DNA of 64,000 nucleotides, from positions 62,001 through 126,000 of the forward strand of contig CDRNVI010000021.1 in NCBI GenBank assembly GCA_977017575.1, given 5' to 3'. The notes below the pieces were generated by a model, which saw nothing but the letters and a program-made list of their open reading frames with translations, had not been told where the DNA came from and searched no databases. A program made the translations under genes and the position numbers. Shown one piece after another: positions 1-64,000 of this stretch; the stretch's first letter is position 1; each line of letters starts with the position of its first letter. The DNA is from Paramoeba atlantica. Lineage: Eukaryota > Protista > Discosea.

Positions 1-2
1 TA

Positions 3-1970
3 GAGGAAGTTTGCACGACTCAAATAAGCACGTGCAAGGATGTCCCACACCGATGTCGATATCTGTGGACCAGAATTTTTACCGCAGCCCTCTCCACCGC
101 GGTAAACGAAAACTCACTGAGAGCCTGGACCCTTCTTGCCTTGCTTCCGAAATGCGTCCTACCAGCCCCGTACCGAGGAGGCCGCAAAGCTCACAAGTCC
201 TATACCTCCTACATCTCAAAGCGAATGGAACTTTGGATACAAGGCCAATATACCACCCTATGGGCCCAAGCAAATTCGGAGCATGACAGGAAGCGCTCAA
301 AAGTGCCGAATAATGAGATTGAGGGTGAAGAAGACAAGGCTGCAATACGGGCTGAAATTCTGGTTCGCCAAGGAGAATTTTCCCGAGGCATGGCTGCCCT
401 TACTGCAGCTCCACTTGCACCATACAGCGAGGAAACCCTGCTAAAGCTGCAGGAAAAACACCCTAGCCCCCATGGTAATCCCATCTCGTGCCCCCTGCCT
501 CCCCTGGAAGAAGAAGCTTTAAAACTGGACGAATCCGAGGTGAGAAAAGCAGTAGATACCTTCCGTCGCGGATCCTCTGCTGGGACTATGGGGCTCCGGC
601 CTGAACACCTCCAAACAGCGCTTCAAGAGCACGTCGACCAGAATATGAATCCTCTTACGACGCTCACTTCCTTCGTAAACCATCTCCTAGCTGGCAAAGC
701 CCCAGACGAAGTGCAACCTTTTTTTGCAGGGGCACGGCTATGCGCACTCGAAAAAGGGGAAGATGACGTGCGGCCTATCGCTGCGGGGGAAACCCTTAGA
801 CGCCTGGTGAGCAAGGCAGTGTGCCTTTCGATAAAAGAAAAAGCAGGATCCTTCTTTGGACGTCGTCAATACGGGGTCGCAGCGTCTGCTGGGGCGGAAA
901 GAGTGATACACCTTTGTCGCCGTCTAATGAGAAATAATGAAGAAAATGAGAACATAACGTTCTGTAAGGTGGATCTTCGGAACGCCTTTAATAACGTGAG
1001 CCGACCCGTCTTCATCTTCCTCACACGAAAGCATTTCCCTGAACTATCCCCATGGGTAGAATGGTGTTATGCCAATCACAGCTGTCTCACATTCGGCAAT
1101 GATTTTATCCCCTCGGCAGAAGGAGTGCAACAAGGAGACCCTCTGGGCCCACTCCTCTTCTCCTTGGTGTTAGCAGAGGTAACAGAAGAAATTGCATCAA
1201 ATTCTAACCTACGAACACAATTATGGTATTTAGATGACGGTGTGCTTGTAGGTGAGCCCAAAGAAGTCCGTAAAGCCCTAGACGTCCTCGACGAGATAGG
1301 ACCGAAGTGGGGACTCTTCCTGAATCTCTCCAAGTGCGAGATCATTACCCCCCCAGCATCAGCTCACACCTCCGTTTTCTTTCCTGACATCCCCAGTGAT
1401 AAAATACGGTACGACGGGAACTTCGACATTCTTGGAAGCCCAATAGGCTCTGCGGAACACTGTGCGGAGTTTCTCATGACACACGCGATTGAACCAGCCC
1501 GCGAAACATTAGAAGCTACTGCTGTGTTAGAAGATCCCCAAATAGCTCTCGCACTAATACGGCAATGTTCGGGGTTTTGTCAGATGGTGTACGCACTGCG
1601 CACCACTCCTCCCCAAGCCCTTGGAGAATTATGCCAAAAACTTGACTCTCATCTAGTCCAGGCCGTGGAGCACGCAATTTCTCCCTTAGGCGTCGCCGCT
1701 CGCGACCAAATACAACGACCAAAACGCCACGGCGGGTTCGGACTTCGCTCATCAATTCTCCACCAGTCAGCAGCCTACGTTTCTTCCGTCGCGCACGCCG
1801 CTAGCTTGGACAACTGGGACCCCACAGAAGCTGAGGGATTTTCCAGCTCAGCACATGACATAAATGACAAAGTTGGGACTGATCTGGTTGATCCATACAC
1901 TGGACGCATTACCAAACCTAGTGTGCCTGGTGAATATCATGCAAATCGGAGCATCCTTTCCCGCCCAGCG
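3..1970 (+). CDS. CRE RT-endonuclease ORF, part 1 (RT domain); frame open from base 3
   Basis: ORF track 141..1973 extends upstream in frame (TCKDVPHRCR..AWTLLALLPK, matching the 50416-53793 copy); the stop at 1971 is supplied by the inserted element. Confidence 0.9.
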
Positions 1971-2404
1971 TAATAGTTCACGTTTTGAAATTTAGCCGAG
2001 GGGCGGCTATATATTTGCCTGCTGGCCCTTCGGGGCACATAATTTTCTCAAATTATGATGTAGTATTCTCTAATTGCATGGAGGGGGGTGTTTACTCGTT
2101 TGTTATATTCTTGTTAGGTTGTTATTTTGTTACGTTTAAAGTTTTGTGGGCAGGCTGGCCGAGTTTGTGGGCAGTTTTGAGGGCAGGCTGGCCGAGGGTT
2201 CCGGTGGGGGGGGAACCCCGTTAACAGAGTGACATTGATTGTGTTGTTTTATGCAGGCTTGTTTTTTTCCATCTTTGTGCGTGTGAAATGAATGAATGAT
2301 ATGTTGTGTCATTTTGAATTACGATTGAGCTATTCATAGTTGTTCATTTATTCATATATGTTATCAGTGTATATGTTTCCAGGGAGCCCCTCGGCGTGGA
2401 TTTC
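1971..2404 (+). mobile_element. 434-bp non-coding A-B mini-element of a YR retrotransposon (family A)
   Basis: Starts TAATAGTTCACG-TTTT-GAAATTTAGCCGAGGGGC, ends GCCCCTCGGCGTGGATTTC; no TSD; same termini as 40264-46914. Confidence 0.85.
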
Positions 2405-3340
2405 AAAAGAAAACTCGCACAATCCCTCAATCACGCCCTTCTCCCGGTCTCGACGGATCAGGAAAAGATCATCCCGAGGCAAAAACATCTCAGCCAAGCT
2501 ATCTCGGATACGGAATTTCAAACGGCATATTCAAAGGCAGACGCAAGAACGCGGGCGCGATGGATCTCGCAGTCCGGAAAAGGGGCCGGAAACTGGGCTT
2601 TCGCAACTCCCTCCAAGACCAGAGGCTACGCTTTCACCCACACGGAGTTTCGTACCCTAACACGCTGGTGGCTAGGCATGGACGTCTTCCCCGAAGATCG
2701 GCCTTGCCCAGCTGACGGGTGCACCCTTCCCTTGCTCAAGAATGGAGAGCACGCTTTGCTCTGCAAGAACGGCCATGGTATCATCTCACGGCACAACGCT
2801 CTGGCCCAACAATTTACATCGTTCTGCAGCAGAGCCTTCCTGGCGCCACAGAGAGAGAAGAGTTTGGGAAATCGGGGTCCTGGGGGGGCTCTCACGAGAC
2901 CAGCAGACGTATTTCTGCCAACTGCCTCCATCGCCAAAGGATCTTTAGCGCAAGGCATGGTCCTAGATTTTGCGGTCACTCACGCACAGCAAACAAAGTA
3001 TTTGGACTCAGTCCACAATGCTAGCTGGGTGACCCCGGGGTCTTTTGCCGAGCACTTCGCGGAGACCAAGGCGCGACAGCGACAAGAAGCAGAAAAAGCA
3101 GGACACCTCTTCACAGCGATGGTGGTGGAATCCTTTGGTTCCTGGAGCGAGAGTGCGCTAGCGTTACTCCGGGACATCGGAACCCAACGGGCGAATGCAT
3201 CCAAAGGGCTCCTTTCACGAGACCAAGCGCGAAACGATCTCCTAACAGATCTGAACGTGACGCTAATGCGTTCTCAAGCCAGGATGATGGTTTCGCGCAT
3301 CCGCGTAGAGGACCCAGCGGATCCTTTGGTAGAGGCTTAA
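2405..3340 (+). CDS. CRE RT-endonuclease ORF, part 2 (CCHC + REL endonuclease)
   Basis: Removing 1971-2404 gives ..SRPA|KRKLAQSL.., collinear with ..SHPAKRKLSHSL.. in the 60565-62253 copy. Confidence 0.9.
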   Translation, partial: KRKLAQSLNHALLPVSTDQEKIIPRQKHLSQAISDTEFQTAYSKADARTRARWISQSGKGAGNWAFATPSKTRGYAFTHTEFRTLTRWWLGMDVFPEDRPCPADGCTLPLLKNGEHALLCKNGHGIISRHNALAQQFTSFCSRAFLAPQREKSLGNRGPGGALTRPADVFLPTASIAKGSLAQGMVLDFAVTHAQQTKYLDSVHNASWVTPGSFAEHFAETKARQRQEAEKAGHLFTAMVVESFGSWSESALALLRDIGTQRANASKGLLSRDQARNDLLTDLNVTLMRSQARMMVSRIRVEDPADPLVEA

Positions 3341-3391
3341 GCCTCTACTGACAGTCCAGTTTCAGCACGAAGACGCCATAATATCCAGGAC

Positions 3392-3630
3392 GGGTGCTGG
3401 CCGGGTCGACAGAGACTATGCTCACGCCTAGCCCGCGAGGGCTAGGTACCCCAAGTGAGGTAGTGCACGGGCAGTGAATCTCCTCCCCGTCGGCCAGCAT
3501 CCTGTTTCGCGACCGTGTCGCTGTCGACACAGGCCCGCGCCTGCGCCCTCCCACATAACAAGGGAAGGGTTCACAAGTCAGGCCGTGGAGAGGTCGAAAG
3601 ACCCGGTCCGGAACGCGCGAATGGATTGGG
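3392..3630 (+). other. Structured 3' UTR of CRE lineage 1
   Basis: Stem 3392-3403/3491-3502; hairpins CCTAGCCC-GCGA-GGGCTAGG and GGTC-GAAA-GACC; near-identical inverted copy at about 59603-59860. Confidence 0.7.
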
Positions 3631-3883
3631 TCTGGATTGCTTGTTTTTATTTTTACTGTGTCTTGTTTGTCGTATATACTTAGGGGAGATTGAATTGCTA
3701 GTTTTGGGCTGAGAAAAAAGAAAAAGAAAATATACTTCTGTGGAAATAAAAAGAATTGCTAATTTGATTGCTTGTTTTAAATTCATATAAAAAAAAAAAA
3801 AAAAAAAACCTGCATGTGTACATTTCTGTTGTTCCGGAATCTTAATTATTACTCGTTGAGCATTGTTCCTGGTCGAGGCTTTC

Positions 3884-4097
3884 ATCCTGGCTTGAGCATT
3901 TGATCCTGGTTGAGCATTTGATCCTGGTTGAGCATTTGATCCTGGTTGAGCATTTGATCCTGGTTGAGCATTTAATCCTGGTTGAGCATTTGATCCTGGT
4001 TGAGCATTTAATCCTGGTTGAGCATTTAATCCTGGTTGAGCATTTAATCCTGGTTGAGCATTTGATCCTGGTTGAGCATTTAATCCTGGTTGAGCAT
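3884..4097. repeat. 18-bp tandem array, ~12 copies (ATCCTGGTTGAGCATTTR)
   Basis: Direct inspection; a single G/A variable position. Confidence 0.95.
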
Positions 4098-4312
4098 ATT
4101 TTGATGAACCCGATGTACGTTCCGCCACGTCGGATTTATTGAAAAGTTTAAGTGTTTTACTATTTTGTATATTCTTTCTGCTTTGTGAAGTCCAGTGTGT
4201 CATACGAAGAAGTCGAGATGTATCGACACTATAAGTACCTACTCGAGAGCCCCTAACTGGTCCACTAAAAAGGACTCAGTGTATTTGTTGTTGTTGTTGT
4301 TGTTATTGCTGA

Positions 4313-4359
4313 ATAACGCGCGCTGTATTATTATATTATTATATTTCTGTACCTTGTTG
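4313..4359 (+). other. Degenerate spliced-leader-like motif upstream of a CRE ORF
   Basis: ATAACGC..TATTATTA..TTTCTGTACCTTGTTG; last 16 nt identical to the 56188 and 62880 motifs; ATG 23 nt downstream. Confidence 0.55.
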
Positions 4360-4382
4360 TTTTTATTTTTATTTTTACTCGT

Positions 4383-5050
4383 ATGAACACGCAAAACGCC
4401 GAACAAATTATGAAGAGGGGATCAACGCTCGATAAGCCAAAGAAAACCCCCCGTGTGAGAGTTATTATGAGTGCAAAGGAATTATCGCCGAACTGGGCCG
4501 ACCACGAGGTACATAGCAACTACCGACGGCCAAGGATAAAATTTTCTGATGCAAGGCCGACCTCACAAGAGTCCGAGAATGATTCCGATGAGGAGAGAGA
4601 TTCATCCAAACATCCTGAAGATTGCGAAGGCGCCTCCGATGATACCACAGGCGAAGAATCTGATGTGATGTCGGTGGATGAGGAAGTGACGTCGATGGAT
4701 GGGGAAGTGGGGCAACGCAAAAACGAAGAATTTCCGAAGGCTCCAGATCACATCAACACCATTATCCATGAATGGGGCAAAGGAACGACGTGCGAACTGA
4801 GATGGGGATTCAAAAAAGAGCAGAACTATGCCTCAAAAGGAGTAGTGGTGAAGAGGACTGTCCGAAAAGGTATTGTAAAGCTGAAGGTGGAATATGATGA
4901 TGATGATTTGGGCCTTTTGACTCCGAAAAGTTATGGCCCCTCAACTCCCCAAACGGGCAGTCCGAATACGTCTTGCGACGTATCCGGAGAGCCAGCCGTA
5001 GCAAGCTATGGCTGACCTCCGCTTGGAGAGGAGTTAAAGAAGGTGGAATA
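4383..5050 (+). pseudogene. N-terminal part of CRE lineage 2 copy a ORF (continues at 19247)
   Basis: ..KLKVEY joins in frame to KPSDGDNGPSGFIYLPP at 19247 after removing 5051-19246 and a small insertion flanked by GAAGGTGGAATA (4884-4895/5039-5050). Confidence 0.75.
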
Positions 5051-5240
5051 TAGAAGTCTACGAATAGAATTGTTCGAAGGATATCGAGTTTCCTGTAGGG
5101 TGGGGGGGGTGGCCCCACGGGGCACATGATATTCTCATATTATGATTTTTACTTAGTTAAATTGTCAGAGTTTAATCGTACATCAATTATTTATACTTTG
5201 GTAAAGGATAGAAGATTATATCCGTACGAAAATTTTTTTC

Positions 5241-5579
5241 CTATGCCTCAGTCGCCGCGAGAGACTCTATCACCACGCGAAACGCGTAGTCCATCGATCG
5301 TGCCAGAGAATCCGATGGGAAGCTCGGAAATGAGCATAATGAAATCAAGAGTGTGTGAAAAGCTTTTGCTGGCGAAGGATGTGGCACCGGTTCTGCACAT
5401 TAAAGCGGTATGGCAACGAAAAGACGCGTCGACTTCGGCAAAACGTACTTCGCATGGCAAGATTCGACGTGAAGGCATGGAAATGTGGGCCGTCTGGGAG
5501 GACGATCCCACGCGTGAGTACCCCTTTCCTCACAATGATCTGAATTACTTTCGTATTGACCTGGAAGAAGCCGAACCAC
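5241..5579 (+). CDS. gag-like ORF of element B, part 1
   Basis: MPQSPRE..YPFPHNDL.. homologous to gag 10460-11575; rejoins 8749 in frame (CCA C|AG TCC). Confidence 0.8.
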
Positions 5580-5774
5580 TAGAAGTCTACGCATGGAAAT
5601 TTAACCGAGGGGCTAATATCGGGTCAAATGCCCCGGAAGGGGGTTATAATTTTCATTGTTCTTTTCCCCGAAAGGGGGTTGTAATTGAATCATGTATAAA
5701 AGCTACAATATGTATTCTGAAAACTATATATAAAGGCCCTGCAAGCACAGGGGGGGCTAGAGCCCACGCGCCAA

Positions 5775-6326
5775 ATGCAGCCCGTCAACCCCATTCTTCT
5801 ACAAAAGCTACGCCGCCACTTGAATCCGAAGGAGAGCATGTGTTGCCTCCTATGCTGGAAGGCAGCGGCGCGTTGGACCGAGACCGCGGATTTAAGAAGA
5901 GAACAGTTCGTGAGTGTAACAAGCTGCGAAGTGATAATTTATTGGGGGAGGGGGACAAAGACCACACGCCTAAACCCTTTTCGACCACACCTTTACGCCA
6001 TTGTAACTGGGCCAGGAACGCCAGAACTCGCGCAGCATATCCAAAGCATGAACCCCGGGCAACGACTCTGTTACACGACAGTCCGCGAGATGGACCATCA
6101 AATACGATCAATACTCGGTCAGGGGTACGGGACGCACTCTATCAAAAGGGGGGCAATCACTCATCTGTTTCACGAAATCTCTCTCGGAAATTTGCGCATG
6201 CAGGAGGTTCAAAACCTAACAAAACACCAGAACATAGAATCACTGCTCAGATACAATGCAAACAGCGTTACAACGGCACGGGCCCTCGGGACACAACGAG
6301 TGTCTGCACTCCTTCCGGTACTTTAA
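5775..6326 (+). pseudogene. Tyrosine recombinase, C-terminal catalytic half (element C)
   Basis: ARW / TK / HSIKR / KH / LRY catalytic residues. Confidence 0.85.
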
Positions 6327-6329
6327 CAA

Positions 6330-7949
6330 CCTCTCATGTTACAAAGTGTTTTCACGAAGTCCCCTATCTCCGTAGGCACTCCGTTATATGTGCCCGCCGT
6401 AGCTCGCGGCTCGCTATACCGAAGGATATGAGTCTACCCCTCCATGTGAAAAAGTCAATCCCGGTGATTAAATTGGACAAAGTGAAGGAATGGTTAAATC
6501 CTGCGGCAGCCACACGTTTTCGCAAGGTACTAAATGAACTTTTATGGGTTCCTACAGGCCCGTACCCCGAGCCTTCGGTACGTGGTTCTTTGCCCGAGGA
6601 AGACATACGTCTACTAGAGGACGCCGGCGTTATAAGCAAGGTTTCGGGGAAGGACCTACTCAAAAGACCATCCATGCAATATATGATCCCCTTTACAGTG
6701 GTTGAAACCGACGATGAAGGTAATCAACGCCGCAGGTTTATATCCTGGACACGAGATGACAACAACAGGCTTTTAAATTATGAACCGGAAGTTGCGCTGT
6801 ATCACCCATCCAAATATCTACACAAAGCACATGATGCTATGGCAGTGAAGCGCGACTTCACTTGTGGTTTTTACCAAATTAGTATTCCATTGAAGGCACG
6901 GCCCAAGTTTAGATTTCGATCGAAGTTTTCGAGATGAACGTTCTTCCCATGGGTCATCGCTGCGCACCAGAAATCATGCACACTGTTACCGCCGCAATTG
7001 CCGGCGAGAGGTCGGTGTGTCAGGAGCGTTTCTAGTTTCACAGAGGTGCCACTGACGTTTACGTCGACGGAGTTCGTTTTTCGGGGACAGCGAACGATGC
7101 CGTCGAATACGCTCGCTTTATTGACGAGCGGTGTTCCAAAGCAAACGGCCTCTTTAAAGACGCCGGACAGCCCCCTGCTTTGAAGTATGTTTTCAATGGG
7201 GTGGCTTTCGACCACGACACTCATACGGTCGCCTGGGACCGAGACTGGTCAGTAAACTGCAAAAAGACAAATTTCATAAATTGTCTTTTGGTGATCTTGA
7301 GGCGGCGGTGGGGCGTCTTCTGTATGGATCTGCAGTCTTGCGGCTCAATATGCCACGCTTTTATTTCGCGATGAAAGTCGCGCAGCGTAGGATCAACTTA
7401 TTAAATCGCTGTCCGTATTTGATCGACAAGCCAGTTGATCTTCCGGTAGTTACTCGTTCTACACTTACCGAATGGCGAAATGAATTGATATGCAATCTTC
7501 CCCGACCCCCGCCTCCTCATCCTGACACCGTTCCTCACCACCACAAGTTATACACGGATGCTTCTGCGAAGGGATGGGGGGCCATCATTTACCTTGATTC
7601 TGGGGAGGTATTAATTACTGGTGAGGCATGGCCGAAAAATTTTAAGTATGAAGTGAATCGGGCCGAAGCGATGGCGGTCCGCTTAGCTATTAAAAAGTTT
7701 GCTATGCACTCCCCCAAAGGAACGTGCTTGGATATCTTCGTGGATAACACCTCCTGTAAGGCAGCGTTGAACAGGAGATTATCGAAGTCAGAAGGAGTGT
7801 CAAAGGAATTGAAAGAAATAATACGAGACACTGAGAAACGTGGGATTTGTGTCGAGGCGAGATATGTGTCTACGTTGAACAATCCGGCCGATCATATAAG
7901 TCGGGGTAAAGAAGTTGACATTAAACAGATTGAAAAGTATGTGATGTAA
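6330..7949 (+). pseudogene. RT-RNase H of element C (frameshifts near 6925 and 7240, TAG near 7032)
   Basis: RRRFISW, KRDFTCGFYQ, PMGHRCAPE, YVDG, LYTDAS..WG, NRAEA, FVDN, NPAD. Confidence 0.85.
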
Positions 7950-8748
7950 AGGGCACGATAATAGACCGGTCATCTATTATTGTGTTATCCTTCCCTAGTT
8001 ATTTTCGAAAAAAAAAAAATTACTGTGTGTTCGGGAAAATATTGTGACGTGTGTGTGGGCAGGTAGCCGCCGGGTTTGGCGGGTGCAACCCGCTAACATA
8101 GTGATATATTATAAATTTATATTGTTTGTTTTGAAAGGATCTATTTTGTCAAGATGATGTAGAAGCTACATACGTTTCAATTTGCTTTTCATGTATATGA
8201 TATGAATAGGTGAACTCATGTGAAAATAAATTATTATTTCATCTTTATAGTTATTTTCTTTTATGTCCTGTGCGGCCCCTCGGTGTGGATTTCTAGAAGT
8301 CTACGCATGGAAATTTAACCGAGGGGCTAATATCGGGTCAAATGCCCCGGAAGGGGGTTATAATTTTCATTGTTCTTTTCCCCGAAAGGGGGTTGTAATT
8401 GAATCATGTATAAAAGCTACAATATGTATTCTGAAAATTTACATATTTACTGATTACTTACTTGTAGAATCTTTTTCCTTTACGCGTTTTTTGTCCCACC
8501 CACCAAACCCCCATCCTATAGCCGCCGGGTTTGGCGGGTGCAACCCGCTAACATAGTGATATATTATAAATTTATATTGTTTGTTTTGAAAGGATCTATT
8601 TTGTCAAGATGATGTAGAAGCTACATACGTTTCAATTTGCTTTTCATGTATATGATATGAATAGGTGAACTCATGTGAAAATAAATTATTATTTCATCTT
8701 TATAGTTATTTTCTTTTATGTCCTGTGCGGCCCCTCGGTGTGGATTTC

Positions 8749-9458
8749 AGTCCTCGAATAATCTTCCGGAGACGCAGCCATTGGACGGCGGACGGCCCCT
8801 GCCTCCAAATCTGCAATCATTCGCATCAATGAATTCGTTAAAGTTAGACCCTTATGAACCTATTACTTGGCCAGCGTGGATCGATGCCCGTAATGATGAG
8901 GGATTTCGCATTCGTGATTTGATTCGGGAACTGAAGGAGGCACCGGAATATCGTTTGCGACTCAATCAATTCTTTCAGGATCGTTCATTTCAGAAACAGC
9001 AAGAGCGAAACTTCGACAATTTGCTAGGGAAATGGATTATGTTGGCGCGGGATACCCCAGGATGGTCTGAAGGTCCTTTCTTGGAGTTGGGTAAAGCAAT
9101 CGTTCAGAGTCTTCGAGACTCATATTGGCGAGCGTGCAAGGTAGATGTAGAGGCAGTCCACCAGAAGTTGGATAAAGAGGACAGATCACACGACAAATTT
9201 TATCAACACGTGTCGGATCAGTTATCCGATCGAGAGAAATTTCGTGCGCGCTACTCCGGATCAAATTATGTGAATCGAAGTTATCGTTCTTTTGGTCAGC
9301 CGAGACAAATGTATCCGAGTTATGCTTCTTCCAATGTGGGGCGCCCAGTGTGTTACAATTGCCGATCTCCTGATCATTTCTTGAAGGATTGTCCGTACAA
9401 AAGATCATCACCACCGGATTTTCGCCAGAGGGCGGCTGGCAGCGCCAAGACGTTATGA
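8749..9458 (+). CDS. gag-like ORF of element B, part 2, with CCHC knuckle
   Basis: LDPYEPITW..; CYNCRSPDHFLKDC (CX2CX4HX4C). Confidence 0.85.
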
Positions 9459-9529
9459 AACGCCCGTCCTTTAATCGCCAGTGTTCCGAATATAGAATAC
9501 CGGAGAATCGACGTAGGAACGAAAATTTC

Positions 9530-10262
9530 GCATCAAATGGTACCACAGACAGAGTTTTGAAACATCGCTACTTCTTCGACACTGCCTCCAAATCTATTGA
9601 TGAGCAAATTCAAACCACAAAAGCTCCGGTAGACGCGCGCAAGTCGAAGACTTCCACTCAGGAACGGCACGTCGCACTCCCTTTACTCAAGCAGCAAAAG
9701 GCCCGAAAACAAGCGTTGAAGTCCATAAAATTTGAGCAAAAGAAACTGTCAGAAGAGATTCGCAAAGATCCGCGACTCGACTCCATATTAAAACGGACAA
9801 CATCATCCTTTAGTCATCTACAGTCTTCTTCTGGTTACATTAATCCGTACCTCTTTCGATACGTAATTATGACTAGACTTGGGATCAAGCCTCCAACCTT
9901 AAATAACAAGATCGATTGCCCTGGATGTGCCGCCGAGGTTAGCTCTGCTCACATATTCCAACACATTGTCGGCTGTACTAAATGTAACGGAATGAACGCA
10001 ACCAAGAAACACTCATATCTCGTCAGGTTCCTTGCGTCCCTCTGCTCGAAAGCTGGTGTCCCCTGTGTAGTAGAACCGCGCTCACATTCTTCCTTCTACT
10101 GTACCAAATGTAAAGCTCACGTTTCCGAGGGAGAGATAGAAAAACATCCCTGCCGTGCCCGCAGAATCAGATCAGGCCCCGATCTAGGAATCATGTGGCC
10201 TCACATAGGTGAAGTGCTGTATGACATTACAGTCGTCCACACCGGAAGCCCAAGTTACCTAA
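9530..10262 (+). pseudogene. 5'-truncated CRE lineage 2 fragment (continues 15251-15546)
   Basis: CPGC..H..C, KKH, RSGPDL..YDITV; SYL|KMTEAQ restored when element D is removed. Confidence 0.85.
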
Positions 10263-10459
10263 TTAGAGTTTACGGAAAGAATTGCTTGAATAAAATATTT
10301 ATTCTTTGACCGTGGCCCTACGGGGCACATATACATATATGTACCTGATTTTGCCCCCTCCGGGGGGAATCATGTAATTATAATTTTAGCATACTATACT
10401 ATACATTATTTTACTCTAGTGACTTATAATCTTTTTCCACTCGCAAAAGGAAAGTTGCG

Positions 10460-11575
10460 ATGACACAACTCGAACTTCACTCTACCCGAAATTTACGGTC
10501 ATCGCGCAGTTCGTCTCCTGCAGTGCAACGGCCCGAGCCTACCGAGCCGTTGTCGCAGCAGGAGCTGAGTTTGGTGTGCACTGTTGCCCGAGAAAAACTG
10601 TTGAGTAGGGTGGCGGTCAATGTTAGGGCCAAATTTCGACGCAAGGACTCTTCTTCTGAGGCAATGCAAGTTGTGCAAGGTAAGATTCGAAAAGAAGGGA
10701 TTGAATTATGGGGTGTCTGGGATAATGAACCCTCAAAAGAGTATCCATTTCCGCACGCCGACTTGTACTATTACGACATTTCGATCATAGATGATCCTCC
10801 GGCGACTACGGGGCTAGAACAAGGGTCGACCGCCAATGGATTACGTACTAGTCAGAATTTCCCGGATGGTGGGGGGACAAACGAGGCTATTGTTAACGCT
10901 GATACTGTGGAAACTGGAATTCCTTTCGGACCGAGTGCCAATTTGGACCCTAACGGCCTGGATCCTTACGAGCCGATTACGTTCACCCCATGGATTAACG
11001 CCTTTGATGACGGGGGATTTCGCGTACGGGATTTGATGCGAGAACTGCGAGAAGCACCAGAATTTGGACTTCGCGTGAACCAGTTTTTCACCGACCGGAC
11101 TTTTCTGAAGCAACAAGAACGATTTTTTGAAAATGTTTTTTGCAAGTGGATTCTTTTTGCGCGGATGACTCAAGGTTGGGATCAGGGAGTTTACTTGGAA
11201 ATGGGAAAAGCAATCATTCAGACGATGCGCGATGCATATTGGCGAGCCCGGCGCATTGACGTGGATCTCGTGCATCAAAAATTGCAAAAAGACGTCCGTC
11301 CGAATGATAAGTTCTACCATCTTGTCAGTGAGCAATTAGTTGATCGCCAGAAGCAGTATGCCCGCCAAGTGGGATTTTCCGGATCAGGGGTCTTCCACTC
11401 AAAGGCAAGTTTTCAAGGAAATGCGCGCCAGAATTTTGTGCCTCAACAGCGAGCTCCTTTATTGTGTTATGGTTGTCGTTCCCCTGACCACATGTGGAGA
11501 AATTGTCCTAAACGGTTTCAGCAGGGTTTTCGTTCGAGGGTGGCTGGCCCTGCACAAGGCAGCAAGAACTTCTGA
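10460..11575 (+). CDS. gag-like protein with CCHC zinc knuckle (371 aa)
   Basis: CYGCRSPDHMWRNC; homologous to the gag of B. Confidence 0.85.
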   Translation: MTQLELHSTRNLRSSRSSSPAVQRPEPTEPLSQQELSLVCTVAREKLLSRVAVNVRAKFRRKDSSSEAMQVVQGKIRKEGIELWGVWDNEPSKEYPFPHADLYYYDISIIDDPPATTGLEQGSTANGLRTSQNFPDGGGTNEAIVNADTVETGIPFGPSANLDPNGLDPYEPITFTPWINAFDDGGFRVRDLMRELREAPEFGLRVNQFFTDRTFLKQQERFFENVFCKWILFARMTQGWDQGVYLEMGKAIIQTMRDAYWRARRIDVDLVHQKLQKDVRPNDKFYHLVSEQLVDRQKQYARQVGFSGSGVFHSKASFQGNARQNFVPQQRAPLLCYGCRSPDHMWRNCPKRFQQGFRSRVAGPAQGSKNF

Positions 11576-11641
11576 AACGTTCCCACCCGAACGGCCAGTA
11601 CTACAATAAATACCAACCGAAACCACAAACCTTTTACGCAA

Positions 11642-12709
11642 GTGAACAGTACAGTAACAGTTTTCAAAAGAAAAAGGATACAATTTATGCAAGTGACGAA
11701 GAAACGAAGGATGGAGAAGAATCACGTGGGTGTAGTGAGTGCAAAGAACTCAAGAGGAAGATATCTCAGATCTGGGACTTTATACGGCGGGACGCTAAGT
11801 TTGGAGCAGAAGGTGCCGGAAAGGCAGAAATTGATGAAGTTATTGCTGGGTGTGACAATAATGAGTCCCGAAATAAGGATGGCTCTCGATGCAATGGGGG
11901 CAATGTGGAGCGTTTCGACGTGGCGGGCACGGGCACGAATATGGGAGCGCCTGTCAGCCTTTTGCACGGGAAGGGGGATACGGATAACGGCGTTACACGC
12001 CGTGACTTTTCTTGCCAGTTTGCAGATAAGAATACAGGCGAAACTAACTTACGCCCGAACCCTCGCCTCGATATTAAACCTTGCAGGGGAAAATACGAAC
12101 CCGTTAAAATTCTACGTAAAATCTCTAATGGCGGAAGGAGCGACGGAACCATGCCGTCAAATGGAACCCCTGACGCAGCAGCACATTCAGAAATTGTGGA
12201 ACCACATGGCATCCCGCGAAAAACATACGCTGCTGCTGTGCTGGAAGGGGGCAAGCCGTTGGTCCGAAACGGCAGCGTTGACCAGAGAACGGTTTTACGA
12301 AGTCGCGTCCAACAGAATTGTAATTTGGTGGGGAAGGCATACGAAGACGTCCCGCCTAAACCCATATCGCCCATCCATGTATACCGTCATCGAGGGACCG
12401 GGCACGGAGGAGCTCGCAAGGTATGTAGCGCAACTAAAGCCTCTCCAACCGATGTCATGGGCTACAACTTCACAAGTGGATGTCGAGATAAGGAAAATTC
12501 TCGGATTGGGTTTCGGGTCACATTCGGCAAAGCGCGGGGCGATCACTCTTCTTCTCGCGGAGGTGGCAAACGGCAATCTAAATTTGGAGGAGGTCCAGCA
12601 TCTTGCAAAACATCAGAGCCTGGAATCTCTTCTGCGGTACAATGCCGATCCAGTGACGACTGCACTGGCACTGGGAACGCACAAAGCAACGCGCAAGTTG
12701 ACCATCTGA
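11642..12709 (+). CDS. Tyrosine recombinase (up to 355 aa; true start uncertain)
   Basis: SRW(R), TK(K), HSAKR(HxxR), KH, LRY(Y). Confidence 0.9.
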   Translation: MNSTVTVFKRKRIQFMQVTKKRRMEKNHVGVVSAKNSRGRYLRSGTLYGGTLSLEQKVPERQKLMKLLLGVTIMSPEIRMALDAMGAMWSVSTWRARARIWERLSAFCTGRGIRITALHAVTFLASLQIRIQAKLTYARTLASILNLAGENTNPLKFYVKSLMAEGATEPCRQMEPLTQQHIQKLWNHMASREKHTLLLCWKGASRWSETAALTRERFYEVASNRIVIWWGRHTKTSRLNPYRPSMYTVIEGPGTEELARYVAQLKPLQPMSWATTSQVDVEIRKILGLGFGSHSAKRGAITLLLAEVANGNLNLEEVQHLAKHQSLESLLRYNADPVTTALALGTHKATRKLTI

Positions 12710-14319
12710 TTACGGAAGACAATCTTTTTATCAAGTTTTTAGACGATATTCCTCAGGAGAAAGTTAAACACACGATTACTCGTACTCGACGAACATCGAA
12801 AGTGGCTCTTCCATCCGATTATAATCTTCCGTTGCACGTGAAATCCGGAATACCCGACATGCAGGTTAATACTCTCAGACGAATGATGAACAGCGAAGCA
12901 GAACGCCGATTCGCAGAAACATGGGATACACTTGTTCGGCTACCGTCTACACCGACGATAGAGCAGCGATTCAAATCCTTTTTACCCCCAGCTGATATAT
13001 CCGCTTTGTTGGAGACAGGAGTTATTTCACGGGTTGGATCCGAGGTAGTAAAGGCCAGACCTTCGATGGAGTGGGTGATTCCGTTCACGGTGGTGGAGCC
13101 AGCTGACGACGATTCGGAGCGACGTCGCTTTATAGCCTGGACCCGAGGCGATAACAATAGAATTCGCGAAGAGTACAAGCCTGAGGTTCCCGTTTGCCAT
13201 GCTGCATATTACCTTCATCGGGTTCGAGACCAATGTGCTATTAAGCGGGATTTAGCGTGCGGGTTTTGGCAGGTGAAGATACCGGTGGAATCACGACAAA
13301 AATTTCGCTTCCGTGACGAGGAGGGCACATTATACGAAATGAATGTTATGCCCATGGGGCATCGTTGTGCCCCCGAGATAATGCACACCCTTACGGCCAC
13401 CATTGGGGGTGACCCCCGATATTGTAATCGAGATGCGTCTTTTCCTGGAGGGGGTCTGGATGTTTACATTGACGGTATTCGTTTTGCGGGCGAGGTGTCT
13501 AAGGTGAATGGGTACGCGCGCTTCATTGATCGTCGTGCTATCAATGTCAATGCTAAGTTTAAGGATCATGGCGACCCGCCAATGGATGTTTATACCTTTA
13601 ATGGGGTTACCTTTTTTCACCGAGATGGAAAGGTTAGTCTAGGGCCTAAGTTGACGCGACGATTGCAAAGTGATGATTTCTTAGCGGGAACCTATGGCTC
13701 TTTGGAGGCAGGCGTTGGGAGGTTAATTTTTGCATCGGCCATCATGGGAATATGTATGCCAGAGTACCATTTGGAGTTGAAAATTGTTAGGCGCCGAATT
13801 TGTCGATTGAATCGCGAACCGAATTTACTTGATGATAAGGTCCCATTACCGACATCTGTCAGGATACGTTTGATGGCGTGGAGGGATAAATTGCTTTATC
13901 GTTCACCTGTTACACCGCCTCGCCACCCAGATACTGTTCCCCATCAACATACTTTGTTTACGGATGCGTCATCTGTAGGATGGGGGGCGGTCCTATATCT
14001 TGATTACGGACCCATGTTTTGCACTGGGGCGCAGTGGCTGGCGGATTTTAATTACGAGGTTAATAGAGCTGAAGCGCGGGCAGTTCGACTCGCCTTTGAG
14101 AAATTTCAAATTCACTTTAAGAAAGATACGTGTGTGGACTTGTTCATTGATAATACTTCGTGTGTGGCCGCTGTTAATAGAAAGGTTTCAAAATCAAACG
14201 GAATTACCGAGGAGCTTCGTCGTTTACTGCATTTTCTGAACAAGAACGGCTTAGCGGTTAAAGCAGAGTACGTACGATCATCCGAGAACCCAGCAGATCA
14301 TTACAGTCGATATTTTTGA
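11905..14319 (+). CDS. Reverse transcriptase-RNase H (804 aa, N-terminal third overlaps YR in another frame)
   Basis: RRRFIAW, KRDLACGFWQ, PMGHRCAPE, YIDG, FTDAS..WG, NRAEA, FIDN, NPAD. Confidence 0.92.
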   Translation: MERFDVAGTGTNMGAPVSLLHGKGDTDNGVTRRDFSCQFADKNTGETNLRPNPRLDIKPCRGKYEPVKILRKISNGGRSDGTMPSNGTPDAAAHSEIVEPHGIPRKTYAAAVLEGGKPLVRNGSVDQRTVLRSRVQQNCNLVGKAYEDVPPKPISPIHVYRHRGTGHGGARKVCSATKASPTDVMGYNFTSGCRDKENSRIGFRVTFGKARGDHSSSRGGGKRQSKFGGGPASCKTSEPGISSAVQCRSSDDCTGTGNAQSNAQVDHLITEDNLFIKFLDDIPQEKVKHTITRTRRTSKVALPSDYNLPLHVKSGIPDMQVNTLRRMMNSEAERRFAETWDTLVRLPSTPTIEQRFKSFLPPADISALLETGVISRVGSEVVKARPSMEWVIPFTVVEPADDDSERRRFIAWTRGDNNRIREEYKPEVPVCHAAYYLHRVRDQCAIKRDLACGFWQVKIPVESRQKFRFRDEEGTLYEMNVMPMGHRCAPEIMHTLTATIGGDPRYCNRDASFPGGGLDVYIDGIRFAGEVSKVNGYARFIDRRAINVNAKFKDHGDPPMDVYTFNGVTFFHRDGKVSLGPKLTRRLQSDDFLAGTYGSLEAGVGRLIFASAIMGICMPEYHLELKIVRRRICRLNREPNLLDDKVPLPTSVRIRLMAWRDKLLYRSPVTPPRHPDTVPHQHTLFTDASSVGWGAVLYLDYGPMFCTGAQWLADFNYEVNRAEARAVRLAFEKFQIHFKKDTCVDLFIDNTSCVAAVNRKVSKSNGITEELRRLLHFLNKNGLAVKAEYVRSSENPADHYSRYF

Positions 14320-15250
14320 ATGATGTTGTTTTCGAAGGATTGAATTACGCCATTTGTGAAAGCGCATATGATACGTATAGTAGATAAAAATAAGATATTG
14401 AGCGTTGAAAATCAAAAAAAAAAAAAAAAAAGGGAGACGTAAACTTCATGCAATCAATAACCAAGCAGAACGGACATGTGAGCGATTTTGATGTGTATGA
14501 GGAATGAGTGAGTGAGGAGACGAGATGACGAGGGGGGGGGCTCTCAGATAGTAGGCAATCTGGGGTTTCTTCTTCTTGCCGTCACTAGCGTTTGGGTGAT
14601 TTGAAGACTGGCGAGTGGGTGGTCCCCGCCGGGGAACTACCCATTCGCAAGAGAGAGAAAGTTTGAATATTGTTTTGTGGACGTCCATATATTTTTTGTT
14701 ATCATTATAGTCAGGATAGAAAAGTTGAAAGACATGTAGTTATTTAGTTTTATTTACTTGATGAATATTATTTACTTAGGACAATTCTTTATATATTTTG
14801 TACAAAGATTTTATGATGAGCAATTCTTAGAGTTTACGGAAAGAATTGCTTGAATAAAATATTTATTCTTTGACCGTGGCCCTACGGGGCACATATACAT
14901 ATATGTACCTGATTTTGCCCCCTCCGGGGGGAATCATGTAATTATAATTTTAGCATACTATACTATACATTATTTTACTCTAGTGACTTATAATCTTGTT
15001 CCACTCGCAAAAGGAAAGTTGCCCCACCCGCCATCCCCCAAACCACTCCCCGCCGGGGAACTACCCATTCGCAAGAGAGAGAAAGTTTGAATATTGTTTT
15101 GTGGACGTCCATATATTTTTTGTTATCATTATAGTCAGGATAGAAAAGTTGAAAGACATGTAGTTATTTAGTTTTATTTACTTGATGAATATTATTTACT
15201 TAGGACAATTCTTTATATATTTTGTACAAAGATTTTATGATGAGCAATTC

Positions 15251-15546
15251 AAATGACAGAAGCACAACTGCTGCAAAATGCTATTGAAAGGAAAAAGAAA
15301 AAGTATGTTTACTCTGGCGGAATAGAAGATGATTATTTTAAATGCATTCCAATGACCGAGAGTGGTTTTCTTCATGAAAATACACGAAAAATAATAACAG
15401 CTTTAGCGAAGAAAGCAAATCTGAATGTGAAAGAAGTAGTAGAGGCTTTTCAACTAGAGATTGAAAAGCTGAATGCGTACACGATTGTCACGCAATTACG
15501 CGACAGCCTACCAAAGGCCGCATGGCTAGGTTCTATCAATTCGTAG
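15251..15546 (+). pseudogene. C-terminal end of the CRE fragment split by element D
   Basis: KMTEAQLLQNAIERKK.. matches the 28922-29401 copy. Confidence 0.85.
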
Positions 15547-15819
15547 ACCTACACAGCTGAAAGTTTTGATTGATTGATTGATCGATTGATGTAAACTTGA
15601 AAGAGTAATTTTGGTTCCGTCATAGTCAGATGACCAAGTAAAAAAATGTATTTGATAGTTTACGAGAGGAAATTTAGACGAGAACAAATACGAATTTGAA
15701 AAGACTCCTTTTTCTCGAATGGCCCTACGAGGCACATAATCTCTGAATATATCTAAATATAATTCGTCATCAAATGTATAATTAGTATATACCACAGAAG
15801 TCCATAGTATACAAAAATA

Positions 15820-16168
15820 TCGGGAGAAGCTGAATGAAAGCGACTGCATGTATTGGACTTAGATGTATCTTTTTCCACGTGCAAAAGGTCCTGAACCTTT
15901 CCCAAAGCCTTGCCCTTGAATCCCACGTTGATGTGCTCCACATTGAGGCCATCCCATCCAAGGCCACTCTGACTTCGTGAGTGATCGTACTCACCCCCAT
16001 CAACAGGCTTAGCAGGTTTCTCCTGCCTGATTGCGCCGACTCCAAACTTAACGTTCCCTGATATAATTTTCCAGATGAAATTAATCTCCCGTCGTAGCTC
16101 CGCGCATTGACTACATTCTGTGCTGTCGTCTTTCTTCGTTTGCTGTGCGGAGCTTCGATCTGCGATGA
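15820..16168 (-). pseudogene. Inverted N-terminal half of the element B tyrosine recombinase
   Basis: GKLYQGTLSLE..ALDGMASMWSTSTW..LWERF aligns to the D YR N-terminus but lies on the opposite strand. Confidence 0.8.
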
Positions 16169-16856
16169 AATTCCTCCGCAAACGAAAATAACGTACGCTC
16201 GAGCAATAATGGCACTGTTCAACCTAATCGGAGAGAGCACTGTACCAATAAAGTTTTTCTGCAAAGCGCTACAAGCCGAGGGTGCGGAGGAGCCGAAACA
16301 CCAAATGGAACCACTAACACCATACCTCTTGAACAAGCTACGAAAGAATCTGACTCAATCGGAAAGCATGACAATGCTACTGTGCTGGAAAGCTGCCTCC
16401 CGCTGGACCGAGACAGCAAATTTAACGACAGAAAGATTCGTACAGGTGACCTCGCAAAGAATAGTAATCGCCTGGGGCAGAGGAACAAAGGCGTCGCGTT
16501 GCAACCAGTGGCGACCATCAATGTACACAGTAATTCTTGGGGAAGGCACTCCGGAGCTTGCCCAATACGTTCATACGCTCAAGTCGTGGAACACAATGTG
16601 CCGAACGAACGTACGACAGATGGATCGAAATATCAAGCAAACGCTCGGTCAAGCTTTTGGGACACATTCAGCCAGGAGAGGGGCGGTCACGGAGCTGTTC
16701 AAACAGGTCGCAAATGGGAAGGTCACAATCGACGAACTGAAGAATCTGGCAAAACACCAACAGATAGAATCCCTCCTCCGGTACAATTCAGATCCCGTCA
16801 CTACCGCGCTCGCTCTTGGAACTGGGAAAGCGACAATGCATCTGAAAACGTTGTGA
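16169..16856 (+). pseudogene. C-terminal half of the element B tyrosine recombinase
   Basis: KITYAR..SRW..TK..HSARR..KH..LRY. Confidence 0.88.
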
Positions 16857-18502
16857 GCTCCGAAAATTTATTTCGCCAGTACTTGCGCGATATGCCGCAA
16901 GAGAAGAGCCGCTACACCATTGTGCGTATCCGACGCACCACAAAGCTCGCTATGCATGATGATCTCAAACTACCATTACATGTGAAGAAAGTGAAAGTGT
17001 TGAATATGAACGAAGTTCGGAATATGATGAACGGGGCAGCATCTGCCCGATTTTGTGAGACGCTAAACACCCTCTTTAAGTTGGAAAAAAATGAAGATGA
17101 ATCGCCAAAATTTGCACCTACTTTACCGGAAAAAGATATCAAAGAGTTGGAAGATGCAAATATTATTAGTAAAGTATCACCGGACGAAGAAAACAAACGC
17201 CCCACCAATCAGTGGGTGATACCCTTTACGGTTATTGAACCCGCGGATGAAACTGGAGTTGAAAAGCGCCGCAGATTTATAGCGTGGACTCGAGAGGACA
17301 ATAAGAGACTCAAAGAAGATTACATACCTTACGTTCCCTTAAAGCACGCTGCTTTCTATTTGCATCGAGCGAAAGAGCCGTACGGGCTGAAGCGCGACTT
17401 ATCATGTGGTTTTTATCAGGTGAGTGTGCCGGAGCAGGCACGGGCAAAGTTTAGATTTCGAGGAAGCAATGGAGACCTATATGAACTAAAAGTTATGCCG
17501 ATGGGGCATAGGTGTGCCCCGGAAATCATGCACACAATTACATCAACATTGGCCGGGGATCCGCATTATTGCAGCGAGAGTTCCGCGTATGATGGAGCCT
17601 TTAAAGCTGACGTCTATGTTGATGGAGTAAGGTACGCGGGAGGGGAAGAAGAGGCGAGCGCGTATAAACAATTCATTGACTCTCGAGCTGGCAGCGTTAA
17701 TGCAACTTTCAAGGACGAGGGCACGGATCCTATGACGAACTATGTTTTCAATGGAGTGGAGTTTTGTCACGAAAAGGGTAAGGTAAAAATGGGACCAAAG
17801 ATAATTCAGCGAATGAAAGAGGATAGATTTCGTTATGCTACTTTTGAGCAACTTGAATCAGCAGTGGGACGACTCGTGCACGCATCCTCAGTTCTGGGTG
17901 AACCGATAACAAACTACCATTTTCCCCTAAAATTGGTTCGCAGACGTATCAATGCGCTCAACAACAAACCTGAACTACACAACGTACGGGTACCGCTCCC
18001 TCCGTATGTAACTTTGGCATTGACGGAATGGAAGAATAAGATATGCTTAAATAATCCAGTAACACCCCCTCCTCATCCGGATACAGTTCCACACCGCCAC
18101 ACCTTATACACGGATGCTTCGTCGACGGGATGGGGAGCAATATTGTACCTCGACTACGGGCAAGTAGTTTGTGTGGGGGATCGCTGGGAGGAGAACTTCG
18201 CGTACGAAGTGAACAAAGCAGAGACGAGGGCCGTTCGTCTCGCTTTCGAGCGTTTGGTACATCACTTCCACCGAGGAACTTGTGTGGACCTTTTCATCGA
18301 TAACACATCGTGTTTAGCATCAATTAAAAAGAAATCAACAAACTCAGACGGAATTCATTTTGAACTGAAGCCATTGCTGCAATTCTTAAGAAAGCAGGGA
18401 ATTACCGTACAGCCGGAATACATTTCATCAAAATTGAATCCCGCAGATCCAATCAGTCGACAACAGGTCCAGAGCAGTGCGAAAGGGAAAATTTGTGACT
18501 AG
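16382..18502 (+). CDS. RT-RNase H of element B (706 aa open)
   Basis: Same motifs as the D RT; YVDG. Confidence 0.9.
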   Translation: MLESCLPLDRDSKFNDRKIRTGDLAKNSNRLGQRNKGVALQPVATINVHSNSWGRHSGACPIRSYAQVVEHNVPNERTTDGSKYQANARSSFWDTFSQERGGHGAVQTGRKWEGHNRRTEESGKTPTDRIPPPVQFRSRHYRARSWNWESDNASENVVSSENLFRQYLRDMPQEKSRYTIVRIRRTTKLAMHDDLKLPLHVKKVKVLNMNEVRNMMNGAASARFCETLNTLFKLEKNEDESPKFAPTLPEKDIKELEDANIISKVSPDEENKRPTNQWVIPFTVIEPADETGVEKRRRFIAWTREDNKRLKEDYIPYVPLKHAAFYLHRAKEPYGLKRDLSCGFYQVSVPEQARAKFRFRGSNGDLYELKVMPMGHRCAPEIMHTITSTLAGDPHYCSESSAYDGAFKADVYVDGVRYAGGEEEASAYKQFIDSRAGSVNATFKDEGTDPMTNYVFNGVEFCHEKGKVKMGPKIIQRMKEDRFRYATFEQLESAVGRLVHASSVLGEPITNYHFPLKLVRRRINALNNKPELHNVRVPLPPYVTLALTEWKNKICLNNPVTPPPHPDTVPHRHTLYTDASSTGWGAILYLDYGQVVCVGDRWEENFAYEVNKAETRAVRLAFERLVHHFHRGTCVDLFIDNTSCLASIKKKSTNSDGIHFELKPLLQFLRKQGITVQPEYISSKLNPADPISRQQVQSSAKGKICD

Positions 18503-19246
18503 CGAAAGGGTGGTCCCCGCGTGGACACCCGTTCGCGACAGGGAGAGATAATGCATCTCTCGGTGAGTGAATGTTATAGTATTATTAGTTTGTTCAAATT
18601 GGTTTCTACGGATAGTTTCAAATTCAATTGTAAAATAAAAGAGTGCAGAGATGTACATAGGATATCGTTAAAACAAATTATCAATATACATTATGTAGAC
18701 TGAAGTTCACCTTTTCGTACAATATATTTTATAGTTTCTTTATGTTGTGCAGGGGCTCACCCGGAGGGCAATTCTAGAAGTCTACGAATAGAATTGTTCG
18801 AAGGATATCGAGTTTCCTGTAGGGTGGGGGGGTGGCCCCACGGGGCACATGATATTCTCATATTATGATTTTTACTTAGTTAAATTGTCAGAGTTTAATC
18901 GTACATCAATTATTTATACTTTGGTAAAGGATAGAAGATTATATCCGTACGAAAATTTTGTCCCGCCCACCAACCCCCAAACCACTCCCCGCGTGGACAC
19001 CCGTTCGCGACAGGGAGAGATAATGCATCTCTCGGTGAGTGAATGTTATAGTATTATTAGTTTGTTCAAATTGGTTTCTACGGATAGTTTCAAATTCAAT
19101 TGTAAAATAAAAGAGTGCAGAGATGTACATAGGATATCGTTAAAACAAATTATCAATATACATTATGTAGACTGAAGTTCACCTTTTCGTACAATATATT
19201 TTATAGTTTCTTTATGTTGTGCAGGGGCTCACCCGGAGGGCAATTC

Positions 19247-22219
19247 CAAGCCAAGCGACGGAGACAATGGACCCTCTGGTTTTATCTACCTTCCTCCATC
19301 TGCAAAAGTGAAAATTTGGTCCATTAAGGCACTGTGTCTAAATAAAGTAAAAAGCGTCGATGTGTCAATGGAAAACACTGGAAATTCAGAGAACAAGGAG
19401 GAGCGAGGCATTGAGGGAACATCTGATTTGGAACCGCTGCCAAAGATGGCACAAATTGATCCAACGTTTGCCGTCCATGTAATCGCGATTTTTCGTTCCA
19501 TTATTAAAGCGTACCCGAAGGCTCAGACAGAAGCAGAAAGAACTGTTATCTGGCACAAACTCCTCGATACACCACGGGACTCTTTGGCCACAATCCGTCT
19601 AAACTACCTACGTCGCCAGAGCTCCGTACAGCGTCGAGGGAGACGTGAGTGGGAAACTATCGATACGAACATTACCGAGGAAGAACGACTTGTACAAGAA
19701 GTAGACAAACGATCAATTCGAAATGCATTGCAAGCAGCAAAGGCAGGAAATCTTGGAAAAGCTACCCGCATACTCGACAATGTTTACAAGGACTCTGCTC
19801 TTCCACTCTGGGAAAAGATTGACAAACTTCGAGATCTACACCCCAAAGGCCCTACACCTCAAACTTCTGATCGAGACTTCCCGCGAATTGCGATATTGGA
19901 ACCTTCTGAACTTCGTCTAGCGACTGAAAAATTGTCAAAAGGTGCAGCTCCTGGCCCGACAGGTCTGAGTGAAAGCATGATGCGAATTTTAGTGGAGGAC
20001 GAAGAATCCTGCCTTTCACTCTGCCACATGCTGAGAGACGTCATAAATGGGGAAGTTGCGAAAAGTGTCCGAGTAAGATTAACACGATGCAGAATGATAG
20101 CCCTTGCAAAACCGAACAATGGAATACGACCGGTTGCAATGGGGGAAACGCTGCTAAAAATTTGCGGTTGTATCCTCCTTGAGCGCCATGCGAACTCCTT
20201 GTCAGACATATTCCAACCGATCCAAAGAGGCATATTACAAAAGAATGCATGTGAGTCCATTGTACATGAACTTTTGGAAGAGCATGAAGCTGGAGCCACA
20301 ATTTTGACGATTGATTTCAAGAATGCATACAATACGCCACAACGTACGGCAATAGAAGAAGCGCTCCTTCAATACCCGGTATTCAAACACTTTATGCGAA
20401 TGTTCTATTTTGAATATGGTCAACCATCGGAACTTTTATTTTTCGCCAACGACTCATTACATTCCGTGATCGAAAGCTCGTCTGGGGTCCGTCAAGGATC
20501 AGCACTCTCTTCGGTTTATTTTTGCGCACTGCTACAAGGTCCTTTGAAAGAAATTGCGAAGCTCTATCCAGAGGTTACTATCAGAGCCTACCAGGACGAT
20601 GTGACGATGAGCTCCAAAAATGAGTCGTCTTTGGAAGTTGCGTTCCTTCACCTCAAAGAACTAGCAAGTGGTCTGAATCTTGAAATTAATTCCCGTAAAT
20701 GCGAAGTATTCCAAGGCAACAGTTCAACGAATAATCGAGGGATGGATCTCAAGGAACTTGGGGTGGAAGACTGTGTGGATTCCATCAAGGTCCTAGGAGC
20801 ATACATCGGGCATAATAAAGCCGTTGAACGAAAGCTCTTGGAGAAGTTAGGGAAACATAAATGTTTATTTCGAAGACTTCGCGCTATGGGTCCCAGCAAC
20901 TTGTCACTAGCGATTCTCAAGCGATGTACCGTACCCCGTCATGATTACCACCTTCGAGTCCACAAACCTGGAGCTTCGTTTCTTCTTGCCCAGGTGTTCG
21001 ACGAGGAAATCCATGAGATCTTAAAGAAATGGTGTGGTGCAGATAGTGAAGCACTTAAACTCTCTGCCCTCCCATGTAAAATGGGAGGTCTAGGAATCAC
21101 CTCAACCGTTCTAAAGCAACGCTACTTTTTCGAAGCGTCCCTAAAATCTATTGATGAGCGATCAAAACCCATTAATGCTCCGGTAGATAAGGGAGGCAAG
21201 AAACAAGCCGACAGCACACGAACGAATTCACAAGCTGCACGCACTCAGCTAAGAAAGAGCATGAAGAATGAACACGAGAAGACAGCAGCAGAATTGAATG
21301 CAATACCGAGATTCCAAAATATCATAAAGCGAACGAAGGAGGCGAACAATCACTTAGATTCAACGTGCAACTACGTAAATCCATATCTTTTTCGTTACAC
21401 TCTAATGATGCGCCTAGGAATTGCTCTAAGTAAAGATTAATCCGTAAAGATTACGAATTGGTTACGAATTTTCATTAACTGAAAGAAGAAATGATGTTTT
21501 ATTTTATTATATTAAAGTTTAAACGTATGCGTCTGGCATACTCCAAATTCCTAAGTAATGTGTCAGGCGAGATTATATGCCCTGGATGTGGAACAATCGA
21601 AACATCAAGCAAAATCATTCCTCACGTAGCGGGATGTTCACGATGTGCTGGCATGAATTGCACGAGAAAACATTCTCATTTGGTACGCTATATTGCCGAA
21701 ATGTGTTCCAAAGCTGGTCTTCCATGTGCGATCGAACCTCGTATTCATGCGTCCTTTTTTTGCACCAAATGCAAGTGCTCAATTTCCCCAGAAGCGGCGG
21801 AATACCATCCTTGCCGAGCGCGTCGAATTAGATCTGGCCCAGACCTAGCGATTATGTGGCCAGATGTTGGAGAAATTTTATACGACGTTACCGTGGTACA
21901 TACGTGCTGCAGCAGCTATGCAAAGCAGAGCAGCAATGCCCTGCTGCAGAGTGCGGAAGAGCGGAAGATAGCAAAATATGTCAAAGAAAAAGGTCTTGAT
22001 CCAGAATGCTTTCGCTGCATAGCTGTGACAGATTGTGGAGTACTACATGAAGAGACAAAAGTTTTGCTGAAAACATTGGCGAAAAGAAATGATGTTGATT
22101 ACAAGATTGTACGAGAAGCTTTTCAACTTGAACTGGTAAAATATTCAGCCTATGCAGTCGTCTCTCAATTGCGCCAATATATAGAAACCGAGAAATGGGT
22201 AGGAGGACTCCGTCTTTAA
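19247..22219 (+). pseudogene. CRE lineage 2 copy a, RT + CCHC + REL (interrupted near 21430-21530)
   Basis: RPVAMGE, IDFKNAYN, GVRQGSALS, AYQDD, CPGC, RSGPDL..YDVTV. Confidence 0.88.
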
Positions 22220-22251
22220 ACACTCCTCTGAATATTACATTTTCGCTGCTT

Positions 22252-22520
22252 TTAACATTTCGTTAATAATGTTTCGTTGCTTTCAGCCTTTGGTGATTAA
22301 TAATGTTTCGTTGCTTTCAGCCTTTGGTGATTACTGTTTCGCTGCTTGGTTAGGTTTCAGCCTTTGGTTATTTTTGTTTTGCTGCTTGGTGATTATTGTT
22401 CCGCAGCTTTCAGCTCTTGGTTGTTACTGTTTCGCTGCTTTGGGTTATCACCGTTTCGCTGCTTTGAGTCGTCACTTTTTCGCTGCTTTCAGCATTCGGC
22501 TATTACTGTTTTGCTTTTTT
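22252..22520. repeat. Degenerate TTTCGCTGCTT/TTTCAGC minisatellite in a CRE 3' UTR
   Basis: Direct inspection. Confidence 0.75.
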
Positions 22521-22944
22521 GAGTAACATGTGAATAAATAAAGGAACGGAAAACACGTGAAACTATTATTTTGAGTGAATATAATATGTAACGTAGCATG
22601 GGGCATTAAATATCTAAAGTATATCTCACGGATTTGACGGTGAAAACAAAAAAAAAAGTATAAATATTCAAAAAGGGCCCTGGTACCACACAATTAAACT
22701 CAGAATGTTGAAGAAAAGGGAATACTTTGTGAAGGGGCTTAGCCCCCCACGCTCCGCAGACGCCAACCCGCTCACTCGTAATGAATTCCTTGTCACTGGT
22801 AACTAAAATCACTACCTGTATGAAGAATGCTCGAAAATGGACCAGACTTTCGTAGCGTCTCCAAAACCTAAACGAAACTATTTTTTTTTGTTTTTATTAT
22901 TATTCTATATAAACTAAGTTTCATATAAATACGGTTGAATCGAA

Positions 22945-23525
22945 CTATCGTGCAAAATTCCTACTGACCGGGTCTGCCGGGTTGTCTTTCGTTGAGACGT
23001 AATCGGCCTTGATGCAGACGCCCCGGTCCTTCGCCCATTGCAAAACCTTACCGAGTTGGTTTGATATTCCTCCTGATTTTGAAATTTTTCTGTTTAGCGC
23101 TGCTTGGCACGAAGTGTTATCTACCCATAATTGCAAGCACGTGCCCCGGGTGAAATGTCTCTCCAACTTCTGGAGGGAAAGTCTAACGGCTGTCGCTTCT
23201 GCCCTATTTACTTCGTATTGCCAAGAGGATTTCCATTGCCCCCCCACGATGATCACTTCGCCTGAATCGAGGTAGAGGATGACTCCCCATCCTTTCGCTG
23301 AGGCGTCTGTATACAAATTATGCTCCCGGGGAGCTATTTCAGGATGCGGGAGAGGTTCAACCGGTATGTTCCTAACAAGCGCGAACGAGAGCTCTGCAGA
23401 TGTCCTCGGCCGATTCCGAAGCGCCGAAATCGCCATCACCACCCCGTCTACCGCTCATTCCTTCCCCAGGGCCAGCGCGAGATCAGCGAGAACCGTCAGA
23501 TCAAAGCCATCCGGAATCCTCGACA
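22945..23525 (-). pseudogene. VIPER-like RT C-terminus/RNase H fragment, probably with a B1 repeat at about 22530-22775
   Basis: LYTDASAKGWG, NRAEA, WVDN, NPAD; G-rich GCGGGTTGG start of a B-like repeat downstream. Confidence 0.8.
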
Positions 23526-23529
23526 ATTG

Positions 23530-26500
23530 CAGGCGAACATGAACAAGCGCCAGAATCTCGGTTGATTAAAATCAAAAAGAAATGGCAAGACTTCGTAGGG
23601 ACATACCGAAACCAAACGCCACAGCATGAACCAATCGAAAACACAGGCACAGGATACCAAGGCAACATCGATACCACGGCCCACGCGCCACTAAATCGCG
23701 AAGTCCAAGAATCTAGGGCTCATAATCTCAGTCCACATGACGAGGGCGCAACAAGTCGAGAGCAGACTGACGATTCCAACAATGACAATCGAGACTCCCT
23801 TTTCCACGATTGCGAATCGCCAGTGCAACAACGAAACAATGATGAGGGTCCACCATTGCCAGCTCCTCTATCACCACCTGAACCGATCGATCACGAAGGA
23901 TACAAAAATTTAACCAATGGAATAGATAACGACCTACAATCAGCGTGCACAATAGATCCGCGATACAATTTTCCATTGACAGCCGAAGGAATATCCAATG
24001 CTATAAAAACAAGGCAAAAGCGGGCGATATATGCGATCTGACCTGGGGTTTCGATTGCCAAGACACGCTTAGTGTATCAAGGGGAACTGTATCATCAGCA
24101 AATCACAGGAGTGGACGAACAAAGTTGTCGATGGAATACTTAGGAGTTCAAGGCCACAAAGTAAATAACACGTTCAAGGGTTTTCTTCCACCGCAAACGA
24201 ATGTTCGAGTTTACAAAATACAATGGGTTAAAAGACAGATTCCGAGGGACCACAGTGAACGCAGCAAAACGAACGTCAGCCAAACAGTTACAAAATACAC
24301 GGAAGAAGATTTAGATCTAACCCCCATGCCCAAACTCCGAGCAATCCACGCCGACTTTGCACCATGCGTCATCGCCATATACAGGGACATCATAAGAGAC
24401 TACGCAATCAGCTCGTATGATCTTAGGAACGATATCTGGAACAGAGTCCTATCGGCGATGAAACATTCGTTGACGGTCGTACGAACAGCATCGCGTCGAC
24501 AGAAGCGGAGGCGTCCGTTCCGGGACGACGAAAATGATATGGACACGGATGAGAAGAGCAAAGCCGAAATGCGCACGATTAAGAAAGCAACCCGCCTAGC
24601 GTTAGAAGGATGCGTAACCAAGGCAACAAAAGTTCTGGATCAAGAAGTGCGACCACATGAACTCACGGATGACGAAATATGCGAAAAACTCAAAGATCTC
24701 CATCCGCAAAACCACGAGACATTTGATCTCCCGGACGATTCCCCAGAAATAGCAATAATCGCAACTGAAGAGCTCCGAGAAGCAGGTCGGCGACTTGTGA
24801 AAGGATCGGCACCGGGTCCAACGGGAACTACCGACACAATTATCCGTCTCCTTCTGGATGACGAGATATGTTGCGTCTCAATGTGCCATATGCTTGCTGA
24901 CCTCATAAACGGTTTCCTGTCGAAGCAAGTGATGAACCGCCTCAAACGCTCCCGCCTAGTAGCGATACCAAAAGTGGACAAAGGCATTCGACCAATATGC
25001 GTCGGCGAAGTGTTCCTAAAGTTGGCCGGAATCGTACTGGTAGCGCGACATGAGCACACGCTCGAGAAACTGTTTGCTCCTTTACAATTCGGTGTCTCCA
25101 TACAGTCTGGATGTGAAAAGGTAGTACATCGCCTACAAAGTCATTACCAAGAAGGGAAAGCGATTTTATCCATTGATCTCGCCAACGCTTTCAACTCACC
25201 CATGCGCAGTGACATCGCGAAAGTTGTTTTCGGTCTGTGTACATTGCGACCGTTTCGAAGATTCTTCCACACCGAATACTCCGAGGCATCGGAGCTTTTA
25301 TATTATGGAAAGAATGGCGAGCACTATGAAACGATATACAGCTCTGCTAGAGTTCGGCAGGGCTCTCCGCTGTCCACCCTATACTTTTGCGCCTTCATGC
25401 AGCCCATCTTGGAAACGCTTGCGGCAGAATTCCCACAAGTAAAGATTTTTGCTTTCATAGACGATATTAATATGGCGTCCGAGGATCATCAAGCATTGGC
25501 CAACGCATTTCTTCGCTTACATGGTCTCCTGGCTGAAAAACGAGTTAAAATGGCAAAACATAAATGCGTGTGGTTTAGTGGAAAGAACAAAATCCCGATC
25601 CCGGAAACTCTTCAAACAGAGGGTGTAAAAACAGAAAACGCAGCGACAAAGACGCTCGGAGCTTTCATAGGAGATGATGAGGTGGTCAGCGAGTGTTTAG
25701 CGCAAAAGCTTAAGAAGCATGAAGCAATTTTTCGACGTCTAAAGCTCATGGGGTTGAACAACATATCGCTGCTCTTACTCTCGAAAAGCGTAAACATCCG
25801 ACACAGATACCACACTCGGGTACACACGCCAGCTGCTTCCGAAAAGCTATGTAAACAATTCGATAAGGAGGTTGAAGAGGTAATGCGCACATGGCTCGGT
25901 AAAATGTCCGACAAACACATCTCCTGGTGTCGACTGCCCGTCAAGAAAGGTGGACTCGGTCTACCATCATCGGCCGAAACTCGCAATGCTGCTTACAATT
26001 CTTCGAAACGCGTTTCTCTAGAGCGCTGTAAAATCAACTCAGCTCGGTTAACGCATGACGAAGAGATGATGCGGGAAAGCGAAGTAGTAAGTGATGATGG
26101 TGCCGTGACAGATGCAATGTTAAATCAGAAGGTATATCAGGAACTCACTAAGAAAAATGAGGAGGTAGCACCGTTGGTAAAAGCGTGCAGCGAGAAGGGG
26201 AACCACGACTGGCTACAAGGCAGAACGAGATGCATCCCATCCTCCCAATTCACACTGGTGGTAATGGCGCGACTCGGAATCGCGCACAGAAGCATGCCGA
26301 ATAATTTTCTGTGCCCTGGATGCAAGATGATCCTTGAGTCTAAACACTCTCTGGCACATTTACTTGGCTGTGTAAAATGCACGGGGGCAAATGCAACGAC
26401 AAGGCACAATGCACTAGTTCGGCACATATACGATCTATGTCTGCGAGCCGGGATCCCATGCGAGCGTGAACCGCGACAATTCACATCATACCGATGCCTT

Positions 26501-27143
26501 AAATGTACCGAAGCGGTGAGCGAACAGCAAAAACAGGAGCATCAGAAAACATGTGGAACCACATCCTTCCATCGAAGCGGCCCGGACCTCGTGATCTTTT
26601 GGGTGTCGGGTGAAATATTTTATGATTTCACGGTAACAAATGAACTATCGAAATCAAACATCCACAAACGGGGAGCCCAACTGATGCAGGAAGCAGAAAA
26701 AAGAAAGCTGGACACTTATGTAAACTCCGATCTAATTCCTCGGGAAAAATTTGTATGCCTATCAGTGCTTGCCGGAGGAGCCATGAACAAAAGCAGTGTC
26801 GCCCTTCTGAAGGCATTAGCTGATGCAAACGGACGTGATCGTGAAACCGTAGTGCGAGATTTTGGAATGCATCTACAAGAATTAAACGGTGTCATTCTGA
26901 ACGCTCAAATGGGCAAAGCGTTGTCGCAAGTTTAAAATTTAATATTTAGTTATTCAATAGCCAGCTTACAAAGACGCGTAAGCTTAGTTAGTTACTATCC
27001 CCCTGACAAGGGGGGTAGCGCCAATACGAAACGGAAGAAAACAGAATATGATGACATACCAATATGGTGTATAATTACAGTGTCGTAATTGCATGCTGCG
27101 AAGAATAAGACGCAGTCGACCGCAAAAAAAAAAAAAAAAAAAA
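23530..27143 (+). mobile_element. CRE lineage 2 copy b, near full length; one frameshift in an A-run near 24005; poly(A) 27124-27143
   Basis: ORF 23945..26935 (996 aa) carries RT (FIDD), CCHC and RSGPD..YDF..K; upstream frame supplies the N-terminus. Confidence 0.9.
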
Positions 27144-27421
27144 ACTTCTCGTCCCATCATCCCCCTGCGCCGTATCCCCCCACCTCGACCTTCCGTGTCA
27201 GCGCGCTTGTCGTTCTGTTGTTTTCCTCTCTTGCGTCCCCCACCCCCGTGCCAGCAGCCCAACGTATTGTATACTTGCTCACGGGGTGGGGGCAGAGGTC
27301 CAGACCGATGGGCTCGGGCGTCGTTTCTCCTTGTCCCCACGTCCGTCCCGCCATGTCCCTCTTCCCGCTTTTTGCCCTCGGCGTGACGGCGGCTATGCAT
27401 TTCGTCTCCTCCAAGTCTCCC
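27144..27421 (+). repeat. Partial copy of the unknown unit at 62236-62911, bounded by A-runs
   Basis: SSHHPPAP..LASPTP..YLLTGWGQ frame and DNA shared with 62500-62810 (minus strand). Confidence 0.7.
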
Positions 27422-27431
27422 CCAAAAAAAA

Positions 27432-28730
27432 AACAAGTTCATTTCGCCACTGCCGTAGCATATCTCGTATTTTGTTCGGTAGATCCACTACCTCTTCGGC
27501 CATCTCCGGCATGCGGTTTAACAAGTTTATGCGGCGTTGACATATTTTAAGGGCGAAATAGTATTTTGGAATAATAATTCCCACTACTGAGGAGCAGTAC
27601 AGGAGGCGCCCCACCGTCGCCTCGAGCTCCAGAAATGTAGTACGTGTAAATTGATCCTTCTCCAATTTTGCGACAACTTTGGGTCCCAGGTTGACCTTGT
27701 GTACGCGATGGTCGTACCTAACACCGTTAAATACGTATTCCTTCATGGGAAGGAGTCCCGAGTCTTTAAAGCGCGCTCCTGTCTCTTGCGCGCGGTCATC
27801 AACCCATTTCTTGTACTGACAGGCCTGTTGATCTGTACCAGCAAACCGTACACCGTCCACGTAGATATCTAATGCGCCTTGTGAAAAGGTTGATTTACAG
27901 TATCCCTTTATACCGGAGATCGTAGCCGTGACTGTGTGCATCAATTCCGGGGCGCACCGATGCCCCATCGGCAAAACGCGCATTTCATACAACACCCCCG
28001 TGTCTGAATAAAACCGAAATTTTTGACGACATTCCTGCGGAATCGAGATTTGATAAAAACCACATACTAGGTCCCTCTTCAGACCTGACTGCGCCTTAAC
28101 TCTATGCAAATATTTAGATGGATGTAGTAGGGGTACCTGAGGAACGTATTCACTCAGCCGAGCGTTGTCAGAACGCGTCCAAGAAATAAATCGTCGACGT
28201 TGCTCGCCCTCATCGTCCGTTTCAATTACCGTGAAAGGAACCAGAAATTGCATTGAGGGACGTTTGTTTTCTTCCTTTTCGGATACCGCAGAAATAATAC
28301 CATGCTTAAGTAAGAGCTCGTGATCTGTATGGCTCAAACTTCCTTTCATACGAGGAGATGTTTCAGGGCAAGATGGCATGCGTAATAATTCTTTCCAAAC
28401 CTGTTCGAATCTTGAGGCGGTAGCTGTAGACATCCAGCTTCGAATTTTATTCATGTCAATAGTTGGAACTCCCGGCTTGACGTGTAACGGAATATGAAAG
28501 TCCTTCGGCTTTGCTAACTTAGAACTCCGGCGTGCACAAACTAATGTATGTTTAATTCACAAGCTACGGGCATCATTCCTCATCCATTCTTTAATGGTTT
28601 CGACGCTGATCTTGGGAATTTCATTTTTAACATGAAGGGGTAAGTGCATGTCGGCTTGCTTAGCAAGTCTTGAACTCCGTCGTGCACAAATTATGCTGTA
28701 TCTGCCTTAAGTTACAGTATTTATTGGGGG
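27432..28730 (-). pseudogene. VIPER-like RT fragment
   Basis: ORF 27393..28454: RRRFISW, KRDLVCGFYQ, PMGHRCAPE, YVDG. Confidence 0.85.
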
Positions 28731-28921
28731 GTGTATAAACGAGGGGTGTATAAACAGGGGATGGGGGAATATGCTTGGGAAAGGACGTGCAATACCCCCC
28801 ATCCACAAAAATTAGAACTTCAGTTATAGTATCCTAAATTTCATATCGTAAACTCATATTTCGCATTTCTGAAACACCAACAAAAAAGATTATCACGCAA
28901 ACTTGTGTCCTATCGTCCTTT

Positions 28922-30690
28922 TCAAGCTTTCATGGAACCGAGCCATGAAGCTCGCGGTAGGAGGTCACGGAGCTGTGAGACAATTGTATAAGCGTTGAGT
29001 TTTTCAATCTCAAGCTGAAATGCCTCACGAACTTCAGGAACGTTAAGGTTCGCTCTCTTAGCGAGGGAGGCTATGAGATTCCGTGTGTGTTCGTGCAAAG
29101 AACCACTTTCGGTCATTGCAATGCACTTAAAGTAATCTTCTTCGATCCCGCCGGATTCAACGTACTTTTTCCTTTTCCTCTCAATCGCATTTTGCAACAG
29201 CTGTGTTTCAGTCATCTTCCGATAGCTTAAGCTTCCGGTGTGAACTACGGTGATGTCATACAGTACTTCACCCATGTGTGGCCACATAATACCGAGGTCG
29301 GGGCCAGAGCGTATTCTTCGGGCACGGCAAGGGTGCTTCTCAATCGATTCTGGAGAAATGCATTTTTGTGCAGTAAAAGGAAGCAAGCATGCGCGGTTCA
29401 ATCACAGAGGGGAGGCCCGCTTTAGAGCACAGATCTGCTAGGAACCGTACAAGAGATGAATGCTTTCTTGTTGCGTTCATTCCTGCGCATTTTGTGCATC
29501 CGATTATATGTTGGAAGATTTCGTCCGATCTCATCTCAGCAGCACAACCCGGGCACTCGGCTCTTTCCGGCATCGAAGGAAGCTTGATTCCCAACCTGGT
29601 CATAATGGTATATCGGAAAAGGTAGGGATTCACATATCCGCTAGTGGATTGTAGGTGGCGAAATGACGTCGTGGTTCGCTTCAGAATGGAGTCCAATCGT
29701 GCGTCTTTGCGTAGGTCTGTTGCTAGATCTTTTTGTTCTTTTTTTATGGCTTTGGATGCATGTACTCGAGCTGTTTGCTGCATGGGTTTCGTGTCTCTGT
29801 TTTGATCTTTCGACATGCGAATACCTACCGGAGCTTTAGGGGTAATTAGTTGCTCATCAATAGATTTTCGTGCGGTGTCAAAATAGTATCGCTGCTTCAG
29901 AGTAGAAGGAGTTAGCCCAAGGCCACCCAAGTGTTGCGGTAGTGACGCTAGTTGAATGGAAGTGTCATCTGCGAAGAACCAATATTTTACAATATCAGCA
30001 ATTTCTGTGTCAAATCTTTGTGCCATATCCAGGGATTCTGCCGGTCGGTGAACTCGAAGGTGATAATCGTTTCGCGGGAGTGCATATCGTTGCAGCATGG
30101 CGAGGGAGATGTTGCTAGGACCCATTTTTCGTAGCCTGCGGAATAAACATTGATGTTTCTCAAGTTTTCGGACGAGAAGAGCACTTATCTCTGCACGTTG
30201 CCCAATGTAGGCGCCGAGAATTTTGATAGTTTTGTCACACTTGGATACCCCTAAAGAACTGAGAGCCAATGATTGTTCGTTGTTTTGCTTAGTAGCTTCG
30301 TGATCAAACCATTCTGATTTCGAGAAGTTGATATTGAGGCCAATGTCGGATGATAATTCACGCAGCTGCAGGAAGGCTGCTTCTAGGGAAAGACGGTTTT
30401 TCGACGACATCGTCACATCATCCATATAGGCGCGGATTTTAACCTCGGGGAATAACTCGGCGACTTCCACCAACGCTCCTTGTAGTAGTGCACTAAAGTA
30501 AAGAGAGGAAAGCGCAGAGCCTTGCCGTACCCCGGACGTGCTCTTTATCGTAGTGTGGAGGCGGTTGTTCGCAAAGAAAAGCAAGTCCGAGGGGTCGCCG
30601 TATTCGCAGTAGAACATCCGCATGAATGGTTTGAAAGCGCTGTTTTGCTGCAGTGCCCGTGCAATGGCCGCTCTTTGTGATGTATGTCGT
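28922..30690 (-). pseudogene. 5'-truncated CRE lineage 2 fragment (RT 3' half + REL, frameshift near 29350)
   Basis: GVRQGSALS, AYMDD, CPGC, RSGPDL. Confidence 0.88.
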
Positions 30691-31038
30691 TTTAAGTAAG
30701 GGACTTCTTTATAATTTTTTTTTTGTTAAAAAAGTTCTATGAATGTACGGTATCACTTTCTTACTTACTTTCCTACTTACTTTACTTCGCCCTTATCAAC
30801 TTCGCCCGCTTCTCTCCCTTATCTCCACCCCCCAAAGAAACCATCCGCGACTTCCCGACTTCACCCGCTTCTTTCCCTCACTTCCCCCCCCCCCCCGAGC
30901 ATCCATCCGCGCCTTCCAAACTTTGCCCTCCTCTTTCCCTCACTTCCCCCCAGAAATCAATCCGCGCGTGCTCCACCCCTTCTTCCAGCAGTGCGCGCTT
31001 CGGACCGTTGTTGTATCTTTTTTATTAAATTTTATTAA

Positions 31039-34000
31039 ATGGGCATGCTCACGCGTGCCGTGGCGAAGAATACGGGGGTAGCTCCCGTTGTTCAATCGCT
31101 TCCCCCCACGCGCCGCAAGAAGCTCCCAAAGGACCTGCCAGCGCCGCCCCCATCGCCACCCTCACCGCCGCCACCATCGCCGCCACCACCATCGCCGCCG
31201 CCATCGCCACCGCATCCTCCGCCGCCGCCTCCATCACTGTCTCCGCCGCCGCCTCCATCACCGCCGCCTCCATCACAGTCGCCACCGCCGCCTACGCAAC
31301 AGTCACCGCCGCCACCGCCTAACTCCACACCTTCCTCAACATGGCCGCTTGTGACTTTGACACCATCCTTGGCGCCATCTTCCCCGTCTGCGCAGCTTTC
31401 CCAGCAGCCGCTCGAGCCATCCATTGGGGCTATCACTGCGCCGCTTTCTTCACCACCCGCGCGTCCCAGCATGCACTCCTTTTCTCGAAGAGCGCGCGCA
31501 AGGGCCAACGATCTGAAAAGGGACAACAAAATACCACCGGAGATCATTGCACAGCCGTATCCATTGACATCACTATCGTTACCTCCGCCTTTACCGCCGC
31601 CACATTCGTTGTCCCCCCCTCCCATGCCGAAGTCACTATCGGAACCATCGCCATTACAAAAACAAACACTGCCAAGGGATGCCACCAAGCAAAGCGAGCC
31701 CGCTTGCACGGTTAGAATTAAAAACGCAATTATTTCCTCCAGCTTTTTCAACCGACTAGCGAAACATTCCAAAGCACATCAAACAAACGTCAACAAGGAA
31801 TCAAGACATGGAAGTCCAACGATTCGCCACCCAGAGGGCAGAATCAATTTGAAAACTATCTCAGCAAGGTCAACAACATTCTTGAGTTGCAGCAAGGAAT
31901 CGACTTATGCGCAAACAGCCACTCCTCCTCCGAAAGATCCTGGCAATACTGACGAGCTTGCGCTCCGTCCCCTGAATCCCACTGCCCACCTAATGGGTGA
32001 TTTTCGTAGAAAGCTCAAAGAGCAACAGACACCCGAAGAACAACAGAGCCGCGGTGCACCGAGTCAAACATCCATTAACGAATCGCCAGACGTGGGAATT
32101 CTTCAAGGGCCAGTGGAAAATTTGGAGTATCCCGATGACCAGCTTCTGACGCCCTTTGCGAATGCCAGTCGTCCGCCGGAACTGCACCACGAATCCAATC
32201 AAATGAATCCGAATCCAAGCGACCGCGAAGCTCCCGAGACGCCAAGCGTTGAAGTTGTCTTTCATGAATGTGACTCAACTCCGCATGAGAATCGCGACGA
32301 TCTGTTGCCTCCGAATCCAATTGACATCAACCAAGAGCTTTTCGCAGCGAATGAACAGGAGCACCCGTTTTGTTCCATAAACCCCACCGTACAGTTCCCT
32401 ATGACGCATGAAGACATATCTGCATGCATCAAACATGCGAAAGCGGGTGACAAGTGTACAGTTGCTTGGACGTTCGATTGCCAAGGAACCATTAACGTCT
32501 CGAGAGGAGCAGTCACAACGGTCAATCGCAGAGGGGGAAAAACGAAAATCTCAGTGGACTACGAGGGGGTTCGGGGCCACCAAGCGAGCCTTGATTTCAA
32601 GGGATTTCTTCCCCCTCAATCGAATGTTCGGGTCTACAGAATAAGATGGGACACAGAACGTCCGCACACTCAACAAAGCCATCCGCAGAATGAAAGCAAC
32701 ATTGCCACAAAACATACAGAGGATGATCTTGATCAAATGCCCATGCCAACTCTTCGGACCATAAGCTCTGAATTTGCTCCCTGCGTAGTCGCAGTCTACA
32801 GAGACATCATGCGATCATACGCCGATTGCTCGTGCTCAAAGAGAAATGAAATTTGGAACCAGGTTCTATCCGCAATGAAATTTTCGCTTGCTTCCGTTCG
32901 TGCTGCAACAAACCGTCGCCGACGCAAACGTCGCCCAATAAGCTACGACCGAGAGGCCGAAACAGAAAATCAGCCTTCTAAGTCGGATTTAGCGGACAAA
33001 CGGGCTACTCGAAAAGCAACGCGCCTGGTTCTGGAGGGTTGCGTCTCCAAGGCTACCAAAGTTCTTGATCAAGAGGTTCGTCCCCAAGAATTAACGGATG
33101 AAGAGGTTTTTGCCAAGTTACAAGACCTTCATCCGCGAAAGCACCATGCCCTTTGCCTACCAAATGATGCACCTGAAATAGCAATAATATCTACAGAGGA
33201 GCTTCGCGCGGCAGGGAGAAGGCTGGTCAAGGGGTCGGCGCCGGGACCGACGGGCACCACGGATGGCATTGTTCGGTTGCTCCTCGACGACGAAGTGTGC
33301 TGCGTTGCGATGTGCTACATGTTCTCTGACCTCATCAATGGATTCCTGTCTGTGCAAGTTATGAATCGCTTGAAAAGAGCGCGTCTAATTGCCATCCCGA
33401 AACAAGGTGGGGGAGTGCGTCCCATCTCGGTAGGAGAAGTATTCTTGAAGTTAGCCGACCTCTTGCTTGTGATGCGACATGAACATACCCTGGAAAAGCT
33501 TTTCGCGCCGTTGCAGTTCGGGGTCTCGGTGAAGTCCGGTTGCGAGAAGGTCGTGCATCGTCTCCATGACCACTTTCTGGCAGGAAACGCAATACTCTCT
33601 ATCGACCTGGCCAACGCCTTCAATTCACCGCCGCGAAGCGAAATAGCGAAAGCAGTTTTCGGTTTACACACCTTGCGCCCTTTTCACCGCCTTTTCCACG
33701 CGGAATACTCCGAAGCGTCTGAGCTACTCTTCTACGGAAGGGATGGCCATTATCATGGCTCTGTCGAAAGTACGGCGGGTGTACGCCAAGGATCCCCCCT
33801 CTCGACATTGTTCTTCTGCGCATTTCTTCAACCTATACTAGAAACAATCGCCTCCGAGTTTCCAGACGTAAAACTATTTGCTTATGTGGATGATATCAAT
33901 TTGGCCTCAGAAAATACGAATTCCATTGTGAAGGCCTTCGAGAGACTACACACGCTACTTACTGAAAAGCAGGTAAAAATGGCGAAACAAAAGTGTGTGT

Positions 34001-35347
34001 GGTTTGGTGGTCTAAACATGATACCGGTGCCTGACAAACTGAAGTCCGAAGGAGTCATAACTGCATCTAAAACAACCAAAACGCTCGGGGCATACACTGG
34101 CGATTCTTCCGCAGTAAGCCTGCAATTACAAGACAAGCTCAAAAAACATTCTACGTGTTTCAGAAGGCTGGAAACAATGGGGCTGAATAATATATCACTC
34201 TTACTGTTATCTAAAAGCATCAATGTACGACATAAATTCCATCTTCGTGTGCACACGCCAGACGCGACAGAAGCGCTTTGTAAGCAATTTGACGAGAAAG
34301 TTGAAGCAGTGCTGCAAACTTGGCTTGGAAAGCTATCCGAAAAACATTTATCATGGTGTCGCCTTCCGGTGAAACAGGGGGGTCTAGGGCTTGTTTCGTC
34401 CAACGAAATACGGACATCATCCTACAACGCTTCAAAACGCGTCTCTCTAGAGCATCTGAAAACCAATTCAGCTCGGGTGACGGGTGTGGAAGTGTGCAAG
34501 GTTGGTGAGGCAAGCGCATCTATAGAAGTGACGGAGGCCGTGGCTAACCAGCGCGCGCACAAAGAGTTGTTGAAAGACAAGGACCTCTCACCACTAGTTC
34601 AAGTCTGCAGCGAAAAGGGCAATAATGACTGGCTCCAAGCGAAGTCAAGATACATCCCATCCCCACAATTCACGTTGATGATCATGGCTCGCCTAGGGTT
34701 GGCTCACAGCGAGATGCCCAATACAATACTGTGCCCCGGATGCAAAATGATACTCGAAGCGAAAAATGCGTTACCACACTTCCTGGGATGTGAAATGTTT
34801 CGGCTCAAATGCTACTACACGGCACAATGCCTTAGTTCGACACATATACGATCTGTGCCTGAAAGCTGGTCTCCCGTGCGAGCGAGAGCCTCTGCAGTTC
34901 TCGACATTTCGTTGTGTGAAGTGTGCAGAAACGGTGGCTGATGGCCAAAAACTACATCATCAGAGGAAATGTGGCACACATTCGTTTCACCGCAGTGGAC
35001 CTGACTTAGTCGTGTTCTGGGCGACAGGCGAAGTTTATTACGATCTCACAGTAGTCAACGAACTTGCGAAATCACACTTGGGAAAAAAAGCGAGTCACCT
35101 ATTACAAGAGGCTCAAAAAAAGAAAGTCGCAACATATGTGGACTCCAATTTAATTCCGCGCGAGCAATTCGTATGCCTACCGCTCTTGACAGGTGGTGCC
35201 ATGAACAAGAGCACTATAAATTTCCTCCATAGCCTCGCGGATGCAAACGGATTCGAACGCCGTCATATTCTTGAGGACTTCAAGTTGCTTCTTCAAGAAT
35301 TGAACGGAGCTCTCCTGGCTTCGCAACTGCGAAAGACAATGCAATAA
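31039..35347 (+). mobile_element. CRE lineage 2 copy c, full-length ORF with proline-rich N-terminus; frameshift near 34790; A-tail near 35537-35548
   Basis: 1300-aa ORF plus 34766..35347; YVDD, CPGC, RSGPDL..YYDLTV. Confidence 0.92.
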
Positions 35348-35549
35348 AACAGGTCATCTCATATTACAAGATGTTATTATTACAAGATTTTATCATTACA
35401 AAGATCACTATCAGATTACAACCAAACATTAAATGATTGAGATACAGTTTATTTCTGTTATATCGCTCGCGTAGCTTATGGACTATTATTATTAGTTTAC
35501 GTGATGAAATTTAGACGAGTATATTATAAGATTTTAAAAAAAAAAAAAT

Positions 35550-37457
35550 TTGCATCGAGTTGACGACGCTATTGGAGTGAAAAGAGATTTAAGCTGTGGA
35601 TTCTATCAAGTACCACTTCCTCTAGCTGCGCGTTGTAAATTTCGCTTTTCATCAAAAGGCCGTACTTATGAAATGAACGTTCTTCCGATGGGGCATAGGT
35701 GTGCCCCAGAAATCATGCATACGATAACTTCCGCCCTTGGGGGACTTATCACAGTGTGTAGCGCTAAATCTGCTTTTACACGAGGAGCTATGGATGTGTA
35801 CGTTGATGGAGTTCGGTTTTCGGGAACTGTGGAACAAGCGCAGGAGTACGCACGCTTTGTGGATAAACGGTGCGATGAGATGGGAGGAAAATTCAAGGAG
35901 AAAGGTCATGAGCCGACACAGCACTATGTATTTAATGGAGTTCATTACGATCACGTCAATCACAAGGTCAGCCTGGGACCACGTGTGGTGCGTAAGTTGC
36001 AGAATGACAGATTTTACTCGTTAAGCTTCAAAGATCTGGAGGCGGCGGTGGGGCGCCTTCTGTACGCATCTGCTGTGCTTGGTATAGTCATTCCGCGATT
36101 TCATTTCGCTGTCAAGATTGTTCAGCGACGAATTAATTTGTTGAATCGATGTCCGTGGATAGGTAATAAGTCTGTTGACCTTCCACGAAAAACACGTATT
36201 ATTTTGGCACAATGGAGGGATGAGGTAGTATTAAATACTCCGATTAAAGCTCCACTTCATCCAGATTTCGTTCCTCACAAACATCGTCTTTACACAGATG
36301 CTTCTCGCAAAGGGTGGGGAGGGATTCTGTATCTGGATACAGGAGAGGTTTTGATAACAGGCAAGCCATGGGAAGCCGGAACAACGTATGAAGTAAACAA
36401 TGCTGAAGCTACGGCTGTAAGGTTGGCTCTTGAAGAATTCGGTGAGCATTTTGAAAGCGGAACGTGCCTGGATCTTTTTGTGGACAACACTTCATGTAAA
36501 GAGGCACTGAATAGGAAAACTTCTAAGTCGGACAATATTGCACGTCAATTGCGCATGGTTTTAGAGGAAGCGAAAAGGAAAGGGATATGCATTCAGGCAC
36601 GTTACATTGCCTCGTCAGAGAATCCAGCAGACCCGATTAGCAGGAAATTTTAGCCTGGGACTTAGGAGAAGTTCCCCAAGGAATATCACGAGTGCTCGGG
36701 TAGTGTTAAATGTGACTAGTGATCGGGTTGGTTGGCTGCGGGTTGCGCGGACGGGCATTCCCGTTCACAACGTTATTAGTTTATTTGGTACTCTTTTAGC
36801 ATTGATTATGATAGGTTATGACGATCTCACTTAGTCTCTTGGGTTTATTTCCATAAATACACTACAGGAAAGATATATCTTCGTAAGATCATTGAGAAAT
36901 CAGCAGTCTTCAAATTTCTTATTATTGCTTCCATATATTTTTATATACTAGTTCTACTAGATGTTTTATGAGCAGCCCGACCTGGATTTCTATAAGTTTA
37001 CGATTTGAAATTCAGGAGGGCAAACATTATGCTCCATACTGTTGTAGTTTTGGGCTTAGGAATATTATTCGAATTATATCACCGTTTTTTCTAATCATGA
37101 ACAATTTGACATATACACAATTATTTGACTATTTTAGAGACTATTTTCATCCGAACGTTACCACTAGTTTTTGTGCCCACCCACCAGCCCCCAACCATTT
37201 GGCTGCGGGTTGCGCGGACGGGCATTCCCGTTCACAACGTTATTAGTTTATTTGGTACTCTTTTAGCATTGATTATGATAGGTTATGACGATCTCACTTA
37301 GTCTCTTGGGTTTATTTCCATATATACACTACAGGAAAGATATATCTTCGTAAGATCATTGAGAAATCAGCAGTCTTCAAATTTCTTATTATTGCTTCCA
37401 TATATTTTTATATACTAGTTCTACTAGATGTTTTATGAGCAGCCCGACCTGGATTTC
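35550..37457 (+). mobile_element. 3' part of VIPER-like element family E: RT/RH (35550-36653), B1 36732-36990, A2 36991-37157, B2 37199-37457
   Basis: YVDG RT, RNase H motifs, B1-A2-B2 repeats. Confidence 0.88.
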
Positions 37458-39492
37458 GCAACCAATTTTAGAGATCGTTGCTTCAGAATTCCCGGCACTT
37501 CGCATATACGCCTACATCGACGACATCAGCTTCGCATCAAAGGACTCAGAACTAATTGCCAACGCTTACAACCGTCTTCGAGTTTTATTGACTGCTAAGC
37601 TAGTGGAATTATCCCCAACAAAATGCGTCTGGTTTGAAGGCATCGAAAGAATCCCCATTCCGCACGTCTTGCAGGAGGCGGGAGTTTTATCCGAAAGCCG
37701 GGCTACCAAAATTTTGGGGGCCTTCGTCGGAGAGAAAGAAAGCGTTAGCGAAAAATTAGTCCAAAAAGTTGTGAAGCATCAAGCAGCTTTCCGGCGCCTA
37801 CAGCACATGGGGGCCAGCAACGTCTCTATCGTTTTACTATCGCACTGCGTGAATATGCGTCACAGGTACGACATACGAGTACATCTTCCTGATGCGTCTT
37901 TGGAACTCAGTCGGCAGTTTGATTCCCAGGTGGCAAACACGCTATGTTCATGGTTCGGGAACCTCAACGAAGACCAAATATCATGGATGAGGCTACCACT
38001 GAAGAAAGGAGGACTCGGGCTCACCCCAACTGAACCGATTCGCGAAGCAGCGTTCTTCAAATCCAAACGAGCAGTTATGGAGCGACCAATTCATCTTTCA
38101 GCTCCCGCTACTCTAATGGATTTGCCAGCGCTGAACTCGCTCTCCAGCCAACGACCTCTCACTGATGAAGCGGTTACGGAAGAAGTCCACCACAATGCAG
38201 TGCGCGAGTCTTTGATGAAAGACAAGGGTCAGGCTGATAACATTCGTGTGGCCAGTGCGAAAGGGAATTACAATTGGCTCACCGCTTGCACCAAATTCAT
38301 TCCTTCGCGACTTTTCACGTTGGCGATAATGCCCCGTTTCGGAATAGAGCATCCGTTGCTACCATCGAAGGTACAATGTCCTGGGTGCCACGTTCTCCTC
38401 ACCTCCAGCAGCGCAATTGCTCACGTGTCCGGATGCGTTAAATGTTCTGGGATTAACGCTACCACAAAACACAACAGAATGGTGCGTCAACTCTATACGC
38501 TATGTATTAAGGCCGGCATTCCCTGCGAGCTCGAACCTAGACAATTCGCGACATACACCTGCGGAAAGTGCGGTACCACTGTTGACGGTGAAAATAAAGC
38601 GTCACACCAAAGGACTTGCGGATCTGGTTCATTCCACCATTCCGGGCCAGATTTAGTCATCCATTGGGCAGACGGGGACATCTTTTATGATTTTACCGTC
38701 ATACACGAGCTTTCACAATCCAACATCAAACGCAGCGGCGCAATTCTCATGCGAGACGCTATCAAGATCATTTACGCTCAGGCAAAATGAAGAGACAGGA
38801 AGTTTCCTTCTTCCTGCTGAGGAGTGCACGTCTCTTGCGTGACGCATGTCACCTCAAAAATCAAAATACAACACTGCATATGGTGTTCTTGATATTCAGG
38901 TCTGCGGTGCCTGCAATCATTATTTATGCTAACTTCTTTTTCTAGTTTTGCTGAGATAAATTTCGTTGCGATGAAATTCTACCGCGATAAAAATTCTGAA
39001 AAGATAAAATTATGCTGCGATAAATTTCTGCAAAGATAAAATTATGCTGTGATAAATTTCTGCAAGGATAACTTTCTGCCGATAGATGACTGCCGATAAA
39101 TTTCTGCCGATAAATTTCTGCCGATAAAATTGTGCTGCGGGCAAATTCAGATGGGAATTGTTAAAAAATCTTATAAAAAGAACTGCAAAAAAAAAAAAGA
39201 AAATTTCGATAGAAATAAATTTTTTATAGCTATCAAGCGTAAGATTAACCGGTACATCGTGTCGAGCTTAATTCCGACACAGCAGTTTTTGTGCATTCCC
39301 ATGCTTTCTGGAGGCGCCATGCATCTAAACACCAAGGAATTATTGTCGGCTCTTGCAGATGCATGTGGACTGGCACGCGATAAGATTCACCAGGATTTCG
39401 CTTTGCAATTGCAAGAACTGAATGGTTCGGTCGCAATGTCTCAATTTAGGAAATACTTGGCACCAGTCGATGGAGATGAAACGGCCCTGTGA
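37458..39492 (+). pseudogene. CRE lineage 2 3' fragment, split by insertion 38767-39228
   Basis: AYIDD, CPGC, HSGPDL..YDF; MRDAIK|RKINRY restored. Confidence 0.85.
38767..39228 (+). mobile_element. 462-bp non-coding insertion with 9-bp TSD (GCTATCAAG), internal 14-15-bp minisatellite and A-rich tail
   Basis: TSD at 38758-38766 and 39229-39237. Confidence 0.75.
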
Positions 39493-39759
39493 ATACCAGT
39501 TGAATGCCGTTAGCGAGGTGCGTTAAAAAAAATAGGAAATCTTTAACGGTGCATTTTGAATACACGATAAATCAAGAATACCACAATAGTGTTCATTCAT
39601 TAACAAAAGAAATACGAAGAAATCTACCTGATGACATCAGGGATGCAGGGGTGAGAAATGAAGAAGATGCACTGAAAACACTCGGAGCTTTTATAGGAGA
39701 TGATGATATTATTACAAGATTTTATTATTACAAGCCAAAAATGCTAGCAACAAATCGTT

Positions 39760-40079
39760 CTTCCGATGCTCGTCTTGGTGATAGCGTGGGGCATTGCGTT
39801 CGGCAGCTCCAATACCAAAGTAGCGACGCAAATGAGCGTCCAATTCCATCTGTGGTGCCAGTTGGGCCGGGGGCAGATCCTTTGGCTAATCGCCGTCCTG
39901 CAGCTCTCAATTCTTCAGTCGATAGGATGGCAATTTCAGGAGAATCGGGCGGAAGATCGAAAGTATCCCAGTTTTGAGGATTTAGATCCCGCAACTTTTG
40001 GCATATCTCTTGATCATTTAGCGTGTGCTTTTGAACCTTTTGGTCCAAGACTTTTGCTGCCTTGGATACGCATCCTACT
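39760..40079 (-). pseudogene. Short CRE lineage 2 RT fragment
   Basis: LPPDSPEIAILSTEELRAAGRRLAKGSAPGPTGTTD. Confidence 0.8.
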
Positions 40080-40342
40080 TTCGATGAAGCACATTGAAAG
40101 TGTACACTTTCAATGAATCTTCATCGAAGGTGTTTTTGACTTTTTTTTTATTTTTTCAAATCTTCACGCAAACGTTTTTCGCGGATCCATATAGACATTT
40201 TGACTTTTTTGGTGCTTCATCGAAGTGTTTTGTGAAGGCTCGTAGAGGAATTTCACCGTTTCTTAATAGTCCACGTTTTGAAATTTAGCCGAGGGGCTGT
40301 TATGTATTTGCCTGCTGGCCCTTCGGGGCACATAGTTTCTTC

Positions 40343-40774
40343 TATAAGTTTACGATTTGAAATTCAGGAGGGCAAACATTATGCTCCATACTGTTGTAGT
40401 TTTGGGCTTAGGAATATTATTCGAATTATATCACCGTTTTTTCTAATCATGAACAATTTGACATATACACAATTATTTGACTATTTTAGAGACTATTTTC
40501 ATCCGAACGGGTTGGTTGGCTGCGGGTTGCGCGGACGGGCATTCCCGTTCACAACGTTATTAGTTTATTTGGTACTCTTTTAGCATTGATTATGATAGGT
40601 TATGACGATCTCACTTAGTCTCTTGGGTTTATTTCCATAAATACACTACAGGAAAGATATATCTTCGTAAGATCATTGAGAAATCAGCAGTCTTCAAATT
40701 TCTTATTATTGCTTCCATATATTTTTATATACTAGTTCTACTAGATGTTTTATGAGCAGCCCGACCTGGATTTC
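40343..40774 (+). mobile_element. 432-bp A-B mini-element of family E inside the A repeat of family A
   Basis: Matches A2 (36991-37157) plus B1 (36732-36990); flanks rejoin to the family A repeat without TSD. Confidence 0.88.
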
Positions 40775-40866
40775 GAATTATGATTTGTATTCAGAATTTT
40801 ACATGGGATGGGTATTTACTATTATCTTATATATCCTTGTTAGGTTGTTATTTTACTTCGCTTTAA

Positions 40867-42519
40867 GTGCCTTACCTTCGCAGGCACTCCGTTGTTTGTG
40901 CACGCCGCTCTTCACGGCTAGCCAAGGCACACGACGCTCACCTACCTTTGCACGTTAAGAAGTCGATACCTGTTATCCATTTGGATCAGGTTAAGGAGTG
41001 GATGAGTATGTCAGCTGCCACTCGTTTTCGCAAGGTAGTGGATGAATTATTATGGGTACCTAAAGCCCCGTACCCCGAACCTAGTGTGAAAGGTTCATTG
41101 CCTGAGGCGGACGTCCGATTGTTGGAGGACGCAGGCATAATCTCTAAGGTCCCGGCGCAGGAGTTGAGAAAGCGCCCATCGATGCAGTTCATGATTCCCT
41201 TCACGGTTGTGGAGACCGATGATAAGGGCAATCAGCGCAGAAGATTTATTTCATGGACAAGGAACGATAACGATAGATTAAAATCATATGAACCAAAGGT
41301 CCCATTATATCATCCCTCCAAGTATCTTCATAAGGCGCACGAGCCGATGGCTGTGAAGCGGGACTTCACATGCGGGTTTTACCAGATTGGTATCCCGAAG
41401 AGGGCGCGGCCCAAATTCCGCCTTAGAACGACCAGTGGAGACGTGTATGAGATGAACGTCCTCCCGATGGGCCATATGTGTGCACCGGAGGTTATGCACA
41501 CGGTTACCGCCGCGATTGCTGGCGAGGCGTCGATTTGTTCTCAGCGCTACTCGTTTCACCGAGGCGCTATCGACGTTTATGTTGACGGAGTTCGGTTTGC
41601 AGGAACCGACTCCGAGGCCACCACGTACGCTCAGTTCATTGACGAGCGTTGCGACAAAGCGAACGGTCTTTTCAAAGATCGGGGTCAGCCCCCTGAAGTA
41701 CAGTACGTGTTCAATGGGGTGGCGTTCGACCATAACGCGCATACGGTCTGCCTGGGACCGCGAGTGATCAGGAAACTGCGAGCCGACTCTTTCTTCAACA
41801 TTTCCTTTGTTGACCTAGAGGCGGTGGTGGGGCGCCTCATTTATGGCTCCGCAGTTCTCCGACTCAATATGCCGCGGTTTTATTTCGCTTTGAAGGTGGC
41901 GCAACGGCGTATCAACTTGTTGAACCGTTGCCCGAAGTTATGTGACCGTCCGGTCGCACTCCCTGTCGTCACTCGCTCCATGCTAGCAGAGTGGAGAAAC
42001 GAGTTGTTGGAGAATGTTCCACGGTCTCCACCTCCCCATCCCGATGTTGTTCCACACAAGCATCGTCTCTACACCGATGCCTCGGTGAAAGGGTGGGGAG
42101 CGATTATGTATTTAGACAGCGGAGAGGTTTTGATTACGGGAGAGGCGTGGCCTGAGTCATCCTCGTATGAGGTGAATCGTGCGGAAGCTGCAGCAGTCCG
42201 CTTAGCCCTCGAGAAGTTTTCCGCGCATTGCCCCCGTGGAACCTGCTTGGATGTTTTTGTTGACAACACCTCCTGTCAGGCTGCACTGAACAGGAGGATC
42301 TCCAAGTCAAAGGGGGTTTCAATGGAATTGCGCGAAGTCCTGCGACTGACAGAGGACAAAGGTATTTGTGTCAAGGCAGCGTATATATCCACGGATGAGA
42401 ACCCGGCGGATGCTGTCAGTCGCGGGAAGGAGATTGAGATGGAGAAGGTCAAGAGATATGAAGGTAAGATCGAGAGAGACATTAGTGATGTAGACAGTCA
42501 TATTCAGAGAAAACCCTAA
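40867..42519 (+). CDS. RT-RNase H (550 aa open) of element A
   Basis: Close homolog of the C RT; YVDG. Confidence 0.88.
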   Translation: MPYLRRHSVVCARRSSRLAKAHDAHLPLHVKKSIPVIHLDQVKEWMSMSAATRFRKVVDELLWVPKAPYPEPSVKGSLPEADVRLLEDAGIISKVPAQELRKRPSMQFMIPFTVVETDDKGNQRRRFISWTRNDNDRLKSYEPKVPLYHPSKYLHKAHEPMAVKRDFTCGFYQIGIPKRARPKFRLRTTSGDVYEMNVLPMGHMCAPEVMHTVTAAIAGEASICSQRYSFHRGAIDVYVDGVRFAGTDSEATTYAQFIDERCDKANGLFKDRGQPPEVQYVFNGVAFDHNAHTVCLGPRVIRKLRADSFFNISFVDLEAVVGRLIYGSAVLRLNMPRFYFALKVAQRRINLLNRCPKLCDRPVALPVVTRSMLAEWRNELLENVPRSPPPHPDVVPHKHRLYTDASVKGWGAIMYLDSGEVLITGEAWPESSSYEVNRAEAAAVRLALEKFSAHCPRGTCLDVFVDNTSCQAALNRRISKSKGVSMELREVLRLTEDKGICVKAAYISTDENPADAVSRGKEIEMEKVKRYEGKIERDISDVDSHIQRKP

Positions 42520-42563
42520 GGGACAGGATCACCAAATACAAAAAAAAAGACAAGAAAAAAAAA

Positions 42564-45500
42564 GATATTTTATTCATAAAAGTATTTTTTATATGTAAAA
42601 AATCAACGATTTTGTTTTGTTGGTGTTTCTGAAATGCTAAATTTGATGAATGTACCTGTTTACGAATTTAAATATTTCTGAATGTAAATAGGTATCTCTT
42701 TTAAATTCAGAAACAACAACACATCGTCCTGTTCTCGAAACTCCTAGAGTACCGTCTTTTCATCGAACCGTCCGAGGGTCAGCCCCCGTGCCCATGGCGT
42801 GCTACACTAATGGTGGAGAAATCTCAGGAGTTGGATTGCGAGTTTCAGGGGTGAGCTCACCGAAAAAATTATTCGGAAGTTATGACCCTAGTTGTCACGA
42901 CCTGTCGACCGATATCCTCCTCAAGCCGCAAGATTGGAAGTTCGAACATTTTTGCAGTGATCTTATTGGAAAGCTTAGGCACGAGGTGCGAAAGTGTTTC
43001 GGGCACTCTGCAGATCCCTCATCAGTATCGAGAGATATCGTAAGTCTAGATCTGGCGCTTGATACCATTGCAGCTCACCTAGCTGATTGCTGTTCTCGTG
43101 CGAGGGCGGGTTTGTTTATCACGATGCGTTCGATTGAACCATCTATGGAGGTGATACATTATTTGCGAATAAAACACAGAATGGGTCGGAAATTTGGCGA
43201 CTACTGGAAGGAGGCTCTTAGAGCTGATACCCTCGAGGGGAAATATCTTCAGGCTCAGCGTGAAATGATGAGGTTTCACGAAGCTAACGTCATCGCGAGG
43301 AGAGATGGGAAGAACCGCCGGCGCGCTCGAGTGCGAAGGAGATATGCGAAGGAAAATCCACGTCCAAGGGGGTTTAAAAGGGGGCACATGGAATTAAGGC
43401 GCCTCGAGAAAGATCAAACTCTCCCGCGGGCCCTTTTCTACGAAAGAAAATGCACGAAGCTCGCCTCGGAAAGAGAAACCGTACCGGGGTCGCATAACCT
43501 TAAAGCCCGGCCTCCGCTTTCGCGTAAGACTCAGCCCTCAAAAGGAAACAGCTCCAGTAGGAAAGGGATTCAAGGTAGGCGTTCTCGACACATACCGAGC
43601 CAAGGAAATTATGGAACGGGCCTTATTAGAGTTTCTGTTCGAGACGATTCTGGAAAATCACCTAGTGAAACATTTCCGGGAGATTGTACTGGTAAAGGAC
43701 ATGATGAGACCAGTCTATCTATTTACCCAGGTAAGGATGATTTTCCCAAGAAATTTAAGAGTTTAGGTGAGAATGTTTCCCATCGCACGAGCATAGGCGT
43801 GGAAGCGACAAAAGAAGGGAAGAAAAGACCCCTGAGACGCAGAAATATTGTGGGGAAGAAAAAGTCCCACATGGAGGATACCAAACAAGGTAAATCGGAC
43901 GACATGATTCAGGGCGCCGGGAAGGAACCCGGGCGATTACTCATGCCACGCGGGTATGGGAATAGGGCTCAGGAAGAGTCCTCAGTAAACGCGGCTCAGC
44001 ACCACGGGCGAGCTGGCGTCGCCGCACCTGTCGGTGCCGGCACCTCTCCTTGGAGGATACTCTGTGATTTTGTATCCTATACCTATACGAGTTTTATGCG
44101 CAGGACGTTTTTTGGAGAGAGAAACCATCCCAGAAAAGAGAACTGGCCAATCGATCCGATTGATGTAAAAAGGGTAAATGTAGAAGAACTACTTCTACTG
44201 AAAACTGGAAGCAATGTGAGAGAAGAAAAGAAAATATTCGGTTTCGTGCAGGACGCGAATAAGTTTAAGGGCTTGTTGAGGAAGGATTACGATCCTCGTT
44301 ATCGCGGTGAATCGAAGAGGCTGGAACCTTTCGTGGAGGAGATGGTGAGGTCCGGGGTAATAAAGAGAATCCCACGGAGAACCGCAAAAATATGGATGAC
44401 AGCATTTTTGATTCCCAAGCCGAAGAAGAAAACCATGCGTGTGATCTTGAATGCGATTCCTCTCAACGAGATACAATCTATAGTCCCAGGCCCTTTAACG
44501 TTAGCGAGCTTGCAGGATATTGAAAAGGCGGTCCTGGAAAACAAATTCTTCGGGGAGACGGATGGAAGAAATTGGTACCATCAGTTTGGGCTTCCAGAAG
44601 ATGTTCTGCCATACTTGGCCGTTCGCATTAAGGGAAGGACATATGGTTAGGCCACATTGCCCATGGGATGGCATTCTTCGGTAAAAATTGGTCATGCGGC
44701 TACAAGCTTGATCCATAACCTTCCGGTTAGTAATTCACATCCACTGACTTTTATCGACAATTGTTACCGTTTTGGAACCAGCCAGGAGGATGTAGAGGAT
44801 GACCTGAGCCAAACTTTGCAACGTGCGAAGCAGGTTGGCGCCGAAATTGCGGTCACCACGAAGCCCACCAGTAAGGGCACGGTATTAGGCATTGAGGTAA
44901 ATCTAGAGGAAAAGAAACTCTCACTGCCGGTTCAGTTTATTGATAAATTAAAACACTTACGCGAGGCATTCAAGTTACTAGCGCAACAGCATCGCTTGCC
45001 GACGCACCGTCTAATCTGGAAAGTGTTGGGGACTCTGTTCTGGGCAACTAGAGTGTTAGGTATTACTCAATGCGAATTTCCAACTGTGATGTATTGGCTG
45101 AAAGGGAGGGCACGCAGATTGGCAGCTAAGCCAGTCTTATGGGATTTACCATGCCAGATGTCCCAGAAATTCATCTCGAGCCTTATTGCGCTAATCGATA
45201 GAGTGGAGGCAAACACCCCCAGAAAATTGGAGAGGGGAGAAACCAGTGCCTTTGAATTATATTGTGATGCTTCCGAGAAGGGGTGGGGACTAGCATGGCT
45301 GCAGGGCGGCAGTTTTCAGTATCGCTCTGGAAATTTTGCGGCCTGGCTCAGAGATAAGCCTATTGCATATAAGGAGCTATTCGCAGCAGAGATGGGCTTA
45401 AAACTGGTAAATGAAAGAAAAATCAAGGCTTGTACACTGATATCAGATAATAAGAACGTAGTGGCATGGCTGTCCAAATGGAAGGCAGGACCCCCGCTAA

Positions 45501-46209
45501 TTATGGAGTGGCTACGCCGGTTATACCAGGTGTTTTTCCTACCTGGTTATCTCAAGGAGGTCCGTTGGATTTGCTCCGAGAAAAACATAGCAGATGAACC
45601 CTCACGCCATGGGAACGAGAGCGACAGGCATGGCCATGTATCTCTTTTAAATTCAGAAACAACAACGTTCTAAAGCGTTATAACGTTATAATTCAACAAA
45701 AACTTTTGCATTTCGCGAGTTTCTTGGTCAAGAAAATCTTACCATTTAGTGTAAGGAGGTATTATCTCCAACATACAAAATCGTAAATTTATAGGTTTTA
45801 CTTATTGGGTTCTAACATGTTTCGATCGCTTCGCATGGAGATCGTATTCATATGAAAAAGATATTTTATTCATAAAAGGATTTTTTATATGTAAAAAATC
45901 AACGATTTTGTTTTGTTGGTGTTTCTGAAATGCTAAATTTGATGAATGTACCTGTTTACGAATTTAAATATTTCTGAATGTAAATAGGTATCTCTTTTAA
46001 ATTCAGAAACAACAACGTTCTAAAGCGTTATAACGTTATAATTCAACAAAAACTTTTGCATTTCACGAGTTTCTTGGTCAAGAAAATCTTACCATTTAGT
46101 GTAAGGAGGTATTATCTCCAACATACAAAATCGTAAATTTATAGGTTTTACTTATTGGGTTCTAACATGTTTCGATCGCTTCGCATGGAGATCGTATTCA
46201 TATGAAAAA
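42564..46209 (+). mobile_element. Second type of split-direct-repeat retroelement (family F, TATE/DIRS-like RT)
   Basis: A1 42564-42720, B1 45667-45859, A2 45860-46016, B2 46017-46209; RT/RH ORF between. Confidence 0.8.
42788..45673 (+). pseudogene. Single-frame gag-like/linker/RT/RNase H ORF with one in-frame TAG (44648-44650)
   Basis: FLIPK..RVILN, ETDGRNWYHQF, LPMGW, FIDN, YCDASEKGWG, KELFAA, SDN, NIADEPSR. Confidence 0.8.
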
Positions 46210-47479
46210 AGACAAAAAAACAAAGACACAAAAAAAAAAAAAGCGGACGGGGTCCTGGGGTTTGGAGGTTGTCCCTATAATTTTGGAAGGTTATGGGTGT
46301 TAATCGGTTAACAGCTCTTTATTCTCACGCCTTGTTTTTTCGGAAGCAAGGTTCCCCAATGTGAGGTAGAGATGAGTAAAGGTTTCCTTTGCTCTGCGGT
46401 TAGCGCCTTAATGTTTTTTAGCCGCGTCACTGTTGACACGGCCCTACGCATCACGCCTAGTTGCTCCACACTTCTAGGTACACAAGTTGGTCTAGGGCAG
46501 AGGTTAAAAGCGTAACCTGCGTAGCTCGTGTGAGCTTGTAAAGGGCGTGGCAGTGGACTGGTCATCTATTGCTATCGTTATCCTTTTGTGAGTTCTGGGA
46601 TGGTATATGAAAAATTATTTTACTATGTGATTGGGCATTTCTTTGGTTATTTATATTGATTGTGTGACGTGTGTGGGCAGGTTGGCCGAGGGTTCCGGTG
46701 GGGGGGAATCCCGTTAACAACGTGACACATGATTATTGGTTTTATGCGGGCTTTCTTTTGAACTATGTTTGTGCATGTGAATTCTATCTATATATCGTAT
46801 TATGTGTTCTTTGATTTTGGGACGATTTGGAAGTGTGATTATATTAGTCATAGGTATTTACTTATATTTGTTTGTTACTTATAAGTTTCATGGAGCCCCC
46901 TCGGCGTGGATTTCCGTTAACAACGTGACACATGATTATTGGTTTTATGCAGGCTTTCTTTTGAACTATGTTTGTGCATGTGAATTCTATCTATATATCG
47001 TATTATGTGTTCTTTGATTTTGGGACGATTTATAATAAAATATACATATTTTGAGCGACAATCCTGCGGAAGGGGTAAACACAGGATTTTCGTTGAGTAC
47101 TCAACGAAGTGCCGGATTTTCGTTGAGTACTCAACGAACGGAAATTTATGGTGGAAATCAAGGACTTTTGCATAAGTCAAGGACTTTTGTGGAACATCCA
47201 AGATTTTTTTTTGATTTTCATTTTCCGTGCGTTCAGTATCCTACACTTCGCTATATACGTTGACAACGCCTGCGTAGCGAAAACTACGAAATTCAGTGAG
47301 CTTCGCAAATTGCTTCCCACTAACGACGCACAGGGGAACCCTACGCGGGGTACGGCTCAGGCCCGCTCACGCGGGCCCTCGCCGTTTCGCGGCCGCGCGC
47401 ACCCCCGCTCACGCGGGGGCCCCCGCGCGGCCAAAATGGGTACTAAAATTTGTTATCAAGGTAGTTGGGCTTCGACTGT

Positions 47480-47706
47480 TTTTAGGCTTGATTCCGGACA
47501 ACCAATTCGAATGCATTCCAATGTTGTCCGGAGGTGCTGCGCATGCCAACACCAAGGCACTCCTTCATTCATTGGCCGATCTGTGCGGCGTCAGTCGTGA
47601 GCAGACAGTACAAGACTTCTCTTTACAGCTCCAAGAGTTAAACGGAGCAGTCGCTCTCTCGCAGCTGAAAAAATACTTAAGTCAACATGGAGAGGAGCAG
47701 AATTGA
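47480..47706 (+). pseudogene. CRE C-terminal fragment
   Basis: LIPDNQFECIPMLSGG..LQELNG. Confidence 0.75.
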
Positions 47707-47978
47707 AGAAATGTGAACGTCGAATGTTGCTTGCATTAGTCTAACACATAAACAAAAGGATTAAATCCCCAAATGCATATATACGGTTATGTGATCATTG
47801 AGAACATAATAAACATAGAAAAGGACACGAACGATAAACGCGCAAAAAATTTATCCAAGACATTTGTATATATGATTTACTATGTGTCCGGGCATTTTGA
47901 TATACCTTTAATTTTTAATATCTGTAGTTCCCTTGCAGCAATTTTAAGTTTCCCTCAAGTTGGGTGGGCAAGATTTTT

Positions 47979-48590
47979 CTATTCTTCACTACTTAACCCG
48001 GCACGTGCTCCTAGAAAGTTGCGCAATTGGGAGAACACGATAGCACCGTTTTGCTCCTGTAGATTGAGCGCGAAGTCTTGAATCACGTCCTCTCTGACTA
48101 AGCCGCACACGTCGGCAAGAGATTTGAGGAGGAGCTTGGTGTTTTTATGTAGAGCCCCTCCCGAGAGCATGGGAATGCAGAGGAATTGCTCTTGAGGAAT
48201 AAGGCCGGTCGACACGTAGGCTTTTATTTTACGCCCAATCGCATCTTTCATGAGTCGGGCACCCGTTTTCCCCAGGTTGGAGGGAGACAATTCGTGGATC
48301 AGGGTAAAATCATAGTATATGTCTCCTGCTGGCCAATGTATGACGATGTCCGGGCCGGATCGCACGAAGGAACCGGTGCCACATGTGCGTTGATGCTCTT
48401 GCTTTTGAACTTCGGCTATCGCATCTCCACACACTTTACATTTGAAGGATGAGAGGTGCCGAGGCTCAAGTTCACATGGAATTCCTCCCTTTAAGCAAAG
48501 TTCGTAGAGGCTCCGCACCATTCGATTGTGTTTTACCGTCGCATTGTTTCCCGTACATTTGGTACATCCTGAAATGTGTGCCACCATACA
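47979..48590 (-). pseudogene. CRE lineage 2 endonuclease fragment
   Basis: KHN, EPR, CKVC, RSGPDI..YYDF. Confidence 0.82.
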
Positions 48591-49336
48591 TCCTGAAATG
48601 TGTGCTTCGCAAATTGCTTCCCACGAATGGGTACTAAAATTTGTTATCAAGGTAGTTGGAGTTATTTCTCCCGTGAAATCCTATGAGCTCTCTACAGCAG
48701 GAAGTCACTTGTATCTGAGAAATGTTCACCTTCCCCCCTTCTCTCAATTTACGAAGAGAAATCTACACCTACAACAGACGAACAGCAACCCAACTATCCA
48801 AGAACTATCCAATAAGATTTTCTTTTTCTTTTTCTTTTTCTCTTTATGATGATGAAATATGGACTTTATATATTTTGTTTTTATAATTTTATCGCTTCAA
48901 TGGAAGTTTGCAGCTCGGGTGGCGAGGTGCGCTAAGCCCCAACGCTTCTACTCTAAACCAACAGCCTAAACTACTGATTTACACTAGAAACGCCCCTGAC
49001 TAGGTAGTTGGTCAAGATTATCAAGATTATCAAGTAGTTATCAGTTGGGCCTTTCTTCCTCTTTTTTTTTTCATAGTTGTTCGTTTATTCATATATGTTA
49101 TCAGTTTTTTTTTAGCAATGTGTTTTGCATTTATTACAACTGTCCAATTACGTATCCAAAAGTCTTAATCCCGAAACTAGCAAACCAAAAACTAGCAAAC
49201 CCCTACCTCCCTTCGAAACGCCAACCCCGTACCTTAAAATCCGCAGGAAATCCGGACGCTGGCCACATCCCCCCATCATAGAAAAGGGCCTCCCACCCAA
49301 GAAAACTCCCAAGAAAAGCCGCGGGTTCCACGAAGA

Positions 49337-50150
49337 CTACTCTTCGTTCCCGTACCCATTAACACAGATATCGGGGGAGGCTGCGGGGAGGCGCAGTACA
49401 AGCATACGAGCTTGTGTCCTCATGAGGGCGACGTTCAGCGTTGTCACCAGTTGATGAAGGGCTTCACCCTTCGAGAGTCCCCCGGAGTACGCTGACCGTG
49501 AAGCAGCTACCTCCTTGAGAATGGCGAAGGCACTGGGACTCCATGCCCCGTAGGTCTCCACCACCATAGCACCAAACGTGTGGCGTGCGGCTTCTGCTTC
49601 CTCTCTTTGTTTCTTTTTGTTTTCCGTCGCGTAGCGCTCCGCGAAAGACCCCGCTGCCACCCAGTTAGCGTCACGGACTAAGTCCGTATACTTTGGCTGC
49701 TGGACGTGAGTGACAGCGAAGTCTAATACGAGAGACTGGCCTACGTCGAATGTGGAAAGAAATACGTCCGCTGGCCTGGTGAGGGTGCCTCCGGGGCCCG
49801 TATTCCCCAGACTCACTTCTCGCCGTGGGGTAAACCCGGCTTTGGCACACTCTGTTGTGAACTGTCCCGCAATGGCGTTGTGCCGTGCGATTATGCCGTG
49901 CCCGCACTTGCATACCAGTGCGTGGTCACCCTCGGGGTCAAGCGGCAACGAGCATTTCTCCAGAGGACAGGGCCGGAAAGCTGGGTAAATAGTATCCCCG
50001 AGCCACCAACGCACAAGAGTACGGAATTCAGTCGGTGTGTAGACTAAGCCGCTTTTCTTGGAGGGGATTACGAAAGCCCACTCCGAGGCCCCTTCTCCCG
50101 TTTCCGATGTCCATCTAGCCCTCGTTCGAAGGTTGGCACGAGCAAACGAC
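49337..50150 (-). pseudogene. CRE lineage 1 3' fragment in tandem with 50416-53730
   Basis: CPLEKC..H..C, RHN, RPAD..VLDF. Confidence 0.85.
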
Positions 50151-50415
50151 TCCCGAAATTATCAGTTTTTTTTTTGGTGAGCCCAAAACTAGCAAATGTA
50201 TGTAAAGCCCAACCAAACCGAGCAAACCCAAACCAAGCAAACCCGAAACGAGCAAACCTCAACCTGCCACCTCTCTCACTACCCCGGACCTTATTGCCCG
50301 CAGGACCGTCAGACGCTGGCCACAACCCCCCTGCAGAACCAGGAACCAAACAAAGCAACCACGACACTTACCGCCCCACCCTTGCCCACGAGGTTTTCCA
50401 CCTCTTGGCCGCTTG

Positions 50416-53400
50416 CTACTCTTCCTTCCCGTACCCCAGGAGAGCCAGGTCGGGGCCCGTTGCGGGTAATCGCAAGACTAGCATTCGGGCCTGCGACCTC
50501 ATCAGCGTTACATTCAGAGCTGTGAGAATCTGGTGTAAGGCCGCCCCCTTCGATATGTCACTGCCCGATTTAGCCGCCCTAGCTACTGCCACCTCTCGGA
50601 GAACAGACATTGCGCTGGGACACCACGAGCCGTAGGATTCTACGACCATGGCTCCGAACTTAAAGTGTGCTGCAGTCGCCTCTGCGCGTTGCATGCTCTT
50701 GTTCACGGTGGCATATTGTTCCGCGAACGACCCCGCCGTCACCCAGTTAGCGTCACGGACTGTGTCCGTATACTTTTGTTGCTGGACATGGGTGACAGCG
50801 AAGTCGAGTACAAGGGACCGACCGAGGTGGCTGTCTATAAAGACATCTGCAGGCCTAGTGAGGGTGCCCCCCGGACCCTTGTTTCCCAGGCTGACCTCTC
50901 GTTTGGGGGCGATCCCGGCCTTGGAACACTCCGCCGCAAACTGTGTTGCCAGAGCATTGTGTCGGGAAATGATACCACGCCCGCTTTTGCACGACATCGC
51001 GTGATCCCCCTCTGGACCAAGCGGCTGCGTGCATTTGTCCATGGGGCAAGGTCGGGTGCCGGGGTATATGTTCTCCCCAAGCCACCAGCGTACCGGCATC
51101 CGGAACTCTGTCGGGGTATATGCGTGACCGTTCTTCTTGGAAGGCAAAACAAATGCCCACTCCGACGCTCCTTCCCCCGTTTCAGAGATCCATCGGGCCC
51201 TCGTCCGCGGGTCAGCGGTATTAAGCGCGTTGTTGTATTCCTGGGAAGAGATCGAGTGACTGAGATCTCGTTGTCTGGGAACTACCGCTTCATTTCTAGA
51301 TTCGCTCGCTTCGATAGTACTAAAGAGGGAACGATCTGACACAACCATGCTCTTGGGTATTGTGCCATTTTCGCCGTCTACCAGATTTAGTCCAGCGCGA
51401 TTGTTGACATCGCTCACTGCTTCTTCGAAACCTTTTGCTTCGGTGGGGGCCCAGCCATCCTTCCTTGATGCGAATGCCACGGAGGCCACGTAAGCAGAAG
51501 AGGAATGTTCCTCTGCTGAACGGAGCCCTAGCCCTCCGAAGCGCTTGTCTCGTTGTGTCTGTCGCCGGGCGTCATCGCCAAGTGGGTGGAAAAAGTTTTC
51601 GACAGTGGACTGAACAGTGTCGTCCAGGCGTCGACAAATATCTTGCCGTGCAGATGTCGGGGTGGTACGGAGAGAGTAGACCATCTTGCAGAAGCCTGTA
51701 CAATGCCGGATGAGGGAGAGAGCGATCTGGGGATCCTCGAGCAAAGTTATAGCGGTTAGGGAATCTTGGGCCAGTTCGAAGGCATTGTCCAAATGGAATT
51801 TATGACAGTATTCAGTGGATCCGACTGGGCTACCTAAAATGTTAAAATTACCCTCTAAGTTTTTATTCGGGCCAGGGATGTCAGGGAAAACGGAGGCGCG
51901 AGGGGATGATGAGGGGTGTAAGGCGAGTTCACATTTAGCGGCATTGATATGGAGTCCCCGTTGTGGTCCTTTGATTTCCAGCACGTCGAATGCGTGCCGC
52001 ACATCAGCAGATGATCCAGCCAGCACCCCGTCGTCCAGATACCACAGATTCAAATCGAGCATTGGGGCTACCGCGTGAATTTCCGCCGCTACTTCTCTCA
52101 GGACCAGGGAAAAAAGGAGAGGACCTAAGGGGTCGCCTTGTTGCACTCCTTCAGAAGACGGAATGGTGCGTGTTCCGAAAGTAAGTAGGCTGTCCGAAGA
52201 GTAACACCAATCTACGTAGTGACTGAGAGCGGGAAAGTGTTCGCGAGTAAGGGCAATGATCCAGTCCCGTGAGACATGGTTAAATGCGTTTTTCAGGTCA
52301 ATTTTGCATAGAATGAAGTCATTGTCGTCAACGTGAGAATCGAATGTCTGTCTGCATCGATGGATGACGCGCTCAGACCCTGCTGGAGTGGCCACACCGT
52401 ATTGGTGTCCTTTGAAGAGCTTACGAGCTGTTGTTTTGGCGGAGAGACAGGCGACTTTGCTCACCAGGCGACGGAGCGTCTCTCCGGCCGCTATTGGCCG
52501 CACGTCGCGCCCCCCTTTCTTTAAAGCGCATAAGCGGCCTCCAGCGAAATAGCACTGAACTTCGAGCGGGACTTGCCCCGCGAGCATGTGGTTCGTAAAG
52601 TCGGTCAGTGTACCCAATGGATCCGTACGGCCGTCATGGTGGTACTCTAGTGCCACTTGTACGTGTTCAGGGCGTAGCCCAAAAGCGCCACCCGATGACC
52701 CCCGGTGAAAAGTTGCAAGAGCCTGCGTTACGTCTTCCTCTGTGGCTCGAAGTGGTTTTGGTCCCATTTCCGTCGATGAACTGAGGGGTTTCACCGACGT
52801 AGCGAGTCGGGATGGATGCTTAGCTTGGAGTTTAGTGTAAGTATCATCGTCATCCGGGGCTAGTGGTTCAGAGGTTAGGGCAGCCATGGCTCGAGATAGT
52901 TCCGAGTCGCGAACGAGTCTTTCAGCTCGCATAGCAGATTTGGTTATCTCGTCCTCCGGACTCTGTGCTTGTGCGACGCGTTTTTTGTGTTGTAGGCTCG
53001 CAATTGTTTCGTTCCAAAGGGGGAGAAATTCTTTCCGTGACCACCGGGCGAGACACTTCCGAACGTGCGAGGCGTACGATAGTTTTGCCCTGCTCCCCCC
53101 ACGATGAGGTGCCGGTAGTACGCATTTCGGTAGCATGGCGAGAAGAGTCCAGGCCTCAACTGTATTGTCTCGTACAGCGGAAGAGAGACACTCACAGAAG
53201 ACTTTCGCCCACCCCTGGCGACAGCTGTTGGGAATGTCTTTGCATGTGTTGAGAGGTGTCGAACAGATTGACGCCAGGGAGGGAAGGGGTTCGGCGACGG
53301 CTTGTGCTGCAAAAAATGCAGGGTTGTCCCTCGGGTCGCCCCCTGTCTGTGTAGGTTCGGAGATAGGTGGGGGAGAAGAGCAGCGGAAAGCGCAGTTTTC

Positions 53401-53730
53401 GGCATGGGTGACCTGTTTGCTTAGGTTGTAGTGCCTGTTGCAATCCCTGCATCGGAAACGTCCCTCCTCGTTCCACCAGGTATCAGGCACCTCGTCCCCG
53501 TGTCTGCGGGATACGTGGTTATAAAAGGATTGCCATTGGCCCCCGTGAGGCACAGTTTGCCATGCACATCCCTGAGAAGGACATTTCCGCGTGTTTCCAT
53601 TGACTGTAGGCGGCTTTTCTGGAGTGGTATTGGGGGGTTGATTGAGCCTTTCGGTATCTGAGGAATCGCGTGGCCCTGGTTTCGACACCTGCACGCGACG
53701 TTTACGCTTACCCGTGGGGGTGTTAGTGTT
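50416..53730 (-). CDS. CRE lineage 1 RT-endonuclease, ~1100 aa open, two N-terminal zinc fingers (start replaced by a low-complexity junction)
   Basis: CPSQGC..HVSRRH, CRDC..H..C; RT WYLDD; CCHC; RPAD..LDF..K. Confidence 0.92.
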   Translation of the reverse strand, partial: NTNTPTGKRKRRVQVSKPGPRDSSDTERLNQPPNTTPEKPPTVNGNTRKCPSQGCAWQTVPHGGQWQSFYNHVSRRHGDEVPDTWWNEEGRFRCRDCNRHYNLSKQVTHAENCAFRCSSPPPISEPTQTGGDPRDNPAFFAAQAVAEPLPSLASICSTPLNTCKDIPNSCRQGWAKVFCECLSSAVRDNTVEAWTLLAMLPKCVLPAPHRGGSRAKLSYASHVRKCLARWSRKEFLPLWNETIASLQHKKRVAQAQSPEDEITKSAMRAERLVRDSELSRAMAALTSEPLAPDDDDTYTKLQAKHPSRLATSVKPLSSSTEMGPKPLRATEEDVTQALATFHRGSSGGAFGLRPEHVQVALEYHHDGRTDPLGTLTDFTNHMLAGQVPLEVQCYFAGGRLCALKKGGRDVRPIAAGETLRRLVSKVACLSAKTTARKLFKGHQYGVATPAGSERVIHRCRQTFDSHVDDNDFILCKIDLKNAFNHVSRDWIIALTREHFPALSHYVDWCYSSDSLLTFGTRTIPSSEGVQQGDPLGPLLFSLVLREVAAEIHAVAPMLDLNLWYLDDGVLAGSSADVRHAFDVLEIKGPQRGLHINAAKCELALHPSSSPRASVFPDIPGPNKNLEGNFNILGSPVGSTEYCHKFHLDNAFELAQDSLTAITLLEDPQIALSLIRHCTGFCKMVYSLRTTPTSARQDICRRLDDTVQSTVENFFHPLGDDARRQTQRDKRFGGLGLRSAEEHSSSAYVASVAFASRKDGWAPTEAKGFEEAVSDVNNRAGLNLVDGENGTIPKSMVVSDRSLFSTIEASESRNEAVVPRQRDLSHSISSQEYNNALNTADPRTRARWISETGEGASEWAFVLPSKKNGHAYTPTEFRMPVRWWLGENIYPGTRPCPMDKCTQPLGPEGDHAMSCKSGRGIISRHNALATQFAAECSKAGIAPKREVSLGNKGPGGTLTRPADVFIDSHLGRSLVLDFAVTHVQQQKYTDTVRDANWVTAGSFAEQYATVNKSMQRAEATAAHFKFGAMVVESYGSWCPSAMSVLREVAVARAAKSGSDISKGAALHQILTALNVTLMRSQARMLVLRLPATGPDLALLGYGKEE

Positions 53731-53755
53731 CTGTTCCTTTTTTTTTGCTGTCTTA

Positions 53756-53787
<32 letters not shown>

Positions 53788-53887
53788 ATACATGTATGTT
53801 ATGTAAATGCGCCAATTACTATCTCAAGTTCTGAAAAATCTATCCTGACTGCAGGCTTTAGAAGCTCTTCCCCTCTTTAGAAACTCT

Positions 53888-56144
53888 TTATACAGCGAAC
53901 TGGAGCGCCCCCTTGTCCTTCTCAAGGTAATTCCGAAGTTGTGAATATAGTATGGCACCATTTTGCTCCTGTAGCAAAAGTTGTAGCTCAAGCTGAAGCT
54001 GCTGTCGAGGTACGCTGCCCGCATCTGCGAGGGCCATTAACAGCGACTTCGTATTGAAATGGAGGGATCCACCAGAGAGGATGGGAATACATCTGAATTT
54101 TTCTTTCGCGATTTTATTTGTTGCGACATAAGTATCGTGTTTTCGTTTGATGGCGTCCCGGAATAGCTTATTGCATTTCGTTCCCAAATTTGAAGGCGCT
54201 AATTCATGTACCACGGTGAAATCGTAATATATTTCTCCATCATTCCAGTAAATTACGAGATCTAGTCCAGAGCGGCGAAAAGATTTCCCTCCGCACACTT
54301 TACTATGTGTCTGCCTGTATTCCGGCCCGACTACTTCATTGCATTGCGTGCACCGATACGTTGAATATAGGCGCGGTTCCTTCTCACAAGGAATGCCAGC
54401 TTTCAAGCTTAACTCATAGAGGAAATTCACTAGCGTGCTATGTTTCACGGTTGCGTTGAGCCCTGAGCATTTTGTGCAGCCTGCTATATGCGTCAGAATG
54501 GAACCGGATGTTAGTAGAACTTTGCATCCTGGGCATAACATTCGGGGTGGAAGTTCCGGATGAGTTAGACCTAGTCTAGGTAAAAGTGCCAGAGTGAATA
54601 GATGAGATGGCACAAACCGTGCGCTTGACATGATCCATCCGTAGTTTCCTTTATGCGTCGTTGCTTGCAATATAGATGCCATGTGAGATTCCGACTCCGT
54701 GAGTTGCACCCAAGTTTTCGCGTGTATCTCTGCCGCCTGCGTTGATTCGTCTACTGGTACGTCCTTATGCATGTTGGCATTCGCTTCTTGGAATTCCCCA
54801 GTCCGAACTGAATTGGTTTTTGGGCGTTCAAGAACTGTGAATTTCGAAGATTCATATGCCGCTTTGCGGGTAGGTAGACACGCAGTCAGACCCAGGCCTC
54901 ATTTCTTTACAGGTAGTCTAAGTAGCGAAATCTGGTCGTCGGATAGCTTTCCAAACCACGAAGTGAGAACTTCCGCAATGGCATTGTCAAAATTGAACGT
55001 TAATGCCTCAGTCGCAGTTGGGTTATGTACACGCATGTGATAAGTTTGCCGTACGTTTACACATTTTGACAGCAATTGGGTTGACACGTTGTTTGCTCCC
55101 ATGAGCTTGAGTCTCCTGAAAATTGCATCGTGCTTTTTGAATGTACTTAAAAGTTTCTCACTAACTTTATCATCATCTCCTATAAAAGCTCCGAGTGTTT
55201 TCAGTGCATCTTCTTCATTTCTCACCCCTGCATCCCTGATGTCATCAGGTAAAGGCTCCTTGTTTACCCCGCTGAACCAGACGCACTTCTCAGTTGATAC
55301 GAGGAGATCTTCCGCTGCCAGCAGTTCTTTTAGGCGTACAAAAGCTTTGCTTAAGAGTTGCGTGTCGTGGGAAGCGAGGTTAATATCATCAACGTATGCA
55401 GCAATCGTGATGTCAGGGAATTCTGCAGCCAAAGTTTCAATAATTGGTTGTAAAAAGGCGCAATTGGGACACTTCCTTTTGGGACAATTTGATAGACGGG
55501 CTGTCCATGACTCCGGTGGCATGAGTGCGTGGCCCGGGTGAATTCGCGCTGGACTCTATATTGTCGCGTTCCTCGCTGTCGGCCCCGGACACTGCACCCA
55601 GCTGAGAAAGATTGATGCCCTTCGGGCGTTTCTTCTTTTTACGGCCTTTACTGCTACCCTTTACTGAGAAGCGAAGATCAGGAGGCGTGAGATCGGGAAA
55701 AACTAGCCTGTTATCAGCATAGTCATATTCGGCACAGCCTTCCCTGCGGTTATGGCGCTCGTACTTCTCCTTCACAGCCCTGCTAGAGGACTTTAATTGG
55801 CTGAGTGAAGAGGAATTGGCTCCTTCGAATTGGAACTCGAGGCTTTCCGTCGGGCGGACACTGGAGAACAGTTCTTCTTCGGTGGTAGCATTCTGGTGTC
55901 CTGTGTCTGGCGTTTCGCCTTCTGTGGAGTTCTTAATGTCGCAGGCAATCTTGTCAGCGCGCTCCAATAATTCAGATGAGGGATCAGGTGGAAGTGGCGT
56001 GGTATAAAGACTCTCCTCGAATGTACTCACCCCTTCGACTAGATCTTTATTGGCTTCAAATTGATCCCAAGAGCCAAGCTTGTGCGCGCTAGCTTCGTGC
56101 TGGAAGTCGGTACCCTGCTTAGCTTTGGACCGGGTTGTCACCAT
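53888..56144 (-). pseudogene. CRE lineage 2 copy d with internal deletions (ATG 56144; RT part; REL 54772-53888)
   Basis: MVTTRSKAK start, AYVDD, CPGC, RSGLDL..YYDF. Confidence 0.82.
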
Positions 56145-56177
56145 AGGGCGTAAGGATGATATAAAGAGAAAAGAAAT

Positions 56178-56219
56178 CAACAAGGTACAACAAGGTACAG
56201 AAACCTTATCTTTATCGTT
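56178..56219 (-). other. Spliced-leader-like motif at the 5' end of CRE copy d
   Basis: AACGATAAAGATAAGGTTTCTGTACCTTGTTG plus a 10-nt duplication; ATG 33 nt downstream. Confidence 0.7.
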
Positions 56220-56699
56220 AAAGATTTCTTCCTCTTTCTTCCTCTTTCTTCCTCTTTTTTTTTTTGATATTTCCTGCCGTTGACTTTTTCTACGACGTAT
56301 TTCTTGAACTTCTTATCAATAACTTGCTGCATCAGTGCTGTCTTAATATATATACACGAGCTCGCGTTGAAGGCCGGCTTGATGATGATGATGATGAATT
56401 AGGCAATATATCTCCGAGGAGATGTTACCTCCCTAGAACAAGCCTCCCCTTATCGCTTGCTAGGAGCTGTGCCACGCAGCACGCAAGTCAAATCCGAAGA
56501 TTTGACCAGATCGAGCGCGAGCAGCCAGCTTATCTTTTTTTATCCCCTTTTATATACTACAAGAGAATATTCTTTATGAAAAAACACTTCTTTTGAAGTG
56601 AAAAAACACAACACACTCCAAAGATTATGCTGAATGACACCCACCCTAGTTTCTTAGTACCTTGTTATATCCGGTACTGGGCGGTGTCATTCTCACGCT

Positions 56700-57050
56700 G
56701 CGATGTCTGGGAAGGCCGGCTTGCCATGTGAAAGAGAACCCCGCCAATTCACCTCATATCGATGTACGGCGTGCTCTGAAAGTTTTGCACCGCACCAAAA
56801 GCGCAATCATGAGCGAAAATGCGGAACAGGAAGGATACAACGCTCCGGACCCGACTTAGTAATATACTGGGCATCTGGCGAGAAATATTACGATCTGACA
56901 ATTGCTCATGAGTTAAGCCCCTCCAATCAAGGCAAGCGCGGCCATCGCTTGATGCAAGATGCGATCAAACGAAAGCAAGTAACGTACGTCAATTCGGGTT
57001 TAATACCGGGAAACAAATTTGAATGCCTTCCCTTGCTTTCCGGGTCTTAA
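56700..57050 (+). pseudogene. CRE endonuclease fragment
   Basis: CEREPR, CTAC, RSGPDL..YYDL. Confidence 0.8.
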
Positions 57051-57167
57051 CAAAAGAAAGGGTCTTAACAAAAGGTCAAAAGCGTCACGAAGATGCCCAA
57101 GGTGTGGACTCCTTCCACGAAACTCACGAATCTCCTCTTATAAAAATGGTTTTTACGTACAATAATC

Positions 57168-58000
57168 TTGCCGTTAACTTTTTCTACGACGTATTTCTTG
57201 AACTTCTTATCAATAACTTGCTGCATCAGTGCTGTCTTAATATATATATATATATACATGTATATATGTTATGTAAATGCGCCAATTACTATCTCAAGTT
57301 CTGAAAAATCTATCCTGACTGCAGGCTTTAGAAGCTCTTCCCCTCTTTAGAAGCTCTTTATATAGCGAACTGGAGCGCCCCCTTGTCCTTCTCAAGGTAA
57401 TTCCGAAGTTGTGAATATAGTATGGCACCATTTTGCTCCTGTAGCAAAAGTTGTAGCTCAAGCTGAAGCTGCTGTCGAGGTACGCTGCCCGCATCTGCGA
57501 GGGCCATTAACAGCGACTTCGTATTGAAATGGAGGGATCCACCAGAGAGGATGGGAATACATCTGAATATTTCTTTCGCGATTTTATTCGTTGCGACATA
57601 AGTATCGTGTTTTCGTTTGATGGCGTCCCGGAATAGCTTATTGCATTTCGTTCCCAAATTCATGTACCACGGTGAAATCGTAATATATTTCTCCATCATT
57701 CCAGTAAATTACGAGATCTGGGTTTTTTTTTAATTCCCTTGTAATGAAAAGACTCATCATTATGCGAGGACTGTTTTTATCCAAGACATTTGTATATATG
57801 ATTTACTATGTGTCCGGGCATTTTGATATACCTTTAATTTTTAATATCTGTAGTTCCCTTGCAGTAATTTTAAGTTTCCCTCAAGTTGGGTGGGCAAGAT
57901 TTTTCTATTCTTCACTACTTAACCCGGCACGTGCTCCTAGAAAGTTGCGCAATTGGGAGAACACGATAGCACCGTTTTGCTCCTGTAGATTGAGCGCGAA
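57168..58000. repeat. Local duplications: 57168-57245 ~ 56270-56350; 57240-57715 ~ 53745-54260; 57778-58000 ~ 47860-48080
   Basis: Near-identical sequence by inspection. Confidence 0.85.
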
Positions 58001-58309
58001 GATCTGGTCCAGAGCGGCTTCCTCCTCCCTCTAAGGTCCTGCAGATTTTTTACGGTCACAGGGTACGTTCGTCGAAGGTCCCCCCTAGCCCTTAAGCACA
58101 TCGAAAGTTGTACACTTTCGATGAATCTTCATCGAAGGTGTTTTTGACTTTTTTTGACTTTTTGTTTTTGAACGAATTTTTCCATTGGCTGTTGAAAACA
58201 CGTTGCATGAAACATATAATTTCATTTTAAATTCAATAATTTTTTTTTTGTCTGAATTCTGACTTTCCGTTTTCTTTCACATTTTGGCTGGGGGGAAAAA
58301 AACAATTAA

Positions 58310-59525
58310 TAAGGGGGGAGAAGTATGAATCGCGGCATTGCCTCTATATTTTGACCCAGTAGACGAACCAAGTACATAGTAGGTCCATTGGGGGGGTATA
58401 TGAATTTAAAACAAGCAATCAAATTAGCAATTTTTTATTTTTTATTTTTTATAATCCCTATTCAAAAATAATCCCGCCTGAATTTCAATCCGTAAACATT
58501 TAAGCTTACGCGTCTTTGTAAGCTGAATCTAAAGATGAAATAAGCTAATACTTTTATTTTTTTCTGATGATTAGAGACTAATTTTCTGCGTCTGCCGATT
58601 TGATCAATAGCTATGCATCTGGGCATAGACTTCGTTTCCATTTAAGTCTTGAAGCATCAATTTGAATTCCATTTCCACTCTCCCTCGATCCAGCATTGCC
58701 GCATCCGCCAACGCGTGAAGTACGAACCTCGTGTTTTGGTGATGAGATCCGCAAGAAAGCACAGGTAGACACTGGAAGGCGTAATCAGGAATCATTCCAG
58801 TGGCGACGTACGTTTCATTCTTGAGTGCGATGACATCTTGCAGAAGTTTCGTGCAAGTCTTGTTTTGGTTGGATGATGATAATTCATGGACTACCGATAG
58901 GTCATAGAAAATTTCGCCCGTGTTCCAGAATACCACCAGATCAGGCCCCGAACGATAATATTGCCTTCCTTTGCAAGTTTTTTCATGGATCGCTTTGTTT
59001 TCCGGAGGAACCTGTGTACCACACTCACCGCATCGCCATGTGCTGAACGCTCTAGGTTCCCTCTCGCAGGGAATGCCCGCCTTTCCGCATAAATCGAAAA
59101 TATACTTGACCAGGGCGTTATGTTTCGTCGTGGCGTTTATACCCGCACACCGCACGCAGCCTGGAATGTGCAACAACGCGGTCTGATTGGTGAGCACCAT
59201 TTTGCACCCCGGACATAACAGTCTGTCCGGGAGTCGTGGATGGCCAATTCCCAATCTAGCCATGATAGCAATTTCGAAATGATGGGATGGCACTAAACGT
59301 ACATCAGACGTGATCCAATCATAGCTGCCTTTTCGGGTCGTTGCCCTTAGGATCTTAGAGATGAATGGGTCCTTCTTTATTTTCTCCAAAAAATTTTTGC
59401 AATAAATAGGGGGGGAGAAGTATAAAACGCGGCATTGCCTCTATATTTTTACTCAGTAGACGAACCAAGTAGGTCCATTGGGGGGGGTATATGATTTGTA
59501 AACAAGCAATCAAATTAGCAATTTC
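58310..59525 (-). repeat. ~125-bp direct repeats (58310-58435, 59405-59525) flanking a CRE fragment; their end matches 3755-3790
   Basis: Shared TTAAAACAAGCAATCAAATTAGCAATT motif, which is the distal 3' end of CRE lineage 1. Confidence 0.7.
58604..59389 (-). pseudogene. CRE lineage 2 CCHC-REL fragment
   Basis: CPGC, KHN, CGEC, RSGPDL..FYDL. Confidence 0.85.
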
Positions 59526-62235
59526 ACATGTTGTAGCCCAAAACTAATAATTCAACCTGCCTTAAGTTACAGTATTTATGATTTTGATAACAATAATAAT
59601 AAAAAGAAGCAATTTATGCCCAATCCATTCGCGCGTTCCGGACCGGGTCTTTCGACCACTCCTCGGCCTGACTTGTGAACCCTTCCCTTGTTATATGGGA
59701 GGGCGCAGGCGCGGGCCTGTGTCGACAGCGACACGGTCACGAAACAGGATGCTGGCCGACGGGGAGGAGATTCACTACCCGTGTACTACCTCACTTGGGG
59801 TACCTAGCCCTCGCGGGCTAGGCGTGAGCATAGACTCTGTCGACCCGACCAGCATCCGGGCTCACATTGGAGAACCTCACTCATGAGAGCAAGGCTTGAG
59901 AATAGGTGGGTAAGACACTGGGTAGGGGCTTATGCCCCTACCAAAGACCCCGCTGGATCCGCCACGGGGATGCGTGACACCATCATCCGGGCCTTCTCCC
60001 TGTGCCACCCCCTGTGCCGCCCTCTCTCCAGCTTCCTGTGCCACCCCTTGCGCCGCCCCTTGTGCTGCCGCCCGAGAATGGCGACCCCGGTACCGAACAT
60101 AACAAGGTACTAAAAAACTAGGGTAGGCGTCATTCACGCTTTTTTGAACGTACTTTTTTCTTTTTTTCTGCGACTTGCAACTAGCCCATGATAACGGGGC
60201 TAGGGTAACAATTTGGAGAGATACGAGCTCGTTGAAGCTGAGGATCCAAGTCCGCTCGAGTGGACACCACCCTAGAAGACTTGGTCCGTTGAAGCTGAGG
60301 TGCTAAAACCGTTGAAGCTGAGAGTCGACACTCCCAAACTATGCCAGCAAGCAGGCAAGGGGTCAAGGAGCACTGCTTTTTTCCAGTGTCGGGGTGTGGC
60401 GAACCCCACCCACCTAGCTAATCCAGCTTCCCGCAGCGGACTTTCAGTCTGCGCGTTAGCTGGATCGGCTTGCATCGGCTCTGTGCTGCGCTCCTTTTAG
60501 GTCTGCGCATGGGTCGTGCGGGTCGGAGCTACCTTCGGCTCTCTCCGAGGAGGCAACACCCCGTCTACGAGGTTTTTACCTGATAACATAACACACATAA
60601 CATCCGGGCCTGCGAACGCATGAGCGTAACATTCAGCTCCGTCAAGAGTTCATTTCGCGCTTGGCTCCGTGACAGAAACCCTTTGGACGCATTCGCCCGT
60701 TGCGTTCCGATATCCCGGAGTAACGCTAGGGCACTTTCACTCCAGGACCCAAAGGACTCTACAACCATTGCCGTGAAGAGATGTCCGGCTTCGTCTGCTT
60801 CTTGTCGCTGTCGCGCCTTGGTCTCGGCATAGTGCGCGGCAAAAGCCCCTGGGGTCACCCAGCTAGCATTACGGACTGAGTCCAAATACTTTAATTGCTG
60901 GGCGTGGGTGACCGCAAAGTCCAATACCATGCCTTGCGCCAGAGTCCCTTTTGCCAAGGATGCAGTGGGCAGGAAGACATCCGCAGGCCTCGTGAGAGCT
61001 CCTCCGGGGCCTCGGTTTCCGAGACTCATCTCGCGCCGTGGTCCCAATTGGGCCTTGGAACAGAAAGATGAGAATTGTTGTGCCAGGGCGTTGTGGCGGG
61101 CGATGATGCCATGTCCATTTTTACAGAGCAAGGCGTGTTCACCGTTCTTGAGGAGAGGGAGGGTACAGCCTTCGGCCGGACAAGGCCTATCCTCTGGGAA
61201 AACATCCACCCCCAGCCACCAACGTGATAGCGTCCGGAACTCCGTGGGGGTGAAAGCCAACCCTCTTTGCTTTGAGGGTGTCACAAAAGCCCAGTTTCCG
61301 GCCCCTTTACCTGACTGAGAAACCCAGCGTGCCCTCGTTCGGGCGTCTGCCCTTGCGTAAGCAGCATAGAACTCCTGTTCAGCGATTGCGTGGCTCAGGT
61401 GTTTTTGTCGTGGTACGATGGTTTCTGGTTCTGTGATGTCGGGTAAAAGGGGGTGGCGGAGGGAATGGGAAAGCTTTCTTTTCGCCGGGTGTGACTGGGC
61501 GTCCCGTGCCTCGTTGGGGTAGTCTGGTGAGCTTGGCTTGAGGATACGTCCAGTATACAGATCGATCAGGACAGTCCCAACTTTTTGATTTATTTCGCGT
61601 GCCGAATCAAGAAACCCCTCAGCTTCGGCTGAATCCCACTTATCCTTGTCGGCGGCAAAAGCCACAGAAGAAACGTATGCGGCCGAGTGGTAAAGCGACG
61701 ATGAGCGAAGGCCGAATCCCCCGTAACGTTTGGGCCGTTGTAGTTGGTCAAGGGCGGGAAGATCAAGAAGAAAAAGTGCGTGTTCCACAGCGCGCATGAG
61801 GTGAAAATCCAGCTGACGACAGAGTTCTCCGAGGCCTTGGGGAGGGGTGGTACGCAGTGCGTATACCATTTGGCAGAATCCGGCGCACTGCCTTATAAGG
61901 GCGAGGGCCACTTGCGGGTCTTCTATCAAGGAGATGGCTTCCAACGTGTCGCGGGCTGGCTCGATCGCGTGTGTCCTTAGGAAAGTCGCACAGTGTTCTG
62001 CAGAGCCCACCGGACTCCCAAGGATATCAAAGTTTCCGTCATACCTTATTTTGTCGCTAGGAATGTCGGGGAAAAAGGAAGAGGTGTGGGCAGACGCAGG
62101 CGGGGTGATGATTTCACATTTTGAGAGGTTCAGAAAGAGTCCCCACGGAGTTCCCACTTCCGCGAGAACGTCTAGTGCCTTCCGGACTTCCTGTGGTTCG
62201 CCAATGATCACACCATCATCGAGATACCATAACTG
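59500..62235 (-). mobile_element. CRE lineage 1 copy b (5'-truncated; ORF 62235-60601; insertion 59862-60600; conserved 3' UTR)
   Basis: WYLDDG onward, collinear with copy a. Confidence 0.88.
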
Positions 62236-62911
62236 TGTTTTTTTTTTTTGCAAATAATTGGGGGGAATAGTATTGAGTCTAACTTTTTATGTATGGAGTC
62301 CAACTTTTCCACAATTTCCACACTTACGGCCCTTCACTTTCCCTTACTCCCCATACTTTCCACACCTACTCCTCTTAGCCCTCTCGTACTTCCCTTCCCC
62401 CACTCCCTACCCCACTCACCGATCCGCATGCACCCAGGCCCGTATGGTCCTGCACCTCCGCTCCCACCCCGTTAGCAGTAATAAATACTTTTGGTTGCCG
62501 TACGAGGGTGGGAGACGTGGAGGCCACGAAACACAAAGACGTCGTCACGCCGAGGGAGAAGAGCGCGGAGAGAGACACGGGGGGACTGACGCAGGGGCGA
62601 GAGGAGGCGAAGCACGGGCCCATCTGCCAGGAACTCTGCCCCCACCCCGTGAGCAAGTATTGTATACTTTTGGCTGCTGACACGGGGGTGGGGGACGCGA
62701 GAGAGAAACACAACAGGGGGACAAGCGCACTGCGGAGGGAGGGTGAGGTGGGGGGATGCGGCGCAGGGGGGTGATGGGACGAGACGGGGAAGGGGGATGC
62801 CGACAAAAAGGAGTGTATTTGAGGGGGGTGCCCTCCCATGGTCTGGAAGATGGTGTATGGAAGAAAAGGGGAAATAATTCAACAAGGTACAGAAACTGTA
62901 TCTTTATCGTT
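62236..62911 (-). mobile_element. SL-like leader + 154-aa ORF (62839-62375) + G-rich tail + poly(A): candidate retroposed unit
   Basis: SL-like 62911-62880, ATG 40 nt later, A-run 62250-62236; partial second copy at 27144. Confidence 0.55.
62880..62911 (-). other. Best spliced-leader-like motif
   Basis: AACGATAAAGATACAGTTTCTGTACCTTGTTG: CAGTTTCTGTAC core + 7 nt ending TTG, as in kinetoplastid/diplonemid SL exons (recalled, not searched). Confidence 0.75.
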
Positions 62912-62975
62912 TTTTTTTTTCGTACATGGAGAAAATCTTTGCCACAACCGCCTCGACCGCCACCCGGTGTCCAAG

Positions 62976-63144
62976 TGTGCACCACTGTCACATCATAGAG
63001 TATCTCCCCAACATTTGGCCACATTATGGCCAGATCAGGGCCTGAACGAATTCTCCGAGCACGACAAGGGTGATGTTCTGCAGCTTCAGGTGAAATGGAA
63101 CATTTGCACTTCGTGCAGAAGAAGGAAGAATGAAGGCGTGGTTC
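62976..63144 (-). pseudogene. CRE lineage 2 REL fragment close to 21740-21900
   Basis: EPRLHSSFFCTKCKC..RSGPDLAIMWP. Confidence 0.8.
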
Positions 63145-63850
63145 TTTTTTTTTTTTTTTTTTTTTCGTACATGGAGAAAATCTTTGCCACAACCGCCTCG
63201 ACCGCCACCCGGTGTCCAACCGGCAGGCTTTTCTTGGTCGAGTGAGCTGGCCACCTTCCAGTGGCAAGATGAATGGGTGTTTCCACCCACGCACCTCAGG
63301 GGAGACACCCCATTACAGGGTAGTGCGAGACTTGCATACCAGAGTTTTGTTGAATCTCGGATTGCGTCAGAGACTCTGGTAGCTCACTCGCTAAAAACTC
63401 CACTGCTCCGGGTTGTTAGTCCAGGAGCGCTCCTAGCGTGGAGAAACGAAGGGTCTAGCCTAGAAAAAAGGATCTAGTCCCTTCGCTTCTCCGGGAGATG
63501 GGGAGGGATAAAACCTCAGCTAGCACCAATGCCGTTCCACCTCCACCGAGGGGGTAGGGTTAGCGCGCTCGCTAACAACACACATGCCTTGGCGACGGGA
63601 TGCTACCCCGTCTATGCCCCGGAACGCGGTTAAGGACGCCGCGAACAAGGGTTGAACAGGAATAGGAACGGACACATTCCCTCCTGCCAGCTCGGAAACC
63701 CTTACGTCGGAAGGCTGGGGTCGCCACGCCCCATCACCGGCAACGGTCCAATGCCGGGCTCCTGACCTCGTCTTCCCCTTCTGACGCACCCAAAATATGA
63801 TAAATAAGATATGCCGTGGCAATGGCGATCCAGTTAGGATAAACAAAAAG
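63145..63850 (-). other. Structured non-coding tail ending in poly(A); its last 55 nt recur at 62912-62975
   Basis: GNRA hairpins on the minus strand; A20 tail. Confidence 0.55.
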
Positions 63851-63854
63851 GGGG

Positions 63855-64000
63855 TAGAGCCCTGCCTAAGCCCCGTCGAACTTGGGACAATTCCGACGAG
63901 TTTACTTTCCGAGCCATAGTACAATAATTCGGATGCTCCAGCATACTCAACTTCGAAATACCTTTGAAATGGGCGCAGTGCGCTAAACGCGAATACATGC
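63855..64000 (-). pseudogene. CRE RT fragment
   Basis: LRPFQRYFEVEY..ELLYYG..SSTGLRQGS. Confidence 0.75.

What the first reader, a model, noticed from the sequence alone, without database searches (positions are those of the whole stretch)
8275..8330. Fixed-geometry, covarying hairpin at the B|A (circle) junction of all VIPER-like families: candidate folded YR att site
Five repeat families whose A and B repeats otherwise do not align share one junction design: stem - exactly 16 nt (TNNNAGTYYACG-N4) - stem. C: GCCCCTCGGT-GTGG-ATTTC|TAGAAGTCTACGCATG-GAAAT-TTA-ACCGAGGGGC. A (ends 2404/1971): the same with a compensatory C-G for T-A. E (36990): GCCC..CCTGGATTTC|TATAAGTTTACGATTT-GAAATTCAGG.GGGC. 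D (14826): AGCAATTC|TTAGAGTTTACGGAAA-GAATTGCT. B (18774): CAATTC|TAGAAGTCTACGAATA-GAATTG. The element boundary always falls at the stem/loop edge. The stems contain G-T pairs and internal loops, which suits single-strand folding better than duplex inverted binding sites. Inference: a structure-defined recombination substrate, conceptually like integron attC, or an RT/circularisation signal. The 16-nt spacing is unlike the 6-8 bp spacers of classical YR sites.
Basis: partly seen in the sequence, partly recalled or inferred. Interest (0 to 1): 0.88.

Follow-up and report, generated by a model that had tools for sequence, protein, structure and literature searches.

The report
Conserved hairpin-like junction of VIPER retrotransposons
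Every tyrosine-recombinase (VIPER-like) retrotransposon family in this window has the same small palindrome at the point where its two ends meet, with short inverted arms set exactly 16 bases apart around a conserved core, and Trypanosoma cruzi VIPER has the same layout, so it is very likely the still-uncharacterised site where these elements are cut and joined.

Summary
At 8275-8330, and at every B|A junction of the VIPER-like elements here, B ends in A(T/A)TTC. A begins with T-N3-AGT-N2-ACG-N4 (16 nt) followed by GAA(A/T)T.

I assembled 13 families with both arms (5 in the window, 8 from contigs of the same or a closely related organism). About 9 further A starts show the core and right arm. 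Fifteen positions are invariant inside repeats that are otherwise unalignable. The spacer is always 16 nt, and the arms pair for about 8 bp with compensatory changes.

Published T. cruzi and Crithidia fasciculata VIPER copies keep the geometry (TTC|T, 16 nt, GAA) with a different core sequence.

All element ends fall at one phosphodiester (TTC|T), without target duplications.

This is most likely the recombinase's att-like site, but folding is not shown:
- The G-T excess matches local base composition.
- Both strands fold about equally well.
- An attC-like two-box stem is not universal.

In favour of folding are the non-canonical 16-nt spacing, covarying outer stems with asymmetric internal loops, and the single-point joints.

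An RNA-level role in reverse transcription remains a serious rival.

No description of this junction was found in the searchable literature.

The parts
8275..8327 (+). Family C B1|A2 junction module: outer stem 8275-8284/8318-8327, internal loop, inner arms 8289-8293/8310-8314, 16-nt core 8294-8309. The element boundary is 8293|8294.
14819..14850 (+). Family D junction: 8-bp perfect arms AGCAATTC / GAATTGCT around core 14827-14842.
18766..18799 (+). Family B junction: arms GGGCAATTC / GAATTGTTC (6 Watson-Crick, 2 G-T and 1 G-C pair) around core 18775-18790.
36975..37021 (+). Family E junction: a 10-bp arm with one G-T pair plus a GCCC/GGGC outer stem, around core 36991-37006.
1971..2404 (+). 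Family A solo A-B mini-element. The A start (core 1971-1986, right arm 1987-2004) and the B end (2386-2404) together rebuild the same junction, with C-G where family C has T-A.
40343..40774 (+). Family E solo A-B mini-element, inserted inside a family-A A fragment (40264-40338). It shares the 3 nt TTC with its target.
5051..5066 (+). A1 start (core) of the family B element. Its B2 end is at 19246. Elements C (5580-8748) and D (10263-15250) are nested inside it.
5580..5595 (+). A1 start (core) of element C. Its B2 end is at 8748.
10263..10278 (+). A1 start (core) of the complete element D. Its B2 end is at 15250.
15653..15682 (+). A start of family G (core plus right arm), without its B in the window. 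The matching B end and full junction were found at L094:11153 and as a loose end in DNA contigs.
35490..35519 (+). A start (core plus right arm) of a G-like family, heading a 5'-deleted element.
28829..28858 (-). A start (core plus right arm) of a further family on the minus strand.
11642..12709 (+). Tyrosine recombinase ORF of element D, with the motifs ASRWSETAALT, HSAKRG and LLRY. It is the presumed enzyme acting at the junction.

Best explanation
The module is the conserved cis-acting core of the circle junction (B|A) of VIPER-like tyrosine-recombinase retrotransposons, and it is most likely the att-type site used by the element's own recombinase.

Shown:
- The site is an imperfect palindrome. 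The left arm is the last roughly 8 nt of B, ending A(T/A)TTC. The 16-nt spacer begins with T and carries AGT-N2-ACG. The right arm begins GAA(A/T)T.
- Every 5' end (A1) starts at T+1 and every 3' end (B2) stops at C-1.
- The internal B1|A2 copy carries the intact site.

Inferred:
- The recombinase binds the arms and cuts one strand at TTC|T.
- That strand is joined to a target that needs little or no homology.
- The resulting joint is fixed by replication or repair. This would explain why both ends map to one phosphodiester, without duplications and without a second, shifted class of ends.

Not resolved: whether the site is presented as ordinary duplex, as a cruciform, or as a stem-loop in single-stranded cDNA. 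I rate folded against duplex at about even.
For: - Anatomy and the exact boundary.
- 21 of 22 A1 copies keep T+1, and their -1 base is C only at the chance rate. The 16 B2 ends stop at C-1, and the next base is T at about the chance rate.
- An empty-site form of the family B insertion occurs in DNA contigs.
- Occasional microhomology spans -3 to +3: TTCTA at L091, TAG plus a pseudo-site at L092, and TTC at 40343.
- An island of invariant positions sits inside unalignable repeats.
- The arms covary.
- The elements encode a recombinase with the catalytic motifs and gag-YR-RT/RH order.
- The recombinase motif ASRWSE-AALT is shared with T. cruzi VIPER.
- The same geometry occurs in T. cruzi VIPER (8-bp arms only at spacer 16, z = -3.8) and in C. 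fasciculata (7-bp arms at spacer 16; the A/T run also gives 6 pairs at spacer 15).
- In the circle model of split-repeat elements, only a cut at B|A gives the observed A1...B2 permutation. This follows from established knowledge (Poulter and Goodwin 2005, as cited in PMC6681497 and PMC7192593).
Against: - No experiment or read data link the recombinase to this site.
- 16 bp between the arms does not fit the 6-8 bp geometry of known tyrosine-recombinase core sites, and the conserved spacer is not symmetric with the arms.
- Families whose recombinases are only about 50% identical keep the same core. This is unusual if the core is read by the recombinase alone.
- In the T. cruzi copy as deposited, 5 nt (TATTC) lie between the annotated B1 end and the A2 start and are absent from both annotated termini. 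The simple model does not predict this.
Confidence: 0.55

Rival explanations
1. It is an RNA hairpin. The B1|A2 junction is the only intact copy in the transcript. It folds and directs reverse transcription (initiation, strand transfer or a stop) or packaging, so the cDNA ends at T+1 and C-1 are set by the reverse transcriptase. The recombinase then merely acts on the junction that results.
For: - As RNA the hairpins are stable (-11 to -35 kcal/mol), and 10 of 11 minimum-energy folds contain the junction hairpin.
- The outer stems have asymmetric internal loops and compensatory changes: pair 1 is C-G / T-A / T-G and pair 2 is G-C / C-G / T-A in families A, C, H and G.
- A repeats carry further UUCG- and GNRA-type tetraloop hairpins.
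- The conserved core directly follows the B end, much as a primer-binding site follows U5.
- How DIRS-type elements prime reverse transcription is unknown (PMC7192593).
Against: - No consistent complement to the core exists elsewhere in the elements, so self-priming is not supported.
- The core does not start with TGG, as a site complementary to a tRNA 3' end would.
- No Rfam family or known ribozyme matches.
- A strictly fixed 16-nt spacing is more typical of protein-DNA geometry.
- There is no strand bias beyond base composition.
- No RNA data were available.
Confidence: 0.25
2. It is an RNA-processing signal. The pyrimidine-rich tract near the end of B plus the invariant AG at +5/+6 form a spliced-leader acceptor site (with coupled polyadenylation upstream), and the palindrome is secondary.
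For: - B ends carry pyrimidine tracts 25-75 nt upstream of the junction in this genome, in T. cruzi and in C. fasciculata.
- The AG is invariant.
- The genome uses spliced leaders.
- From my own recollection, not checked here: T. cruzi SIRE was reported to supply a trans-splice acceptor (Vazquez et al. 1994).
Against: - It does not explain T+1, T+7, ACG, the arms, the fixed spacing or the covariation.
- In C. fasciculata other AGs lie between the tract and the core.
- No RNA evidence was obtained.
Confidence: 0.06
3. It has no function of its own. Either it is a chance palindrome, or the complementarity is regenerated mechanically in each replication cycle by snap-back copying.
For: Short A/T-rich palindromes are common. 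For the AATTC-type families the overall fold z-scores are weak (-0.2 to -2.3).
Against: - The invariant island, the covariation and the partner-swap tests argue against chance.
- The geometry is conserved in T. cruzi.
- Chance matches never extend their arms.
- The same G-T pairs and mismatches persist between copies of one family (window family B against L092). Arms recopied from each other would lose them.
Confidence: 0.03

Closest known systems
B1|A2 internal junction of split-direct-repeat YR retrotransposons (VIPER/SIRE, Ngaro, PAT) and the DIRS-1 internal complementary region
   Same: It is the internal copy of the circle junction that restores the element's termini. The ICR is experimentally essential in DIRS-1 (PMC7192593). 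VIPER split direct repeats, and SIRE as the A2-B2 region, are described in PMC6681497.
   Different: A conserved palindrome with fixed 16-nt spacing and a conserved core is not described in the papers I could read. The DIRS-1 ICR works as a complementary splint for inverted repeats, not as a hairpin-like site.
Integron attC and CTX-phage attP(+): folded single-strand substrates of tyrosine recombinases
   Same: They involve one strand exchange resolved by replication, give precise joints with little homology, and are recognised by structure. These are properties recalled from established literature.
   Different: attC and CTX attP rebuild two binding boxes along the stem, and cleavage is in the basal box. 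Here a single arm pair closes a 12-16 nt loop and the boundary is at the loop side. A second, outer stem is found only in some families. Folding is not demonstrated.
Classical duplex core sites (loxP, FRT, dif, lambda core)
   Same: They have inverted arms flanking a central region, with cleavage at the border between arm and spacer.
   Different: Their spacers are 6-8 bp with conserved arms. Here the spacer is 16 bp, it is itself conserved, and there is no sign of a second staggered cut.
Retroviral 2-LTR circle junction
   Same: Both are palindromic sequences created where the two ends of a reverse-transcribed element meet.
   Different: There the inverted repeats are strictly terminal and are read by a DDE integrase on linear DNA. 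Here the right arm is 16 nt inside the element and the enzyme is a tyrosine recombinase.

Membership tests
VIPER-like YR retrotransposons (DIRS order) | ORF order gag-like, tyrosine recombinase, RT/RNase H | tested here: met
   In element D the ORFs are 10460-11575, 11642-12709 and 11905-14319. RVT_1 and RT_RNaseH hits, plus tblastn mapping, support the order.
VIPER-like YR retrotransposons (DIRS order) | Split direct repeats A1-[ORFs]-B1-A2-B2 | tested here: met
   Repeat pairs at 99-100% identity define elements B, C, D and E in the window and eight more in related contigs.
VIPER-like YR retrotransposons (DIRS order) | Recombinase homologous to trypanosomatid VIPER YR, with the catalytic R...HxxR...Y motifs | tested here: met
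   The motifs ASRWSETAALT, HSAKRG and LLRY match T. cruzi ASRWSEIAALT, HSIKRG and RYLG in the published alignment. Phage_integrase hits are weak. The profile finds 707 relatives, including proteins of the kinetoplastid Papus ankaliazontas.
Classical duplex tyrosine-recombinase core site | Two inverted arms separated by a 6-8 bp overlap region, giving staggered cuts | tested here: not met
   The spacer is 16 nt in 13 of 13 families and in T. cruzi and C. fasciculata. A1 starts and B2 ends map to one phosphodiester, and no shifted class of ends is seen.
Folded single-strand YR substrates (integron attC, CTX attP) | Strand-specific folding, with one strand clearly favoured | tested here: inconclusive
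   The top strand folds 0.3-2.2 kcal/mol better in 11 of 11 cases, but the z-scores are similar. The G-T excess of 18:2 is not clearly above the composition background of about 4.7:1.
Folded single-strand YR substrates (integron attC, CTX attP) | The stem rebuilds two binding boxes separated by an unpaired spacer | tested here: inconclusive
   An inner stem plus an outer stem with an internal loop is seen in families A, C, E, G, H, K and in T. cruzi. In the AATTC-type families the outer stems are no better than cross-family background.
Folded single-strand YR substrates (integron attC, CTX attP) | Recombinase activity on single-stranded but not duplex substrate | not testable with these tools
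   This needs biochemistry.
Known structured RNAs and ribozymes (Rfam 15) | A match to a curated covariance model, for example HDV-like or hammerhead at the element 5' end | tested here: not met
   No hit reaches the gathering score in the whole window. At the C and D junctions and A repeats there are only noise hits with E of 0.5 or more.

The most novel reading that the evidence does not exclude
The junction is a structure-defined att site. Single-stranded cDNA of the element, as shown for DIRS-1, folds the B|A junction into a stem-loop. The recombinase cuts at the stem-loop edge (TTC|T) and exchanges that one strand with an almost arbitrary target. Replication completes the insertion. This would be a eukaryotic, retroelement counterpart of integron attC or CTX-phage integration, conserved from free-living kinetoplastids to Trypanosoma cruzi.
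Probability: 0.27. Interest if true: 0.85.

Novelty: new variant of a known kind. Interest (0 to 1): 0.6.

Why it matters
How tyrosine-recombinase retrotransposons (DIRS, Ngaro, PAT, VIPER) integrate is essentially unknown. No recombination site has been defined for any of them, and the specificity of their recombinases is untested (PMC7192593).

This junction gives a concrete candidate site of about 35 nt, with invariant positions, a fixed spacing and natural compensatory variants. It is also present in the T. cruzi VIPER/SIRE family. That makes it possible to test directly whether the substrate is duplex, folded DNA or RNA, using oligonucleotides and marked elements.

It also offers a simple signature for annotating the ends of VIPER-like elements and their SIRE-like mini-elements in kinetoplastid genomes.

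Tried and rejected
1. G-T against A-C asymmetry as proof of top-strand folding. Rejected as a diagnostic because cross-family and slid controls show a similar bias, caused by G+T-rich arms.
2. Strand comparison of DNA folds. The z-scores are similar for both strands.
3. Relatives in other collections. The recombinase-profile scan of metagenome contigs found none. DNA-pattern scans returned only chance hits: 7 viral and 74 metagenomic, with no protein homology and arms of 6 bp or less.
4. The distant recombinase relative in L002/L003 has no split repeats and was not informative.
5. A self-priming or kissing partner for the core. No consistent complement exists within the elements.
6. tRNA primer. 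The window has no tRNA genes, and the core does not begin with TGG.
7. Known ribozymes or RNA families at the A start. None were found. A hammerhead register (UH| ... GAAA) does not fit the pairing, by inspection.
8. Similarity of the core to the spliced-leader exon. Only AGTTT is shared, which is not compelling.
9. RNA evidence. The one RNA-labelled run laid nothing on 14500-19300.
10. The second split-repeat clade (42559-46209, and the L005 minus strand) as an independent test of the design. It shows no detectable recombinase homology, so it was not counted.
11. The 8-mers AGTYYACG and AGTATACG (the five variants seen here) in published VIPER copies. They are absent from the file of complete copies and occur at chance level elsewhere, so the core sequence itself is not conserved in trypanosomatids, although the geometry is.
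12. C. fasciculata copies CfaC1_27 and CfaC1_21:236683 have atypical repeat layouts and could not be interpreted by eye.

Full report
**Setting**

The window is a nest of retroelements in a genome that uses spliced leaders.

Several elements have the VIPER-like layout. They carry a gag-like ORF, a tyrosine recombinase (YR) and an RT/RNase H ORF. These are flanked by split direct repeats A1-[ORFs]-B1-A2-B2 at 99-100% identity.

- Element D (10263-15250) is complete.
- Elements C (5580-8748) and D are nested precisely inside an older family B element (5051-19246). tblastn picks up B's gag again immediately after C.
- Solo A-B mini-elements lie at 1971-2404 (family A) and 40343-40774 (family E).

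The recombinase carries the motifs ASRWSETAALT, HSAKRG and LLRY. These match the T. cruzi VIPER recombinase in the published alignment. A profile of the recombinase finds 707 relatives, including proteins of the kinetoplastid Papus ankaliazontas.

**Checking the observation**

I then fetched contigs of one long-read assembly (ERZ24900291) that holds the same and related families. Their repeats gave eight more families with both arms. That makes 13 families in all, plus about nine further A starts for which no B end is available.

All share one pattern:
- B ends in A(T/A)TTC.
- A starts with T-N3-AGT-N2-ACG-N4 and then GAA(A/T)T.

Across the 13 families, positions -5, -3 to +1, +5 to +7, +10 to +12, +17 to +19 and +21 are invariant. 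Positions -4 and +20 covary (T-A or A-T). Beyond about -13 and +30 the information content falls to noise. The spacer is 16 nt in every case. Family I, and the A start at L093:480, have AGTATACG, so the motif is AGT-N2-ACG rather than AGTYYACG.

**Pairing and covariation**

In the ungapped register:
- pairs 1-5 are always Watson-Crick;
- pair 6 is G-T, C-G or A-T;
- pairs 7 and 8 are mostly paired.

T1-A16 and N2-N15 often pair as well, so the unpaired loop may be about 12 nt.

| Test | Result |
|---|---|
| 12-pair helix, 9-family alignment | 86% paired, against 73% in column shuffles (0 of 500) and at most 51% in slid registers |
| Covariation score | 0.366 against 0.172 (0 of 500); 5 pairs change on both sides |
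| RNAalifold | predicts the same helix independently |
| Swapping the right arm between families | within-family complementarity is stronger, p < 1e-4 |

Once the inner 5-6 bp are removed, the partner-swap signal comes mainly from the ATTTC-type families (A, C, E, H).

Those families, together with G and K, have a GC-rich outer stem beyond an asymmetric internal loop. Compensatory changes are visible in it:
- pair 1 is C-G in A, T-A in C and T-G in H;
- pair 2 is G-C in A and C, C-G in H and T-A in G;
- pair 7 is C-G in A and C and T-A in G.

Chance matches to the core pattern in viral and metagenome collections never have arms longer than 6 bp and encode nothing related.

**Conservation beyond this organism**

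The supplementary sequences of PMC6681497 let me read bona fide VIPER junctions.

- *T. cruzi.* The junction is ...GATTATTC | TAGGAGCTTGTGAAAA | GAATGATC.... It has eight contiguous pairs (one T-G), and only at a spacer of exactly 16. Further outer stems give an RNA fold of -27.1 kcal/mol, z = -3.8.
- *C. fasciculata CfaC1_21.* The junction is ...AGATTTTTC | TGAGAACCTGTGATAG | GAAAAAT... It has seven pairs at spacer 16, although the A/T run also gives six pairs at spacer 15.

The core 8-mer of this genome is absent from those copies. The geometry is therefore conserved while the core sequence differs (A-R-C-Y-T-G-T-G). TTC|T, AG at +5/+6, G at +12 and GAA at +17 are all kept. Two other C. fasciculata copies have atypical repeat layouts and could not be judged.

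The papers I could search describe the split repeats and SIRE as the A2-B2 region. None mentions a junction palindrome.

**Where the ends are made**

- 21 of 22 A1 copies keep T+1. The base before it is C only at the chance rate.
- The 16 B2 ends stop at C-1, and the next base is T at about the chance rate.

Both ends therefore map to one phosphodiester, with no target duplication.

DNA contigs break exactly at 14827, 15653 and 18775. They also contain an empty-site form of the family B insertion.

A few insertions share 1-5 nt with the target across -3 to +3:
- TTCTA at L091;
- TAG plus a pseudo-site (GGCATTTA against GGCAATTC) at L092;
- TTC at 40343.

A classical recombinase with a 6-8 bp stagger would leave one of two traces. 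Either the overlap would be duplicated, or the ends would fall into two classes shifted by the overlap. Neither is seen. My inference is that only one strand's joint is inherited, as with single-strand exchange followed by replication.

**Folded or duplex?**

Own stems show G-T:A-C of 18:2, but cross-family pairings (170:36) and slid registers show a similar bias because both arms are G+T-rich. As DNA, the top strand folds 0.3-2.2 kcal/mol better in 11 of 11 families, but z-scores against shuffles are alike for the two strands. The AATTC-type hairpins are weak as DNA (-3 to -8 kcal/mol).

In favour of a folded form:
- the 16-nt spacing cannot be reconciled with known duplex core sites;
- the outer stems covary and have unequal internal loops, which would misalign binding sites in a duplex;
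- the joints are single-point;
- DIRS-1 provides a precedent of single-stranded antisense cDNA intermediates (PMC7192593).

Against it:
- a two-box stem like that of attC is not universal;
- the boundary lies on the loop side rather than at the base of the stem;
- on antisense cDNA the conserved G-T pairs would become A-C mismatches.

I rate folded against duplex at about even.

**Rivals**

An RNA-level role is the main alternative. The hairpin is stable as RNA, A repeats contain tetraloop hairpins, and the conserved core follows the B end as a primer-binding site follows U5. However, I found no consistent complement to the core inside the elements, no tRNA-like complementarity, and no Rfam family or ribozyme.

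A spliced-leader acceptor reading (pyrimidine tract in B plus the invariant AG) explains only a small part of the conservation.

Chance, or mechanical regeneration of the arms, is excluded by the tests above and by the persistence of identical mismatches between copies.

RNA data could not be obtained. The only RNA-labelled run laid nothing on the stretch tested.

**Verdict**

The finding is real, statistically solid and conserved across Kinetoplastea. It defines a candidate recombination or end-definition site for a class of retroelements whose integration chemistry is unknown.

The att-site reading is the best supported (about 0.55). The specific claim that the site acts as a folded single strand remains open (about 0.27).

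It is a new variant of a known kind: the circle junction of YR retrotransposons, with a previously undescribed and non-canonical architecture.

Noticed in passing
window 5051-19246: Three-deep nesting. Element C (5580-8748) sits in the gag of a family B element and element D (10263-15250) sits further downstream in it, both inserted to the base. DNA contigs also hold an empty-site form of the B insertion itself (left flank of 5051 joined to 19247).
   Followed up: partly
window 15817-16173: A segment encoding recombinase residues 16-129 lies inverted next to the rest of the gene (16107-16844 on the + strand). The 'opposite strands' joint at 15817/16174 is present in three DNA runs, so it is a real inversion inside the family B element, next to a truncated family G A start (15653).
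   Followed up: partly
window 1971-2404, 40343-40774; L007:1601-2020: A-B mini-elements of about 430 bp with exact element ends at unrelated loci, the counterpart of T. cruzi SIRE. They could be solo repeats. They could also be integrated mini-circles released when the recombinase resolves the two identical junctions of a full circle.
   Followed up: no
window 42559-46209; L005:11712-16629 (minus strand): A second clade of split-direct-repeat retroelements. Its RT/RNase H is only about 24% identical, it shows no detectable recombinase homology, and it lacks the AGT-N2-ACG core. The L005 copy nevertheless has 7-bp inverted arms (GAATTAT / ATAATTC) 15 nt apart, with the boundary at the inner edge of the left arm.
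   Followed up: partly
window 2025-2040, 8345-8360, 8379-8395, 15723-15737; L090:~9905: A repeats carry additional short GC hairpins closed by UUCG-, UACG- or GNRA-type tetraloops (for example GGCCC-TTCG-GGGC, GCCCC-GGAA-GGGGG and CCCC-GAAA-GGGG). This suggests structured RNA in the 5' leader.
   Followed up: no
L089:10087-13553: A 3.4-kb insertion sits exactly between the B1 end and the A2 start of a family H element, that is, in the junction itself. The A1 of this element also lacks the first two bases (GG instead of TA).
   Followed up: no
L004:267-10697: A tandem array of a 2086-bp unit (about five copies at 99.7% identity) that contains recombinase-coding sequence.
   Followed up: no
L090:13847-15366: A 1.5-kb A-[short internal part]-B element with a single B and no A2-B2. 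This is the form expected after recombination between B1 and B2, or from integration of a one-junction circle.
   Followed up: no
T. cruzi VIPER copy, supplement 10 of PMC6681497: Five bases (TATTC, part of the left arm) lie between the authors' B1 end and the A2 start, but they are not included at either annotated terminus. Either the trimming is approximate, or these bases exist only in the internal junction.
   Followed up: no
window 8225-8270, 14780-14800, 18745-18760, 36940-36965: Pyrimidine-rich tracts lie 25-70 nt upstream of every junction and are followed by the invariant AG at +5/+6. They are candidate trans-splice acceptors, and T. cruzi and C. fasciculata VIPER B ends have them too.
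   Followed up: no
window 3838-4133: An 18-nt tandem repeat of about 15 copies (TTGAGCATTTGATCCTGG).
   Followed up: no
L007:4612-5069: A chimeric 3' end. An A2 of family J4 is followed by a B of family A, which suggests recombination or template switching between families.
   Followed up: no
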